A stretch of DNA of 64,000 nucleotides from the sequence record DRR378314_166; one strand, 5' to 3'. Shown here one piece after another: positions 1-64,000 of this stretch (position 1 is its first letter; each line of letters begins with the position of its first letter). Made by a program: the position numbers and the translations under genes. Below the pieces are notes generated by a model. That model was not told the DNA's origin, did no database searches, and saw nothing but the letters and a program-made list of their open reading frames with translations.

Positions 1-108
1 GTCGAAGGTGAGGCACCAACGGAACCCCGTCCTAAAGGGGATAAAACCAGCATGACTATGTTGGATAGCGACACTATATTGTCTGGAAACGAGGCTTCCA
101 AAGAATGA
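1..108 (+). CDS. phoU: 3' end of phosphate signalling protein PhoU (partial)
   Basis: Frame +1 reads VEGEAPTEPRPKGDKTS...KE*, resembling the alphaproteobacterial PhoU C-terminal RPKGD motif. Its stop overlaps the phoB ATG (ATGA), matching the usual phoU-phoB order. Confidence 0.7.
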   Translation, partial: VEGEAPTEPRPKGDKTSMTMLDSDTILSGNEASKE

Positions 109-785
109 ATGTATTGATAGTTGAAGACGAACCTTCGATGGTTGAACTCCTCAGATATAATCTGGAGAGCGAAGGTTTTCAGGTCACTTCTGCCTTTGAC
201 GGAGAAGAGGCTATCTTGAGTATTGAAGAACAGAAGCCAGATATGGTTTTGCTGGACTGGATGCTTCCCAAATTATCAGGCATTGAGATTTGCCGCCGTT
301 TACGACGGGATCAGAATTTTCGGAACCTTCCGATCATTATGATTACAGCGCGGGCCGAAGAGACAGACCGGATTCGGGGATTGGATGTTGGCGCAGATGA
401 TTATGTGTCAAAGCCATTTTCACCAGCCGAACTGTTAGCCCGTATTCGCGCAGTCCTGCGGCGTCATAATCCAAATCTGGGACAGGATACAATCACGGTT
501 GCCGATGTCACGCTGGATCTGGTTGCTTATAAGGTCAGTAGAGGAAATCGCGATCTGCATCTGGGTCCGACTGAATTTAAACTGCTGAAATTCTTTATGG
601 AGCGGGCCGGCCGTGTTCTAACGCGGGAGCAGCTTCTGGATGGGGTCTGGGGGCAGGGGGTCTACGTCGAGGACCGGACTGTGGATGTGCATATCCGGCG
701 TCTGAGAAAGGCGCTGAATGACAATGAAGACGTTGACTTGATCCGCACAGTGCGGGCGGTTGGATATTGTTTTGAAAAGGGTTAA
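105..785 (+). CDS. phoB: phosphate regulon response regulator PhoB
   Basis: Receiver domain (VEDE, LLDWMLP) plus OmpR winged helix (LGPTEF, RTVDVHIRRLRKAL), both characteristic of PhoB. Confidence 0.95.
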   Translation: MNVLIVEDEPSMVELLRYNLESEGFQVTSAFDGEEAILSIEEQKPDMVLLDWMLPKLSGIEICRRLRRDQNFRNLPIIMITARAEETDRIRGLDVGADDYVSKPFSPAELLARIRAVLRRHNPNLGQDTITVADVTLDLVAYKVSRGNRDLHLGPTEFKLLKFFMERAGRVLTREQLLDGVWGQGVYVEDRTVDVHIRRLRKALNDNEDVDLIRTVRAVGYCFEKG

Positions 786-797
786 GTCCCTTTTCAA
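772..797. terminator. hairpin overlapping the phoB stop, probable bidirectional terminator
   Basis: TTGAAAAGGG-ttaagt-CCCTTTTCAA, a perfect 10-bp inverted repeat between convergent phoB and mlaC. Confidence 0.55.
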
Positions 798-824
798 CCG
801 CTCCGGGATGTTAGGCTGAGTTTC

Positions 825-1466
825 TTATTTGGACGCATCCGCGATGTGGGAGCGAAGCCTGTCCAGTAAAGCGGAAACCTGACCGCCATTTTGACTGATA
901 ACGCTTGAGAATTCATCCCGGTGTGTAAGGGCCATGCTTACATTTTCGACCATGATGTCGATAATTTTAAGCTCTCCAGATTTGTTCTCACGAACCCGCC
1001 AGTCGAGCTTGATCTTTGGGCCTTTGGGCCGAATGATTTCAGAATTGACGACATATTCTTTTTTGTTCAGCGGCTTCGCCTTCACAATATTCAGGTTTTC
1101 GCCTGAATATTCGCCAATCCGTTTTTGGTAGGTTTTGATGATATAGGTCTGAAACAAATCCTGATATTCAGATTTTTCTTCTGTCGAAGCTTTGCGCCAG
1201 TTTTTGCCAAGGACAAAGCGACTGATGATTTTCATATCAAAGTCGCGTTCAACCAGAAGCTTGAATTTTTCCTGCTTCTTGGCATCCGGCAGTTTGTCGT
1301 CAGAGAGAATTTGGACAGCTTCATTTCCAAGCTTTTCAACCAGTTTTACAGCCTGGGTTTCAGTCTCAGTCGCGGCCGCTGCATAGGAGACAACTGGAGA
1401 AAGGGACGGAAGCGCAGTTAAAACCGCTACACCCACTGCCATAGCCATCAATGTGCGGGACAACAT
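825..1466 (-). CDS. mlaC: phospholipid-binding periplasmic protein MlaC/Ttg2D
   Basis: Signal peptide, then ISRFVLGKNWR, KIIDIMVENVSM and RDEFSSVI motifs. Lies downstream of mlaA. Confidence 0.9.
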   Translation of the reverse strand: MLSRTLMAMAVGVAVLTALPSLSPVVSYAAAATETETQAVKLVEKLGNEAVQILSDDKLPDAKKQEKFKLLVERDFDMKIISRFVLGKNWRKASTEEKSEYQDLFQTYIIKTYQKRIGEYSGENLNIVKAKPLNKKEYVVNSEIIRPKGPKIKLDWRVRENKSGELKIIDIMVENVSMALTHRDEFSSVISQNGGQVSALLDRLRSHIADASK

Positions 1467-1484
1467 TTGCTGCGCTCCTACTGA

Positions 1485-2345
1485 TTAGTTGGAAGTGGTT
1501 GCTGATTGATCTTCAGCAGAATTATCTTCTTCAAACAGAAGCGATACCCGATCAACAGCGGGGTTGTCGTCTTCAAACTCGAATGAAATGTCGGGCAGCG
1601 GTGTTTCCGATGCCTCTCCATCCAAAATCAGGTTTTGCCGATTTTGGCGATAAAGACTGCGGATGGCCGCATAGAAATCGATCGAGTTCTTTTCAATTTC
1701 ATCCAGCTCTTTCAAGGACTGAGCACGGAAATGTACAGCAGTCGCGCCGCCACGATAGAGTGGGAAATTGTGGACGTTATTGCTATGGGCTACCAAATTG
1801 GCCGGATCGATGAAGTGTTCGCCGACCATGCCGACGGCTTCACGTGTGGTATTTGGCCCCAAGATTGGGAGCACTAAATATGGACCTTCACCGGCGCCCC
1901 AGACAGCGAAAGTCTGACCGAGGTCTTCTTCGTCAGTGTCGATTTGTGCGACATCAAACAGTCCACCAAATCCAAGTAGCGTATTTGTGAAAAACGCGCC
2001 CATATTGTCGCCGGCGCCATCAAGGTCACCCTGGGCGACATTGTTCAGAAAATAAATCGGCTGAGACAGGTTTGTCAGGAAATTGCCAACGCTGTCCTGA
2101 ACCTTATCAGGCAGGGCTTCGCTGTAGATGTGAGCAACAGGCTTTAGCGCCAGCTCATCCAGGGCCTTGTTGACGTCATGGAAGTATCTGTTCAGAGGTT
2201 CAATGGGATCATTCACTTCGGCGTTCATAACCCGGGCTGTGTTGTCGCCCTCTGCAGGCGGGGTCGCGCAGGCACTCAAAAGGCCAATCATCGCAACCGC
2301 TACATATCCGTTCAACAACTTTGACTGGAACAATTTTGAAATCAT
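1485..2345 (-). CDS. mlaA: outer-membrane lipoprotein MlaA/VacJ
   Basis: Lipobox LSAC; DPIEPLNR, GFGGLFDVA, EDLGQT and GPYLVLPILGP motifs. Confidence 0.93.
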   Translation of the reverse strand: MISKLFQSKLLNGYVAVAMIGLLSACATPPAEGDNTARVMNAEVNDPIEPLNRYFHDVNKALDELALKPVAHIYSEALPDKVQDSVGNFLTNLSQPIYFLNNVAQGDLDGAGDNMGAFFTNTLLGFGGLFDVAQIDTDEEDLGQTFAVWGAGEGPYLVLPILGPNTTREAVGMVGEHFIDPANLVAHSNNVHNFPLYRGGATAVHFRAQSLKELDEIEKNSIDFYAAIRSLYRQNRQNLILDGEASETPLPDISFEFEDDNPAVDRVSLLFEEDNSAEDQSATTSN

Positions 2346-2588
2346 ATCAATACCAAGCTCTTATTTTGACCCGTACGAATCCACTGTACCCTTACATAGT
2401 ATTCTTACCGAAGTCTTTATTTTGTGCCAAAAACTACTCGCACTTAATACCCCTATCCATATGAATTACATATCGGATAATCGGGATTTCATACCATAGC
2501 CACTAAAAGCTGACCAGTAACAGAATTTTGTCAGTTGCGCTTTGCCTGTCGGTGTTGCCAAAAAGTCGCGAAATAAAACTGTACAAAG

Positions 2589-2608
2589 ATATAAATATAT
2601 GTTTATAT
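2589..2608. promoter_or_regulatory. SahR-type operator palindrome
   Basis: ATATAAA-tatatg-TTTATAT, a 20-bp palindrome 33 bp upstream of the ArsR/methyltransferase start. It resembles the SahR motif as I recall it for methionine-cycle operons. Confidence 0.65.
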
Positions 2609-2641
2609 GATGTTAATGTGTGGATTTGGGTTGGCGTGGAA

Positions 2642-3586
2642 ATGGAACAGTTACTTCAAGGATTAAGGGCAGCGGGGGAGGAGACGCGATTGCGTCTTCT
2701 GGTGCTTTGCGGCCATGCTGAATTGACTGTAAGTGAGATTATTCAGATCCTTGGCCAAAGCCAGCCGCGTGTTTCCCGGCACTTAAAGCTACTTTGTGAT
2801 GCGGGCCTTTTAGATCGGTTTCAGGAGGGCAGCTGGGTGTTCTACCGTTTGGCTGCAAAGGGGGATAACGCCCATCTTGCCCGCCATCTGGTGGATCTGA
2901 CACGGGAAAATGATCCAGTGATTGCCACGGATCTGGAACGTCTGGATGCGGTTCGCAAAACCCGCCAGGATGTTGCATTTGCCTATTTCCGAAAGAACGC
3001 CTCCCGCTGGAACGAGATCCGTTCTTTGCATGTGGATGAAGCAGAGGTTGAAGCCAGATTGGTGAAATTGCTGCAGGATTATAAACAGCGCTATTCTAAA
3101 GAGATTACAGATTTTCTGGATATCGGAACGGGAACCGGCCGCATTCTTGAGCTTATGAATTCCGAAGTGACCTATGCCGTTGGTGTTGATAACAGTCGGG
3201 AAATGCTGGGTTATGCCCGTGCTGCCATTGAAGAAAAAGGTCTGCGGAACTGTCAGATTCGTCAAGGCGATATGTATACGCTTCCCTTTGGCAGTGACAG
3301 CCAGGACGTGGTGGTTATTCATCAGGTGCTGCATTATGCCGATCGGCCCAAGGATGTGCTTCAGGAAGCGCGCAGGGTCATGCGCCCGGGTGCCTTGATG
3401 GTGATTGTGGATTTTGCCCCCCATAGTGTCAAATCCTTGCAGGAAGAGCATGCGCATCAGCAGATGGGGTTTGACGCCAAAGCGATCGAGCGAATGTGCA
3501 GCACCATCGGTTTTCAGAATATATCCACGGAAACACTGACCGGGGATCCCTTGACAGTTAATATCTGGTCGGCAGAAGCCGTCTAA
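2642..3586 (+). CDS. sahR: ArsR HTH + SAM-methyltransferase-domain regulator (SahR type)
   Basis: ArsR HTH (SQPRVSRHLKLL) fused to a methyltransferase fold (LDIGTGTG). First gene before metF-metH. Start moved to ATG 2642. Confidence 0.8.
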   Translation: MEQLLQGLRAAGEETRLRLLVLCGHAELTVSEIIQILGQSQPRVSRHLKLLCDAGLLDRFQEGSWVFYRLAAKGDNAHLARHLVDLTRENDPVIATDLERLDAVRKTRQDVAFAYFRKNASRWNEIRSLHVDEAEVEARLVKLLQDYKQRYSKEITDFLDIGTGTGRILELMNSEVTYAVGVDNSREMLGYARAAIEEKGLRNCQIRQGDMYTLPFGSDSQDVVVIHQVLHYADRPKDVLQEARRVMRPGALMVIVDFAPHSVKSLQEEHAHQQMGFDAKAIERMCSTIGFQNISTETLTGDPLTVNIWSAEAV

Positions 3587-3610
3587 ATTTCCGAATTTGA
3601 GGAGTATAAA

Positions 3611-4537
3611 ATGTCCCCCAAGATCGAAGCCCTGAACGAACATATCGCTCATGGTTCACTCGACATCGGAGGCCAATCGCAGCTTCGTGTTTCGTTCGAG
3701 TTTTTTCCGCCCAAAACGGAAAAGATGGAAGAAACACTTTGGCAGACTGTCAAAAGGCTGGAGCCGCTGGATCCCTCTTTTGTGTCTGTGACTTATGGGG
3801 CTGGTGGCACCACGCGTGAGCGTACCCATGATGCGGTGTCACGGATTCGCAAGGAAACCAAATTGAAGCCTGCTGCGCATTTAACCTGTGTCGGGGCGTC
3901 GGTTGCCGAGATTGAAGAAATAGCCAATTCCTATTGGGAAAGCGGTGTGAAGCATATCGTGGCCTTGCGGGGGGATCCCCCCGATGGGGAAAGCGGGTTT
4001 AATCCACGCAAAGACGGGTTCGCCGGATCGGTCGAATTGATTAGCCATTTGCGCAAAATGCATGATTTTGAAATCAGTGTCGGTTGCTATCCGGAAATTC
4101 ATCCGGACGCGGCCTCCAGCCTGGCCGATCTGGATTATCTGAAACGTAAAGTGGATGCAGGTGCGACGCGTGCGTTGACCCAGTTTTTCTTCGATCCGGA
4201 AACGTATCTTCGGTTTCTTGACAGGGCGAGAGCCCATGGGATTAATATTCCGATCAGTCCCGGAATTTTGCCGGTGACCAGCTATTCCAATATCAAGAAA
4301 TTCAGCGCACAATGCGGTATGCAGGTTCCGGCCTGGCTGACCCATCTGTTCGAAGGGCTGGAAGATGATGCGCCAACCCGAAAACTGGTGGCGTCCATGG
4401 TCGCCTCCGAGCAGTGCCGTATCTTGCAAAAAGCGGGGGTGACGGATTTTCATTTCTATACGTTAAACCGCGCAGATCTGGTCTATGCGGTCTGTCATTC
4501 CATGGGGGTTCGCCCGCAACTTGGAAATAGCGCATAG
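3611..4537 (+). CDS. metF: 5,10-methylenetetrahydrofolate reductase
   Basis: SFEFFPPK, VSVTYGAGG, AHLTC, ALRGDPP, TQFFFD and FHFYTLNR motifs. Confidence 0.97.
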   Translation: MSPKIEALNEHIAHGSLDIGGQSQLRVSFEFFPPKTEKMEETLWQTVKRLEPLDPSFVSVTYGAGGTTRERTHDAVSRIRKETKLKPAAHLTCVGASVAEIEEIANSYWESGVKHIVALRGDPPDGESGFNPRKDGFAGSVELISHLRKMHDFEISVGCYPEIHPDAASSLADLDYLKRKVDAGATRALTQFFFDPETYLRFLDRARAHGINIPISPGILPVTSYSNIKKFSAQCGMQVPAWLTHLFEGLEDDAPTRKLVASMVASEQCRILQKAGVTDFHFYTLNRADLVYAVCHSMGVRPQLGNSA

Positions 4538-4584
4538 TTTTCTTATTTTAACTGTAACGAAATCCCAAACTTGGTGCCGACATT

Positions 4585-7500
4585 ATGAAAAAATCTGCAA
4601 CATTCTCACAGATTGAAGCTGCCCTGAAAGATCGAATTCTGGTTCTGGATGGAGCTATGGGAACGATGATCCAGTCGTTCAGTCTGACGGAGGAGGATTA
4701 CCGGGGGCAGGATTTCAAGGACAGTGCGATTGACCTGAAGGGCAATAGTGACCTGTTAAGCCTGACACGGCCGGATGTGATTGAAAATATCCATGACCAG
4801 TTCCTTGAAGCCGGGACTGATATTGTGGAAACAAACACATTTAGCGGAACCTCCATCGCCCAGGCTGACTATCAGCTGGAAAATCAGGTTTACCGGTTGA
4901 ATAAAGCAAGTGCCGAGCTTGCCCGGAAAGCGGCGGATAAATGGACGCAGAAAACGCCAGAGAAGCCACGTTTTGTTGCCGGAGTGTTAGGTCCAACCAA
5001 CCGTACAGCGTCAATATCACCAGATGTGAACGATCCGGGGTTTCGGAATATCACATTCGATCAACTGGTTGCAGCCTATGATGAAAACCTGCGGGGCCTG
5101 ATCGATGGCGGCGCGGATATCATCCTTATCGAAACTGTATTTGATACCCTCAACTGTAAAGCCGCGATATACGCAGTGTTGAAGTATTTTGACGAAACGG
5201 GTGTTCGGTATCCGGTTATGGTCTCCGGGACAATCACAGATGCATCCGGCCGGACTTTGTCGGGGCAAACCGCTGAGGCCTTCTGGGTTTCCGTCTCCCA
5301 TGTCGATCCTATTTCCATCGGATTTAACTGTGCCCTGGGCGCAGAGGATTTGCGGCCCCATGTTCAGGCGGTTGGCGCAATTGCAGATACCGGGGTTAGT
5401 GTTCACCCCAATGCCGGTCTTCCCAATGAGCTTGGGGAATATGATGACACACCGGAATATATGGCCAAGATCCTTGGCGATTTTGCTGAAGATGGCTTGC
5501 TGAATATTGTCGGTGGTTGCTGCGGGACACGGCCCCAGCATATCAAGGCAATTGCCGAAGCCGTGGCCAGCAAGAAACCCCGCAAAGTGTTGGCTAAAGA
5601 TACCCTTTGCCGGTTAAGCGGATTGGAGCCGCTTTATCTGGATAAGACGGTTGGTTTTGTGAATGTGGGCGAGCGAACAAATGTTGCCGGATCCGCCCGG
5701 TTTAAAAAGCTCATCATGAATAGCGAGTTTGATACCGCGCTTGAGGTTGCCCGAAGCCAGGTGGAAAATGGCGCCCAGATCATCGATGTCAATATGGATG
5801 ATGCGATGCTGGATGCGGTTACTGCAATGCCGAACTTCTTGAAACTTGTGGCCACTGAGCCCGATATTTGCCGTGTTCCCACCATGATCGACAGTTCCAA
5901 ATGGACCGTGATCGAGGAGGGATTGAAGACCTCTCAGGGCAAGTGCGTTGTGAATTCCATCTCCTTGAAAGAGGGGAAAGACGAATTTGTGAAATCTGCG
6001 CGGGAAGTTCGCCGGTATGGGGCGGCTGTTATTGTCATGGCCTTTGATGAAGACGGGCAGGCAGATAACAAGGACCGGATGATTGAGATCTGCGAGAAAT
6101 CATACAAAATCTTGACGGAAGAGGTCGGATTTCCGCCGCAGGATATCATTTTTGATCCCAACATCTTTCCCATTGCCACGGGTATTGATGAACATCGGAA
6201 TTTCTCCAACGATTATATCGAGGCGACGCAGTACATCAAAAAGAACCTGCCGTACGCCAAAGTCAGTGGCGGCGTGAGTAACATGTCTTTTTCCCTTCGG
6301 GGGAATAATGCAATGCGCGAAGCCATGCATGCCGTATTTCTATATCATGCGGTGAAGGCCGGGATGGATATGGGGATCGTCAATGCAGGGCAATTGGCTG
6401 TTTATTCGGACGTGCCGGAAAATATTCGCGAGCGTATCGAGGATGCGGTTCTGAATACCCGCGAAGATGCCACGGATCGATTGTTGGAAGTTGCAGAGGA
6501 TGCGGTTGAACAGCAAACCGGCAAAGCCCAGGATGATAGCTGGCGTGAGAAAAGCGTTGCCGAGCGGATTGCCCATTCGCTGGTTAAAGGGATCACTGAT
6601 TTTATCGTAGCGGATACCGAAGAAGCACGACAGCAATTTGCACGTCCCATCCAGGTGATCGAAGGTCCTTTGATGGATGGGATGAATATTGTCGGTGATT
6701 TGTTTGGATCTGGCAAAATGTTCCTGCCGCAGGTTGTAAAAAGCGCCCGCGTGATGAAGCAGGCTGTTGCTTATCTTCTGCCCTATATCGAAGCGGAAAA
6801 AGGAGAAACCGGAGAGAGCGATACCAAGGGCAAAATTCTGTTGGCAACGGTGAAGGGGGACGTGCACGATATCGGCAAAAATATTGTTGGTGTTGTTCTT
6901 CAATGTAACAACTACGAGGTTATCGACCTGGGTGTCATGGTGCCTTACAGCAAGATCCTGGAAACGGCAAAAGCCGAGAATGTGGATATTATCGGTCTGA
7001 GCGGGCTTATCACACCGTCGCTTGAAGAAATGGCAACAGTCGCCGCTGAGATGCAGCGGGGCGAGTTTCAAACACCCTTGTTAATTGGCGGTGCGACAAC
7101 GTCAAAAGTTCATACGGCTTTGAAAATTGCACCTAACTACAAGGGGTCCACTGTCTATGTGACTGACGCGTCGCGGGCCGTTGGCGTGGCGTCAAATCTG
7201 ATTAGTAAAGAGCTGCGTGGGAAGTTTGTCGATGATATCAAAAGCGAATATGAAATCGTTCGGGAGAATTACTACAAAAAAGCCCGTCCCGATGCGCAAG
7301 CCAGTTTGCAGCAGGCCCGCGAAAATGCAGCGAATATTGACTGGTCCGGTTACGAGCCGAAAAAGCCCAGTTTCACAGGTGTTCGCCAATTTGATGAGAT
7401 CGATCCGGAGACAGTTCTTCCGTATTTCGACTGGTCGCCTTTTTTCCGGACCTGGGAATTGGCAGGCCATTTCCCCAAGATCCTTGAGGATGAAGTGATC

Positions 7501-8280
7501 GGTGAAACGGCAACGGAACTGTATAACGACGCCCAGGCCATGTTGCAGAAGATTATCAAGGAGAAATGGTTGTCGATTAAAGCTGTTGTTGGCTTTTTCT
7601 CAGCGGCAAGTGATGGTGATGATGTTGTGCTCTATACCGACGAAAGTCGATCGGAAGAGCTGCACCGCTATCATTTTCTGCGGCAGCAGATGAACCGCTC
7701 CAACTCTCGGGCAAATTTCTGCCTGTCAGATTTTGTAGCGCCTAAGGCGACCAAGATCCCGGATTACCTGGGTAGTTTCATGGTGACCGGAGGTCTGGGG
7801 ATCGAAGGTAAGCTTGAAGAGTTTGATAAGACCCATGACGATTACAGCAGTATTCTTTTGAAGGCGCTGGCGGATCGATTTGCTGAAGCCACAGCCGAAT
7901 ATATGCACGAACAGGTTCGAAAAGAGCTGTGGGGATATGCGTCTGATGAGCAATTGGAGAACAGCCAGTTGATCAAGGAGCAATATCAAGGAATTCGGCC
8001 AGCACCCGGATATCCCGCTTGTCCAGATCATTCAGAAAAGGTTGGTTTGTTCGAGCTTTTGGATATTGAAAACCGGATCGGTGCGCAATTGACCGAAGGT
8101 TTTGCAATGCTGCCCGCATCGTCCGTCTCGGGTTATTATTTTGCCCATCCCGAGGCCCGTTATTTTGGCGTGGGTAAAGTCTCCAAGGATCAAGTTGAAG
8201 ACTACGCCGCGCGCAAAAATGTGAGCGTGGAGCAGGCGGAGCGCTGGCTTGCGTCAAATCTTGGATATGACAGAAGCTGA
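4585..8280 (+). CDS. metH: cobalamin-dependent methionine synthase (full length)
   Basis: [23 protein letters not shown]12-binding GDVHDIGKN and activation-domain [14 protein letters not shown] motifs. Confidence 0.98.
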
Positions 8281-8342
8281 CGCGAACGTGATTTCACCCT
8301 TGGGGCATTTTCTGTAATTCTGGATCCGTTCAGACCGGAGTT

Positions 8343-8798
8343 ATGCAAATGCCCCTTCGAATTTTAATCCTTGTTGCCGCAATGATGATCGCAACGCCCG
8401 TGCTGGCGTTTGAGGAGATCAACACGGGGTACTTTGATGATACCGCGTTGCACGGGCAAGATGCGACCGGCTATTTTCAAGCCGGTGAGCAAAGGGAGGG
8501 TGTTCACTCTTTTCAGTTTCGCTGGAAAGGGGCGGATTGGTATTTTGCTGATCAAACGAGCCGGGATCAGTTTGCGGCAAGACCAGATCATTTCGCCCCC
8601 CAATTCGGAGGCTACTGCTCTAATCAAATGAGCCTTGGAAATCTTGCGGATATTGATCCTGGTATATGGCTTATCCATGGCGGAAAGCTGTATTTTTTTG
8701 GCCATCAGGCTGGCAAGGACAGATGGCAGCGAACCGGCATTGCCGCCCGGATTGACGATGCAAACCGGCATTGGTCTACCTATCTTTCTAAAAAATAA
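8343..8798 (+). CDS. secreted YHS-domain protein
   Basis: Signal peptide; G.D..GYF, W.F, P..FAPQFGGYC and GKLY motifs of the periplasmic YHS family. Confidence 0.75.
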   Translation: MQMPLRILILVAAMMIATPVLAFEEINTGYFDDTALHGQDATGYFQAGEQREGVHSFQFRWKGADWYFADQTSRDQFAARPDHFAPQFGGYCSNQMSLGNLADIDPGIWLIHGGKLYFFGHQAGKDRWQRTGIAARIDDANRHWSTYLSKK

Positions 8799-8866
8799 GG
8801 TCCTGACCTTGCCCTCTATCGATGATCTGACTAGGCTTGCAGCCAATCAAATTTAAGGGGTGTCAA

Positions 8867-9799
8867 ATGCAGTTTATTTCATTTGAAGAGGCAGATTCCA
8901 AGTTATCCTGGACAGAAACAGCGGATGCGCTGGAGGGTGGACATAAGCTGTCCAAAGCCGAAATCGGCGATCTGTTACTGACAAAAGCCGATCGCAGTTT
9001 GCTGTCGCGTGGGGCCTGGATCGAGGGACTGGGGATTGCGCTGAAATCTGTCACTGTGTTTCCAGAGAATGCGTCAAAAGTACCGTCCATTCCGTCAGTA
9101 CAAGGGGCAATGTTGATTTTTGACGGTGATGACGGTCATTTGAAATCTGTTGTTGATGGCCCCCTGGTGACCAAATGGAAAACAGCAGGGGACAGTGTGC
9201 TGGGAGCGCGGATTTTGGCCCGCCCGGATGCTCGATCCTATCTTGTAATTGGAGCTGGAACCGTTGCCAAATCGTTGCTGGCTGCATATCGGGAGATTTT
9301 TCCCTCCCTCGAGCAATTTACAATTTGGAACAGAACGCCTGAAAAAGCAGCGGCATTGGTTGAAGAAATGGGGAAAGAAGGTTTCTCAGTTCAGGTTGCC
9401 ACTGACTTGCAAGCGGCTGTTGGTGAGGCTGATATTATTTCTACGGCGACAATGAGCAAAACACCGGTGCTGAAAGGGGCGTGGGTTCAGCCCGGAACGC
9501 ATGTGGATTTGATCGGTGCTTACCGTCCGGATATGCGCGAAGCGGATAATGAGCTGTTGCAGAAGGGGCGGCTATTTGTGGATGCCCGCGAGACCACAAT
9601 TGGCGAGATTGGGGAGCTGATTATTCCCATGTCAGAAAATGCACTGTCGGAAGTGGATGTTCTGGGGGATTTCTCCGATCTTTGCAACGGCGCTGTTGGG
9701 CGCCAAACAGATGAGGATATAACCGTCTTTAAAAACGGAGGCGGTGCGCATCTGGACTTAATGACCGGCGCAATGATTGTCACCAAAATTGGCGGTTAA
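8867..9799 (+). CDS. ornithine cyclodeaminase/mu-crystallin family protein (imine reductase-like)
   Basis: K.VTVFP.N, T.WKTA.DS, GAGTVA, HVDLIGAY...MRE.D and ITVFKNGG motifs. Start moved to ATG 8867. Confidence 0.85.
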   Translation: MQFISFEEADSKLSWTETADALEGGHKLSKAEIGDLLLTKADRSLLSRGAWIEGLGIALKSVTVFPENASKVPSIPSVQGAMLIFDGDDGHLKSVVDGPLVTKWKTAGDSVLGARILARPDARSYLVIGAGTVAKSLLAAYREIFPSLEQFTIWNRTPEKAAALVEEMGKEGFSVQVATDLQAAVGEADIISTATMSKTPVLKGAWVQPGTHVDLIGAYRPDMREADNELLQKGRLFVDARETTIGEIGELIIPMSENALSEVDVLGDFSDLCNGAVGRQTDEDITVFKNGGGAHLDLMTGAMIVTKIGG

Positions 9800-10956
9800 A
9801 CGGGGTGAAAAACGGCTTGAGGGTCCTTAATGCCTTTCAGTTCAAACATACCCAGTTTCTCAGATTTGATAGTCAGGCTATTGGCAAAGGTTTCTGAATA
9901 GAGTAGGTCCTGTTCTTCAACTTTGGTCAAGGCCTCAATCCGGGCGGCCAGGTTGACAGCATTTCCGATTATGGTGAAATCGAGACGATCAGCGCTTCCT
10001 ATATTTCCGTATTTGGCTTCCCCGAAATGCAGGCCAATTCCGAATTTAAGAGCGCTAAAATTTTGGGGATCACTTGCATGGAGGTCTTCCATTTTTTTCA
10101 ATGCCACTTGCGCCGCTTCAAAGGCGTTTTCGCATACCTTTTCACGGGATTTGTGTTTAGTCGTTGGAAAGACGGCCAGCACTGCATCTCCGATAAATTT
10201 CAAGATTTCGCCGTCATGGGAGGTAATGCTGTCCCCAAGGATCTGGAAATAAGTGTTGAGTAGTGTCAGCATTGCAGTTTCTTCAAGACTACTACTCAAT
10301 GCGGTAAAGTTTCTCAAGTCGCAGAACCAGATCGCGGCTTCAATCTTTTCCCCGTCACCGCGTTGAATTTGCCCTTCCAGGATACGCTTTCCCGACCGGT
10401 GTCCTAGATAGGTATCCAGCAACGTGACGGCCACTTTGCGGGTGGCATGGCTTTCGATGATCGGGGCAATATAATAGGAGAGCTTTTCAAGGAAAATGAC
10501 CGCTTCATCAGAAAAGCCGTCTTTATGATCGGTGACGAAAGTGATGACAGGGATGGAGCTGTCAGTGAATTTCATGGGCACCATCAGATAATCAATCAAG
10601 CCGTCTTCAGCTTGCTCAAAAAGGACACGATGGTCTGTTGCGGGGTCCAGTCTATCCAAACGGCGGCGAAAGGGTTTCTGGTTTTTATGAACCCATTCAG
10701 AGGGGCTACCATAATAGCTGGAGCTTTGGCGGATACCGTGTTGACCACCCCATTCTATGGTTTTACCGTCTTCCTTGTTCCAGATATAAGCCCAGATATC
10801 TAAGAGGGGATGTATGGTTTTAAATCCGATCCGTAGGCGACTGACAGGGATATGACTTTCATTCAGCTTCAGGCACAGCTTATCAATAAATTTGAGGGCG
10901 TCCTTCTCCAGCCGTCCTTCAACCATCATCCAGTCTATAATCTGATCAAATTGCAT
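9796..10956 (-). CDS. soluble class III adenylate/guanylate cyclase
   Basis: FCDLRNFT, LKFIGDAVL, GIGLHFG, YGNIGS..RLDFTIIG.AVNLAARIE. The Lys/Asp pair suggests ATP specificity. Confidence 0.88.
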   Translation of the reverse strand: MQFDQIIDWMMVEGRLEKDALKFIDKLCLKLNESHIPVSRLRIGFKTIHPLLDIWAYIWNKEDGKTIEWGGQHGIRQSSSYYGSPSEWVHKNQKPFRRRLDRLDPATDHRVLFEQAEDGLIDYLMVPMKFTDSSIPVITFVTDHKDGFSDEAVIFLEKLSYYIAPIIESHATRKVAVTLLDTYLGHRSGKRILEGQIQRGDGEKIEAAIWFCDLRNFTALSSSLEETAMLTLLNTYFQILGDSITSHDGEILKFIGDAVLAVFPTTKHKSREKVCENAFEAAQVALKKMEDLHASDPQNFSALKFGIGLHFGEAKYGNIGSADRLDFTIIGNAVNLAARIEALTKVEEQDLLYSETFANSLTIKSEKLGMFELKGIKDPQAVFHPV

Positions 10957-11097
10957 TCTTTTATATTTATTAACGACTTACCGATAAGAACTTATCTTTA
11001 AATGGAAATAAATTGATTGTACTCTGCGGGAATAGAGTTTGAACAGATATTTCTAATATCGTTCGTGCAAAAACAGTTCGAGATTTGGGGAAAAACA

Positions 11098-11967
11098 ATG
11101 ACACATAAGGGGATCATCTTAGCAGGGGGAACGGGTTCCCGTCTTCATCCGTTGACACTTGGGGTCAGTAAGCAATTGATGCCGATCTATGACAAGCCCA
11201 TGATCTATTATCCGCTGACAACCTTGATGCTGGCCGGAATTCAGGATGTGCTGATTATCACCACACAAGAGGAACAGTCCCTGTTTGTGCGCTTGTTAGG
11301 CGATGGATCGCAGTGGGGGATCAATTTGTCTTACGAGGTGCAGCCATCCCCCGATGGGTTGGCGCAGGCGTTTATTATCGGTGAAAGACATGTCGGGAAT
11401 AATCCTTCAGCGCTGATCCTGGGTGATAATATTTTTTACGCCACCCAATTCAGTAGTGTACTGGCAAGTGCTGGAAACCGCAGTAAAGGGGCGACCATTT
11501 TTGGGTATCACGTTTCCAATCCAGAGGCTTATGGTGTTGCGGAATTTGATGAGAGTGGAAAAGTCATTGGCGTTGAGGAAAAGCCCCAACATCCAAAATC
11601 CAATTTCGCCATAACAGGATTGTATTTCTACGATAATCAGGTGGTGGATCTGGCCAAGGATTTGAAACCAAGTGCCCGGGGTGAACTTGAAATCACGGAT
11701 CTAAACCGCCTGTATCTGGAACGGGGTCAACTTCATATGGAGTTTTTGGGACGAGGCAGCGCTTGGCTGGATACGGGAACGCATGATCATTTGCTGGAGG
11801 CGTCTTCCTATGTGCAAACAATTGAAAAAAGACAAGGTTTGAAGATCGCCTGCCCTGAAGAAATTGCCTATGAAAAAGGTTATATCTCTGAAGATCAGCT
11901 GGAGGAACTGGCCAAACCCCTGATGAAAAGCGGGTATGGTGAGTATCTTTATTCACTTATTAAATAA
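11098..11967 (+). CDS. rfbA: glucose-1-phosphate thymidylyltransferase
   Basis: [45 protein letters not shown] and WLDTGT motifs. Start ATG 11098. Confidence 0.96.
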
Positions 11968-11969
11968 AG

Positions 11970-11992
11970 AAGGCGGTGATTTTCACCGCCTT
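11970..11992. terminator. hairpin between convergent rfbA and cysNC
   Basis: AAGGCGGTGA-ttt-TCACCGCCTT, a perfect inverted repeat immediately after the rfbA stop. Confidence 0.7.
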
Positions 11993-12002
11993 ACTCATTG
12001 CC

Positions 12003-13898
12003 TTAGATGAAGTCGTTGTCTTTCAGATATTCAAGGATTTGATCGGCCGCATCTTCAACCGACAACTTGCCGCCTTCAACTATAATTTCCGCATTTTCCG
12101 GAATTTCATAAGCAGAATCAATACCGGTAAAGTTCTTGATTTCGCCGGCTCTTGCTTTCGCGTAGAGCCCCTTAATATCCCGCTCCTCACAAATCTCAAG
12201 CGGTGTATCGACGAAAATCTCGATGAATTCGTCAGCCTCCACCAGACCCCTTGCCATTTGACGTTCGCTGCGGAAGGGCGAAATGAAGGAAACCAAAGTT
12301 ATCAATCCAGCATCCACAAAAAGTTTAGCCGTCTCACCAACCCGGCGGATATTTTCCACCCGATCCACATCGGTAAAACCAAGATCCTTGTTCAGCCCGT
12401 GGCGAACATTATCCCCGTCCAATAGGTATGTATGCTTGCCTGAGGCCAGGAGTTTCTTCTCCAGCTGATTGGCGATTGTCGATTTTCCAGATCCAGACAA
12501 GCCTGTGAACCAGAGGATTGCAGATTTTTGAGCCTTCTGGACAGAGCGGATTTTCTTATCCACATCCACAGATTGCCAGTGAATATTATCCGCGCGCCGA
12601 AGGGCAAAATCAATGACCCCGGCACCTACCGTCGCATTGGTAAATCGATCAATGAGAATAAACGAGCCGGTTTGCCGGTTTTCGCCGTAAGGATCAAAGG
12701 AGATATCCTTGTCCAGCGCAAAGTTGCAGACCCCGATTTCATTCAACTCAAGAGTTTTGGCGGCAGTGTGTTCAAGCGTGTTGACGTTGATTTTGTATTT
12801 CAAGGTAGAGACATGGGCCGCGGTACTTGTTGTCCCCAGTTTCAGGATATAATTCCGGCTTGGCAGTAATGGCTCATCACTCATCCAGACCAGTTTGGCT
12901 TCGAATTGATCTGCTGTTGCGGGGCGATGTTGAAGTGCGCACAGGATATCGCCGCGGCTGATATCAATTTCATCATTCAACGTTATTGTGACAGCCTGAC
13001 CGGCAAAGGCCTCATCAAGTTTGCCGTCAAAGGTTACAATCTCCTTGATCGTACTGGTCTGGCCAGAGGCGGGCTCAACAATGCCATCTCCAATTTTGAT
13101 GGAGCCGCTAGCAATTGTTCCGGAAAACCCCCTGAAATCCAGGTTCGGCCGATTAACCCACTGTACGGGCAAGCGAAAGGGTTTACTCAGCAAGTCTTCA
13201 TCCATCTGCACGGTTTCCAGATGGGAAATCAGATTTGGCCCGTGATACCAAGGGGTATTGTCACTGCTGCCAATCACGTTGTCACCGTTCAGAGCCGACA
13301 AAGGAATAGGGGCAATATTTTCAAACCCCAGATTTTGGGCAAATTCCCGGTACTCTTGCACGATTTGCTGAAAGACTTCCTCTTTGAAGTCAACCAAATC
13401 CATTTTGTTGATGGCAAGAACGATGTTGCGAATGCCAAGGAGGGAGACCAGAAAGCTATGTCGCATAGTCTGGGTGAGGATCCCTTTGCGGGCATCGATC
13501 AGGATTACAGCCAAGTCAGCGGTTGAGGCACCTGTGACCATGTTGCGGGTATATTGTTCATGACCGGGTGTATCGGCGACGATAAATTTGCGTTTATCTG
13601 TTGCAAAGAACCGATAGGCCACATCTATGGTAATGCCTTGTTCACGCTCCGCCTGCAGCCCATCCATGAGCAGGGCGTAATCCAGGTTGCCGCCTTGCGT
13701 TCCCACTCTTTTGCTTTCGCTTGCTAATGTTGCCAACTGGTCTTCAAACAACAGTTTGGAATCCCAAAGAAGCCGGCCAATCAAGGTGCTTTTCCCATCA
13801 TCGACGCTGCCGCAGGTGATGAAGCGAAGCATTCCCTTTTCTTCCTGAGTTTTTAGGTAAGCTGCGATGTCTTTATCTGTTTGTTTAAGATCGCTCAT
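12003..13898 (-). CDS. cysNC: bifunctional sulfate adenylyltransferase subunit 1 / APS kinase (CysN-CysC, NodQ type)
   Basis: GTPase domain (CGSVDDGKST, EREQGITIDVAYR, DTPGHEQY, NKMD) fused to APS kinase (WFTGLSGSGKST, LDGDNVRHGL). Confidence 0.96.
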   Translation of the reverse strand: MSDLKQTDKDIAAYLKTQEEKGMLRFITCGSVDDGKSTLIGRLLWDSKLLFEDQLATLASESKRVGTQGGNLDYALLMDGLQAEREQGITIDVAYRFFATDKRKFIVADTPGHEQYTRNMVTGASTADLAVILIDARKGILTQTMRHSFLVSLLGIRNIVLAINKMDLVDFKEEVFQQIVQEYREFAQNLGFENIAPIPLSALNGDNVIGSSDNTPWYHGPNLISHLETVQMDEDLLSKPFRLPVQWVNRPNLDFRGFSGTIASGSIKIGDGIVEPASGQTSTIKEIVTFDGKLDEAFAGQAVTITLNDEIDISRGDILCALQHRPATADQFEAKLVWMSDEPLLPSRNYILKLGTTSTAAHVSTLKYKINVNTLEHTAAKTLELNEIGVCNFALDKDISFDPYGENRQTGSFILIDRFTNATVGAGVIDFALRRADNIHWQSVDVDKKIRSVQKAQKSAILWFTGLSGSGKSTIANQLEKKLLASGKHTYLLDGDNVRHGLNKDLGFTDVDRVENIRRVGETAKLFVDAGLITLVSFISPFRSERQMARGLVEADEFIEIFVDTPLEICEERDIKGLYAKARAGEIKNFTGIDSAYEIPENAEIIVEGGKLSVEDAADQILEYLKDNDFI

Positions 13899-14806
13899 TA
13901 GAAATAGCCCTCCTGCTTTTTGCGCTCCATCGATCCGGACTGGTCCTTATCGATCAGGCGTCCCTGCCGCTCTGAGGTGCGTGCAACCAGCATTTCCTGA
14001 ATAATTTCTGGAAGGGTCGTCGCTGTAGAGTCAATGGCACCCGTTAGGGGGTAGCAGCCCAGCGTTCTAAATCGAACGGATTTCAGTTGAGGCGTTTCAC
14101 CAGCTTCCAGTGGCATCCGGTCGTCATCCACCATGATCAACATGCCATCGCGCTCCACCACGGGGCGTTCTTTAGCGAAATAAAGCGGCACAATAGGAAT
14201 GTTTTCCAAATAAATATATTGCCAGATGTCCAGCTCCGTCCAGTTAGAGAGCGGAAAGGCGCGAATGCTCTCACCGGGGCGGACCCGCGCGTTGTAAACG
14301 TTCCAAAGTTCTGGGCGCTGGTTTTTAGGATCCCAGCGATGAGTTTCTGTGCGGAATGAAAAAATACGTTCTTTTGCACGGGACGCTTCTTCATCACGGC
14401 GCGCACCGCCAAATGCGGCATCAAATTTGTAGTGGTTCAGGGCCTGTTTCAAGGCTTCGGTTTTCATGATATCGGTATGAAGGGCAGAACCGTGAGAGAA
14501 GGGGCCTACATTCTGTTTGACACCTTCCTGATTGATATGCACCAGAAGATCAAAATCATATTCTTTAGCCATTTGGTCGCGAAACGCGATCATTTCGCGA
14601 AATTTCCAGGTTGTGTCGACATGAAGCAGCGGAAAAGGGATCGGGGATGGGTAGAATGCTTTACGGGCTAGATGCAGCAGAACCGAGCTGTCCTTCCCAA
14701 TGGAGTAAAGCATAACAGGCTTTTCAAATTCAGAAGCAACTTCCCGGAAAATATGAATGCTTTCCGCTTCCAGTTGGCGAAGATGTGTCAGGTTGGCCTT
14801 TGGCAT
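13898..14806 (-). CDS. cysD: sulfate adenylyltransferase subunit 2
   Basis: [33 protein letters not shown] and [12 protein letters not shown] motifs. Start moved to ATG 14806. Confidence 0.96.
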
Positions 14807-14962
14807 CAATTTCTCTACATAATAATGGCTGATCAAATTATCTTTGATATTTGGACTAAAGGCATTTCGCTGCGAAAACAAGGTCAAACAGCCATATAAA
14901 ACAAATATATTATGTGAAATTATGTAATTACTTAATAATCATGTAAATTTGTTGCAAAAAAG

Positions 14963-16282
14963 TTAGTTTGCCAACCGCGCGATAGTTAGGAGGCCCCGTT
15001 CCAGTTCAGGGAGCGTCGGTGCGGCAAGGGCTAATCGAACTGCGTTTGGGGAATGGGCTGCAGAAACTGAGAATGCAGAAAGCGGCGTTATGGATATTCC
15101 GGCGGTATGAGCCTGATGAACAAGCATATCACTTCGCATTGGCTCAGCGAGGGGCAGGATAACATGGTAGGAAGTCTCCTGCGAGCTGAGGTTTTGATTG
15201 GAGAGTAAACGGCGGGCCAGCTTCTGGCGGGTTTTGGCGTCTATGCGCTTCAGGCTTTCAAGTTCGCTGACGGTCCCATTCAGAAGGAGCTTTGTGATTG
15301 CATTTAAAGTAAAGCCTTGCGGCATCACGGCCGTTTCAATGATTGCCTTGCGGATGGGGTCCAACAGTTTTTGAGGACCGTGAAGAATACCGGCCGTCAA
15401 TCCGGGGGCGATCCGTTTTGAAAAACTATCCATATAAATAACCTGCTCCGGCGCATACGCGCATAAGGGCGGTAGTTGGTGTGCGCATAAAAAACCATAA
15501 ACCTGATCTTCGATCGCGATTAGCGAATTATCTTTTTTTAACCGAGTTGCAAGTTCGCGCCGTCGGCTAACTGGCATGGTCATTCCAAGTGGGTTGTGGA
15601 GACTGGGTTGGACGTAAATTGCTTTTAGGGGTGTTTTGGAATGAACCTTTTCAAGACTGTCAGGGCACAGGCCATGTTGATCCATATCAATAGGGATCGC
15701 TTCAATTCCCAGACGATCGGCAATTGTTTTAGCGATGGGATAAGTCATTTTTTCAAAACCAATCCGCTCTCCCTTTTTGGCGATGTTTGAAAAACACGCC
15801 GTAAGGGCCTGACGGGCATTGCCTGTAAATAAAATGGATGCAGCAGTCATCTTCCAGCCATCTGAACCAAGCTGAGTTGCTGTTGCATGTTGAGCGAGTG
15901 CAAGGGTTTCCCGGTCTGGCATCTGAAGAGATGAACGGAGGTGATTTCTTGGGTTGATCAGCGCCATTAAAGTCGGCTTCAAAAGATCTGCCTGGTTGTG
16001 CAAAATTGGATAGTTGGTTTGCATATCAATTGGTGTTTCTGGAGGACCGGAAAGGGGGGGTGTGCCCGGCACTGGCGCCGCGCGAATATAGGTTCCCCGG
16101 CCAACTTCCCCTGTCGTCAGTCCGCGCTCAACCAGTTCTTTGTAAACACGTCCGGCCGTCGATGCAGCGATACCGCGCGCATATGCAAATTCTCGAAGTG
16201 GTGGCAGTCTGTCACCGGGTCTGAGTTTGCCCGTCGCAATTTCCGTTGCGATCTGGTCTGCAAAAGTTCGATAGATGTTCAT
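14963..16282 (-). CDS. MocR/GntR-family PLP-dependent transcriptional regulator
   Basis: N-terminal wHTH (LRPGDRLPP.R, GEVGRGTYI) plus aminotransferase I/II domain (HNPLG, DSFSKRIAPG). Start probably ATG 16282. Confidence 0.88.
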   Translation of the reverse strand: MNIYRTFADQIATEIATGKLRPGDRLPPLREFAYARGIAASTAGRVYKELVERGLTTGEVGRGTYIRAAPVPGTPPLSGPPETPIDMQTNYPILHNQADLLKPTLMALINPRNHLRSSLQMPDRETLALAQHATATQLGSDGWKMTAASILFTGNARQALTACFSNIAKKGERIGFEKMTYPIAKTIADRLGIEAIPIDMDQHGLCPDSLEKVHSKTPLKAIYVQPSLHNPLGMTMPVSRRRELATRLKKDNSLIAIEDQVYGFLCAHQLPPLCAYAPEQVIYMDSFSKRIAPGLTAGILHGPQKLLDPIRKAIIETAVMPQGFTLNAITKLLLNGTVSELESLKRIDAKTRQKLARRLLSNQNLSSQETSYHVILPLAEPMRSDMLVHQAHTAGISITPLSAFSVSAAHSPNAVRLALAAPTLPELERGLLTIARLAN

Positions 16283-16292
16283 GTTTATTGAC

Positions 16293-16320
16293 TTCAGTGC
16301 AATGTTATTATTGCACTGAA
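16293..16320. promoter_or_regulatory. perfect inverted repeat, candidate operator of the MocR regulator
   Basis: TTCAGTGCAAT-gttatt-ATTGCACTGAA (11-6-11) in the short divergent spacer between the MocR and DJ-1 genes. Confidence 0.6.
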
Positions 16321-16383
16321 AAAATGGCATAGTTAGTGTTTTGAGGCAATAAAACCTTTGAAAACTGAAAGTTAGATCGAGCC

Positions 16384-16974
16384 ATGCAAATCGCCATATT
16401 AACCTTGGACGGGTTTAACGAACTCGACTCCTTTATCGCATTTGCGATTTTAAATCGTATGAAACCTGCAGGTTGGACAGCCTATATTTGTGCTCCAGAA
16501 GAAATGGTGACGTCCATGAATGGTGTGCAGGTGAGAGCTCAAAAACCGCTTTCCTTTTTGGCTGATGCTGATGCAGTTCTGTTTGGCAGTGGCATAAACA
16601 CGCAGAAATTTTCTATAGATCAAGCGTTCATGGCTCAAATCAACCTTGATCCTAAACGGCAACTTATTGGGGCCCAATGTTCTGGTACTTTGCTTATGGC
16701 AAAACTTGGATTGCTGCAGGTGTTGCCAGCTTGTACCGATTTAACAACCAAACCCTGGGTCCTAGAGGCAGGCATTGAAGTGCTGGAACAACCCTTCATC
16801 GCGTCTGGAAATCTGGCGACGGCAGGTGGATGTCTGGCATCTCATTATCTTGCGGCCTGGCTGATTTACAAAGGTGCGGGTGAACAAGCAGCAGCAGAAG
16901 CTATTCATTATGTCGCGCCTGTTGGGGAAAAAGCTGATTATATTGCAAGAGCGTTGGCGAACATTCTCAGTTAA
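16384..16974 (+). CDS. DJ-1/PfpI family protein
   Basis: DGFNELD, nucleophile elbow GAQCSG and ATAGGCL motifs. Divergent from the MocR gene. Confidence 0.87.
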   Translation: MQIAILTLDGFNELDSFIAFAILNRMKPAGWTAYICAPEEMVTSMNGVQVRAQKPLSFLADADAVLFGSGINTQKFSIDQAFMAQINLDPKRQLIGAQCSGTLLMAKLGLLQVLPACTDLTTKPWVLEAGIEVLEQPFIASGNLATAGGCLASHYLAAWLIYKGAGEQAAAEAIHYVAPVGEKADYIARALANILS

Positions 16975-17054
16975 GCCAATTGTTGCTTGCGCGGGTGTTG
17001 GTTTTATTGGACCCTGTCTGTAGAGGCTAGATGTGAACCTTACAGGGAGGGTAA

Positions 17055-17696
17055 ATGGCCAGGGAGCCCAAAGAGGTCAGTTATAAGGAAGAAAAACGCG
17101 TCCTTTGCCCTGATTGTGATCTTGTCCATCTGGGGGGACGAATAGATCTGGAGCATTCTGCCCTTTGTACGCGGTGTGGTGCCATTCTATATCGGGAGCG
17201 GGAATATCATGTGGATCGATCTCTTGCCTTTGCCATTGCCGGATTAGCGGCTTTTTTCCTTGCCAACAGCTTTCCCATTTTGCGATTTCATATGCAGGGT
17301 CAGGAACAGGCGAATGTTCTTCTGGATGGCGTAATCCGTTTTTTTCAAACCGATTATTGGCCGCTGGGTGTGTTAGTTCTGTTTGTCAGTGTTATTGCTC
17401 CGTTACTGATCCTGAGCTTTCTTGTCAGCCTGCTATTGCCGCTTAAAGTCGGTCATTTGCCCCGCTTTGCCAGATGGCAGGTCAGATCGTTGATATCTTT
17501 AAGGCCTTGGGCTATGGCGGAAATTCTGATCGTTGGCATCATGGTGGCTTATGTCAAGTTAGGTGATTTTGCCATTGTTGATGTCGGCGTTTCCCTGGCA
17601 GGCATTATTGCCATGGTTCTGTTTACGATCCTGGCGTTTGCAAATCTGGATTTTCAGGCTTTATGGCAACGCCTGGAAGAAAAGGAGCGGTCATGA
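17055..17696 (+). CDS. pqiA: paraquat-inducible protein A (first half of a split PqiA)
   Basis: CPDCD...CTRCG zinc motif, ANSFP, PWAMAE and VAYVKL motifs; hydrophobic. Confidence 0.88.
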   Translation: MAREPKEVSYKEEKRVLCPDCDLVHLGGRIDLEHSALCTRCGAILYREREYHVDRSLAFAIAGLAAFFLANSFPILRFHMQGQEQANVLLDGVIRFFQTDYWPLGVLVLFVSVIAPLLILSFLVSLLLPLKVGHLPRFARWQVRSLISLRPWAMAEILIVGIMVAYVKLGDFAIVDVGVSLAGIIAMVLFTILAFANLDFQALWQRLEEKERS

Positions 17697-18328
17697 AACC
17701 GCACGGCAGCGGATTTGAGCAGGGACTGGCCACTTGCCTGATATGCCACCAGATTGTTAATTTGGCAGCTGCGGACCATGGACATCACGCCTGCCCACGA
17801 TGTCACGCTGAAGTTTATTTTCGCAAACACAATAGCTTAGCCAAATGCAGTGCTTACCTTTTGGCGGCTTTTCTTCTTTACATTCCTGCTAATATTTTCC
17901 CTATAATGACGCTGGTGACTTTCGCGAGGGAGAGCAAAGAAACCATTTTAAGTGGTGTGTATCAACTCATCCTATCCGGTCAATGGGGGATAGCTGTGGT
18001 GGTTTTTGTGGCAAGTATAGTGGTTCCCATATTCAAGATATTTGCGTTGGGTTACCTTGTGGTGAGCACATGGGCAAAAGCAGAAAGCTTTCCATTGATC
18101 CGAACCCGCCTGTATCGCTTTGTTGAGTGGGTTGGCAGATGGTCGATGATTGATATTTTCATGATTTCAATTCTGATCGCTTTGGTTCGCTTTCATGAGA
18201 TAGCGACAATTGAAGTGGGGCCGGGCGCTTTGGCCTTTGCCGCCGTTATTATCCTGACAATGCTTGCGGCTGGTGCATTCGATCCGCGGCTCATTTGGGA
18301 TCGACGGGGTGGGAGTGGAGATGAGTGA
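17693..18328 (+). CDS. pqiA: paraquat-inducible protein A (second half of a split PqiA)
   Basis: C..CH...CPRC, YIPANIFPIM, VFVASI.VP, GRWSMIDIF and FDPRLIWD motifs. ATG overlaps the previous stop. Confidence 0.9.
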   Translation: MKPHGSGFEQGLATCLICHQIVNLAAADHGHHACPRCHAEVYFRKHNSLAKCSAYLLAAFLLYIPANIFPIMTLVTFARESKETILSGVYQLILSGQWGIAVVVFVASIVVPIFKIFALGYLVVSTWAKAESFPLIRTRLYRFVEWVGRWSMIDIFMISILIALVRFHEIATIEVGPGALAFAAVIILTMLAAGAFDPRLIWDRRGGSGDE

Positions 18329-20033
18329 TCAATCGCAGATGAAAGAGCCGCCAAGGCCGGTCATGAAGCAGGGATATGTCGGGTTGCTGAGTATATGGCT
18401 CATCCCGCTGCTGGCGATTGGCATTGCAGGCTGGTTAATCCTGCAATCCTATTTGCAGGAGGGCGTGGAGGTCAGCGTGTTTCTTCCCGATGCAAAAGGG
18501 ATCGAAGCGGGGATCACGCCCTTAAAATACAGGGACGTCAAAATTGGAACCGTTGATCGGGTTGAGATCCCGGATGAGCGGCGTGGTGTGTTGGTGCATT
18601 TGGAAATTCAAAAATGGGCGAATAAGTATTTGACAGATACAGCCCGTTTCTGGGTGGTATCACCGGCGATTAGCCTGGAGGGGGTATCTGGGCTGGAGAC
18701 TTTATTGTCGGGTGCTTATCTGGAAATTGACCCGGGTGAAGGGGGAGAGAAACAGCTTTCTTTTAACGGACTGGCAACGCCGCCGGTGCTGACCACACGA
18801 AAAGCTGGAAAAGAATATATTCTGAAAGCGAAACGGCTGGGAAATGTAAAGCGGGGAACACCGGTCAATTTTAAAGGGCTGAAGGTCGGAACCATTCTGG
18901 GATATCGCTTGTCAGAAGATCGACAAGTGGTGGAGCTCGTCACGTTTATTGAAGAGCCCTATACGGAGCTTATTCAGGTTAACACCCGTTTTTGGGATGC
19001 TGGTGGGGTTGGGGTTCAAATCTCACCTTCCGGAATTGAGGTTGCCGCAGACTCATTATCGGCTTTGGTTTCCGGCGCGATCGAGTTTTTACCGCCTTTA
19101 TATGATCAAAATTCCGCCCGGGCCGATGCAGGGCATGAATTCAAACTCTTTAAAGATCGCCATGCGATGGCTGATGCCCGGTTCACCGAGCGCAAGAAAT
19201 ACATCCTGTTTTTTGATAATTCTGTCAGTGGACTGGAAGTGGGATCGCCCGTTGAATTCAAGGGGATCAAGGTTGGATCGGTTAGAGAGGTCAGTCTGGA
19301 AATCCATGAGGATACGGGAGAATATTTTATCCCTGTCATAATTGATCTGGAACCCCAGCGTTTGAAAGTGCACCGCCGAAGTGATGCGTTGTTAAAAACC
19401 AAAATTGGCGAAAAATTGAGGAACAAGGCTGTTTCAGCCCTGGTTACTAAAGGCTTGCGGGCGCGATTAAAATCGACCAATTTCCTGACCGGGAGCTTGA
19501 TTGTGGATCTGGATCTGTTTCCAGACCGTCCCGGAAGATACGTGGAAATTGCCACTGAGCTGGAGCAGTTGCCTACCTTGCCAACCGAGTTGGAAGAAAT
19601 CACAACTTCTTTGAGCCGGCTTGTTGAGAAAGTCGAGCGCCTTCCCATTGAAACTCTCACAAACTCGATGGTTTCAACTGCCAAGGGACTTGAAAAAATC
19701 TTCGCAAGCGGAGAGCTGAGCGATGCGATTAAAGAGATCAAAACCGTTGCCATATCGGTTGGCAATATTATTGATAATGTGGATCGCAATACCCTGCCGA
19801 GAATTAATGAAGCCGTCGATGAAGGGCAAAAAGCCCTTCGGCGTGTGGATACTGCCCTTCAATCGGCGACCACCATGTTTGAGACAGCCAATTCGACAAT
19901 TTCAGACGGCTCTCCGTTGAAATATGATCTGTCGGTAATGCTTCGGGAGTTGGCCGCAGCCAGCCGTTCCGTTCGCAATTTGACTGAGTTTCTTGAACGC
20001 AATCCAAATGCCCTGATCAGTGGGAAAAAATGA
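18321..20033 (+). CDS. pqiB: multi-MCE intermembrane lipid transport protein PqiB
   Basis: IWLIP TM helix, three MCE repeats (T.LKYRDV.IG.V; G.PVNFKGLKVG; GSPVEFKGIKVG.V), helical tail ending LERNPNALI.G. Confidence 0.9.
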   Translation: MSDQSQMKEPPRPVMKQGYVGLLSIWLIPLLAIGIAGWLILQSYLQEGVEVSVFLPDAKGIEAGITPLKYRDVKIGTVDRVEIPDERRGVLVHLEIQKWANKYLTDTARFWVVSPAISLEGVSGLETLLSGAYLEIDPGEGGEKQLSFNGLATPPVLTTRKAGKEYILKAKRLGNVKRGTPVNFKGLKVGTILGYRLSEDRQVVELVTFIEEPYTELIQVNTRFWDAGGVGVQISPSGIEVAADSLSALVSGAIEFLPPLYDQNSARADAGHEFKLFKDRHAMADARFTERKKYILFFDNSVSGLEVGSPVEFKGIKVGSVREVSLEIHEDTGEYFIPVIIDLEPQRLKVHRRSDALLKTKIGEKLRNKAVSALVTKGLRARLKSTNFLTGSLIVDLDLFPDRPGRYVEIATELEQLPTLPTELEEITTSLSRLVEKVERLPIETLTNSMVSTAKGLEKIFASGELSDAIKEIKTVAISVGNIIDNVDRNTLPRINEAVDEGQKALRRVDTALQSATTMFETANSTISDGSPLKYDLSVMLRELAAASRSVRNLTEFLERNPNALISGKK

Positions 20034-20665
20034 TGTTGAGAGGTAGGATTAGGATGTCAAAATTACGCGTCGGTTTGATGCTATCTGTCATGATCTTGCT
20101 TGCCGGTTGTGAAGGTCTTGTTAGCCCGTCAACACCCACAGAATTTTATCGTCTGACGGCGGTGGATTTATCGGGACAAATGGATAATCAGTCTTTTCCT
20201 TCAGAGATGAAGGTCGGGGTGGGACCCATTTCAATACCGGGATATGCGGATCGAGTGCAAATCGTCTCAAGCGGAAACGGAGGCCGGTTGGATGTGGATG
20301 ACCTACATCACTGGGCCGAGCCAGTTCATGCGAATATCGAGCGGGTGATGGTCAGCAATATGTCCACCCTTTTAAGTCGCCAGCAAGTCTTTGGGTACCC
20401 TGCTAATTTTGTGCCGGAGCCATCCAGCTATCAGATTGCGATTGAAATCATTGAAATGATTTTGCTGGAGGATGGCAAGGTTCAACTGGCGGCTAGCTGG
20501 AATGTAAAAAAGATGTTGAATAACCGTCTGGTTCAAAGACGGGCGATTAATTATGTCAGTCAAAAATCTGCAACAGATTTTAATGACTATAGCCAGATAT
20601 TAAGCGGGTTATTAGGTCAGCTTGCGCTGGATGTGGCAGGTGGCTTGAAAGAGCTTTCCAATTGA
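20030..20665 (+). CDS. pqiC: PqiC-type outer-membrane lipoprotein
   Basis: Lipobox LLAGC; VGPISIPGY.DR.QIV and H.WAEP motifs. Last gene of the pqi cluster. Confidence 0.87.
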   Translation: MMLRGRIRMSKLRVGLMLSVMILLAGCEGLVSPSTPTEFYRLTAVDLSGQMDNQSFPSEMKVGVGPISIPGYADRVQIVSSGNGGRLDVDDLHHWAEPVHANIERVMVSNMSTLLSRQQVFGYPANFVPEPSSYQIAIEIIEMILLEDGKVQLAASWNVKKMLNNRLVQRRAINYVSQKSATDFNDYSQILSGLLGQLALDVAGGLKELSN

Positions 20666-20687
20666 TCGAGACGGGAATAATTGCGTT

Positions 20688-22217
20688 ATGAATGTTTTGT
20701 TTATTACCATTGATCAATGGCGGGCAGACTGGCTGGGGGCGAATGGCAATACAGGTGTTGAAACGCCCAACCTGGACCGATTGGCTAACTCCGGAACGCT
20801 GTTCCAGAAGCATTTTACCTGCTCTGCGCCATGTGGGCCATCGCGCGCAACACTTCACACCGGAATGTATCCCAGTAATCATCGGGCGATCAGCAACGGA
20901 ACGCCGTTAAACGCGCATTTGACCAATCTTGCCAAAGAAGCCCGAAAGCAAGGCTATGAGCCGACTTTGTTTGGCTATACGGATATTACCGCCGATCCCA
21001 GATATAAGGATCCGGGCGATCCGGATGTTAAGACATATGAAGGGGTACTGGATGGGTATTTTGTTGGCGCGAGACTGAATGAACACTGCAAAGCCTGGCT
21101 GTCTGATCTCATTTCCAAGGGATATGATGTCACGAAGGCCGGGTATGATATTTATCATCCCGATCCCGAATTTAAACTACCACCGGACCGGCATATGTCA
21201 TACGCGCCGTCTCGTTTCAAGGCGGCGGACAGTGAAACCGCCTGGCTGACGGACCGGACATTGGAATTTCTTCAGGCGCAGTTTGGCGATCCTTTTTTCT
21301 GTCATCTCAGTTATTTGCGACCGCACCCTCCGTTTATTGCGCCGCCTGAATATCACGATCGGTACCAACCTGCGGATATGGAAAAGCCCATAGATTTTGG
21401 GGATGTTAAATCAGTATCGGAAGTTCATCCGTTTTTGAACCTTGCATTGGAAACGATTCAGCAATCCACCTTCATGATGTCTGAAAAAGGATTGACCAAA
21501 GACTTGACCGAACATGAAGTTCGTCAGATCCGGGCAACCTATTCAGCGCTCGTCAGTGAGGTTGATGCCAATATAGGGCGTATTCTGGACATGCTGGAGA
21601 AAACCGGAGAGATGGAGAAAACCCTGATCGTTGTGACCGCCGATCATGGGGAACAGATGGGAGATCATCACCTGTTTGGCAAACTGGGGTTCTATGATCA
21701 AAGTTTTCATATTCCTCTGATCATCAAGGCACCCCAATCCATGAATATCGAGGCATCAGTGAGGGATGAATTTACAGAGTCTATTGATCTGATGCCAACC
21801 ATTCTTGAGTGTCTGGGCGCGAAGGTGCCCGCACAATGTGATGGAAAATCTTTGTTGCCGTTAATGCGTGCAGAGGTGCCAGACGATTGGCGGGATGCTG
21901 TTCATTGGCTGTTTGATTTTCGTGATATCGAGGATGGGGTCCCTGAAGCGGCGTTGGGCCTTGATCATAATGAATGTAACCTGTTGGTCTATCGCGACCG
22001 GAATTTTAAATATGTCCATTTCGTCAGCTTGCCGCCGTTGCTGTTCGATCTGATTAATGATCCGAACGAAACCCGAAATCTGGCGGAAGAGCCAGATTAT
22101 CAGGCCATTGTTTTAGATTATGCACAGAAATTATTGTCCTGGCGTATGAAGAACGAGTTCGGTGCACTGGATCGCTATGTGGTTTCTGATGAGGGCCAGA
22201 TGATTTATGGCGCCTAA
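20688..22217 (+). CDS. sulfatase-superfamily hydrolase, phosphonate monoester hydrolase-like
   Basis: NVLFI..DQWRAD, TPNLDRL, formylglycine motif CGPSRA.L.TG, GY.P.LFGYT...DPR and YLRPHPPF. These closely parallel rhizobial PMH enzymes. No signal peptide. Confidence 0.75.
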   Translation: MNVLFITIDQWRADWLGANGNTGVETPNLDRLANSGTLFQKHFTCSAPCGPSRATLHTGMYPSNHRAISNGTPLNAHLTNLAKEARKQGYEPTLFGYTDITADPRYKDPGDPDVKTYEGVLDGYFVGARLNEHCKAWLSDLISKGYDVTKAGYDIYHPDPEFKLPPDRHMSYAPSRFKAADSETAWLTDRTLEFLQAQFGDPFFCHLSYLRPHPPFIAPPEYHDRYQPADMEKPIDFGDVKSVSEVHPFLNLALETIQQSTFMMSEKGLTKDLTEHEVRQIRATYSALVSEVDANIGRILDMLEKTGEMEKTLIVVTADHGEQMGDHHLFGKLGFYDQSFHIPLIIKAPQSMNIEASVRDEFTESIDLMPTILECLGAKVPAQCDGKSLLPLMRAEVPDDWRDAVHWLFDFRDIEDGVPEAALGLDHNECNLLVYRDRNFKYVHFVSLPPLLFDLINDPNETRNLAEEPDYQAIVLDYAQKLLSWRMKNEFGALDRYVVSDEGQMIYGA

Positions 22218-23182
22218 AGTGTTATCGGATTTGGGATATCCTCATCAGCAAAAAACGCATCCAGGTTATCGCAGCATTTGAAACCCATGGCATCACGGGT
22301 CTCATGGGTTGCGCTACCGATATGCGGCAGGAGAAAAACATTCTCAAGCTCCAGGTAGCGTTTATCGAAAGCGGGCTCATTCTCAAATACATCCAGCCCG
22401 GCCGCCCCGACCTGACCTGTCTGAAGGGCAGGAATAAGGGCCGCATCATCAATAACGGCCCCACGGGCGGTGTTCACGATAACGGCATTCTTCGGCAGTA
22501 GTTTAAGCGTTTCCCGGTTGACCAAATGATGCGTTTCCGGCGTTAGGGGGCAGTTCAGGGACAGATATTGTGCATTTGGAAGCAGGCTTTGAAGGTCCGT
22601 GTGATAAACGGCTTCGGCCAGACCGTCTGCCATGACGGGACGTCTATTGTGATAATGGATCTGCATATCAAAACCGATTGCCCGCCTTGCCACAGCCTGG
22701 CCAATCCGGCCCATTCCGACAATTGCCAGTTTTTTGCCGGACATATGAAATCCAAGAAAATCAGTGGAAGACCAGCGACCCCACTTTCCAGCCCGGAGAT
22801 CTTGCGCCGCCTTATAGGCAAGACGGGAGGCCCCAAGCATGCAAAGCAGTGTGATGTCAGCCGTTGCATCGGTCAGCACATCGGGTGTGTTGCCAAGCTT
22901 GATGCCTTTATCTAAGGCTGCTTTGGCATCAATATGGTCATATCCGACGGAGAAGGTTGTGATTAATCCAATGCTGTCCGGCAAATGATCAATGATATCC
23001 GGGGAAAACAGGTTTGTAGGATCACAGAGAATAGCCTCTGCATTGGCGGCTTTGCTGATCAGTTCATCTTGGGTGAAGGCATGATCATCCGGGTTGTCGA
23101 TCAGACTGTAGCTTTGCCGAAGCCGGGCCATGACAGCTCCAGGAAATTGACGGGTTACGAGGATTGTGGGTTTTGCAGACAT
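22214..23182 (-). CDS. D-2-hydroxyacid dehydrogenase (glyoxylate/hydroxypyruvate reductase type)
   Basis: SVGYDHID, NTPDVLTDATAD, GMGRIG, NTARG, GLDVFENEP and PHIGSAT motifs. Confidence 0.92.
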   Translation of the reverse strand: MSAKPTILVTRQFPGAVMARLRQSYSLIDNPDDHAFTQDELISKAANAEAILCDPTNLFSPDIIDHLPDSIGLITTFSVGYDHIDAKAALDKGIKLGNTPDVLTDATADITLLCMLGASRLAYKAAQDLRAGKWGRWSSTDFLGFHMSGKKLAIVGMGRIGQAVARRAIGFDMQIHYHNRRPVMADGLAEAVYHTDLQSLLPNAQYLSLNCPLTPETHHLVNRETLKLLPKNAVIVNTARGAVIDDAALIPALQTGQVGAAGLDVFENEPAFDKRYLELENVFLLPHIGSATHETRDAMGFKCCDNLDAFFADEDIPNPITL

Positions 23183-23201
23183 AGGAACCTTCGAGGGGAA
23201 A

Positions 23202-24071
23202 TTAACGGTTTATATTCATGATATCCCGGATGAGCCGGGCAGGCTTTGAGGAAGGCTCAGCGAGTGCCGACATGATGGTGAAGTGATTATAGGGGGCAAG
23301 GACGCTGGTGGCGGCCGAACAATTCGGCCACGCTTTTTCCAGGCGTTCGCTCTGATCTATATATTCGGACCCTTCCGCAGCGCCGACCAGTGGCAGAAAC
23401 TTTCCCGATAGGGGCGCCGGCAATTTAATGGGGCTCAAATTGTCAATGTCAGCCTGTTTTAGAGATAGATCCGTTTGCAGAAAACTTTTGGAAATAGGCT
23501 CCAGATCATAGAGCCCGCTTATGCCAACCGCCGATTTTACAACATTCGTTGGCAAACCGGCAGCGAAGTCTGACCAGTTGGTCGCTAGACACATGGCGAC
23601 GATATGTCCACCAGCAGAATGACCGCTTAAATGTAGTTCATCTGGATCGAGGCTCAGCTCGTCAGCCTGCTCGTACAGAAAGGCGATGGACTGACGACAT
23701 TGGCGGATCAGTTCAGCCATATTTATCTGTGGGATAAGCTGGTAATCGACAATTGCGGTGGCAATCCCATGATCAGCAAAAGCCCGCGCGACAAAATGAA
23801 AGCTTTCCTTGCTAAAGGCTTTCCAATAGCCGCCATGAAAAAAGATCTGTACGGGAAAGGGGCCAACGCCCGCATCTGTTGGATGAAAAAGATCAAGGCT
23901 TTGGCCCGATTTTGGATCGTACATATGGCCAGTAAAATCTGGAAATTCGCCGCGGGCGGTTTGGCTGAGCGCTGCCCATTCCGTAACGAAATTTTTGAAA
24001 TTTTTGACTTTCACCTGGTTATTATATTCTGCATCCAATGCCAATTGGCTATAAGATTTGTAGACAGTCAT
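23202..24071 (-). CDS. alpha/beta hydrolase, arylformamidase (kynurenine formamidase)-like
   Basis: FFHGGYW oxyanion motif, GHSAGGH nucleophile, ISGLYDL.P and NHF motifs. Confidence 0.8.
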   Translation of the reverse strand: MTVYKSYSQLALDAEYNNQVKVKNFKNFVTEWAALSQTARGEFPDFTGHMYDPKSGQSLDLFHPTDAGVGPFPVQIFFHGGYWKAFSKESFHFVARAFADHGIATAIVDYQLIPQINMAELIRQCRQSIAFLYEQADELSLDPDELHLSGHSAGGHIVAMCLATNWSDFAAGLPTNVVKSAVGISGLYDLEPISKSFLQTDLSLKQADIDNLSPIKLPAPLSGKFLPLVGAAEGSEYIDQSERLEKAWPNCSAATSVLAPYNHFTIMSALAEPSSKPARLIRDIMNINR

Positions 24072-24221
24072 TCTTTAAATCCAATTCCCTTAAATCAGTG
24101 GCAAGTGTATCTGGATTTCCCTATTGGGAAACCGTTTTTTTTAACCTTTTTCTTGATCGTAAACTTGTCTATCCTGTCCAGATACCCATAAACAAAAACT
24201 CCAAATAAGGGGGGAGACATT

Positions 24222-24683
24222 ATGAAAGCAATTTCCAAAGAAGAATTTCTCGCATCAGCAGGAACAGAATACGGGCCCGGTGAATGGATGAAGATTGATC
24301 AGGAGCGGATCAACAAATTTGCCGAAGCGACTGGGGATTTTCAGTTTATTCACGTAGATCCAGAGGCTGCCAAGCAAACACCATTTGGCTCAACCATCGC
24401 GCATGGGTTTCTCAGCCTGTCTCTGTTGGCTCATCTCACACCGCAAATCACGCCCAAGCCGGAAAACGTGCAGATGGGTGTGAATTATGGTTTGAATAAA
24501 TTGCGGTTTTTAAACCCGGTTAAGGTGGATCAGGAAGTGCGCGTCAAAAGCAAGATCCTTGATGTCACTGAAAAACGGCCGGGTCAGGTGCTTGTAACCA
24601 GTGAAGTAACGTTAGAAATTAAAGGCGAAAAAGCACCGGCCCTGGTGGCCGAGTGGCTGGGCATGACTTTCGTCGGTGACTAA
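24222..24683 (+). CDS. MaoC/NodN-family dehydratase
   Basis: DQ.RI..FAEATGD.Q.IHVDPE.A..TPFG.TIAHGFL and NYGLNKLRF..PV motifs. Confidence 0.92.
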   Translation: MKAISKEEFLASAGTEYGPGEWMKIDQERINKFAEATGDFQFIHVDPEAAKQTPFGSTIAHGFLSLSLLAHLTPQITPKPENVQMGVNYGLNKLRFLNPVKVDQEVRVKSKILDVTEKRPGQVLVTSEVTLEIKGEKAPALVAEWLGMTFVGD

Positions 24684-24713
24684 TTTAATCTGAAACCTTG
24701 TTTAGGAGTTTTT

Positions 24714-25634
24714 ATGACTATTCGTTTTGATGGCCGGGTTGCCATTGTGACAGGCGCGGGTAATGGACTTGGGCGGTGTCACGCGATTGAACTGGCAAAA
24801 CGCGGCGCCAAAGTTGTTGTCAATGATCTTGGCGGCAGTCGCGATGGAAGCGGTGCATCCAGCGATGCGGCAAAAGCGGTCGTGGCAGAAATTGAAGCCG
24901 CTGGCGGTGAAGCCATTGCAAATGGCGCCGACGTCACGGATTACGATCAGGTTGCCGTTATGGTTCAGGAAGCCCAAGACAAGTGGGGCAGTGTTGACAT
25001 TCTGGTCAATAATGCGGGCGTTCTTCGGGATAAATCTTTTAGCAATATGGAGCTTGAGGATTTTGATTTTGTCTTGAATGTTCATTTGATGGGCAGCGTG
25101 AATTGTACCAAAGCCGTTTGGCCAATCATGCGCGAGAAGAATTATGGCCGGATTGTCATGACGACCTCATCCAGTGGTCTGTATGGAAACTTCGGACAGA
25201 CCAACTATGGAGCGGCCAAGATGGGTGTTATCGGGCTGATGAATACATTGGTTCTGGAAGGCGGCAAATACGGGATCCGGGTTAATGCCCTATCACCTTG
25301 TGCGGCTACCCGGATGACCGAAGATTTGATGCCAGAAAATCTGCTTGATTTGCTGAAACCGGAATCTGTTACGCCGGCACTTCTTTATCTCGTCAGTGAA
25401 GAGGGACCAAACCGGACGATCATCACAGCCGGTGCAGGGACTTACGCAAAATCAATCATTTATGAAACTGGTGGCATGTGGCTTGCGGAAGAGGATCAGA
25501 CACCTGAAAAAATTGCTGAGAATTGGGGGACTATTGCTGATCCGTCAACTCAGAAGGAATATACCAGTGGTAATGATCAAACACAGAACATGCTAACAAA
25601 AGCAGCAAGTGGGCTTGGCATAAAGCTGAGCTGA
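24714..25634 (+). CDS. SDR oxidoreductase, 3-hydroxyacyl-CoA dehydrogenase (MFE-2 type)
   Basis: TGAGNGLG, VVVNDLG, NNAG.LRD and YGNFGQ.NYGAAK motifs. Confidence 0.9.
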   Translation: MTIRFDGRVAIVTGAGNGLGRCHAIELAKRGAKVVVNDLGGSRDGSGASSDAAKAVVAEIEAAGGEAIANGADVTDYDQVAVMVQEAQDKWGSVDILVNNAGVLRDKSFSNMELEDFDFVLNVHLMGSVNCTKAVWPIMREKNYGRIVMTTSSSGLYGNFGQTNYGAAKMGVIGLMNTLVLEGGKYGIRVNALSPCAATRMTEDLMPENLLDLLKPESVTPALLYLVSEEGPNRTIITAGAGTYAKSIIYETGGMWLAEEDQTPEKIAENWGTIADPSTQKEYTSGNDQTQNMLTKAASGLGIKLS

Positions 25635-25655
25635 GTGGGTTTCTTATAGTCCAAG

Positions 25656-25687
25656 AAAGGGTTCACCAAGCGGTGGGCCCTTTTTGT
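25656..25687 (+). terminator. rho-independent terminator
   Basis: AAAGGGTTCACC-aagc-GGTGGGCCCTTT stem (with G-U pairs) followed by a T tract, after the SDR gene. Confidence 0.75.
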
Positions 25688-25764
25688 ATTTTCAGGCTTA
25701 AATTTGAATTTTGTTGTCACTGATCACTCCCTTTCGCTAAACTTCGCTGAAAAGGGGAGGAGCC

Positions 25765-26388
25765 GTGACAAGAAAATCAGGATCCAGCGCAGAAAAGACG
25801 CTGGCCGCTATCCGAGTTGCGGGAATCGATCGACTATATAAACAAGGTTTTGCAGGTATGACCTTGCGCGAGCTGGCCGCTGACGTCGGTATTCAGGCAG
25901 GCTCCCTTTATAATCATTTTTCTAACAAACAGGAATTTCTGTATAGTGTTTTGATCTTTGTGATGACAGATCTTTTGGAAGAGTTGATGTCTTCGCTGGA
26001 TAAGGCAGATAATCCTCATTCAGCCTTGATGGCCTTCGTTGAATGCCATGTCATATTTCACTGTGACAAGCGCAAGGAAGTTCTTGTCAGTACAACTGAA
26101 CTTCGCAGCCTAACCCCCGAAAATTACAGAAAAATTATCGATTTCAGAGATCAGTATGAAAAGCAGTTGAAAGATATTTTGATCTGGGGTGAAAGAGAGA
26201 AATACTGGAAAACTGTGGATGTAAAAATGGCCACGAAGTTAATTCTCGGAATGATGACGAGCGTTGGGGTCTGGTATCGGGTCGACGGACCAGTTGATAA
26301 ATCAGAGATCGTTCAAATCTACCAAGCGACAGTTGAGAACCTTCTCAAGAAAGAGATGCAAAGCTTGAAAATCCAGCCCGTTAATTAA
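25765..26388 (+). CDS. TetR family regulator (KstR2-like)
   Basis: HTH GF...TLRELA..VGI.AGSLYNHF.NK; C-terminal ELRSL...R..YE and WYR.DG. GTG start with GGAGGAG RBS. Confidence 0.88.
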   Translation: MTRKSGSSAEKTLAAIRVAGIDRLYKQGFAGMTLRELAADVGIQAGSLYNHFSNKQEFLYSVLIFVMTDLLEELMSSLDKADNPHSALMAFVECHVIFHCDKRKEVLVSTTELRSLTPENYRKIIDFRDQYEKQLKDILIWGEREKYWKTVDVKMATKLILGMMTSVGVWYRVDGPVDKSEIVQIYQATVENLLKKEMQSLKIQPVN

Positions 26389-26518
26389 AGGTTTCGAAAG
26401 AAGATCTTATCTTTTTGAGTTATTGCGAATATTATGAATATTAATGAGTGCCTGCGGCCTAGCCTGAAAAACCGGCGTGCAACAGAATTTTCGGCCCCTT
26501 TGGCCAGTTGAAATGTAA

Positions 26519-28768
26519 ATGCTTGAAAATAATTTGATTGATGCTCAATCCCGCCTGAAATCAAGAATACGGGAGCTGATTTTCCCGATCTCTGTTTTTG
26601 TGGTTTTGGCCTGTGCAGTTCTTGTCTTTACCATTATGAAAAGCGCCGAGACTCAGGATCGGGTAGAGATCAATGCCTCTGTAAAACTGGTTCGTGCCCT
26701 GATTGAAAACAACGAAGATCAACTTCGGGATATCGTATTTGATAATTCCAATTGGGATGCCGCGGTTGTCAATTTGGCTCTCAAGCCGGATAGGAACTGG
26801 GCAGATGCAAATGTTGGCGTTTACCTGCATGATATTTACCAACTCTCTGGAAGCTACGTTGTTGATGGGAATAATAAGACATTATATGCGACGGCTGAAG
26901 GGGAGCGGTTTGAAGTTGAAATCCGGGACCAATTCCCCTCAATTCTCAATTTTCTGAAAACCATTCGATCTGATTTCCAGCCTGATAATACCCAGAGTGT
27001 GGGCAGTACCTTCATAACAGGCGCTGATGGCAAGATTTACTTAATCGCGGGAGCCGTATTGCAAAGCGATTATGTTGATTTGTCCGAAGAGGCTGGGCGG
27101 CGCGCGACAGAATTGCAGAGTATGTTGGTTCTCAGCAAAGTTCTGGATGAGGCATTTCTGAATAAGATGTCGGAACAATTTAATATTCCTTCGCTTACCC
27201 TTGTTAAATCAGTAGAAGAACACCATGAGAAAAAGGGCTACTTGCCCATAAACGGCTTAGACGGTCGCTTGTTAGCTTGGTTTGAGTGGCAGCCTATTTT
27301 GCACACTGATGAACTGGTCGGCTCTGTTCTGGACGGGGTGATTTTGATTTTGATTGGCTTGGGTATTGTCACTTTAATCATCGGTTATAAAGCGGTCAAA
27401 CTGACGCGGATCATTGATGGGGGGATAAAGGACTATCTGGTTGAAAAAAAGACCCTGCAGGAATATGAACGGGCGATCTCCCAGCTTGGACGTGAAGACT
27501 CTTTGTATGATATGTCCCTGGACCAGGCATTAGAGCAAATTGCGGCCAGTGCAATTCGAAATCTATCCGTAGATCAGGTTGGTTTTTGGGAGTTCGCAGA
27601 GGAACCCCGTCAAGTGAGATGCATTACGGTTGAGGGGCAAAGAACGGATCGGCAAGGCAAAGGTGTCTCCATCGTCCTGGCTGACTTTCCAGAATTGGAA
27701 GAAATTTTTGAAGGTTCCCACCAATACACCGCTCAGAATGTATGGGATGATCCCCGCTTGACCCGGGTCGCGCGATTATGGTTTGAAAACGAAGATGCAG
27801 CGTCAGTTCATTTGGTTCCCATTTTCCGGCGAGGTGAGGTTGAAGGTTTTGTCCATTTTCTTTCGTGGGATCCAGATGTGAGCTGGACGGATGAGGAAAA
27901 ACGGTTTGCCCGAAGCTTAGTCAATATGGTGGCTTTGCTGTTTGAAACACATACTCAAAAAGAAATTGAAAAAGAACTTCGCCGGGCGATCAAAATGGCG
28001 GAGAAAGCTAATATCGCGAAGACCGAATTTCTGGCAAATATGAGCCACGAACTCAGAACTCCTTTGAATGCGATTATTGGGTTTTCTGATATTATCAAGC
28101 AGAATATCTTTGGGCCTATAGGCTCTCAGAAATATGTCGAATATGTGCAGGATATCAACGTAAGTGCAAGACACCTGCTCAGTTTGATCAATGAGATATT
28201 GGATGTGGCAAAAACGGAGTCTGGAACGTATCGGATCTATCCCGAAGCCGTGGAGCTTGTGAGCGAGCTGGAGACTTGTAGTCGGCTAGTAGAGGGGCGG
28301 TTTCCAGGTAAAGAGATTGACGTCTCTATTACGGCTGAGGCAGATCTAAAAATCGTTGAAGTGGATCCAAAATCATTTCGTCAGATTGTTCTCAATATTT
28401 TGACAAATTCGGCAAAATTCACCAAATCCAACTGCCAAATTCAAATTAATATCGAGAAATATGAAGATGCCTTTCAGCTTGAATTCAAAGATAATGGTGT
28501 CGGAATTCCCAAAGAACAAATTAGCGAAATCTATAAACCGTTCCGCCAGGTTGAAAATGCGTTCAATAAACGATTTGAAGGAACCGGGCTTGGCTTGGCG
28601 ATAACCCGAGCGCTTATTGAATTACATGGGGGATCCATTGAAATTGAAAGCGAACTGGAGTTTGGAACCACAGTAACCGTGAAGCTTCCAATCAAGTGTA
28701 AAGCGGTTTTGGATGATCAGGCAGATGCAGCGAAAGACAAAGCCTTTCCCAAAGTTGTAGATATGTGA
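26519..28768 (+). CDS. membrane sensor histidine kinase (CHASE4-like, GAF, HisKA, HATPase; PleC/DivJ-like)
   Basis: Two TM segments around a D...WD periplasmic domain, then a GAF-like region, FLANMSHELRTPLNAIIGFS, FGPIG..KY.EY..DI and GTGLGL. Confidence 0.88.
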   Translation: MLENNLIDAQSRLKSRIRELIFPISVFVVLACAVLVFTIMKSAETQDRVEINASVKLVRALIENNEDQLRDIVFDNSNWDAAVVNLALKPDRNWADANVGVYLHDIYQLSGSYVVDGNNKTLYATAEGERFEVEIRDQFPSILNFLKTIRSDFQPDNTQSVGSTFITGADGKIYLIAGAVLQSDYVDLSEEAGRRATELQSMLVLSKVLDEAFLNKMSEQFNIPSLTLVKSVEEHHEKKGYLPINGLDGRLLAWFEWQPILHTDELVGSVLDGVILILIGLGIVTLIIGYKAVKLTRIIDGGIKDYLVEKKTLQEYERAISQLGREDSLYDMSLDQALEQIAASAIRNLSVDQVGFWEFAEEPRQVRCITVEGQRTDRQGKGVSIVLADFPELEEIFEGSHQYTAQNVWDDPRLTRVARLWFENEDAASVHLVPIFRRGEVEGFVHFLSWDPDVSWTDEEKRFARSLVNMVALLFETHTQKEIEKELRRAIKMAEKANIAKTEFLANMSHELRTPLNAIIGFSDIIKQNIFGPIGSQKYVEYVQDINVSARHLLSLINEILDVAKTESGTYRIYPEAVELVSELETCSRLVEGRFPGKEIDVSITAEADLKIVEVDPKSFRQIVLNILTNSAKFTKSNCQIQINIEKYEDAFQLEFKDNGVGIPKEQISEIYKPFRQVENAFNKRFEGTGLGLAITRALIELHGGSIEIESELEFGTTVTVKLPIKCKAVLDDQADAAKDKAFPKVVDM

Positions 28769-28926
28769 ATTTGGGGAAATGACGGTTTCTTGTTGAGGTA
28801 TTGTGGATATTAGCTTGAATGTCAACTTTTTCGGTTGAAGTGCAACTGTATTCTTGAGCTTTTTAAATAAACGGCTACTCTAGCGGCTAAATTTTTATAG
28901 TTCATTTTAGGTACAGGTAGAGGCTA

Positions 28927-30294
28927 ATGGATCCCAGAAATGTAGAAACCATTGAAGATGCCAAGGCAATCGTAGAAGAGCGCGGCTTGGAGTATGTCAA
29001 AGTTGGCGTGTTCGATATTGATGGCGTAATGCGGGGCAAATATCTCAGCAAGACGAAATTCTTCAGTATACTGGAGAAAGGCTTTGGTTTTTGCGATGTC
29101 GTGCTGGGGTGGGACGTGAATGATCAGCTCTATGATCGGGAAAGTTATACCGGTTGGAAAACCGGTTATCCGGATGCCACTGTTCGGGTAGTTGTCGATA
29201 GCTGCCGTGAAATTCCCATGGAAGACAATATGCTCCTGTTTCTTCTGGAGTTTGGGGATAGAGCCGAAAAAGTTTGTCCGCGTGGAACTTTGAAGCGAAT
29301 GATTGCCAAAGCCAAGGATATGGGCCTGTCAGCCACCGCCGCCTGTGAGTTTGAATTTTTTCTATTTGATGAAACGCCCAAATCCATTCGAGAAAAGAAT
29401 TACAAGGATCTTGAGAATTTTACGCCCGGATTTTTCGGATATTCCATGCTTCGGGCATCTACTGAGTCTGATTTTTATGAACAACTTCTTGAGCTTTGCC
29501 TGATCATGGATATGCCCGTAGAAGGACTTCATACGGAAACGGGGCCGGGTGTTCTGGAAGCTGCCTTGGGTCATGACGATGTGTTGGCAGCAGCAGATAA
29601 GGGAGCACTTTTCAAGACCTTTACCAAGGTTCTGGCGCAGAAAAATGAACTGATGGCAACGTTTATGGCCAAGTGGTCGCCTGACTATCCTGGGCAGAGT
29701 GGCCATATTCATATGTCTTTGCAAAAAGACGATGGAACCAGTGCGTTCTATGAACCCGGCAAGCCGGACAGCATGAGTGATGCCATGCGTCATTTTATTG
29801 GCGGGCAGCAGAAGTTAATGCCTGAACTGTTGGCGATGGTCTCTCCGACCATTAATAGCTACACGCGGCTCATTCCGGGTTTTTGGGCTCCAACGGAAGC
29901 CAGTTGGGGGGTCGAAAACAGAACTTGTGCATTGCGGGCAATCCCTGGAGGTGAAAAATCCCAGCGGGTTGAATATCGCATTGCTGCGGCTGACATGAAC
30001 CCCTATCTGGCCGTTGCCGCTGCCCTTGGTTCTGGTCTGTGGGGCATTGAAAACAAGGTTGAACCAACAGAAGGCATTGTTGGTAGCGCCTATGATCAAG
30101 AATTTGCCGAAGAACTGGCCTTACCAAGGACGCTGGGTGAAGCGGCCGACCGCTTGACGAAATCCAAAGCGGCTCGAGAATTGTTTGGCGATGAATTCGT
30201 TGACCATTACGCCGTGACCCGTGACTGGGAAGAGCGTGAATTTAGAAAAGCAATCACCGATTGGGAGATGCAGCGGTATTTTGAGATCATTTGA
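28927..30294 (+). CDS. glutamine synthetase-family gamma-glutamyl-amine ligase (GlnA4/ethanolamine type)
   Basis: D.DG.MRGK, GW.TGYPD, EFEFFLF, HTETGPG..E, FMAK, SGH.H.SL, WG.ENRT and EYR...AD.NPY motifs. No glnB or ntr context; clustered with GATase, ALDH and ADH. Confidence 0.82.
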   Translation: MDPRNVETIEDAKAIVEERGLEYVKVGVFDIDGVMRGKYLSKTKFFSILEKGFGFCDVVLGWDVNDQLYDRESYTGWKTGYPDATVRVVVDSCREIPMEDNMLLFLLEFGDRAEKVCPRGTLKRMIAKAKDMGLSATAACEFEFFLFDETPKSIREKNYKDLENFTPGFFGYSMLRASTESDFYEQLLELCLIMDMPVEGLHTETGPGVLEAALGHDDVLAAADKGALFKTFTKVLAQKNELMATFMAKWSPDYPGQSGHIHMSLQKDDGTSAFYEPGKPDSMSDAMRHFIGGQQKLMPELLAMVSPTINSYTRLIPGFWAPTEASWGVENRTCALRAIPGGEKSQRVEYRIAAADMNPYLAVAAALGSGLWGIENKVEPTEGIVGSAYDQEFAEELALPRTLGEAADRLTKSKAARELFGDEFVDHYAVTRDWEEREFRKAITDWEMQRYFEII

Positions 30295-30330
30295 GTGCGG
30301 TCATTAGGTGCCGACAGGTGAGGGGGGACT

Positions 30331-31782
30331 ATGCTGTTTAATTTGGATCGTCAGTCCAGCACAAGTCTTCAGGAGCAGCTTAGAACCGGCATTGTCTCTT
30401 CCATTGTGGGCGGACAGCTAAGGCCTGGTGCGCTCATGCCATCCACCCGGGCGATGGCAAAAAAGCACCAGATTTCCAGAACAACAGTTGTTTTAGTCTA
30501 TGAAAAACTGGCTGAGGATGGCTTTGTCATTTCTGCGGACCGTTCGGGATTTCGGGTTAATCCGGACCTTCCGACCGGTAAGAGCGCAGATAACAGCGCG
30601 GGGCCATTAAAGGCGGATGAAGCTGTCAGTTGGGCGCATCGGCTTCATTTAAAGCCAACCGAGCAGCGCAATATTACCAAACCTGCAAATTGGCAGTCTT
30701 ATCGCTATCCATTTGTTTATGGCCAACCTGATCCTGCGCTTTTTCCACTGGCGCAATGGCGGGAATGTTCCCGTCAGGCCATGAGCGAACTTTCCATGCG
30801 TAACTGGTCCAGTGATGCGATTTCAGAAGATGATCCGCAACTGGTTCATGAGATTAAAACCAAACTGTTACCCAAACGCGGTATTTATGCACACGACAAC
30901 GAAATTCTGATCACCGCGGGCGCACAAAACGGGCTTTACCTGATTTCAGCGTTACTGATGGCAGCTGGTGTCAAGGTGGCGATTGAGGAGCCTGGATATC
31001 CCGACGCACGGAATATCTTTCAGATCAATGGGGGCCAGTTGCTGCCAATGTCACTGGATGATGAAGGCGCCGAAATTTCGGATGCTGCAAGGGTGGCTGA
31101 ATATATTTTTCTGACCCCGTCACACCATTCACCGACCACAGTAAGCATGAGTATGGCGCGCCGTCAGGCCTTTATGGCACTAGCGTCTGAAAACGACAAA
31201 ATCCTTATTGAGGATGACTTTGAATGTGAAATGAATTATCTGGGCGAAGAGGTTTCTGCCCTCAAGGCTGAGGATACGGATGGTCGGGTTATCTATCTTG
31301 GCAGTTTGTCCAAATCCATGTTTCCCGGATTACGACTGGGCTATGTGGTTGCCAATGCCACGTTGATTTCAGAGATGCGGGCGCTGCGCCGTTTGATGAT
31401 GCGCCATGTGCCCAGTAATAATCAACGGACCACATCACTGTTTCTCGCTATGGGTTTTCATGACTCTTATGTTCGCAAGCTCAACCGGGTCTATGCGCAA
31501 AGAGCCAAAGTCATGACCCGAAGTCTAGAAGCGCATCTTCCGTTAATGAGTGAACGCCCCACATTCGGCGGAACAAGTTACTGGCTGGATGGGGGGGAAG
31601 GCTTTAACGCGCCTGCACTCGCCAGCGCTGCGCTACAAGAGAGTGTTGTCATTGAGCCTGGGATGAACCATTTTTTCCATCCCGAGGGAAATGAGAGATA
31701 TTTTCGACTGGGCTTTTCATCTATTTCAGAAAATCGGATTGACGACGGTATTCGGATCTTGGCCTCTTTGTTGAAAAAATGA
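30331..31782 (+). CDS. MocR-family regulator, TauR-like
   Basis: wHTH (MPSTR..A....ISR.TV..VY) plus PLP domain with YPFVYGQPD..LFP...WR.C.R.A, EILIT.GAQN and SLSK.MFPGLRLG, as in TauR/GabR proteins. Confidence 0.8.
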   Translation: MLFNLDRQSSTSLQEQLRTGIVSSIVGGQLRPGALMPSTRAMAKKHQISRTTVVLVYEKLAEDGFVISADRSGFRVNPDLPTGKSADNSAGPLKADEAVSWAHRLHLKPTEQRNITKPANWQSYRYPFVYGQPDPALFPLAQWRECSRQAMSELSMRNWSSDAISEDDPQLVHEIKTKLLPKRGIYAHDNEILITAGAQNGLYLISALLMAAGVKVAIEEPGYPDARNIFQINGGQLLPMSLDDEGAEISDAARVAEYIFLTPSHHSPTTVSMSMARRQAFMALASENDKILIEDDFECEMNYLGEEVSALKAEDTDGRVIYLGSLSKSMFPGLRLGYVVANATLISEMRALRRLMMRHVPSNNQRTTSLFLAMGFHDSYVRKLNRVYAQRAKVMTRSLEAHLPLMSERPTFGGTSYWLDGGEGFNAPALASAALQESVVIEPGMNHFFHPEGNERYFRLGFSSISENRIDDGIRILASLLKK

Positions 31783-31787
31783 GTATT

Positions 31788-31820
31788 CTGGTATAAACCA
31801 ATTTGCATAACTGGACCTAA
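31788..31820 (+). promoter_or_regulatory. TauR-type direct repeat upstream of the TauD gene
   Basis: CTGGTATAAA-N13-CTGGACCTAA. The second copy matches the CTGGAC[T/C]TAA repeat I recall for Rhodobacter TauR. Confidence 0.65.
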
Positions 31821-31915
31821 CGAAGCTCGGCCTTCTCATCTACCTATTAAAGACAGTTTAATTCCGGGAATGGTTCGTCGGAAAAAACAAGAATATTTAA
31901 TCAGCGAGGTTTGCA

Positions 31916-32770
31916 ATGGGATATACAACAATTGAAGTGGAGCCACTGGCAAGCGCACTGGGTGCCTATGTTCATGGTGTTGATTTTTCCGCTCCGCTTT
32001 CCGATGAACAGTTTCAGGATGTGCATAACGCGTTGGTGGATAATTCTGTTATCTTCTTTCGCAATCAGGAATTGTCGGCTGAAAATCAGCTGGATGTTGC
32101 ACGTCGCTTTGGAACACCTGAGGTTCATCCCATTGTTCAAGGATCCAACAAGCACCCGGAACTTATCGAAGTTTTGAAGCCAGCCGGCGAAGGGGCTTCC
32201 TTCGGAACGGGATGGCATACGGATAATACTTTCTTTGAAAAACCCAGCATGATGACAATGCTTTATGGCATTGAAACGCCCCCTGTGGGCGGTGACACCA
32301 TGTGGGCAAGCATGGAAAAAGCCTATGATCATCTGTCTGACGGAATGAAAGAGCTGTTGGATGGTCTGATTGCTGTTCATTCGGCGAAAGTGGCTTTTGA
32401 TCCTCGGACAACTGCTGAAAAATACGAAGGCAAGCATTCTCTCAAATACAAGTATTCTGAGGCCGTTGAGGAAGAGGTGGAGCATCCGCTTATTCGCACA
32501 CATGATGTGTCAGGCCGGAAATCCATTTTTGTGAACCCTATGTTCACTATCCGGATCAAGGGTATGACTGAAGCTGAAAGTGCGCCAATCCTGAAATATC
32601 TGTATGAGTTTTCCACGCAGCCAGAATTTGCCTGCCGGTTTCGGTGGGAAGATAAATCCATTGCCATGTGGGATAATCGGTGTACGCAACATTATGCGAT
32701 GAATGATTATGTTCAGTATAAACGCCTGATGCGCCGGGTTACAGTCGGCGGCGATGTCCGTCCAAGCTAA
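31916..32770 (+). CDS. TauD/TfdA Fe(II)/2-oxoglutarate dioxygenase
   Basis: WHTD facial triad, GGDT.W.SM..AY..LS, HPLIRTH...GRK.IFVN and WDNR.TQH.A..DY motifs. Confidence 0.9.
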   Translation: MGYTTIEVEPLASALGAYVHGVDFSAPLSDEQFQDVHNALVDNSVIFFRNQELSAENQLDVARRFGTPEVHPIVQGSNKHPELIEVLKPAGEGASFGTGWHTDNTFFEKPSMMTMLYGIETPPVGGDTMWASMEKAYDHLSDGMKELLDGLIAVHSAKVAFDPRTTAEKYEGKHSLKYKYSEAVEEEVEHPLIRTHDVSGRKSIFVNPMFTIRIKGMTEAESAPILKYLYEFSTQPEFACRFRWEDKSIAMWDNRCTQHYAMNDYVQYKRLMRRVTVGGDVRPS

Positions 32771-32810
32771 TCTGGTTTGATTTGCGTATGTGTTTTTCAG
32801 GAGTTTGGAC

Positions 32811-33671
32811 ATGAGAAGCCGGAAAATAAAAATCTTGGTGCTGGATGGATATCCAGCAGATCACCGGGAAGAGTTAGCGGCCCATCAGGGGACGCTGGCA
32901 GGTGAACTTTACGCATCCCGGCTCATAGACTGTGAACCGGAATGCGAAACGCATGTTCTCTACCCCTCGGATCTGAATTGTGAGCTTCCCGCAGGTCAGG
33001 CATTGGAAGGGTATGACGGGATCGTTTGGACCGGATCCAGTCTGACCATCCATGATCAATCTGATGAGCGTGTTCGTCGTCAGATCCGTTTTACCCAGGC
33101 AGCCTATGAAGCGAATGTACCCATGTTCGGAAGTTGCTGGGCGGCCCAGATGGCCGTTGTTGCCGCTGGTGGGCATTGTGCGGTGAACCCCAATGGCCGT
33201 GAATTTGGGATTGCCCGTAAAATTGAGCTGACACCGGCTGGACGTGGACACCCCATGTATGCGGGCAAGACAACTGTCTTTGATGGCTTTACCAGTCATC
33301 AGGACGAAATTACGCATGTGCCAAGCGGTGCGGTTATTCTGGCCAGAAATGCGTTTACCAATATTCAGGCTGTAGATGTAACTTATAAGGGCGGCAGTTT
33401 CTGGGCGGTGCAGTATCATCCGGAGTATGATCTGCATGAAGTCGCCAGCCTGTGTCGATGGCGTAAACAGGGCCTGACCGAGCAGGGGAATTTTGCTTCA
33501 GTTGCGGACGCGGAAACCTTTATTGACCGATGGCAGGCCCTGCATGCGGAACCATCCCGGTCAGATCTGCGCTGGCAGTTGAGTATTGATGACGATGTTT
33601 TAAATACAGATATTCGGTATCTGGAAATTCGCAACTGGCTGGACGCCAAGGTATTCCCCAGGCTTTGCTAA
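32811..33671 (+). CDS. class I glutamine amidotransferase-like hydrolase (candidate gamma-glutamyl-amide hydrolase)
   Basis: YDG.VWTGS, nucleophile GSCWAAQ, H.DE and QYHPE triad motifs. Start probably ATG 32811. Confidence 0.83.
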   Translation: MRSRKIKILVLDGYPADHREELAAHQGTLAGELYASRLIDCEPECETHVLYPSDLNCELPAGQALEGYDGIVWTGSSLTIHDQSDERVRRQIRFTQAAYEANVPMFGSCWAAQMAVVAAGGHCAVNPNGREFGIARKIELTPAGRGHPMYAGKTTVFDGFTSHQDEITHVPSGAVILARNAFTNIQAVDVTYKGGSFWAVQYHPEYDLHEVASLCRWRKQGLTEQGNFASVADAETFIDRWQALHAEPSRSDLRWQLSIDDDVLNTDIRYLEIRNWLDAKVFPRLC

Positions 33672-33684
33672 AGGCAATGCTGCT

Positions 33685-34443
33685 CTAGCCGGCAATCAGA
33701 AACTTTGTCGGGCCCAATTGGTCCAGTAATTCCTTGGGCGGTGTTTGATCTGAAATCAAGATATCTACATCGCCCAGATTTGCGACCTTGACTGTTCCGG
33801 GCCGATTGAATTTCGTATGATCCGCAACGACGATTATTTGGTCTGCTTGGGGCAGGATCGCTCGCTTAAATTCGGCTTCTGCCAGGTCAAAATCCAGATA
33901 TCCTTGTTTAGCCTGAACGGATCCAATGGATATGATTGCTTTTTGAACGGTAAATTGCTTGGCGAATTCTACAGCCGTTGGGCCGTAGGCAGCACTGTCA
34001 TCAGAGCGGATTTCACCGCCCGCCATAAATACCCGGTTATTGTTTCGCGAACATAGTTCTCTTGCAACCTCGGTGGAGTTGGTGACGATGGTCAAGTTGC
34101 GATAGCCGATCAGTTCTTTGGCGACATAGCAGGACGTGCTGCCATTATCGATCAAAATAGTATCTCCATCCTTGATCAGGCGGGCAGCCCGTCTAGCGAT
34201 CTGTTGTTTTTCCTCACGCTGTTCCTGCAGTCGGCTCATGAACGGCGGTTCGTGGGAATTATGCGGCAGCATGACGCCACCATGAATTTTTTCAACGGTT
34301 CCGGTGGCCGCTAATTGGCGAATGTCCCGGCGGATCGTTTCGTCTGACACATCTAACTCTTCGGCCAGCTCGATCACGCTGCAAGACTTGCGGGCTTGCA
34401 GGAATTTCATGATTTCCAATTGGCGTTTCGACTGCTTGATCAT
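33685..34443 (-). CDS. DeoR/GlpR family regulator
   Basis: ELA..L.VS.ETIRRD, HGG, EK..IA..AA, D.GST, VTNS and AD..KF motifs. Divergent from the ALDH-ADH genes. Confidence 0.92.
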   Translation of the reverse strand: MIKQSKRQLEIMKFLQARKSCSVIELAEELDVSDETIRRDIRQLAATGTVEKIHGGVMLPHNSHEPPFMSRLQEQREEKQQIARRAARLIKDGDTILIDNGSTSCYVAKELIGYRNLTIVTNSTEVARELCSRNNNRVFMAGGEIRSDDSAAYGPTAVEFAKQFTVQKAIISIGSVQAKQGYLDFDLAEAEFKRAILPQADQIIVVADHTKFNRPGTVKVANLGDVDILISDQTPPKELLDQLGPTKFLIAG

Positions 34444-34704
34444 TGAAAAACAACTCATCTTGTTAGGGCGACTGATATCAATCTAACATGGGATGAGAGA
34501 ATTGGAAGGATGAATGTGGAATTCCAAAATTTTTAATTCATATTTGTTGAATAACTGATGATTATTGTTGTGTTTCAGGCCTTCCTTATGGAGGTCGTTG
34601 AAAAAATGGTTGAGATACACCTTTTAAAATGAGTAAATACCGCCAGTAAATAGAGTGATCCGAGCTCTAACTTTTTTCTTATTGTGAACGGATGGATTAA
34701 GCGC

Positions 34705-36096
34705 ATGTCTGAGAGTTTGAAATGTTATACGCCGGTTGACGGAAGTCTGTATGTCGAGAGGCCATATATGTCTTCTGATGTGATCCCGGAACTGCTTGCG
34801 AAAGCCCAGGCCGCCCAAAAAGCGTGGCGTGAAAAATCCGTTGAAGAACGGGCTGCGATTCTAACCAAATGCGTTGATACGTTCGTTACCAAGAAAGACA
34901 AAATCGGTGAGGAGCTGGCCTGGCAGATGGGGCGTCCAATTCGTTTTGGTGCAGGTGAAGTCGGCGGCTTTGAAGAGCGCGCACGCTATATGATTGATGT
35001 CGCGGCAACAGCGCTTGCACCTTTGGAGCTGGAAGAGAAGGAAAACTTCACCCGGTATATCAAACGTGAACCCCTTGGTGTTGTCTTTACAATTGCGCCC
35101 TGGAATTTTCCTTACATGACGGCTGTTAATTCCATCGTTCCGGCCTTGATGGCGGGAAATGCGGTCATTCTCAAGCATGCGACACAAACCCATCTTTGTG
35201 GGGAGACGATGCGCGATGCCTTTGTTGAAGCGGGCCTTCCGGCAGATTTGTTTCAATTGGTTGTGGCGACCCATGGGTTCGCAGCCGATTTGATTAAATC
35301 CGGTGGCGTCAATTTTGTCGCCTTCACCGGCTCAGTTCCTGGTGGTGAGGCGATGGAAGCTTCCGCCTCTGGCCAGTTTATTGGTGTTGGTCTGGAGCTT
35401 GGTGGCAAAGATCCGGCATATGTCCGGGCGGATATAGATCCTGCTTTTGCAGCTGAAAACCTTGTCGACGGGGCGATGTTCAATTCAGGACAATCCTGCT
35501 GTGGGATTGAACGGATCTATGTGCATGAAGATGTGTATGATGATTTTGTGGCCGCCGTTGTGAATTCAGTCAACGCATATAAGCTGGGATCACCCCTGGA
35601 TCCAGACACAACATTGGGGCCGTGCGTCAATGCCAAGGCCGCTGATTTTGTTCGGGGTCAGGTTAAGGATGCGGTTGCCGCGGGCGCCAAGGCGTTGATC
35701 GATCCCTCTTCGTTCCCGGCAGATAAAGAGGGTTCAGCCTATCTGGCGCCGCAGGTGGTTGTTGATGTCGATCATAGTATGCGGATCATGACAGAAGAGA
35801 GCTTTGGTCCGGTTGTCGGGATCATGAAGGTTTCTTCTGATGCACAAGCTATTCAGTTGATGAATGACAGTGAATTTGGCCTGACAGCCTCTATCTGGAC
35901 CCTGGATGCGGATAAGGCCGTTGAAATTGGTGATCAAATTGAAACGGGAACCTGGTATATGAACCGCTGTGATTATCTGGATCCAGCACTTGCCTGGACG
36001 GGCGTTAAGAATTCAGGTCGTGGCTGTACGTTGTCCAGTGTTGGCTATGAAAGCCTGACACGTCCGAAATCCTATCATCTGCGCCACACTATCTAA
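34705..36096 (+). CDS. aldehyde dehydrogenase (candidate gamma-glutamyl-aminoacetaldehyde dehydrogenase)
   Basis: PWNFP, FTGS, LELGGKD, NSGQSCC, EESFGP and LAWTGVKNSG motifs. Start ATG 34705. Confidence 0.9.
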   Translation: MSESLKCYTPVDGSLYVERPYMSSDVIPELLAKAQAAQKAWREKSVEERAAILTKCVDTFVTKKDKIGEELAWQMGRPIRFGAGEVGGFEERARYMIDVAATALAPLELEEKENFTRYIKREPLGVVFTIAPWNFPYMTAVNSIVPALMAGNAVILKHATQTHLCGETMRDAFVEAGLPADLFQLVVATHGFAADLIKSGGVNFVAFTGSVPGGEAMEASASGQFIGVGLELGGKDPAYVRADIDPAFAAENLVDGAMFNSGQSCCGIERIYVHEDVYDDFVAAVVNSVNAYKLGSPLDPDTTLGPCVNAKAADFVRGQVKDAVAAGAKALIDPSSFPADKEGSAYLAPQVVVDVDHSMRIMTEESFGPVVGIMKVSSDAQAIQLMNDSEFGLTASIWTLDADKAVEIGDQIETGTWYMNRCDYLDPALAWTGVKNSGRGCTLSSVGYESLTRPKSYHLRHTI

Positions 36097-36110
36097 GGGT
36101 TTGAAGTATT

Positions 36111-37289
36111 ATGTCTGAGACGATTGAACAATTGACCGGGAACTGGAACTACCCAACTGCAGTTCGGTTTGGTGTTGGCCGCGCGACCGAAATTGGGGCG
36201 GCCTGTAAAGAATTGGGGATGGCAAATCCATTGCTGATAACGGATCCGGGGCTTGCCTCCTTGCCAATGGTGCAGGAAGCTGTCGCGTGTTGCAAAGAAG
36301 CCGGGCTTGACTGCGCGGTTTTTAGCGAGGTGAAACCAAACCCGGTTGGCGAAAATGTTGAAGCCGGGGTCAAGATCTACCATGAGGGCGGTCATGATGG
36401 GGTCATCGCTTTTGGAGGTGGTTCTGGACTGGACGCTGCAAAAGCCGTCGCCCTGATGGTCGGACAAGAGGGATCGGTTTTTGATTTTGAAGATGTTGGG
36501 GATAACTGGACACGGGTGAAGCCAGAAGGCGTCGCCCCTATTGTGGCAGTTCCCACAACGTCCGGAACAGGATCAGAGGTTGGCCGGGCGTCGGTTATCA
36601 CGGATATGGCTAATCATGTGAAAAAGATTATTTTTCACCCGAAAATGGTGCCGGAAATTGTGATCGCGGATCCCGGGCTGACTGTCGGCTTGCCGCCGCA
36701 TATTACGGCGGCAACCGGAATGGATGCCTTATCCCATAATCTGGAAGCTTATTGCTCTCCTTTTTATCACCCGATGGCAGAAGGTATTGCCATTGAAGGG
36801 ATTCGCTTGGTCAAAGAATATCTGCCCGCCGCAACCAAAGACGGAACCGATCTGATCGCCCGTAGTCAGATGATGTCGGCATCGACCATGGGAGCAACCG
36901 CGTTTCAACGGGGCCTTGGCGGTATGCATGCGCTGGCCCATCCATTGGGTGCACTCTATGATGCACATCATGGCATGTTGAATGCGATTTTGATGCCTTA
37001 TGTGCTGGTTCGCAACAAGGACGCAATCTCAGACCGTCTGGGGCGTTTGGCAGCCTATCTGGGACTACCAGATGCCAGTTTCTACGGGTTCCTGGGATGG
37101 ATACTGGAGCTGCGAAACGAACTGGGTATTCCCCACGATCTGAGTGCTTTAAGCATCACGGATGAAAAGGCTGAACTTGTCGGTAAAATGGCAGTTGAAG
37201 ATCCTTCATCCGGCGGTAATCCTATTCAGCTAACGGCAGCAGAATATTCTGAAATCTTCTTGAATGCGGTTAAAGGGAACCTGGATTAG
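36111..37289 (+). CDS. iron-containing alcohol dehydrogenase
   Basis: NWNYPT...FG.G, GGGS.LD.AK, PTT.GTGSE, GMDALSH and H..AH...HHG iron-ligand motifs. Confidence 0.92.
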   Translation: MSETIEQLTGNWNYPTAVRFGVGRATEIGAACKELGMANPLLITDPGLASLPMVQEAVACCKEAGLDCAVFSEVKPNPVGENVEAGVKIYHEGGHDGVIAFGGGSGLDAAKAVALMVGQEGSVFDFEDVGDNWTRVKPEGVAPIVAVPTTSGTGSEVGRASVITDMANHVKKIIFHPKMVPEIVIADPGLTVGLPPHITAATGMDALSHNLEAYCSPFYHPMAEGIAIEGIRLVKEYLPAATKDGTDLIARSQMMSASTMGATAFQRGLGGMHALAHPLGALYDAHHGMLNAILMPYVLVRNKDAISDRLGRLAAYLGLPDASFYGFLGWILELRNELGIPHDLSALSITDEKAELVGKMAVEDPSSGGNPIQLTAAEYSEIFLNAVKGNLD

Positions 37290-37319
37290 GGCCCGGATTT
37301 TGTAGAAGACACATAGCAT

Positions 37320-37348
37320 AAAGGGGCCGGTATTCACTGGCCCCTTTT
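37320..37348. terminator. bidirectional rho-independent terminator
   Basis: AAAGGGGCCGG-tattca-CTGGCCCCTTTT between the convergent ADH and DMT genes. Confidence 0.8.
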
Positions 37349-37349
37349 G

Positions 37350-38216
37350 TTATGGGCTAAAGACAATAACAACGATAATGCCGACGCTGAGGATAAGGGA
37401 GGCAATAAGTCGTCTGGCAATAGCACCCTCATTTAAAAAATACCCACCGATAATGACAGAAAGAGGGATGGATGCTTGCCGAACCGTAGTGACGGCCGCG
37501 ACATCACCGCCCTGTTCATAAGCCATCAAAATCAGCAGGTAGGAGCCATATAGGCAGAAAACCAATTTCAGATGCAGGACCGGTGCCTTCATGAGGCGGA
37601 TCATCCCGAAATAGGGCGGTAGTGAATATCCATTCAGCCGATAAACAACAGCCAGAAACGGCCATACCAGGATCTGTACCCAGAAAAAAAGGACTGCGGG
37701 TTCAATTTCTGTCATCAGCTGCGCATCGGAAAGTGAATAGATCCCCGTCCCGCACATGGCCAGAACGGCGAGTATAAAAATACGCCAATCAGCAAATAAA
37801 TTGACCCCGCGCCGGTAGAGCAGAAGAACAGCCCCCATCAACACAAGGAAAATACCACCCAGCACCTCCCAATCATAAACTTTACCCAGAACAAAAAAGC
37901 TAAAGGCAACAATGAAGATTGGGGACGCCCGGATTATCGGGTAATAGGCAGATAGATCACCGCGTTTTAATGTTGCCACCAAAGAGAGACTATAAAGAAG
38001 CTGCCCGGCCACCGAAATACCGACGAAGAAAAATTGCTGGGTCGTCAGATAGAAATTGGCACCAGTTACGAGACCATGAGCCAGCCCGACAAGTGCCACG
38101 AGCAGGGAAAGCGTTAGAAAGGCTGCTTCTGGTTCAGGATCTTTTTTGATCAAGAGATTCCATAGTGGATGTAAACCAGCAGACAGAAGAACGAGGAGGG
38201 CAATGGTGAGTGACAA
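37350..38216 (-). CDS. DMT/EamA transporter, phosphonate-utilisation-associated type
   Basis: About 10 TM segments; SA.LH..WN.L.K, GDLS..YPI.R and RQ.SI motifs. Directly downstream of the AEP LysR, as in known AEP loci. Confidence 0.8.
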   Translation of the reverse strand: MSLTIALLVLLSAGLHPLWNLLIKKDPEPEAAFLTLSLLVALVGLAHGLVTGANFYLTTQQFFFVGISVAGQLLYSLSLVATLKRGDLSAYYPIIRASPIFIVAFSFFVLGKVYDWEVLGGIFLVLMGAVLLLYRRGVNLFADWRIFILAVLAMCGTGIYSLSDAQLMTEIEPAVLFFWVQILVWPFLAVVYRLNGYSLPPYFGMIRLMKAPVLHLKLVFCLYGSYLLILMAYEQGGDVAAVTTVRQASIPLSVIIGGYFLNEGAIARRLIASLILSVGIIVVIVFSP

Positions 38217-38253
38217 ATGAAGCTCTTTAAATGAGAAAGGAAAGAAGTGAGGG

Positions 38254-39111
38254 TTAGCTGCTGTGAATATTAAAGAAGGCAGTTATGGTCTTCAGAGGTT
38301 TCTTGTCTTTCAGGCAGACCAAAGATTCTGTCATGGTTGCTTTGCAGTCTTTTAATTTTAACGCTTTCAGGCGACTGTCATATCCAAATTCAGGTTCACT
38401 GACGATGCTCACGCCGATTTCTGCGGCGACAGCTTCGCGAGCGGCTTCACGGCCTTGCACCTCCATCACGATATTTATGGGAAGGCCTGCATTTGTGAAT
38501 TCTTCTTCGGTATGATTGCGGGTCCGAGAGCCCGGCTCACGCATAATGAGGGGATATTCTGACAATTCTTTGAGCGTGATGGCGTCAGTTTGGGCCAACG
38601 GGTGCGTGTTGGAGACAAAGGCGACGAGAGGATCCTGGCAAAGAGTAATCGCATGAAATCTTGGATCGTCCGGCATGTCAGCGACAATGCCGATATCGTA
38701 GGAAAAGTCCAGAAGCCCGGCAATAATTTGATCCGCATTTCCCATCCGCAAACTGACAGAGATACCATCATAGGCTTTTTTAAACTTACCGATGAGTGGA
38801 ATGATGTGCAGGGGCGTATCGGCGGCAATATTGATATGACCCTGCTCCAGGCTTTGATGGGCGCTTAGCAGGTCAATTGCCTGAGTTTCCAGCTGAAAGG
38901 ACTTCTGCGTGATCTCCAATAACTGTTTGCCAAGAGGGGTTAACAGAACAGTGCGCTTATGTCGATGAAATAACAGGACATTAAAGCGCTCTTCCAGCTT
39001 TTTAACCTGATCCGATAATGCGGGTTGAGTGAGCCCTAAATGTGCAGCTGCTTTGGAGAAGCCACCTTGTGTGGCAACAGCATGAAAGGCTCTGAATTGA
39101 GAATAATACAT
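38254..39111 (-). CDS. LysR regulator associated with aminoethylphosphonate catabolism
   Basis: Q.RAFHAVA..G.FS.AA..LGLTQPA.SDQV.KLE, RE.GS.TR and REA.REAVA motifs. Divergent from the AEP ABC transporter. Confidence 0.88.
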   Translation of the reverse strand: MYYSQFRAFHAVATQGGFSKAAAHLGLTQPALSDQVKKLEERFNVLLFHRHKRTVLLTPLGKQLLEITQKSFQLETQAIDLLSAHQSLEQGHINIAADTPLHIIPLIGKFKKAYDGISVSLRMGNADQIIAGLLDFSYDIGIVADMPDDPRFHAITLCQDPLVAFVSNTHPLAQTDAITLKELSEYPLIMREPGSRTRNHTEEEFTNAGLPINIVMEVQGREAAREAVAAEIGVSIVSEPEFGYDSRLKALKLKDCKATMTESLVCLKDKKPLKTITAFFNIHSS

Positions 39112-39332
39112 ACCCTGAACTTATATATAACATAATATAAAAAACTTGGAATTATACTATTTCTTGAGTTACCATTTGGGTCAAGCATTATTCCAGTGAT
39201 CCTTATTATATGCTGATAATTGTGAACTATTTTCGCAATGATGTGGATTTTATGCAGATTTTTGGTAAAATGCTTTTTCAACTCCAAAAAATCCCAAAAA
39301 ATTAAACGGATTTGGAGTCGAAAATTGGGAGG

Positions 39333-39350
39333 CCGTCATAAAACTATAAC
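39333..39350 (+). promoter_or_regulatory. candidate Pho box
   Basis: CCGTCAT-AAAA-CTATAAC against the consensus CTGTCAT-AWAW-CTGTCAC, about 115 bp upstream of the binding-protein gene. Another TTGTCATAAAA half-site lies at 39391. Confidence 0.55.
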
Positions 39351-39466
39351 AGTTTGCGGACATGAATGGAGCGTTAAGCAACAAAGCTCGTTGTCATAAA
39401 ATGCAACACACAGCTTGTTTATGTTTGGATGATTTAAATGTGCCAATTAATTAAGGGGATGCACGC

Positions 39467-40501
39467 ATGAGATCTAGTCGTTTGAAGTCCATTATCGCCA
39501 CCGCCGTCGGCGCCGTGGTTGGGACAGTTGCATTGGCAACAGTATCTTCAGCAGCAGAACTGACTGTTTACACAGCAGTAGAAGCAGAAGATCTTAAGAA
39601 ATACGCGCAGCGGTTTAACGAAGAGAACCCAGATATCAAAATTAACTGGGTTCGCGATTCCACTGGTATTATTACAGCCAAACTTTTGGCGGAAAAAGAC
39701 AACCCACAGGCCGATATTGTCTGGGGTCTAGCAGCCACCAGTCTGATGCTGCTGAAACAGGAAGGCATGCTGGAAGGGTATTCACCAGAAGGCGTGGACA
39801 AACTGGATTCTAAATTCAAGGATAAGTCCAATCCAACGACTTGGACCGGTATGGATGCATGGGTTGCATCCGTCTGTGTTAATACGGTTGAGGCAGAAAA
39901 ACTTGGTTTGCCAATGCCTAAATCCTGGAAAGATCTGACTAAGCCTGTCTATGAAAATCAGGTGATCATGCCTAATCCAAACTCATCCGGTACAGGCTTC
40001 CTGGACGTTTCTTCCTGGTTGCAATTATTTGGTGAAGACGAAGGTTGGGCATATATGGATGCGCTGCATAAAAACATTGCTCGCTACACCCATTCAGGCT
40101 CCAAGCCTTGTAAACTGGCAGCTGCTGGTGAAATCCCGATCGGTGTTTCTTTTGCCTTCCGCGGCGCAAAATCCAAAGCCCAGGGTGCCCCATTGGAGAT
40201 CGTTGTCCCAAGTGAAGGTGTCGGATGGGATATGGAAGCGACAGCAATTGTTAAAGGAACAAAAAACCTGGAAGCTGCCAAAAAGCTTGCAGATTGGTCC
40301 GTTAGCAAAACAGCAAACGAAATGTATAACGAAGGGTATGCCGTTGTTGCTTATCCAGGCGTTGCAAAACCAGTGAAACATTTCCCTGATAACATTGCGT
40401 CTGCCATGATTGATAACAACTTTGAATGGGCTGCTTCCAATCGTAAGCAGATCCTTGCAGAGTGGCAGAAACGCTACGACTCAAAATCTGAAGCCAAATA
40501 A
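39467..40501 (+). CDS. 2-aminoethylphosphonate ABC transporter substrate-binding protein (AepX/PhnS2 type)
   Basis: Signal peptide; LTVYTA.E, WVRDSTG.ITAKLLAEK.NPQAD, MPNP.SSGTGFL and YTHSGSKPCK motifs. Confidence 0.92.
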   Translation: MRSSRLKSIIATAVGAVVGTVALATVSSAAELTVYTAVEAEDLKKYAQRFNEENPDIKINWVRDSTGIITAKLLAEKDNPQADIVWGLAATSLMLLKQEGMLEGYSPEGVDKLDSKFKDKSNPTTWTGMDAWVASVCVNTVEAEKLGLPMPKSWKDLTKPVYENQVIMPNPNSSGTGFLDVSSWLQLFGEDEGWAYMDALHKNIARYTHSGSKPCKLAAAGEIPIGVSFAFRGAKSKAQGAPLEIVVPSEGVGWDMEATAIVKGTKNLEAAKKLADWSVSKTANEMYNEGYAVVAYPGVAKPVKHFPDNIASAMIDNNFEWAASNRKQILAEWQKRYDSKSEAK

Positions 40502-40519
40502 AGTTTGGTGTTAAGTGTC

Positions 40520-40556
40520 AAGGCCTTCGCCTCTTCAACAGGCGGAGGCCTTTTTT
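40520..40556 (+). terminator. intra-operon hairpin with U tract after the binding-protein gene
   Basis: AAGGCCTTCGCCT-cttcaac-AGGCGGAGGCCTT followed by TTTT. Confidence 0.7.
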
Positions 40557-40602
40557 CCATGTCTATTGCGGTACCCCAGCCGTACATTAAAGAGTTAGTT
40601 TT

Positions 40603-41712
40603 ATGATGAGTGAAAATTCCGGCGGGACAGGCGACTCCTATCTTGAAGTTCGCAATGTCACCAAAAAGTTTGGCAGCTTTACCGCGCTAAAAGATATTTC
40701 ATTAGATGTTGAAGAAGGGGAGTTCGTTTGTTTTCTAGGGCCGTCTGGTTGCGGGAAAACAACATTGCTAAGAGCAATCGCCGGACTTGATATCCAAACG
40801 CATGGATCCGTTTTTCAAGCTGGCAAGGAAATTTCAAATCTACCCGCGTCGGAGCGGGATTTTGGGATTGTATTTCAATCTTATGCCTTATTTCCCAATT
40901 TAACTGTTAACGCGAATGTCGGGTATGGTCTGGTTAATGTGAAAACCGGATCTTCTACGATTAAAAGTAAAGTCGCCGAATTGCTGGAACTTGTTGGTCT
41001 TCCCGAGCAGGGAACGAAATATCCCTCCCAACTTTCCGGTGGTCAGCAGCAGCGGGTAGCCCTGGCCCGGGCATTGGCGATGTCGCCGGGACTGCTTTTG
41101 CTGGATGAACCGCTATCTGCATTGGATGCAAAAGTCCGTGTTCATTTGCGGCATGAAATGAAAGAGCTGCAGCGCCGGCTTGGCGTGACCACTGTAATGG
41201 TGACCCATGACCAGGAAGAAGCGCTGACCATGGCCGATCGAATTGTTGTCATGAATGACGGAGTCATTGAGCAGGTGGGGACACCAGAAGAGATTTACCG
41301 AAAACCGGCAAGCGCTTTTGTTGCTGAATTCGTCGGGACTATGAATTTTCTCAATGCGTCCAAAGGTTCAAATAGTGATATCACATTGGGCGATTATACA
41401 CTGACTTTGTGTGAAGAAGAGCAGCAGAAACTTGTGGGGAACAAGGTTTTGGTCTGCATCCGTCCAGAAGATATTGTGGTACGTGACGTTGGTGAAGCGA
41501 CCGAAAATGCCCTGAGAGTTACCGTGAAAGATATGGAGTTTCTAGGCTCTTTCTGGCGCGCGACACTGGATTATGGGGACAGCAGTTCTGAGATTTTGGC
41601 CGATTTTTCCATCAATCTGGTTCGCGATCATAATATCGACCGGGGAAGCGACGTATATATTTCCGTTCCCGCAGACTGCATCCACATATTTCCTGCAGGG
41701 GCCGCTTCATGA
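40603..41712 (+). CDS. AEP ABC transporter ATP-binding protein (PhnT2 type)
   Basis: GPSGCGKTT, VFQSYALFPNL, LSGGQQQRVALARA and LLLDEP motifs; C-terminal TOBE-like domain. Confidence 0.92.
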   Translation: MMSENSGGTGDSYLEVRNVTKKFGSFTALKDISLDVEEGEFVCFLGPSGCGKTTLLRAIAGLDIQTHGSVFQAGKEISNLPASERDFGIVFQSYALFPNLTVNANVGYGLVNVKTGSSTIKSKVAELLELVGLPEQGTKYPSQLSGGQQQRVALARALAMSPGLLLLDEPLSALDAKVRVHLRHEMKELQRRLGVTTVMVTHDQEEALTMADRIVVMNDGVIEQVGTPEEIYRKPASAFVAEFVGTMNFLNASKGSNSDITLGDYTLTLCEEEQQKLVGNKVLVCIRPEDIVVRDVGEATENALRVTVKDMEFLGSFWRATLDYGDSSSEILADFSINLVRDHNIDRGSDVYISVPADCIHIFPAGAAS

Positions 41713-43409
41713 CAGATCAGGTGATGCAACCCATACCGGAGGTGAAACCAAAACTCAGTCGTGACGATTGGGTCATGCGCGCGTTTATATTGGGGATTGG
41801 TGCTTGGTTGGTGGTGACCCTGTTGCTGCCGCTTTATGCCATGCTGTCCAAGAGTTTCCAGAACAAGGATGGCGAATTTATAGGGTTGAGCAACTATGTC
41901 GACTATTTTTCGACGCCGGCGTTGTTCAATAGTATCGAAAATAGTTTTTTCATTGCGATCCTTTCGACCATCATCACAATTTCACTGGCATCGGTTTTTG
42001 CCTTTATTCTTTCCCGCTCAACAATTCCTTTTAAGGGTGTTTTCAGGGGGATTGCATTGCTGCCCTTATTGGCGCCATCACTGCTTCCCGGCATTTCCTT
42101 TGTGTATTGGTTCGGCCGGCAGGGTGTTTTAAAAGATGTGCTGGGTGATGCCAGCATTTATGGCCCAATAGGCATTGTGATGGGGGAAGTATTCTACACA
42201 TTCCCACATGCCTTGATGATTTTGATTGCCGCTTTTTCCATCGCCGATGCCCGTCTTTTTGAAGCGGCAGATGTTCTGAGGACTGGTCGGATCAGAACCT
42301 TTTTCACAGTGACATTGCCGGGGATCAAATATGGTCTGATCAGCGCTATTTTCGTTGTTTTCACACTTGTCATCACCGATTTCGGTATCCCGAAGGTTAT
42401 TGGCGGGCAATATAACGTACTGGCAACCGATATCTATAAACAGGTTATTGGTCAGCAAAATTTTGAAATGGGCGCCGTTGTGAGTGTGGTCCTGCTGATG
42501 CCGGCGATCGCTGCCTTTGTGGTTGACCGGGTTGTCCAACGCAAACAAGTGGCGATGCTGACAGCACGGGCAGTTCCGTATGAGCCGAAACCTCATTTTT
42601 GCCTGAATACAGCTTTTTTCGTTTATTGTTGTCTTATTGGTGTTCTGATTATCGGCATTATCGGGATGGCAGGGTATGCGTCTTTTGTGACTTTCTGGCC
42701 TTATAATCTTGAGCTGTCTTTGAAGAACTATAATTTTGACATTATGGATGGTGGGGGTTGGGATTCATTTTATAATTCCCTGAAAATGGCCACCTATAGC
42801 GCAATTTTCGGCACCATTATCATCTTTACCGGCGCTTATATGGTGGAAAAAGCCAAAGGATTTAGGGGCGTGCGGGCCGTTATTCAATTCCTTTGCATGA
42901 TCCCAATGGCGGTGCCGGGAATGGTTCTGGGTCTTGCGTATATTTTCTTCTTTAATCATCCGGATAATCCGCTGGGCTTTATCTATGGGACAATGCCTAT
43001 TCTGGTGATTGTAACGATTGCCCATTTCTACACGGTCAGTCATTTGACATCGATGACGGCGCTTAAGCAAATGGATCCGGAATTTGAAACGGTATCAGCC
43101 TCGTTGAAGGTGCCGTTTTATAAAACATTTCTTCGGGTGACCGTACCAGTGTGCCTGCCGGCCGTTTTGGATGTGTCCATCTATCTGTTTGTGAATGCGA
43201 TGACAACAGTTTCAGCGGTAATTTTCCTGTACTCTTCCGATACGTCATTGGCCTCCATTGCGGCCTTGAATATGGATGATGCCGGGGATGTGGCACCTGC
43301 TGCGGCCATGTGTATGGTTATCGTCGCAACATCGGCAACCGTTCGCGTGCTGCACGCAATCCTATCCAGAGGCTTACAGACGCGCACGCAAGCCTGGAGG
43401 AAAAGATGA
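41709..43409 (+). CDS. AEP ABC transporter fused permease (PhnU2 type)
   Basis: Two permease halves; LAPSLLP, YTFPHAL, TDFG.PKVIGG and AMTTVSAVIFLY...MD.AG motifs. Confidence 0.92.
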   Translation: MTDQVMQPIPEVKPKLSRDDWVMRAFILGIGAWLVVTLLLPLYAMLSKSFQNKDGEFIGLSNYVDYFSTPALFNSIENSFFIAILSTIITISLASVFAFILSRSTIPFKGVFRGIALLPLLAPSLLPGISFVYWFGRQGVLKDVLGDASIYGPIGIVMGEVFYTFPHALMILIAAFSIADARLFEAADVLRTGRIRTFFTVTLPGIKYGLISAIFVVFTLVITDFGIPKVIGGQYNVLATDIYKQVIGQQNFEMGAVVSVVLLMPAIAAFVVDRVVQRKQVAMLTARAVPYEPKPHFCLNTAFFVYCCLIGVLIIGIIGMAGYASFVTFWPYNLELSLKNYNFDIMDGGGWDSFYNSLKMATYSAIFGTIIIFTGAYMVEKAKGFRGVRAVIQFLCMIPMAVPGMVLGLAYIFFFNHPDNPLGFIYGTMPILVIVTIAHFYTVSHLTSMTALKQMDPEFETVSASLKVPFYKTFLRVTVPVCLPAVLDVSIYLFVNAMTTVSAVIFLYSSDTSLASIAALNMDDAGDVAPAAAMCMVIVATSATVRVLHAILSRGLQTRTQAWRKR

Positions 43410-44791
43410 CATCCGGCCCCGGTCGTCCGCATCAGTCAGAAGGGGACGTCAATTTCTCCGCCCGGCGGCAGGAATGGGCTGAGCAAAATATTGATGAAGT
43501 ATCGCGACATTTGCTGGAACGGGATGCTAAGTCATTTTTGCACCAGTCGGTTTCAACTCCCTGCCTGAATACAATTTCAAGGGCAGAGGGGGCTTATATC
43601 TATGACGGGCAGGGGCGCAAGCTTTTGGATTTTCATGGAAATAATGTCCATCATATCGGGTACGGTCATCCCAAGCTGAAGGAAGCGATTACCCGGCAGA
43701 TGAATGATCTTCCCTTTTCGCCTCGTCGGTTTACCTGTCAGCCGGCGGTCGAGCTTGCAGAAAAATTGGCTGATGTCTCACCGGGCGATTTGTCCAAGGT
43801 CCTGTATGCGACCGGGGGGTCGGATGCGATTGAAATGGCGCTGAAGGTTGCCCGTGCCAAGACGGGCCGCTTTAAGACCATATCTTTTTGGGATGCGTTT
43901 CACGGAGCTGGTTTTGGTGCGTCCAGCATTGGCGGCGAACAGCTTTTCAGGGGGCAGGCCATTGGCCCGCTGTTACCCGGAACAGAGCATGTGGCCCCTT
44001 ACGCCTGTTACCGATGCCCCTATGGGTATGAGGTGGATGCTGAAGGGCAGCCGGATCTTCAAACCTGTAAAATGACCTGTGCAAATATGGTTCGGTATGT
44101 TTTGCAGAAGGAAGGGAATGTCGCCGCAGTGATTGCCGAACCGGCACGCGCGGTCCCGTACACCCCGCCACCAGGATTTTGGAAGGAAGTGCGTCAGGCC
44201 TGTAATGAGGCGGGTGCATTGCTGATTTTTGATGAGATCCCAACCGGGTTGGGTAAAACAGGTCGGTTCTTCGCTTGCGATCATGATGAGGTTGTTCCCG
44301 ATATTCTGGTTATGGGAAAAGCGCTGGGCGGCGGAATTTTGCCAATTGCTGCCACCTTGTGCCATCCGGATCTGGATGTATTGGGGGACTATGCCATCGG
44401 TCATTACACGCATGAGAAAAACCCGGTTACAACCCGTGCTGCGCTGACCACAATAGAGATTATTGAGGAAGAAGGTCTGGTTGAGAATGCCGCGGAGGTG
44501 GGCGACTATGCGCTGGAGCGGATGCAGGATATGAAGGGTCGATATTCCCTTGTTGGGGATGTGCGGGGACGGGGATTCTTGCTGGGTATGGAACTGGTTG
44601 CGGACCCGGAAACCAAAGAGCCTGCATCTGATGCAGCAGAAGAAATCCTTTATAAATCAATTGACGCGGGACTGAGCTTCAAAACAACGATGGGTAATGT
44701 TCTAACCTTTACACCCGCACTGGTAACCACCATGGCTGAAATGGAATTTGCCATGGATGTGATCGAAAATTCTGTTCGTGAACTGTCTTAG
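43406..44791 (+). CDS. pbfA: (R)-1-hydroxy-2-aminoethylphosphonate ammonia-lyase (class III PLP enzyme)
   Basis: SEGD.N, FLHQS.STPCL, DFHGNNVH..GYGHP, WD.FHGA, FDEIP.GLG and GHYTHEKNP motifs. ATG overlaps the permease stop; AEP context. Confidence 0.85.
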   Translation: MTSGPGRPHQSEGDVNFSARRQEWAEQNIDEVSRHLLERDAKSFLHQSVSTPCLNTISRAEGAYIYDGQGRKLLDFHGNNVHHIGYGHPKLKEAITRQMNDLPFSPRRFTCQPAVELAEKLADVSPGDLSKVLYATGGSDAIEMALKVARAKTGRFKTISFWDAFHGAGFGASSIGGEQLFRGQAIGPLLPGTEHVAPYACYRCPYGYEVDAEGQPDLQTCKMTCANMVRYVLQKEGNVAAVIAEPARAVPYTPPPGFWKEVRQACNEAGALLIFDEIPTGLGKTGRFFACDHDEVVPDILVMGKALGGGILPIAATLCHPDLDVLGDYAIGHYTHEKNPVTTRAALTTIEIIEEEGLVENAAEVGDYALERMQDMKGRYSLVGDVRGRGFLLGMELVADPETKEPASDAAEEILYKSIDAGLSFKTTMGNVLTFTPALVTTMAEMEFAMDVIENSVRELS

Positions 44792-44797
44792 TAATTC

Positions 44798-44864
44798 ATA
44801 ATTTAAACTTATAAATTAGATCAAAAATAGCAATTTGACTTATTTATGTGTTGGGCGCCATATA
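44798..44864 (+). promoter_or_regulatory. LysR-type box and probable internal promoter for phnW
   Basis: ATAA-TTTAAAC-TTAT (T-N11-A dyad), then TTGACT and GCCATATA at sigma70-like spacing. Confidence 0.5.
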
Positions 44865-44905
44865 GCCAAAATATCGGGTTTACCTTTCAATCAAGGAGCA
44901 GAAGG

Positions 44906-46090
44906 ATGAGCAGTCATTCTGTGGCGAAAATGGAATATCAGACATCTGAGGGCACATTTGAGATAGGGGCAGAGCCCTACCTGTTGACCCCGGGGCCGTT
45001 GACAACAGCCGCAACAACCAAGGCCGCCATGATGAAGGACTGGGGATCCTGGGACGATGATTTCAAAGCTGTCACCGCAGAGATCCGGAGCCGACTGATT
45101 GCCATGTGCGGCGGTGAAGATGAGTATGATTGCGTTCCCATGCAGGGCAGCGGTACTTTTTCTGTAGAAGCTGCCGTTGCATCTTTTATTCCCAAAGAGG
45201 GAAAAGCACTGGTTCTGATGAACGGTGCTTATGGTGCCCGCGCGTCTAAAATACTGAATTATATTGGTCGGGATTACATAACCCTGGACAAAGGGGACTA
45301 TCTGCCACCGATGCCCGAAGAGGTCGCGGTTATTCTGGCAGATAATCCTGATGTAACTCATGTCGTGGCAATCCACTGCGAGACCAGTTCCGGAATTCTC
45401 AATCCGTTGAAAGGCATTTCCGATGTCGTCGCGGCGGCAGGGCGGAAACTAATCGTCGATAGCATGAGCGCTTTTGGCGCTTTGCCCGTCGAGGTTTCTG
45501 AAATCCCATTTGAAGCGCTTGTTTCATCCGCGAATAAATGTATTGAGGGTGTGCCGGGCTTTGGATTTGTGTTGGCCAAAAAATCAGCATTAGAGGCGGC
45601 CAATGGAAATAGTCACTCGCTTAGTCTAGACCTTCATGATCAGTGGTCATATATGAACACCACCGGGCAGTGGCGCTTTACGCCGCCAACCCACACAGTC
45701 GTCGCTTTCTTGGAAGCGCTTCGCTTGCATGAAGCCGAGGGGGGCGTTCCCGGCCGGAATGCGCGTTATTTTTCAAATAGAGATATTTTAGTTTCAGGTA
45801 TGCGTCGTATGGGTTTCGAAACTCTCTTGGAAGATGAGTGGTTATCGCCTATTATCACAACATTCTTTAGTCCGCGTGATCAAAATTTCGAATTCAACCG
45901 ATTTTACCAAGAGATCAAATCACGTGGGTTCATCATATACCCTGGCAAACTGACAGTCGCGGACAGCTTTCGTGTAGGGTGCATCGGTGCATTGGACGCA
46001 ACAGTGATGAAAGGTGTCCTCAAGGCCGTTGAAGAAAGCTGCGCAGTGATGGGAGTAACCGAATTTGGGCCTCCCGATGGAGTGAAATAG
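44906..46090 (+). CDS. phnW: 2-aminoethylphosphonate:pyruvate transaminase
   Basis: YLLTPGPLTT, DWGSWD, QGSGT, HCET.SGILNPL, SSANKCIEG.PG, QWRFTPPT and IYPGK motifs. Start ATG 44906. Confidence 0.96.
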   Translation: MSSHSVAKMEYQTSEGTFEIGAEPYLLTPGPLTTAATTKAAMMKDWGSWDDDFKAVTAEIRSRLIAMCGGEDEYDCVPMQGSGTFSVEAAVASFIPKEGKALVLMNGAYGARASKILNYIGRDYITLDKGDYLPPMPEEVAVILADNPDVTHVVAIHCETSSGILNPLKGISDVVAAAGRKLIVDSMSAFGALPVEVSEIPFEALVSSANKCIEGVPGFGFVLAKKSALEAANGNSHSLSLDLHDQWSYMNTTGQWRFTPPTHTVVAFLEALRLHEAEGGVPGRNARYFSNRDILVSGMRRMGFETLLEDEWLSPIITTFFSPRDQNFEFNRFYQEIKSRGFIIYPGKLTVADSFRVGCIGALDATVMKGVLKAVEESCAVMGVTEFGPPDGVK

Positions 46091-46097
46091 AACTAAA

Positions 46098-47804
46098 TTG
46101 CATGCAACAACAGTATTAATAAGTTTGTTTGGTGGCGTGGCCCTGCTTTTATGGGGCTTGCGGATGGTCAATACCGGCGTCACCCGGGCTTACGGACGAG
46201 AGCTTGGAAAAATTCTCAACTTCAGCCTGAAGAACCGGTTTAATTCGTTTTTTGGGGGCCTTGGGGTCACCATGTTGTTGCAAAGCAGTACTGCAACGGC
46301 GCTTTTGACAGCGTCATTTGCCGGCCGGGGGTTGGTGACCGCTTCTGCCGGTATCGCTGTTATGCTGGGAGCGGATGTAGGGACAACCCTCGTCGCTCAA
46401 ATTCTAAGCTTCGATCTTTCCTGGTTAGCCCCCGTTCTGTTGTTCCTGGGCTTCATCCGGCATTCTACCGCAAAATCCACACGGGCGAAAAATATGGGCC
46501 GGATCATGCTTGGTCTGGGAATGATGCTGACAGCCTTAAAACTACTGGTAGCGGCATCTGAGCCAATTCGCGATTCCGCTGTGGCCCAGTTTATTTTCAG
46601 CTCCCTAAGCGGGGAGCCGGTCATGACGGTTTTGATCGGTGGATTGCTCACCTTTGTTGCGCATTCCAGCTTGGCGACAGTTTTATTTATCCTCACCTTG
46701 GTGAAAACCGGCGGTATTCCGATGGATGTGGCTTTTGCCATGATCCTTGGGGCAAATTTGGGCGGCGCTCTTCCGCCGATATTGGCGACGTTGAATGCGG
46801 ATGCCGCATCGCGGCGCCCTCCGCTTGGGAATCTGATCTGCCGGCTCACTGCAGTGATTATGGTTCTGCCTTTTCTGGCATTGGTACAGGAAGAGGTTGC
46901 CCGGCTGAGCCCTGATATCACTCGTCAGGTGGTCAATTTTCATACCTTTTTTAATCTGGGGCTGGCAGCTTTCTTCATATTGCTGACGGGTCCGTTGGGG
47001 CGCCTAACAGAGTTGCTGGCACCAGAACGTTCGATTTCAGACAATAATGCACCCGCACCTATTCATCTGGATCGTGCCGCCCTCGAAAGCCCGCAATTGG
47101 CGATTGCCAATGCCACCCGCGATACGTTACGGCTTGGGGATGTGGTGGAACAAATGTTTCGCAACTATCAGGTGGCTTTCGAGAAAAATGATCCTCAGCT
47201 TTTGGAAAAGGTGCGCGAAGCAGACGAGAGCATCAAGGATTTTAACGCTGGAATTAAAAGCTACCTAACAGAGCTTGGCCGCGAAAGCCTGGAAGAAGAA
47301 GATGAAGCCAGGTGTACGGAAATCATGACGTTCACGACCAATATGGAAAATATTGGGAATATTGTGGTGCTGAACATGTCAGAGCTTTTGGAACGAAGTC
47401 AGGTAGATCAGGTTGTTTTTTCCAAGGAAGATATCGATGATCACCGCAAATTATTCGAAATGCTCCTCGCCAATCTGAAACTTTCCTTTACGGTTTTTCT
47501 AACGCAGGAAGTCAAACAGGCAAATACATTGCTTTCCGGAAAGCAGGCACTGCGTGCGCAGGAACAAAATGCGGTGAATTCCCATCTCCGCCGATTGCGT
47601 TTGGGGCCGGGCATGGATGAAATGTCCAGTGGGTTGCATCTGGGCCTTCTGAGTGATTTGCGCCGGATCAATTCGATGATTACCGTTGTTGCCTACCCTG
47701 TACTGGCAAGAGAAGAGCAGAAAAAGAAGTCAACATTTCAAAAAAGTGAAATGAAAAAGAAAGATAAATCGAAGAAAAAGTTAAAACCGGATCATAGATT
47801 TTGA
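46098..47804 (+). CDS. Na+/Pi cotransporter family protein with PhoU-like domain (YjbB type)
   Basis: LLQSSTAT, MLGADVGT, HSS.A, LGANLG and N.HT.FN motifs, then a PhoU-like helical C-terminus. TTG start 7 bp after phnW. Confidence 0.9.
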   Translation: MHATTVLISLFGGVALLLWGLRMVNTGVTRAYGRELGKILNFSLKNRFNSFFGGLGVTMLLQSSTATALLTASFAGRGLVTASAGIAVMLGADVGTTLVAQILSFDLSWLAPVLLFLGFIRHSTAKSTRAKNMGRIMLGLGMMLTALKLLVAASEPIRDSAVAQFIFSSLSGEPVMTVLIGGLLTFVAHSSLATVLFILTLVKTGGIPMDVAFAMILGANLGGALPPILATLNADAASRRPPLGNLICRLTAVIMVLPFLALVQEEVARLSPDITRQVVNFHTFFNLGLAAFFILLTGPLGRLTELLAPERSISDNNAPAPIHLDRAALESPQLAIANATRDTLRLGDVVEQMFRNYQVAFEKNDPQLLEKVREADESIKDFNAGIKSYLTELGRESLEEEDEARCTEIMTFTTNMENIGNIVVLNMSELLERSQVDQVVFSKEDIDDHRKLFEMLLANLKLSFTVFLTQEVKQANTLLSGKQALRAQEQNAVNSHLRRLRLGPGMDEMSSGLHLGLLSDLRRINSMITVVAYPVLAREEQKKKSTFQKSEMKKKDKSKKKLKPDHRF

Positions 47805-47813
47805 GGCAGGGGG

Positions 47814-48683
47814 ATGAGCTCTAGCGAGTTAGAGATTCAGTCTTTAACGATTGGATATGCAGGGCAACTATTGGCTCTGTCCCGGTCATTGGAGTGGGAT
47901 TTCACCCTGAAATACTGGCAGGTTCTGTTGAGCACCGGGGAGGTTATCGGGTGCCTTTCAGGTGACGGTAAGCTCATTGGGACAGCCTCTTTCATTCGAT
48001 ATTCAGACACACATTGCTTTATCGGGGCGGTAATCGTTGCACAGTCCATGCAAGGACAGGGTGTTGGTAAGCTATTGATGTCAGAACTGAATCGCCGCAT
48101 AGGCAAATTCAATTTACCAGCAAAACTGATATCAACCGAAGAAGGGTTCCCGTTATATCAAAAGCTGGGTTTTGAGACGGTCGATTATTGCACTAAAATG
48201 GTGTGCGCCGCGAATATAGAGAAACCGGCACTGCCCGATTTGGCAGGGGTGACGATCAAACCTTTGAGCGGGGCATGCATGCCGAAGCTTCTGGAGTTTG
48301 ATGCAGCTTGTTTTCAGGCGGATCGAACACATGTCTTGAGTGCCTTGGTGCAGGCCGGGTATGCGGGGATCATGGCAGTGGATCGTCAAACCGACCAGAC
48401 CTTAGGTTTTGCCATAATGATTGATCGCGGTGAGCATCTCTGCATTGGTCCGGTGGTGGCAAAGACAGAGGCGTTGGCTTTGGCGCTTGTGCAGGTGATG
48501 ATCTACGGACAAACCAGATCCGTCCGGGTGGATAGCCTGTCTGATAAGGTATCTTTTCGACGCGAGCTAAAGCGTTTGGGGTTTGATGAGGAGGCAACCT
48601 CACCTCTGATGATGCGGGGCGGTGGCCCCCCGCATCGATCTGCAGAAACTGTCTTTGGGATTGTGACCCAGGCGATCGGTTAA
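47814..48683 (+). CDS. tandem GNAT N-acetyltransferase (YitH-like)
   Basis: Acetyl-CoA motif QGQGVGK.L, G.PLYQKLGF, and a second domain with D...F..DR and IGPVVA. Confidence 0.85.
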   Translation: MSSSELEIQSLTIGYAGQLLALSRSLEWDFTLKYWQVLLSTGEVIGCLSGDGKLIGTASFIRYSDTHCFIGAVIVAQSMQGQGVGKLLMSELNRRIGKFNLPAKLISTEEGFPLYQKLGFETVDYCTKMVCAANIEKPALPDLAGVTIKPLSGACMPKLLEFDAACFQADRTHVLSALVQAGYAGIMAVDRQTDQTLGFAIMIDRGEHLCIGPVVAKTEALALALVQVMIYGQTRSVRVDSLSDKVSFRRELKRLGFDEEATSPLMMRGGGPPHRSAETVFGIVTQAIG

Positions 48684-48695
48684 TAAACCTTCTGC

Positions 48696-49439
48696 TTACA
48701 GCAGAGGGAGAAGTCTTTCTGGATAATCAGTGATTATTGCGTCCACCCCCCAGTCCAGCAGGGGCTTGGCTGTTTCGGCGTCATTAACCGTATAAATCAG
48801 GATTTTGATCCCAGCCTGCTGAACGGATTTAACAATTTCAGATGTGACAAAATCCTTGTCGATATGCAAACTGACGGCACCCACTTCCGTCAACCGGCGC
48901 TCCCACTCGTGGGGAAGCACATCTGTCAGATATCCTCTCGGGATATCAGGTGAGATCGACTGAGCAACCTCAAGAGCCTCAATATCAAACGAAGAAATCA
49001 GGGTCGGCGGGATCAAGTCACCAAGTGAACTCAGATCCTCCAGCACGCGTTCTGTCGTCGGAACCTGCCAGCCTCCCAGCGGTTTTATTTCCAGATTAAC
49101 GCTCATGCCGAGCTCTGCAAGGCGGGTAAAAGCTTGTTGTAAGGTGGGGATTTGTGCGCCAGAAAATTCAGGTGAGAACCAGCTTCCTGCGTCCAGTTGC
49201 TGAATTTCTGCGAGAGTTTTTAATCGAACCTTGCCGTCCCCATCCGTACAGCGGCGCACATTGTGATCGTGACAGATCACACACGCGTCATCGCGGGTCA
49301 GCATCACATCAATTTCAACAGAATTTGTCCCCAATTCCAACGCTTTTTCCAAAGCAGTTATTGTATTTTCCGGGGCGTGGCCACAGGCGCCTCTATGCCC
49401 GATGATTTTTGGCATAACATCAAGAAAGGAAACTGACAT
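48696..49439 (-). CDS. ugpQ: glycerophosphodiester phosphodiesterase
   Basis: IIGHRG...APENT, E.DV.L..D, HD, LDAGSWF, NLEIK, YTVND and ITD.P motifs. Confidence 0.9.
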   Translation of the reverse strand: MSVSFLDVMPKIIGHRGACGHAPENTITALEKALELGTNSVEIDVMLTRDDACVICHDHNVRRCTDGDGKVRLKTLAEIQQLDAGSWFSPEFSGAQIPTLQQAFTRLAELGMSVNLEIKPLGGWQVPTTERVLEDLSSLGDLIPPTLISSFDIEALEVAQSISPDIPRGYLTDVLPHEWERRLTEVGAVSLHIDKDFVTSEIVKSVQQAGIKILIYTVNDAETAKPLLDWGVDAIITDYPERLLPLL

Positions 49440-49469
49440 GGTATACTCCCGGACGGATAGGCAAAACGC

Positions 49470-50168
49470 TTAGAATAAAGATTTTTGATCTTCGGTTATT
49501 TCCCATTTTATAGGAGAATTACCGTGTTCTATCAAATAGTTATTTGTTGCAGAAAAATGTCCGTTTCCGATAAATCCCCGGCTGGCTGATAAGGGGGACG
49601 GGTGGACGCTTTTGAGCAGCAAGTGCCGGTCTTGATCAATGAGGGAGGATTTTGCAATTGCATGATTTCCCCATAAAAGAAATACCAGATGTTGGCGTTC
49701 TTGATTTAAAGTCCGAATGATCTCGTCTGTCAGAATTTCCCAACCTTTTTTTTGATGAGAAGCCGCTTTTCCTTCCTCCACGGTTAGGACCGTATTAAGC
49801 AGAAGAACCCCTTGATCTGCCCAGCTTTTCAAATGGCCATGGGAGGGAATTGGCAAATCCAGATCACGTGAAATTTCTTTGAAAATATTTTTCAGGGAAG
49901 GGGGGATGGATGTGCCTTTTTGGACTGAAAAAGCAAATCCATGGGCCTGACCTTTTCCATGATAGGGATCCTGACCTAGAATGACGACTTTTACGCTGGA
50001 CAGTGGTGTCGCCTTTAAGGCGTTAAAGATATCTGCTTGTGGTGGTAAGATAACTTTTCCGTTAGCTTTTTCCCGCTCCAGAAAATGCGCCAGGTCCTTT
50101 AAGGCCGGGCTTTGAAGTGTCTTGGCAAGATATGGGTCCCAACTGGGCTCGATGTCCGAAAATTGCAT
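49470..50168 (-). CDS. ung: uracil-DNA glycosylase (family 1)
   Basis: [29 protein letters not shown] and HPSPLSA motifs. Confidence 0.97.
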
Positions 50169-50364
50169 TTCAGTCTCAATGAAAAATTGTTGTTTTTAAA
50201 TGGGTTGACCCGCATTCTTAAATGATATGATGGTTGTGAATTTGGATAGATTAAACCGACAGTTTGGGAGAGCCAAGTCGATTTTTGCATATATTTAGCT
50301 GCATTTATTACATGATGCTTCTGTCAAGTTCCGCTTGACTTGTCCATTTTTTATCGCATCATTG

Positions 50365-50380
50365 TTTGTATACATACAAA
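50365..50380. promoter_or_regulatory. palindromic operator upstream of the nicotinate operon (GntR/FCD-like)
   Basis: TTTGTAT-AC-ATACAAA 10 bp before the ATG, just downstream of a TTGACT(50335)...CATCAT promoter-like element. Confidence 0.6.
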
Positions 50381-50390
50381 GGGTTTGAGC

Positions 50391-51239
50391 ATGGGGGACT
50401 ATATCCGGCCAACAGAGCTTGAGGAGGCTTTATCAACCTTGTCTAAAGGAGGATGGACGATACTCGCCGGTGGTACAGATTATTATCCTGCAAAAGTTGG
50501 CTTGAAATTAAACGAAAACCTCCTGGATTTGACTGCCATTGAAGGGTTAAGGGGTATCCAGAAGCGGCAGGACGGTTGGTTTATTGGTGCAACAACCACC
50601 TGGACGGATATAGTTCGGTGTGATCTTCCGCCGTGTTTTGACGGGTTGAAAGCCACCGCTAAAGAGGTTGGCGGCGTTCAGATTCAAAACCGGGGAACGG
50701 TTGGCGGGAATATCTGCAATGCGTCCCCCGCAGCGGATGGGGGCGCGGCTTTAGTTGCCTTAAATGCAGATGTGGAAATTATGGGGCCACGTGGCCTCAG
50801 ACAAATTCCCTTAACAGAATTTGTGCGGGGAAATCGGGAAACGACCCTAGGCGAAGGTGAGCTTGTAAAAGGCTTTTGGATCCCCGTCCTTAACTCCGAT
50901 CAGACGGCCAGCTCATTCCTCAAATTAGGTTCGCGAAAATATCTTGTTATCTCGCTCGTTATGGTCTCAGGGGTTGTCGGCTGGTCATCAGAGGGAATAA
51001 TTACGGAACTGCGGATCGGGCTCGGCGCCTGTTCTCCCGTTGCTAAACGGCTCTTTCAACTGGAAAAATCGCTCATCGGGTGCCAACTGGATAACAGCTT
51101 GCACGAGCGGGTAGAAGATCATCATTTTGGGGATTTGAACCCGATTGATGATGTGCGGGCGTCGGCAAGTTACCGCCGGGAGGCGTCTAAGACTTTGGTA
51201 AAACGGCTGCTTGCCAACTGGGGGCAGGAATATGGTTGA
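50391..51239 (+). CDS. FAD-binding subunit of a xanthine-dehydrogenase-family Mo-hydroxylase (nicotinate dehydrogenase type)
   Basis: AGGTD, VGG.QIQNRGT.GGN.CNASPAADG, F.KLG.R.YLVIS and PIDDVRA...YR motifs. Start ATG 50391. Confidence 0.9.
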   Translation: MGDYIRPTELEEALSTLSKGGWTILAGGTDYYPAKVGLKLNENLLDLTAIEGLRGIQKRQDGWFIGATTTWTDIVRCDLPPCFDGLKATAKEVGGVQIQNRGTVGGNICNASPAADGGAALVALNADVEIMGPRGLRQIPLTEFVRGNRETTLGEGELVKGFWIPVLNSDQTASSFLKLGSRKYLVISLVMVSGVVGWSSEGIITELRIGLGACSPVAKRLFQLEKSLIGCQLDNSLHERVEDHHFGDLNPIDDVRASASYRREASKTLVKRLLANWGQEYG

Positions 51240-53976
51240 AACCCTCTCCTTTACCGTTAATGGTCAATCTGTTTCTATTGAAGCCAATGGCAGTGATCGG
51301 CTATCGGATGTTCTTCGAAATCAGTTGTCACTGACCGGCACAAAAGTCGGCTGTAATGCCGGTGACTGCGGTGCCTGCACGGTGTTGGTGGAAGGGGAGC
51401 AGGTCTGTTCCTGTCTAACGCCTGTTGGACAGGTGGCTTACAAACATATTGAGACTGTTGAAGGAATGGCCAAGAATGGCTCGCTTGATCAGTTGCAACG
51501 CGCTTTCAAAGAACAGGGTGCTGTCCAATGCGGGATCTGCACACCAGGGATGTTGATGGCAGCATCCACTCTGACCCGAAATGAATCTCGCCCATCCCGC
51601 AAGGAAATCGAAGATGTCATCGGGGGGGTTTTATGCCGCTGCACGGGATATCAAAAAGTGGTGGAGGCGGTCCTGTCTCTGACCGAAGAAAAGCGAGTTA
51701 AGGATCAACCCGCAGATCAAGGTTCCGTTGGCCGATCGCTACAGAAAGTAGATGCAGATCCAAAACTGACCGGGCAGGAAAAATATGGTGCAGATAACAT
51801 CCCGCCTGATGCACTTTGGGTGCGGATTATACGTTCCCCCCATGCAAATGCGCGGGTTCTGATCGGAGATTTCAGCGGGCTGATTTCTGAAACGGCAGGG
51901 TTGGAAGATATTCTGCAGCACCATGATATCCCGTTTAACCGGTTTGGGATTTATCCAGTCGGTAAAGATCAACCAGTCCTGAGTGAGGGGCGCGTTCGAT
52001 ATCGCGGCGATGCAGTAGTCGCTCTGGTTGGAGAGAAAGAGGTCGTTGCCGGATTTTCCTTGGCCGATTTACCGATCGAATTTGAAATTTTGTCCCCAAT
52101 TGAAACGCTGGATCAGGCGAGGGAGGCGACAGCTCCCCAGATTCACGATGGCAAAGTCGGAAATGTTCTGATTGAGGGAACCGTTCACAAGGGAAGCCCA
52201 GGAAAAATTGCCGAGACATCTTCGATCACGGCAACAGGGGAGTTTACAACACGGTTCGTCGAGCATGCCTATATAGAGCCAGAGGCCGGATGGGCCCGAA
52301 TGGTCGAAGGGCGGGTTGAAATGCATGTCTCCACTCAGGCCGTTCATATGGACCGGGACGAGATTGCGAATGTTCTTCAATTGGAAAAAGAACAGGTACG
52401 GGTCATCCCGACCGCATGCGGGGGTGGTTTTGGTGGGAAGCTGGATGTAGCTGTTCAACCTATTTTGGCGGTTGCTGCAACCCGGTATAACAGGTCCGTC
52501 GCTTGTGTTTTTGAGCGGCCGGAAAGCATGATGGCGAGCACGAAGCGGCATCCGTCAGAAATCAGCTGCCGCTTTACATCTGATACTAAAGGTTTGCTGC
52601 AATCTGTTGAAATGACAGCAGATTTTAATACCGGTGCTTATGCCTCCTGGGGGCCAACAGTGGCAGGACGGGTGCCCGTTCATGGGAGCGGACCGTATTT
52701 TGTCCCGAATGTTAAAATAACCGGGCGGGGGATTTATACCAATGGCCCGCCCGCCGGTGCGTTTCGGGGGTTCGGCGTGCCACAAGCCGCTATCGCCCAT
52801 GAGTGCATGATGGATGATCTGGCAGAAAAACTGAACCTGGATCGGCTGGAAATTCGCCTGAGAAACGCAATCAAAGCTGGTCAGGAAACAGCTACCGCAC
52901 AGAAACTGGAGGCGAGCGCTGGCATGTCGGCTTGTCTTGAAGCTTTGAAAGGACCCTGGGATACGCTTCAGACGGAAGCCAACAGGTTCAATCGTCTCTC
53001 AGATGGGTCCCGTCGGCAAGGGGTCGGTATTGGTGCCATGTGGTACGGTATCGGCAATACATCCTTATCCAATCCTTCAACTCTGGAAGTTGGTATTGAC
53101 CCTGACGGTAAACTCACCCTCTTCAATGGTGCCGTTGATATTGGTCAGGGGTCTAATACCATTTTGATCCAGATTTGCGCAGATGCTCTCGGTCTTCCGG
53201 CAAGTCAGTTTTCTTATGTGATGGGGGACAGCGACCTTACCCAAGATGCCGGAAAAACATCTGCCTCTCGTCAGACTTTTGTCTCTGGAAAGGCTGCAGA
53301 ACTAGCCGGGTTGGATCTTCGCCACGCCATCCTCCGGCATTTAAATGCGGGCGTAGAAGCGACATTTCGGCTTCAAGATCAGTATTTATTTGTGACGGAC
53401 GGCGGCATTACCCATCAGATTGATTTGAAGAATTTGAAACAGGGTCCGAAAGGTCAGGTGTTTCTTGGCAGTGGATCTTTTGATCCACCAACCAGCCCGC
53501 TGGATAAGAATGGCCAAGGCGTGCCTTATGCGACTTATGGCTTTGCGGCGCAAATCGCATTGGTGGAAGTTGATGTTGAATTAGGCCAATCATTTGTGCG
53601 TAAAATTATTGCGGCACATGATGTTGGCAAGGCCATCAACCCCCAACTTGTTGAAGGGCAAATTCATGGCGGAATTGCACAGGGTTTAGGGCTGGCCCTG
53701 ATGGAGGAATATGTGCCTGGGAAAACGGAAAATCTGCATGATTATCTGATCCCCACAGTTGGCGATATGCCGGATATGCAAGTCCTGCTGATTGAAGATC
53801 CGGAGCCACTTGGCCCGTTCGGTGCAAAAGGCGTCGGGGAGCCGGGGCTGGTGCCAACTGCACCGGCTATATTTGGTGCAATTCGGAATGCAACCGGGGT
53901 TCGCATTACAGAAGCACCCATGTTGCCCCATCGCTTGCGCCAATTGATCCGACAGAAAGAGAGGACCATTGACTGA
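51232..53976 (+). CDS. fused 2Fe-2S/molybdopterin subunit, probable nicotinate dehydrogenase
   Basis: GC..GDCGAC, QCGICTPG and CRCTGY Fe-S motifs; EHAYIEPE, GGGFGGK, AFRGFG, GQG, TSASRQT and KGVGE Mo-domain motifs. Directly upstream of hnr. Confidence 0.85.
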   Translation: MVETLSFTVNGQSVSIEANGSDRLSDVLRNQLSLTGTKVGCNAGDCGACTVLVEGEQVCSCLTPVGQVAYKHIETVEGMAKNGSLDQLQRAFKEQGAVQCGICTPGMLMAASTLTRNESRPSRKEIEDVIGGVLCRCTGYQKVVEAVLSLTEEKRVKDQPADQGSVGRSLQKVDADPKLTGQEKYGADNIPPDALWVRIIRSPHANARVLIGDFSGLISETAGLEDILQHHDIPFNRFGIYPVGKDQPVLSEGRVRYRGDAVVALVGEKEVVAGFSLADLPIEFEILSPIETLDQAREATAPQIHDGKVGNVLIEGTVHKGSPGKIAETSSITATGEFTTRFVEHAYIEPEAGWARMVEGRVEMHVSTQAVHMDRDEIANVLQLEKEQVRVIPTACGGGFGGKLDVAVQPILAVAATRYNRSVACVFERPESMMASTKRHPSEISCRFTSDTKGLLQSVEMTADFNTGAYASWGPTVAGRVPVHGSGPYFVPNVKITGRGIYTNGPPAGAFRGFGVPQAAIAHECMMDDLAEKLNLDRLEIRLRNAIKAGQETATAQKLEASAGMSACLEALKGPWDTLQTEANRFNRLSDGSRRQGVGIGAMWYGIGNTSLSNPSTLEVGIDPDGKLTLFNGAVDIGQGSNTILIQICADALGLPASQFSYVMGDSDLTQDAGKTSASRQTFVSGKAAELAGLDLRHAILRHLNAGVEATFRLQDQYLFVTDGGITHQIDLKNLKQGPKGQVFLGSGSFDPPTSPLDKNGQGVPYATYGFAAQIALVEVDVELGQSFVRKIIAAHDVGKAINPQLVEGQIHGGIAQGLGLALMEEYVPGKTENLHDYLIPTVGDMPDMQVLLIEDPEPLGPFGAKGVGEPGLVPTAPAIFGAIRNATGVRITEAPMLPHRLRQLIRQKERTID

Positions 53977-55387
53977 CCCTCACACCGATCCGGATATTGT
54001 TCGCTGCGATGCCTGCCCTGTTTTGTGCCGCATTCGCAAAGGCAAGACGGGTGCCTGTGACCGGTATGGAAATGTGGCGGGTCAACTGACCCGGCTGGAC
54101 CCGCTGGTTGTGATGGAACGCGGCGGCAAAGCAACAACCCTGCCGCAATCGCGGGAACAATGGGATGGGAAATTGATGTCTTCCTCGGTCATGGTGACCG
54201 GCGTTGGATCGGGCACGACCTATCCAGATTATAAACCCGCCCCCTTTATAGTTGGGGCCAAACTCGACGGGGTCGATACGGTAACTGTTGTTTCTGAAGG
54301 GGTGTTCAGTTATTGCGGTGCTAAGGTCAAAATCGATACGGACCGGTATGTGGGTCCAGAAACCGCCCCGATCTTCGCCAAGGGGGAACAGGTTGGCCAT
54401 GTCACTACCGCAGAATATGGGAGCCAGATGCTATCCATTGGTGGGGTTCGGCATTTAACCGGCGGCTCCAAAAAAGAGGGACGGGTTACGTGTGATACCC
54501 TGCTTGCCCTTTGCAACCGTGAAGCGGTAGAGCTGTCTGTTGATGGTGGGGCAGAGTTGATCGTTGAAGCCGGTAAACCCCCTGTTGTTGATAACATCCG
54601 CGAAGAGAGAATGCGGGTGGGTTGTGGCTCTGCCACCATCGGGATTTTTGCACCGCAATGGCATGGCAAAGTGGATGAAGTGATCGTTGTGGATGATCAC
54701 ATCACCGGTGTCTTGAGTGAGCATCAAGCCGGTCAGTTTCTGGAAATGCCAGTATCGGGCATTCGGGTCCGGGGCCGACGCTCCACTCCGGGGCGGTATT
54801 TTCAGGTTGCAGATCATGGCGCTGGTTGGGGAGGGACAAATGTAACCAATCCCCTTGATATAATTGACCGGATTGATCCTCAGAAAGCCTTTGCCGGGAT
54901 GCGGCTATTGATGGTCTCGACAACTGGGCAGGATAGTGCGTGGTTTGTACTGGATGATCACCTGAACCCAATTGCAACGAAGATGCCCAGCGACATTCAG
55001 AAGGCAGTTGACCGGATTGCAGAAAATTGTGAACCGGCGCTGTGTTCAGTTCTATTTATGGCAGGTGCAGGGGGATCGTTACGGGCAGGGGTTACCGAAA
55101 ACCCGGTCCGGTTGACCCGATCGGTTAAAGAGCGTTTAACCAGTGTAACCTGCGGCGGAGCTGAAACATACATATGGCCGGGCGGCGGAATTACTTTGAT
55201 GGTGGATGTCCTGAAAATGCCAGAGAAATCGTTTGGATATGTGCCGACCCCTGCCATTGTTGCGCCTATTGAATTCACCATGACCCAGCAGGATTTTGCG
55301 GCACTTGGGGGTTATTCAGATCAGATCATTTCAGTGGATGATGTGCTGAGCCGGGAAGCCTTCCGGATTGAGAAAAGGCAGAACTGA
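53969..55387 (+). CDS. hnr: 6-hydroxynicotinate reductase
   Basis: N-terminal CDACPV.C.I..G..GACDRY, TTYPDYKPAPFIV, FSYCG.KVKIDTDR, MRVGCGSA, DDHITG and WPGGGI motifs. TTG start overlaps the previous stop. Confidence 0.82.
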   Translation: MTDPHTDPDIVRCDACPVLCRIRKGKTGACDRYGNVAGQLTRLDPLVVMERGGKATTLPQSREQWDGKLMSSSVMVTGVGSGTTYPDYKPAPFIVGAKLDGVDTVTVVSEGVFSYCGAKVKIDTDRYVGPETAPIFAKGEQVGHVTTAEYGSQMLSIGGVRHLTGGSKKEGRVTCDTLLALCNREAVELSVDGGAELIVEAGKPPVVDNIREERMRVGCGSATIGIFAPQWHGKVDEVIVVDDHITGVLSEHQAGQFLEMPVSGIRVRGRRSTPGRYFQVADHGAGWGGTNVTNPLDIIDRIDPQKAFAGMRLLMVSTTGQDSAWFVLDDHLNPIATKMPSDIQKAVDRIAENCEPALCSVLFMAGAGGSLRAGVTENPVRLTRSVKERLTSVTCGGAETYIWPGGGITLMVDVLKMPEKSFGYVPTPAIVAPIEFTMTQQDFAALGGYSDQIISVDDVLSREAFRIEKRQN

Positions 55388-55390
55388 TCC

Positions 55391-56260
55391 ATGTTTGCAC
55401 CTGCGACGGCACAATTTATGAAGGATGGACAGCGATTGCATTTGCAGCACGGCCCGTCCGATTTGATTTGTGAAGCTGTGGGCGAGCCTGATGCGGTCCG
55501 CGCCGCGTATGCTGCCGCAACAGCATTCTTCGCAACAGTCCTTGAGGGGATTGTGCTTGATCTTACAACGCTGAAACAACCGGTTTCTGGTCTACAAAAC
55601 CCTGTCAGCAGTCCGGTTAGCCAGCGAATGATCAAGCGGGCTTCTTGCTTTGCCAAGTATCGATATGTCACGCCGATGGCTGGGGTGGCTGGTGCAATTG
55701 CCGATGCCGTCTTGGCAGAAATGGCGGCTATACCAGGTCTTCAAAAAGCCTATGTGAATAACGGGGGTGACATTGCACTTTACCTGGCGGCAGGACAGAC
55801 CTTTTCAGCGGCGATCATTGATAACCAGGATCACCCGAAATGGGACGGAACGGCTCATGTTAAATCGCTTGATTGCGTGGGCGGTATTGCCACTTCGGGA
55901 TGGAAGGGACGGTCTTTTTCCTTTGGGATAGCTGACGCGGTAACTGTATTGGCGGCGGATGCGGTTACGGCGGATTTCGCAGCCACATTGATTGCAGGGG
56001 ATGTAACCGTGGAGTGCCCGCAGATTACGCGGCAAGCAGCCAAAGAGATGGATCCAGATAGCGATTTGGGGGATAGGTTGGTGACCACAGATGTAGGTCC
56101 GTTATCCCGCACCGAAAAATTTCTAGCATTGTCAGCGGGGGCAAAGACAGCCAAACTGTTTCAGTCCGCTGGACTAATTAACGGGGCTTATCTCTCCTTG
56201 CAGGGGGAGGTTCTGCAAGTCTCTCAACAGACAAGAAAAATAAGGGAGAAAGTGGCATGA
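55391..56260 (+). CDS. UPF0280 / ApbE-like protein
   Basis: L.HGP.DL, TPMA.VAGAIAD, VNNGGDIA and ATSGW.GRS.S.G.ADAVTVLA motifs. Confidence 0.87.
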   Translation: MFAPATAQFMKDGQRLHLQHGPSDLICEAVGEPDAVRAAYAAATAFFATVLEGIVLDLTTLKQPVSGLQNPVSSPVSQRMIKRASCFAKYRYVTPMAGVAGAIADAVLAEMAAIPGLQKAYVNNGGDIALYLAAGQTFSAAIIDNQDHPKWDGTAHVKSLDCVGGIATSGWKGRSFSFGIADAVTVLAADAVTADFAATLIAGDVTVECPQITRQAAKEMDPDSDLGDRLVTTDVGPLSRTEKFLALSAGAKTAKLFQSAGLINGAYLSLQGEVLQVSQQTRKIREKVA

Positions 56261-56844
56261 GTGATTTGGTAAAGGTTCGGAAAATCATCACTGAAGTCGA
56301 AGAAGTTTGGCACGAAGGGGGACCTGCCCTTCAGACTCCAATCTTGAAAGGATCCATTGCTGCCGTCGTGGAAAATCCATATGCGGGGAAATATGTTGAA
56401 GATATCACACCATTTATGGATGCGTTGAAACCGCTTGGTTTGCAGCTTGCAAACCGGCTGATTGATGCACTGGGCGGTGATGCCGCTAAAATCTGCAGCT
56501 ACGGCAAAGGGGCAATAGTCGGAGAGGATGGGGAAATGGAACATGGTGCAACCTGGCATGTCGCCGGTGGATATGCCATGCGCGAAGCCCTTGGCACAGC
56601 TCATGCCATTGTTCCTTCCAGTAAGAAGGTCTCTCATGTAGGGGGACGTTTGGATATTCCGCTTACCCATAAGGACGCTTCATATGTGCGAAGTCATTTT
56701 GACGCATTGGAAGTGGGGATTGGTGATGCCCCGCGGCGTCATGAAATTCTGTTCGCGCTGGTCATGGCAACGGGTGGACGGGTTCATGCAAGGCTTGGTG
56801 GATTGGCTGCTGAGGATATATCCGAGTTTAATGGCTTGAGATAA
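56257..56844 (+). CDS. amino-acid-synthesis family (DUF1185) protein
   Basis: EE..HEGGP, AV..NPYAG.Y, YGKGAIVG..GE.EH, RSHFD and DAP...E motifs. Confidence 0.87.
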   Translation: MSDLVKVRKIITEVEEVWHEGGPALQTPILKGSIAAVVENPYAGKYVEDITPFMDALKPLGLQLANRLIDALGGDAAKICSYGKGAIVGEDGEMEHGATWHVAGGYAMREALGTAHAIVPSSKKVSHVGGRLDIPLTHKDASYVRSHFDALEVGIGDAPRRHEILFALVMATGGRVHARLGGLAAEDISEFNGLR

Positions 56845-56875
56845 CATCGGGTTTGAGGCGTTTTTTGGGGGCGGG

Positions 56876-58924
56876 ATGACAGAAAAACTGATTGGCGTGG
56901 ATGTTGGGGGCACCTTTACAGATTTGATTTCTGTTGATCCTGGCTCCGGCGCCCTGGAAATTGCCAAAGTTCCGACCACGGTTGAAAACCAGGCTTATGG
57001 TGTTCTGGCCGCCTTGAAAGATGCGAAGGTTGATCTGGCAAGGGTTGCCGCAATCAATCATGGAACCACCACCACGACAAATGCTTTGCTGGAACGGAAA
57101 ATTGCCAAGGTGGGTTTGATTACCACCAAAGGATTCCGTGATGTTCTGGAGCTGGGGCGCCGGACCCGCCCGAAACCTTATGGACTAAAAGGCAGTTTCG
57201 CGCCCTTGATCTCTCGAAACCTCCGCCTGGAAGTTGCTGAACGAATGGATACGGATGGTAATGTCCTTATTCCGTTGGATGAGCAGGGCCTGGAAGCGGG
57301 TATCCTAGAGTTGCTTGAGGCAGGTGTTGAAAGTCTGGTCATCCACTTTTTACATTCCTATAAAAATCCTGCTCATGAACAACGGGCATTGGAGATTGCC
57401 AGAGTCCATTGGCCGAACAGCTATATTACCGCCGGACATCAGATTTTATCTGAATATCGGGAATATGAGAGAGGGACGACCGCATCGATTAATGCCGCGA
57501 TACAGCCTGTCCTGGATCGCTATATTTCGCGGCTGCAAGCCGAATTGACAGACGCAGGATTTCAGCATGATCTGCTGGTGATGCAGGGAAATGGCGGAAG
57601 CGTTGCCGCACCTATTGTTGCGGAAACGGCCGTCAACACAGTGATGTCCGGCCCTGCATCCGGCGTGATGGCCGCCGCGGCAACCGCCCGTGCCGCCGGG
57701 ATCGAAGGGGTCATTACCTATGATATGGGCGGAACGAGTTCGGATGTCGGGATCGTTCAAAACGGTGTCCCGCAGGTAACATCGGAGTTGGATCTTGAGT
57801 ATGGATTGCCAATTCATGTGCCCATGGTCGACGTTCATACAATTGGTGCTGGCGGCGGATCTATCGCCTGGATTAATGAAGCCGGGCTTTTGGAGGTTGG
57901 ACCGCAAAGCGCGGGGGCCACACCGGGACCGGTTTGCTATGGTCGCGGAGGGACGCAGCCAACCATTACAGATGCCAATCTGCTCCTCGGTCGGTTGGAT
58001 CCTGATGCACTTTTATCTGTTGAAGGTGCCACCTCCCGCGAGAGACTGGAATCTGTTTTTGAGGAAACCATCGGTAACCAATTGGGGTTGACGGCAATCG
58101 AGGTTGCGGAAGCCGTCATCCGAATTGCAAATGATAAAATGGCCGGCGCTATTCGGATGGTTAGTCTGTCCCGTGGACATGATCCACGGGATTTTGTCTT
58201 GTTTGCCTTTGGCGGGGCAGGGCCGCTTCATGGTGGGGCGTTGGCTCGGGAGCTTGGGATTCCAAGACTTTTGTTGCCGGTTCGTCCTGGAATTACAAAT
58301 GCTCTGGGATGTGTTGTCTCTGATTTGCGCCATGATTTTGTCAATACCATCAATAAACCGCTGGCAACCTTGGACGCAACAGATGTCCGATCCGTTCTTG
58401 AGGAACAGATCAAAGCCGGGCAAGAAATGATTGCGCGGGATAATATTCCGGTTAGTGAGATCAATCTGATTTTCACGGCTGATATGCAATTTCAGGGGCA
58501 GAGCCATATGCTACCGGTGACCATTAGCGGACCTGATGTCACGGTTGAGGAACTGCAAACACGGTTTGATGAAATCTACTGGTCCCGTTTCGGTGTTGAG
58601 TTGCCAGAGATCCGGGCCGTTCTGGTGAATGTACATACGGCAATTATTGGAAAGCGCGAGGGGATCTCATTTGCCGCGTTGAGATCAGATATGGCAAAAT
58701 TGACACTGTCGGAGGCTCAAATTGGCAGTCGTTCGGTATATTTTCACGGCCAATGGCTGGACACGCCGATTTATTTCCGCGACCTTCTGCCTGAAGATGC
58801 TGAATTTACAGGTCCGGCAATCGTCAATCAGTTAGATACGACAATTGTGATTGAACCGGATTGGCGTGTGACAGTTGATCCCATTGGAAATTTAAGGGTG
58901 GAGGTCGCAGATGAAGCAAATTGA
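56876..58924 (+). CDS. hydantoinase/oxoprolinase A (ATP-binding) subunit
   Basis: GVDVGGTFTD, HGTT..TNALLE, EYER, SGPA.G, DMGGTS.D, GAGGGS, SAGA.PGP.CYG.GG and FGGAG motifs. Confidence 0.93.
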   Translation: MTEKLIGVDVGGTFTDLISVDPGSGALEIAKVPTTVENQAYGVLAALKDAKVDLARVAAINHGTTTTTNALLERKIAKVGLITTKGFRDVLELGRRTRPKPYGLKGSFAPLISRNLRLEVAERMDTDGNVLIPLDEQGLEAGILELLEAGVESLVIHFLHSYKNPAHEQRALEIARVHWPNSYITAGHQILSEYREYERGTTASINAAIQPVLDRYISRLQAELTDAGFQHDLLVMQGNGGSVAAPIVAETAVNTVMSGPASGVMAAAATARAAGIEGVITYDMGGTSSDVGIVQNGVPQVTSELDLEYGLPIHVPMVDVHTIGAGGGSIAWINEAGLLEVGPQSAGATPGPVCYGRGGTQPTITDANLLLGRLDPDALLSVEGATSRERLESVFEETIGNQLGLTAIEVAEAVIRIANDKMAGAIRMVSLSRGHDPRDFVLFAFGGAGPLHGGALARELGIPRLLLPVRPGITNALGCVVSDLRHDFVNTINKPLATLDATDVRSVLEEQIKAGQEMIARDNIPVSEINLIFTADMQFQGQSHMLPVTISGPDVTVEELQTRFDEIYWSRFGVELPEIRAVLVNVHTAIIGKREGISFAALRSDMAKLTLSEAQIGSRSVYFHGQWLDTPIYFRDLLPEDAEFTGPAIVNQLDTTIVIEPDWRVTVDPIGNLRVEVADEAN

Positions 58925-60641
58925 TCCCATTACCTTGTCGGTCATCCAGAACGGTTTGATCCAGGTCTGCAATGAAATGGATTTAGCCTTCGTTCGGGCT
59001 GCTTTCAGTCCGGTGATTTCGGAGGCGCTGGACCGCTCCGACGGGATCTATGCGGCAAACAACGGGGAATTGATCGCACAGGGCGAACTGGGCCTGCCCG
59101 TCTTTGTTGGCACCATGCAGTTTTCCACCCAAGCCGTGATCGAGCGGGCGAAGGATATTAAGCCCGGCGACATCTATATTGTTAATGATCCGTATTTGGG
59201 TGGCACCCACCTGATGGATGTAAAATTTGTGAAGCCGTTTTACTACAAGGGAAAACTATGGTCCTGGCTGGCCAATACAGGGCATTGGCCAGATCTAGGT
59301 GGATCTGTTCCGGGCGGCTTTTCCGCGAATGCGACGGAGGTTGAGCAAGAAGGACTTCGCTTGCCACCTGTTAAGCTTTTTAAGGAAGGGGAACTGGATC
59401 CGGAAATTCTGTCGATTATTCTTTCCAATATTCGAATTTCCGATCAACGCATTGGAGACATAAAGGCACAGGCCGCGGCGTTGACGGTTGGGGAAAACCG
59501 ATTGACGGCCCTTTTGGATAAATATGGTGAAGAGACGGTTCGTCATGCAATTGGGGAGTTGAAAAGCCGTGCAGAAGACCAGATGCGGCTCAAGATCCGG
59601 CAAATCCCCGATGGTCGTTATCAGGGACAGTCATTTGTCGACTCTGACGGTGTTGTGGATGAGCCGTTGGAAATTAATCTGGATGTTGAGGTCAAAGGAG
59701 ATGAAATGCTTTTTGATCTATCCAGATCGAGTCCACCCTGCATGGGGCCGATGAATTCAGTGTTGGCAACAACAAAATCATCTATCTATCTGGCCATAAA
59801 GCATATTTTCCCAGAAATTCCGATTAATTCAGGAACCTTCGCACCGCTGGTCGTCAAGGATCCGGACGGTACGTTTTTATATGCCAAATATCCGCGTCCA
59901 GTCTCCGGTTGTGCCGCCGAGGTCAGTCAGCGGATCGCAGAAGCCGTTTTTAACGCCCTTGTCGATGTGATGCCAACAGAGCTTTTCGCGGCCCCGGCCG
60001 GGACTTCTGGCAATTTAGCGGTTGGCGGGTATGATCCGGAAAAAGAAAAATCCTTCGTCATGTATGTCATTTCCGGTGGCGGATATGGCGGGTATCTGGA
60101 TGGCGACGGCCTAACCAATGGATGTTCGACCATTGGAATTTCAAAAACCACACCAATTGAAGTGATGGAGCAATATTACCCGGTTTTGTTTGAAGAATAT
60201 TCATTGCATGAAGGTTCTGGTGGTGCCGGTGAATTTCGCGGGGGTTTTGGTGTGAATTATACCCTGACCCTCAAACGGGGGGAGGCGCGGGCGTCCATGG
60301 TTATGGATCATGGCCGATTTGGGCCAAAGGGTGCGCTAGGCGGCAAGGATGGGGGAACTAATAAAGTTCGTATCTTTGCCGGGGGTGAAGATTATATACC
60401 GCCGCATTTGTCCAAAGATCAGAATATTCGGATCACCGCCGGAGATAAAATTTTTATCTCGACCCCTGGCGGCGGCGGGTATGGCAATCCATATGATCGC
60501 AATCCGCAAAAAGTCGCGGAGGATGTGCAGCGCGGCTATTATACCGTTGCAGAGGCCAAGGATCTATTCAAGGTGGCTTTGCACCTGGATAGTTTATTTG
60601 TCGATGAAACTGAGACACAAGTGTTGAGAGCTGGATCTTAG
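58911..60641 (+). CDS. hydantoinase B/oxoprolinase subunit
   Basis: DPIT..VI, R.AFS..I.E..D, NDPY.GGTHL.D, H..D.GG..PG, GSGG.G..RGG.G and TPGGGGYG motifs. Overlaps the A subunit. Confidence 0.93.
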   Translation: MKQIDPITLSVIQNGLIQVCNEMDLAFVRAAFSPVISEALDRSDGIYAANNGELIAQGELGLPVFVGTMQFSTQAVIERAKDIKPGDIYIVNDPYLGGTHLMDVKFVKPFYYKGKLWSWLANTGHWPDLGGSVPGGFSANATEVEQEGLRLPPVKLFKEGELDPEILSIILSNIRISDQRIGDIKAQAAALTVGENRLTALLDKYGEETVRHAIGELKSRAEDQMRLKIRQIPDGRYQGQSFVDSDGVVDEPLEINLDVEVKGDEMLFDLSRSSPPCMGPMNSVLATTKSSIYLAIKHIFPEIPINSGTFAPLVVKDPDGTFLYAKYPRPVSGCAAEVSQRIAEAVFNALVDVMPTELFAAPAGTSGNLAVGGYDPEKEKSFVMYVISGGGYGGYLDGDGLTNGCSTIGISKTTPIEVMEQYYPVLFEEYSLHEGSGGAGEFRGGFGVNYTLTLKRGEARASMVMDHGRFGPKGALGGKDGGTNKVRIFAGGEDYIPPHLSKDQNIRITAGDKIFISTPGGGGYGNPYDRNPQKVAEDVQRGYYTVAEAKDLFKVALHLDSLFVDETETQVLRAGS

Positions 60642-61606
60642 ACCGATTTTCGAGCTTTGCGGATCCACTCAATCAGGCTGGCGATCAGTCCTTTGGGTAA
60701 TAGTACAACACTGATCATGAAAAGGATCCCAAGAATGAGGATCCAGTAATCGCCAAAGATTTCTGACAACCAGCTTTCGGTTAACCGGGTCAGGACTGCG
60801 CCCAAAAAGGCAGCAATCAAAACTTCTTTTCCGCCAATGGCAACCCAGATTAAGACTTCTGTTGAAAGTCCAAAGCCGATCAGTGTGGGGGAGGCAAAAC
60901 CATCAATAGTGACAAATAAAGCCCCGGCAAGGGCCGCGATTGCAGCGCTGAGGCAAAAAATTTGCAAGCGAATAGTGAGTGGCCGAAATCCAAAATATGG
61001 CAGACGATCCGGGTTTGTTCGTAGCGCAATCAGTTTTAAGCCGGTGTCTGATTGGGTCAGCCAGCCAAGCCCTAAGGCAATGGTGAAGACAATGCTCCAG
61101 AGTATGTAGAAAGTCGGCAGGCTATCCCAGATTTCAATCGGATCGCCAAAGAGTGCGAGATTAATTGGCGGGATATCCAGAAGGCCGTTATAGCCACCCA
61201 GAGCATACCAATTGCTCATTAACCGCTCCAGCACCATGGCGATGGCAAGCGTGATAATCGCAAGATAGGCCCCGTGAATCCCTTTGCCTGCGAATAGAAA
61301 ATATCCCAATAAGGCTGCAAAGGCGGCGCCCGCCATCATGGCCAGAACAAGGCCAAGATAAAAACTGGTGGGCAGCGGATCAAGCATGCCCTTTGTCGTC
61401 ACTGCCATGACATAGGCGCCAATTCCAAAAAAGATCGCCTGTCCCAGACATAAGATGCCGCCATAGCCCCAGGTCAGTGACAGGGACATCGCGAAGAGAC
61501 CGTAAATTAGGTAGTAGTTAAGCTGACTGGTCCAATAATCAGAGGTGACCAGTGGCAGCAACCCCATAACAGCAAAGACGATCAGGATCGGAATGTTATT
61601 TTTCAC
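60638..61606 (-). CDS. Urt/Liv-type ABC transporter permease (LivM/UrtC-like)
   Basis: WGYGG.L.LGQA.FFG.GAY, Y.AIITLA, GG.NG and WVAIGG motifs. Confidence 0.88.
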   Translation of the reverse strand: MKNNIPILIVFAVMGLLPLVTSDYWTSQLNYYLIYGLFAMSLSLTWGYGGILCLGQAIFFGIGAYVMAVTTKGMLDPLPTSFYLGLVLAMMAGAAFAALLGYFLFAGKGIHGAYLAIITLAIAMVLERLMSNWYALGGYNGLLDIPPINLALFGDPIEIWDSLPTFYILWSIVFTIALGLGWLTQSDTGLKLIALRTNPDRLPYFGFRPLTIRLQIFCLSAAIAALAGALFVTIDGFASPTLIGFGLSTEVLIWVAIGGKEVLIAAFLGAVLTRLTESWLSEIFGDYWILILGILFMISVVLLPKGLIASLIEWIRKARKSV

Positions 61607-62453
61607 TGCGGCCCCCCAGAATACCCTCAGGTCGCATGCGGATAATCAGGATTGCCAGAATGAAAACGGCAATCTGAGCCGCAACCGGCGAAATCCAGAC
61701 AGTGAGGAGACTGTTGGTGCCGCCAACTGCGGCGCCACCAACCAGAACACCCGCAAGTGGGCCAGCTCCGCCCACCAGAATGGAGAGAAATCCTGGAACC
61801 AGATATCCAAGACCCATTTGCGGATCGACGCTGATCGTCGGCGCGATCAGGGCACCAGCCAGCCCCGCCAACGCCGTTCCAATTACAAAGCTCCATCGAT
61901 ACATTCGCCTGGTATTGATGCCAAGGGTCGCTGCGGTATCGGGCCGGGCAATAACCGCCCGGGCTTTCAAGCCAAAATCAGTTTTCAAAAATAACCAGAA
62001 TGTGCCGCCGATCAGAAGCGCGGCAATTCCCATGATAATCAGCCGGTAAAGGGGATAGCTAAAGTCACCGATCGTTAAAGACGTGCTGAGCGGGGTGACA
62101 ACACTTTGGGCTTCGGGGCCAAAAGTGAGGACAATGGCCTGTTTGAGAGCAATGGACAAACCCCATGTGGCAAGGATGGTGTCCAGCGGGCGCAGATAAA
62201 TATGGCGGATGAGAAAATATTCGATGACGAAACCAATAGCCCCAACAACAAGCGGCGCCAACAGGACACCGATCCAGAAGGGCAGCCCGATTGTTTGCGC
62301 CATCACCATCACATATGCCCCCAGCATAAACAGCTCCCCATGGGCCATATTGATAACCCCCATCATGCCAAACACGATCATGAGGCCAAGAGCGATGAGA
62401 ACCAGGATAAGGATATAAGAGGTCGCATCAACCAGAGGGATGAGAATATCCAT
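61596..62453 (-). CDS. Urt/Liv-type ABC transporter permease (LivH/UrtB-like)
   Basis: ALGL..VFG.MGVINMAHGE..MLGAY, RPLDT.LATWG and G...RA motifs. Start ATG 62453. Confidence 0.9.
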   Translation of the reverse strand: MDILIPLVDATSYILILVLIALGLMIVFGMMGVINMAHGELFMLGAYVMVMAQTIGLPFWIGVLLAPLVVGAIGFVIEYFLIRHIYLRPLDTILATWGLSIALKQAIVLTFGPEAQSVVTPLSTSLTIGDFSYPLYRLIIMGIAALLIGGTFWLFLKTDFGLKARAVIARPDTAATLGINTRRMYRWSFVIGTALAGLAGALIAPTISVDPQMGLGYLVPGFLSILVGGAGPLAGVLVGGAAVGGTNSLLTVWISPVAAQIAVFILAILIIRMRPEGILGGRSEK

Positions 62454-62454
62454 T

Positions 62455-63159
62455 TCAGACTCCCAAATACCGGTGTGCAAGATCAGGGTCGGATTTGAAA
62501 GTCTGCGCAGGAACTATTTCCTTAATCTCCCCATTTTCCAAAAACTGAACTTCATCGGCCATCGCCTGCACCATTGTTATATTCTGTTCGACCATCAGAA
62601 TAGTAAGGCCCGTCTCACTGGCAATCGTTTTTAAACTTGTACCGATTTCCTGAACGATGCTGGGCTGAATCCCCTCTGTCGGTTCATCCAGAAGAAGGAT
62701 GTCGGGATCGGTCAGAAGGGCCCGGGCGATGGCAAGAATTTGTTGCTGACCGCCGGAGAAGGTGCCTGCTTTTTGGGATAATCGTTCTTTTAAAATTGGA
62801 AACCAGCCGTAAATCTGATCCAGATTTTGCAGGTTGCTCAAGTCGGAGCCGAGGGCGGCCAGGCGTAAATTGTCGGCAACTGTAAATTGCTCAAAGATTT
62901 CCCGGCCTTGCGGTACATATCCGATCCCGAGCTGTGCAATCTGATGTGTCTTGAGATGCTCCAGATGGGCACCGGCAAAAGAGATGGAGCCTTGTTGCGT
63001 GGGAAGTAGTCCCATAATTGTTTTCATCAATGTGGTTTTGCCCATGCCATTCCGGCCCATGATCGCGGTGATTTTTCCTTGTTTCACCTGTGTTGAGAGG
63101 CCTTTGAGGATCATAGCTTCACCATAACCGGAAATCAGACCCTGAACATCAAGCATCAT
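62455..63159 (-). CDS. ABC ATP-binding protein (LivF/UrtE-like)
   Basis: GRNGMGKTT, YVPQGREIF, SGGQQQ.LAIARAL and LDEPTEGIQP motifs. Start ATG 63159 with GGAGG RBS. Confidence 0.92.
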   Translation of the reverse strand: MMLDVQGLISGYGEAMILKGLSTQVKQGKITAIMGRNGMGKTTLMKTIMGLLPTQQGSISFAGAHLEHLKTHQIAQLGIGYVPQGREIFEQFTVADNLRLAALGSDLSNLQNLDQIYGWFPILKERLSQKAGTFSGGQQQILAIARALLTDPDILLLDEPTEGIQPSIVQEIGTSLKTIASETGLTILMVEQNITMVQAMADEVQFLENGEIKEIVPAQTFKSDPDLAHRYLGV

Positions 63160-63886
63160 AAGTGCCTCCTGTTCCGAAATAGAGGTCCTGGACTTCCCGG
63201 TCATTGCGGATGCTGGCAAATGATCCGGACTTTAGAACCTGCCCTTTGCTCATAACCGTTAAGGGACAATTCAACTGCTCGATAAATGAAATGTCATGCT
63301 CGATAACGATGACCGTCAAATTTTGGGTCCTGGTCAATTTCTGGATTAATCCGGCAGTTGCTTCGGTTTCACCAACGGTCATGCCGGCGGTCGGTTCATC
63401 CAGTAAAAAAAGTTGTGGGGATTGCAACAAAACCATGCCGATTTCCAGCCATTGTTTCTCCCCATGAGACAGGTGGCTGGCAACAATATCTTGTTTATGG
63501 GTTAGGTTTATCAGGTCCAGTATTTCGTCTGGATTGGTTTTTGGAAAATCAGAGGCGAGATGATGCGGGGCGAGGATGGGTATCCGAAGGTTCTGTGCGA
63601 CGGTTAAATCCAGAAAGAGGGAAGGCACCTGAAATTTTCGTCCAACCCCCAATTTGGCAATCTGCTGGGTGCTAAGGGTGGTGAGATCTGTTCCCCGTAG
63701 GCGGATTGCGCCTTCGTCAGCCGAAAATGTCCCGCTGATCAAGTTAAACAGGGTTGATTTGCCGCAGCCATTAGGTCCGATAATGGCGGTTGTACTCCCT
63801 TCGTCTATGGACAGGGAAAACTGATCAACGGCGGTTAATCCACCGAATCTTTTTGATAACGACTCTATTTCAAGAAAAGGCATCAT
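63149..63886 (-). CDS. ABC ATP-binding protein (LivG/UrtD-like)
   Basis: FGGL.AV, GPNG.GKST, RKFQ.P, LSHGEKQWLEIGM, DEP.AGM and IEHD motifs. Start probably ATG 63886. Confidence 0.92.
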   Translation of the reverse strand: MMPFLEIESLSKRFGGLTAVDQFSLSIDEGSTTAIIGPNGCGKSTLFNLISGTFSADEGAIRLRGTDLTTLSTQQIAKLGVGRKFQVPSLFLDLTVAQNLRIPILAPHHLASDFPKTNPDEILDLINLTHKQDIVASHLSHGEKQWLEIGMVLLQSPQLFLLDEPTAGMTVGETEATAGLIQKLTRTQNLTVIVIEHDISFIEQLNCPLTVMSKGQVLKSGSFASIRNDREVQDLYFGTGGTYDA

Positions 63887-63906
63887 TTTTATCAACACTG
63901 TAAGTA

Positions 63907-63934
63907 GACAAACAGAAAACAAGTCCTGTTTGTC
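63907..63934. promoter_or_regulatory. inverted repeat upstream of the ABC operon
   Basis: GACAAACAG-N10-CTGTTTGTC (perfect 9-bp arms), 20 bp upstream of the first ATPase start. Confidence 0.45.
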
Positions 63935-64000
63935 AGTACTCAAATAGTTATAATTGTTAGTGTGCAAAAAGCTTTGCCTGTTTTTTAAACAAAATCGCAA

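Follow-up and report, generated by a model that had tools for sequence, protein, structure and literature searches.

A HyuAB-type enzyme, predicted to be an ATP-dependent lactamase, in place of enamidase in a putative reductive nicotinate operon

Nicotinate fermentation by Eubacterium barkeri, as outlined in PMC9304392, proceeds by hydroxylation, reduction to 1,4,5,6-tetrahydro-6-oxonicotinate (THON) and hydrolytic ring opening. The Hnr-type cluster of the THON route described for proteobacteria in PMC3511419, with Azorhizobium caulinodans ORS571, Bradyrhizobium japonicum USDA110 and Bradyrhizobiaceae SG-6C as its carriers, combines a Mo hydroxylase, an Hnr ortholog and two conserved unknown proteins with a linked ABC transporter and, as the third enzyme, enamidase; according to the same source, the route has been demonstrated biochemically or by growth in A. 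caulinodans and Bradyrhizobiaceae, whose Hnr homolog shares 42% identity with that of E. barkeri. Two-subunit, ATP-dependent lactamases are represented by CapAB of P. jessenii (caprolactamase, 6YRA) and OplAB of P. putida, the latter hydrolysing the six-membered delta-valerolactam (PMC11033972), while the HyuAB-type enzyme IaaCE of anaerobic indoleacetate degradation in Aromatoleum is proposed in PMC8453981 to open an N-heterocyclic lactam ring. These three enzymes provide a family precedent for ring opening by HyuAB. Here we describe an operon that probably serves nicotinate degradation by the reductive (THON) route, and in which a HyuA/HyuB pair would replace enamidase and open THON with ATP.

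The window, a stretch of 64,000 nt from record DRR378314_166, carries the operon at positions 50391-60641 on the + strand. The FAD-binding subunit of a xanthine-dehydrogenase-family Mo hydroxylase, a putative nicotinate hydroxylase (50391-51239; PF00941, PF03450), begins with an ATG at 50391 preceded by AAAGGG, and its gene overlaps by 8 bp that of the fused 2x[2Fe-2S] and molybdopterin subunit of the same enzyme (51232-53976; PF00111, PF01799, PF01315, PF02738, PF20256). A further 8-bp overlap leads to the Hnr-like gene (53969-55387, TTG start), whose product is named a putative 6-hydroxynicotinate reductase via its relatives, followed after 3 bp by a UPF0280 protein with an ApbE-like fold (55391-56260; NF003322 and predicted structure) and, with a 4-bp overlap, by a DUF1185/AA_synth protein (56257-56844; PF06684, E 4e-70). 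A gap of 31 bp, the largest between neighbours in this operon, separates DUF1185 from hyuA, encoding the ATP-binding subunit of a predicted hydantoinase/oxoprolinase-family lactamase (56876-58924), which overlaps by 14 bp with hyuB, encoding the metal-site (hydrolytic) subunit (58911-60641). The ORF list, the reading of the junctions and the family names thus bear out the original prediction of seven tightly coupled genes; Pfam and NCBIfam back every name save 'hnr', for which neither library holds a model. The identical seven-gene order, together with a convergent liv-type transporter, recurs in nine Sneathiella-like loci (L081, L084-L090, L114), indicating that the arrangement did not arise by chance.

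Compared with the proteobacterial THON cluster as described in PMC3511419, the locus possesses the Mo hydroxylase, the Hnr ortholog, the two conserved unknown proteins and the linked ABC transporter, but has hyuAB where enamidase is expected. Orthologs of the FAD subunit (43-59% identity) precede hnr in enamidase-type and HyuAB-type loci alike, and the FeS-Mo subunit is kept beside hnr at 48-72% identity; the Bradyrhizobium loci, in contrast, encode a NicB-like Mo/cytochrome c hydroxylase instead of the two-subunit enzyme of the window. The window cluster also lacks the later B12-dependent steps of E. barkeri, and its ring opener comes from a different enzyme family that should use ATP. The Hnr-like protein itself gave no sequence match in Pfam, NCBIfam or PDB, yet has at least 8000 relatives; among the matches listed, 12 of 120 are named 6-hydroxynicotinate reductase by NCBI and the others are unnamed or 'hypothetical protein'. 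It is 66% identical to its counterparts in the Bradyrhizobium loci L070, L073 and L076, and a conservation map of the family revealed an N-terminal CxxCxxxC...C pattern and an invariant GCGSAT.

E. barkeri Hnr carries covalently bound flavin. The neighbouring UPF0280 protein scored 327 bits against NF003322 (cutoff 290) and matched no Pfam family at E<=0.001, ApbE included. Foldseek analysis of its AlphaFold model (pLDDT 91.8) returned DUF375 2O34 (E 7e-9) and next the ApbE/Ftp/FmnB flavin transferases (E 1e-4 to 4e-2), namely FmnB 7ESC, ApbE 5MGY, 1VRM and 6NXJ, and Ftp 4IFU, with probabilities of 0.98-1.00 and TM scores of 0.38-0.54. The fold of the model suggests UPF0280 as a candidate flavin transferase that may mature Hnr. 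For DUF1185, which matches PDB 3BYQ at E 2e-60, a role as RidA-like enamine deaminase was considered and rejected, as its predicted model matched DUF1185 structures only.

HyuA displays the complete HyuA-type domain set (PF05378, E 2e-51; PF01968, E 3e-90; PF19278, E 2e-11), with N-methylhydantoinase 7HK5 and caprolactamase 6YRA_A as its best PDB matches. The ASKHA motifs defined for CapA in PMC8453981, phosphate 1 (DxGGTxTD), phosphate 2 (DxGGT) and adenosine (GxxPGP), are all intact in its translation as DVGGTFTD, DMGGT and GATPGP. HyuB matches PF02538 over its full length (E 2e-159) and aligns with CapB (6YRA_B, E 1e-83) such that D41, H100, D103 and H125, in window numbering, are the same residues as the four CapB metal ligands, given as essential in the caprolactamase paper under its own numbering D41, H99, D101 and H124. 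Counting along PDB chain 6YRA_B places the third of these ligands at D102 as against the paper's D101. HyuA and HyuB fall outside the CapA and CapB equivalogs (NF050156, NF050157), whose cutoffs of 1000 bits they miss with scores of 506.8 and 346. From these features we infer that HyuAB is a hydantoinase/oxoprolinase-family enzyme, predicted to be an ATP-dependent lactamase. It keeps the ATP motifs and metal ligands of the two-subunit lactamases and differs from CapAB and OplAB in genomic context and in its presumed substrate, a carboxylated cyclic enamide; IaaCE, likened here by its published description, differs in pathway and in its substrate 2-oxoindoleacetate. A broken or recoded gene, suggested by stops inside the HyuB matches of three genomes (G089, G381, G013), was rejected from the alignments: the one stop that was located is the natural one near the C-terminus, read through by the alignment, and the other two alignments have none.

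The original prediction had noted that no amidohydrolase gene accompanies the operon, and within the window this was confirmed in two ways: none of the 54 ORFs scanned matched PF01979 or PF07969, and tblastn with a verified enamidase ortholog (L070:18233-19429, with E 5e-109 against 2VUN, the enamidase of E. barkeri) found nothing at E<=1e-3. The closest genomes examined (G058, with Hnr 86% and HyuB 90% identical to those of the window, G232 and three Sneathiella) gave no enamidase at E<=1e-5, and it is through these relatives only that an enamidase elsewhere in the window's own organism would be excluded. Enamidase was likewise found in none of 12 picked HyuAB-type genomes and in all five positive-control genomes, whose best HyuB match reached at most 41% identity.

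A test suggested with the original prediction was whether enamidase and hyuAB exclude each other among hnr loci, and they do. Not one of 160 related loci combines enamidase with the HyuAB clade of the window: among 80 Hnr-seeded loci, 20 have enamidase, 22 have hyuAB and none has both, and the 80 HyuB-seeded loci are free of enamidase, with Hnr present in 42 of the 51 having at least 9 kb upstream. In a class sample of 301 genomes, 44 contain Hnr, of which 13 have an enamidase ortholog (at least 69% identity) and 31 a HyuB ortholog (at least 66%), none having both or neither; in an order sample of 201 genomes, the 15 with Hnr divide without overlap into six with enamidase and nine with HyuB. 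Taken together, exactly one of the two is present in 59 of 59 Hnr genomes (19 enamidase, 40 HyuB), raw counts that are inflated by relatedness and come from genomes sampled without completeness figures. HyuB orthologs, at 65-90% identity, go with Hnr in those genomes from which enamidase is absent. A tree of Hnr with 116 rows, 81 of them labelled, requires at least six switches between the two types; in it L007 (enamidase) and L018 (HyuAB) are sisters with support of 100. The two loci are syntenic, their proteins are 75-90% identical, and the second DUF1185 gene is followed by enamidase in one and by hyuAB in the other, a plain exchange bringing no added enzyme. The replacement of enamidase by HyuAB, as originally proposed, is thus supported by comparative genomics (exclusivity, tree switches and the L007/L018 pair) rather than by biochemistry.

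Several genomes depart from the simplest pattern. A distant enamidase-like paralog (37-43% identity) lies on other contigs of five HyuAB-type genomes (G238, G065, G184, G087, G520), and three of the five contexts, when read, were other N-heterocycle-like clusters. One picked genome, G013, is ambiguous, having Hnr, no enamidase and a HyuB-like gene at 59% only. Genomes G157 and G307 contain HyuB at 66% identity without Hnr, in an operon of MarR, Mo large subunit, HyuAB and BKACE or PLP-decarboxylase, suggesting that close relatives act on another lactam and hence that the substrate is not fixed by homology alone.

The DNA around the operon was also compared between the two types. A palindrome, TTGTATACATACAA, forms an operator-like site at 50366-50379, 12 bp 5' of the first start codon, and occurs once in the window against 0.09 matches expected. 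Of 65 loci, six have TGTAT-NN-ATACA just 5' of their FAD gene, one of enamidase type (L007) and five of HyuAB type (L018, L081, L084, L085, L089), against a background of 0.0025 per 280 bp. Downstream and convergent lie the liv-type ABC transporter genes (60638-64000, - strand), two permeases (PF02653) and two ATPases (PF00005), the last of which runs off the window end; their product is a probable nicotinate importer. The transporter takes the same position in Sneathiella-like loci (53-84% identity), and one of the same type lies between DUF1185 and hyuA in other lineages. Its binding protein, for which no gene was found inside the window, shares 61-65% identity across the two kinds of locus, enamidase and HyuAB. 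A MarR regulator is present in 35 loci (12 enamidase, 11 HyuAB, 12 neither), and none was found for the window or the Sneathiella-like loci. The two aminotransferases upstream (43310-46090) were rejected as pathway members; they belong to a separate LysR/ABC block, and one of them recurs near the cluster, at 31% identity, in a single locus of 160 (L105). Conserved neighbours were sought by targeted tblastn and by a coarser clustering of ORFs, and no aminotransferase or extra reductase conserved with Hnr-linked hyuAB appeared among the loci compared.

In the pathway that we propose, the Mo hydroxylase would convert nicotinate to 6-hydroxynicotinate and Hnr would reduce the latter to THON. HyuA, as an ASKHA-type ATPase, would activate the lactam carbonyl by phosphorylation, either directly or via carboxyphosphate, and the metal site of HyuB would hydrolyse the activated C6-N1 bond, releasing the enamine 2-(aminomethylidene)glutarate, which would yield 2-formylglutarate and ammonia. 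The substrate (THON or a derivative), the use of ATP and the product are inferred. The upstream enzymes, the MarR regulator and the transporter binding protein are common to both variants, which argues for the same substrate, and the lack of a conserved aminotransferase or extra reductase is consistent with spontaneous deamination of the product. The pyridone 6-hydroxynicotinate was rejected as a direct substrate of HyuAB because HyuAB-type clusters keep Hnr.

A different ring might nevertheless be opened. Characterised HyuAB relatives act on the saturated lactams caprolactam and valerolactam, and the nearest HyuAB paralog clade (HyuA 52%, HyuB 58-61% identity) is accompanied, in one of three contexts read (L174), by BKACE and an aminotransferase of class III, a gene arrangement that one would expect where a saturated lactam yields an amino acid. 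HyuAB might by analogy act on a THON derivative, for example the fully saturated 6-oxopiperidine-3-carboxylate formed by further reduction, a delta-lactam whose chemical stability would explain the need for ATP. We regard this as unlikely, since neither an additional reductase nor an aminotransferase is conserved with Hnr-linked hyuAB, the aminotransferases of the window belong to their own block, and the L007/L018 exchange involves no further gene. It is also conceivable that both variants act on some other pyridine or N-heterocyclic acid, the nicotinate label having been carried over by annotation: the Mo hydroxylase scored under the cutoff of every NCBIfam equivalog, Hnr is without a curated model, and some loci contain a second Mo large subunit. 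That seems improbable given that, according to PMC3511419, what was mapped in A. caulinodans and Bradyrhizobiaceae is the cluster of enamidase type, that the enamidase ortholog matches the E. barkeri enzyme 2VUN, and that nicotinamidase-like isochorismatase genes adjoin six loci.

The family of HyuAB is promiscuously annotated and DUF1185 has no known function, so one may ask whether HyuAB is a mere passenger, occupied with some housekeeping or unrelated task (such as 5-oxoprolinase or hydantoin use), while THON is opened by a protein such as DUF1185. This is very improbable: strict complementarity with enamidase is not the behaviour of a passenger, the hyuA-hyuB junction within the operon is translationally coupled, and, in loci with enough flank, DUF1185 accompanies enamidase in 18 of 19 cases and HyuAB in 38 of 56, being missing from the other 18. 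Opening of THON by HyuAB remains our preferred reading, which we consider likely. With modest conviction we extend it to the combined proposal that this HyuAB clade consists of ATP-dependent lactamases for THON and is, ahead of enamidase, the commoner proteobacterial ring opener of the reductive pathway (40 of 59 sampled Hnr genomes), and that UPF0280 is a flavin transferase of ApbE type dedicated to maturing Hnr at GCGSAT.

In our literature searches no description of an enamidase/HyuAB swap came up, nor of any enzyme of HyuAB/oxoprolinase type acting in the catabolism of nicotinate or THON; the comparative-genomic case supports a widespread swap of this kind within the known reductive nicotinate pathway. 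The natural exchanges between enamidase and hyuAB offer a ready complementation test. If the proposal is true, a carboxylated six-membered cyclic enamide would join the short substrate list of ATP-dependent lactamases, enzymes of interest for mild lactam hydrolysis, and ring cleavage by HyuAB would be the first in pyridine catabolism to be driven by ATP. Among the proteobacterial carriers sampled, only about one in three would follow the textbook third step of the reductive pathway, whose more common form would spend ATP on ring opening, and the current annotation 'hydantoinase/oxoprolinase' would hide this step when the turnover of vitamin B3 by marine and soil bacteria is reconstructed.

The operon at 50391-60641 of the window is real. 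It comprises seven ORFs on the + strand (from the ORF list, with starts and spacing from junction reading), encoding the FAD subunit (50391-51239), the FeS-Mo subunit (51232-53976, 8-bp overlap with the FAD subunit gene), an Hnr-like protein (53969-55387, TTG start, 8-bp overlap with the FeS-Mo gene), UPF0280 (55391-56260, 3-bp gap after the Hnr-like gene), DUF1185 (56257-56844, 4-bp overlap with the UPF0280 gene), HyuA (56876-58924, 31-bp gap after the DUF1185 gene) and HyuB (58911-60641, 14-bp overlap with hyuA). Pfam and NCBIfam families identified all but the Hnr-like protein and, together with the ORF list and junction reading, bear out the original prediction of seven tightly coupled genes with gaps of at most 31 bp. 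Its claim that an amidohydrolase-family gene is absent held for the whole 64-kb window, the rest of which encodes housekeeping functions and unrelated transport. At 60638-60641, hyuB and a liv-type ABC permease gene converging on it from the - strand have overlapping stop codons, so that a terminator could not fit between the two operons. A separate block at 39467-48683 contains a divergent LysR gene, then genes for a binding protein, ABC ATPase, permease, class-III and class-V aminotransferases, Na/Pi cotransporter and GNAT protein; its linkage to the nicotinate cluster was not found in other genomes.

PMC3511419 describes a cluster conserved across Azorhizobium caulinodans and Bradyrhizobiaceae, with an Hnr 42% identical to the Eubacterium barkeri enzyme. 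Among 80 Hnr-seeded loci collected for comparison, the Bradyrhizobium locus L070 contains hnr, UPF0280 and DUF1185, a liv-type transporter together with its binding protein, and an amidohydrolase matching the E. barkeri enamidase 2VUN (E 5e-109); its Hnr is 66% identical to that of the window. Compared with this type of cluster, the window thus carries hyuAB and lacks enamidase, the known ring opener of 1,4,5,6-tetrahydro-6-oxonicotinate (THON), which Hnr forms from 6-hydroxynicotinate.

The Hnr-like protein returned no matches to Pfam, NCBIfam or PDB sequences. It has at least 8000 relatives; among the 120 matches listed, 12 were named 6-hydroxynicotinate reductase, the rest were unnamed or 'hypothetical protein', and the closest was from Sneathiella limimaris (86% identical). 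GCGSAT is invariant, and a four-cysteine motif (CxxCxxxC...C) lies at the N-terminus. The predicted model of UPF0280 (pLDDT 91.8) matched DUF375 and then the ApbE/Ftp/FmnB flavin transferases, giving it an ApbE-like fold; structural matches of the DUF1185 model (pLDDT 86.6) were confined to its own family. The E. barkeri Hnr binds flavin covalently. UPF0280 may attach flavin to Hnr and so mature it, a role we treat as a lead only.

The distribution of the two ring openers was analyzed by tblastn of the window proteins and the L070 enamidase against the 80 Hnr-seeded loci, counting hyuA/B at ≥55% identity. Enamidase was found in 20, hyuA/B in 22, neither in 38 (many of them short contigs) and both in none. 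Likewise, none of 80 HyuB-seeded loci (HyuB 72-80% identity) contained enamidase; 51 of them extend 9 kb or more upstream, and 42 of these hold Hnr. The compact gene order of the window recurs in nine Sneathiella-like loci; loci outside Sneathiella usually run hnr, UPF0280, in some cases DUF1185, and then the binding protein, the liv transporter, hyuA and hyuB.

Whole-genome searches covered the genomes behind these loci, i.e. relatives of the window's organism. The enamidase query had no match in 12/12 HyuAB-type genomes, including three Sneathiella genomes and G058, whose Hnr and HyuB are 86% and 90% identical to those of the window. As a positive control, it recovered its target in 5/5 enamidase-type genomes, where the best HyuB match was ≤41% identical. 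Five further genomes were searched whose loci had shown neither gene: in three, enamidase lies elsewhere in the genome (69-77% identity) and HyuB is absent or ≤43% identical; one has HyuB at 71% with enamidase not found; and one (G013), with enamidase not found and a sole HyuB-like gene at 59%, was counted as ambiguous. In an unbiased sample of 301 genomes from the class of genome G001, Hnr occurred in 44, enamidase orthologs (69-80% identity) in 14 (13 with Hnr) and HyuB at ≥65% in 34 (31 with Hnr), and 44/44 Hnr genomes had exactly one of the two. A second sample, 201 genomes from the order of a Burkholderiales MAG (G316), gave 15 with Hnr, six with enamidase (68-73%) and nine with HyuB (71-75%), none having both or neither. 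Pooled, 59/59 Hnr genomes carry exactly one (19 enamidase, 40 HyuB), related genomes being non-independent and completeness figures absent. Mutual exclusivity of enamidase and hyuAB among hnr loci, originally put forward for testing, therefore holds in both locus sets and both genome samples.

Some results, the ambiguous G013 among them, weigh against reading HyuAB as a replacement for enamidase. HyuB also occurs without Hnr. Genomes G157 and G307 encode it at 66% identity, a close sister of the Hnr-linked lactamase, in an operon of MarR, Mo large subunit, HyuA, HyuB and BKACE or PLP-decarboxylase (L175 8060-15718; L176 4186-11641). G262, a seeming third exception, has its cluster truncated by a contig edge. 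Paralogs distantly resembling enamidase (37-43% identity) are present in five HyuAB-type genomes; in the three cases where the context was read, they lie in other N-heterocycle-like clusters and not beside hnr. A distant enamidase-like clade (40-43% identity) is represented at L169 6016-7209, L170 3632-4825 (- strand) and L171 5998-7191, in clusters that are candidate pathways for other N-heterocycles. One cluster type combines a TAXI/TRAP transporter with MarR, an HpaB-like monooxygenase and a 3-hydroxyisobutyrate-dehydrogenase-like gene; the second includes two Mo hydroxylases, an SDR, an isochorismatase and an MFS transporter.

A FastTree phylogeny of Hnr (116 sequences) requires at least six state changes between enamidase and HyuAB among its 81 labelled rows. 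Loci L007 (enamidase) and L018 (HyuAB) are sisters on this tree (support 100) and syntenic through a KOR-like oxidoreductase (90% identity), FAD (75%) and FeS-Mo (81%) subunits, DUF1185 (85%), a second Mo large subunit (81%) and a second DUF1185 (84%), after which they diverge into enamidase and hyuA-hyuB, respectively. The second Mo large subunit, which is ~780 aa long and shares 27% identity with the first, and the second DUF1185 copy occur inside some marine clusters (L007 13245-16336, L018 13144-16241). The two variants have a transporter binding protein in common (61-65% identical) and the same kind of MarR regulator, which occurs in 35 loci (12 enamidase, 11 HyuAB, 12 neither). In marine lineages they also share the palindrome TGTAT-NN-ATACA, which directly precedes the first gene, that for the FAD subunit, in 6/65 loci of both variants (L007 3193-3206; L018 6350-6365; also L081, L084, L085 and L089) and in the window (50366-50379); these lineages have no adjacent MarR or other regulator gene. 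A two-subunit 2-oxoacid:ferredoxin oxidoreductase adjoins the cluster in eight loci, six HyuAB and two enamidase (L018 3229-6159, - strand; L007, L001, L002, L032, L053, L136, L146), and possibly supplies reduced ferredoxin to Hnr.

HyuA retains all three ATP-binding motifs defined for the caprolactamase subunit CapA, and HyuB aligned to CapB keeps the four metal ligands, mutation of which inactivates CapB. The best solved relatives of HyuAB are N-methylhydantoinase (7HK5) and caprolactamase (6YRA), and the NCBIfam caprolactamase equivalog cutoffs were missed by a wide margin. Enzymes of this family spend ATP to hydrolyse stable lactams, including the six-membered delta-valerolactam (PMC11033972), and one member is a proposed N-heterocycle opener in indoleacetate catabolism (PMC8453981). 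These comparisons support the interpretation of HyuAB as an enamidase replacement.

Since Hnr is kept in HyuAB clusters, HyuAB would act downstream of the reduction, on THON or possibly on a derivative of it. No extra reductase or aminotransferase conserved with hyuAB was found across the compared loci. In the nearest paralog clade (HyuB 58-61% identity, without Hnr), one of three contexts read has a class-III aminotransferase and BKACE alongside, the layout expected for conversion of a saturated lactam to a stable amino acid. We therefore favour THON itself as the predicted substrate, the paralog layout suiting a saturated lactam instead. Opening of THON would yield an enamine that loses ammonia unaided. 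At L174 642-11971, HyuA and HyuB are fused into one protein of 1253 aa, which, along with a second pair that is split, adjoins a binding protein, class-III aminotransferase and BKACE; this looks like a route from lactam through amino acid to beta-keto acid.

A search covering the main texts of open-access papers found none that connects an enzyme of the hydantoinase/oxoprolinase type with 6-hydroxynicotinate or THON. The evidence supports the operon as a variant of the known nicotinate pathway, with a predicted role for HyuAB.
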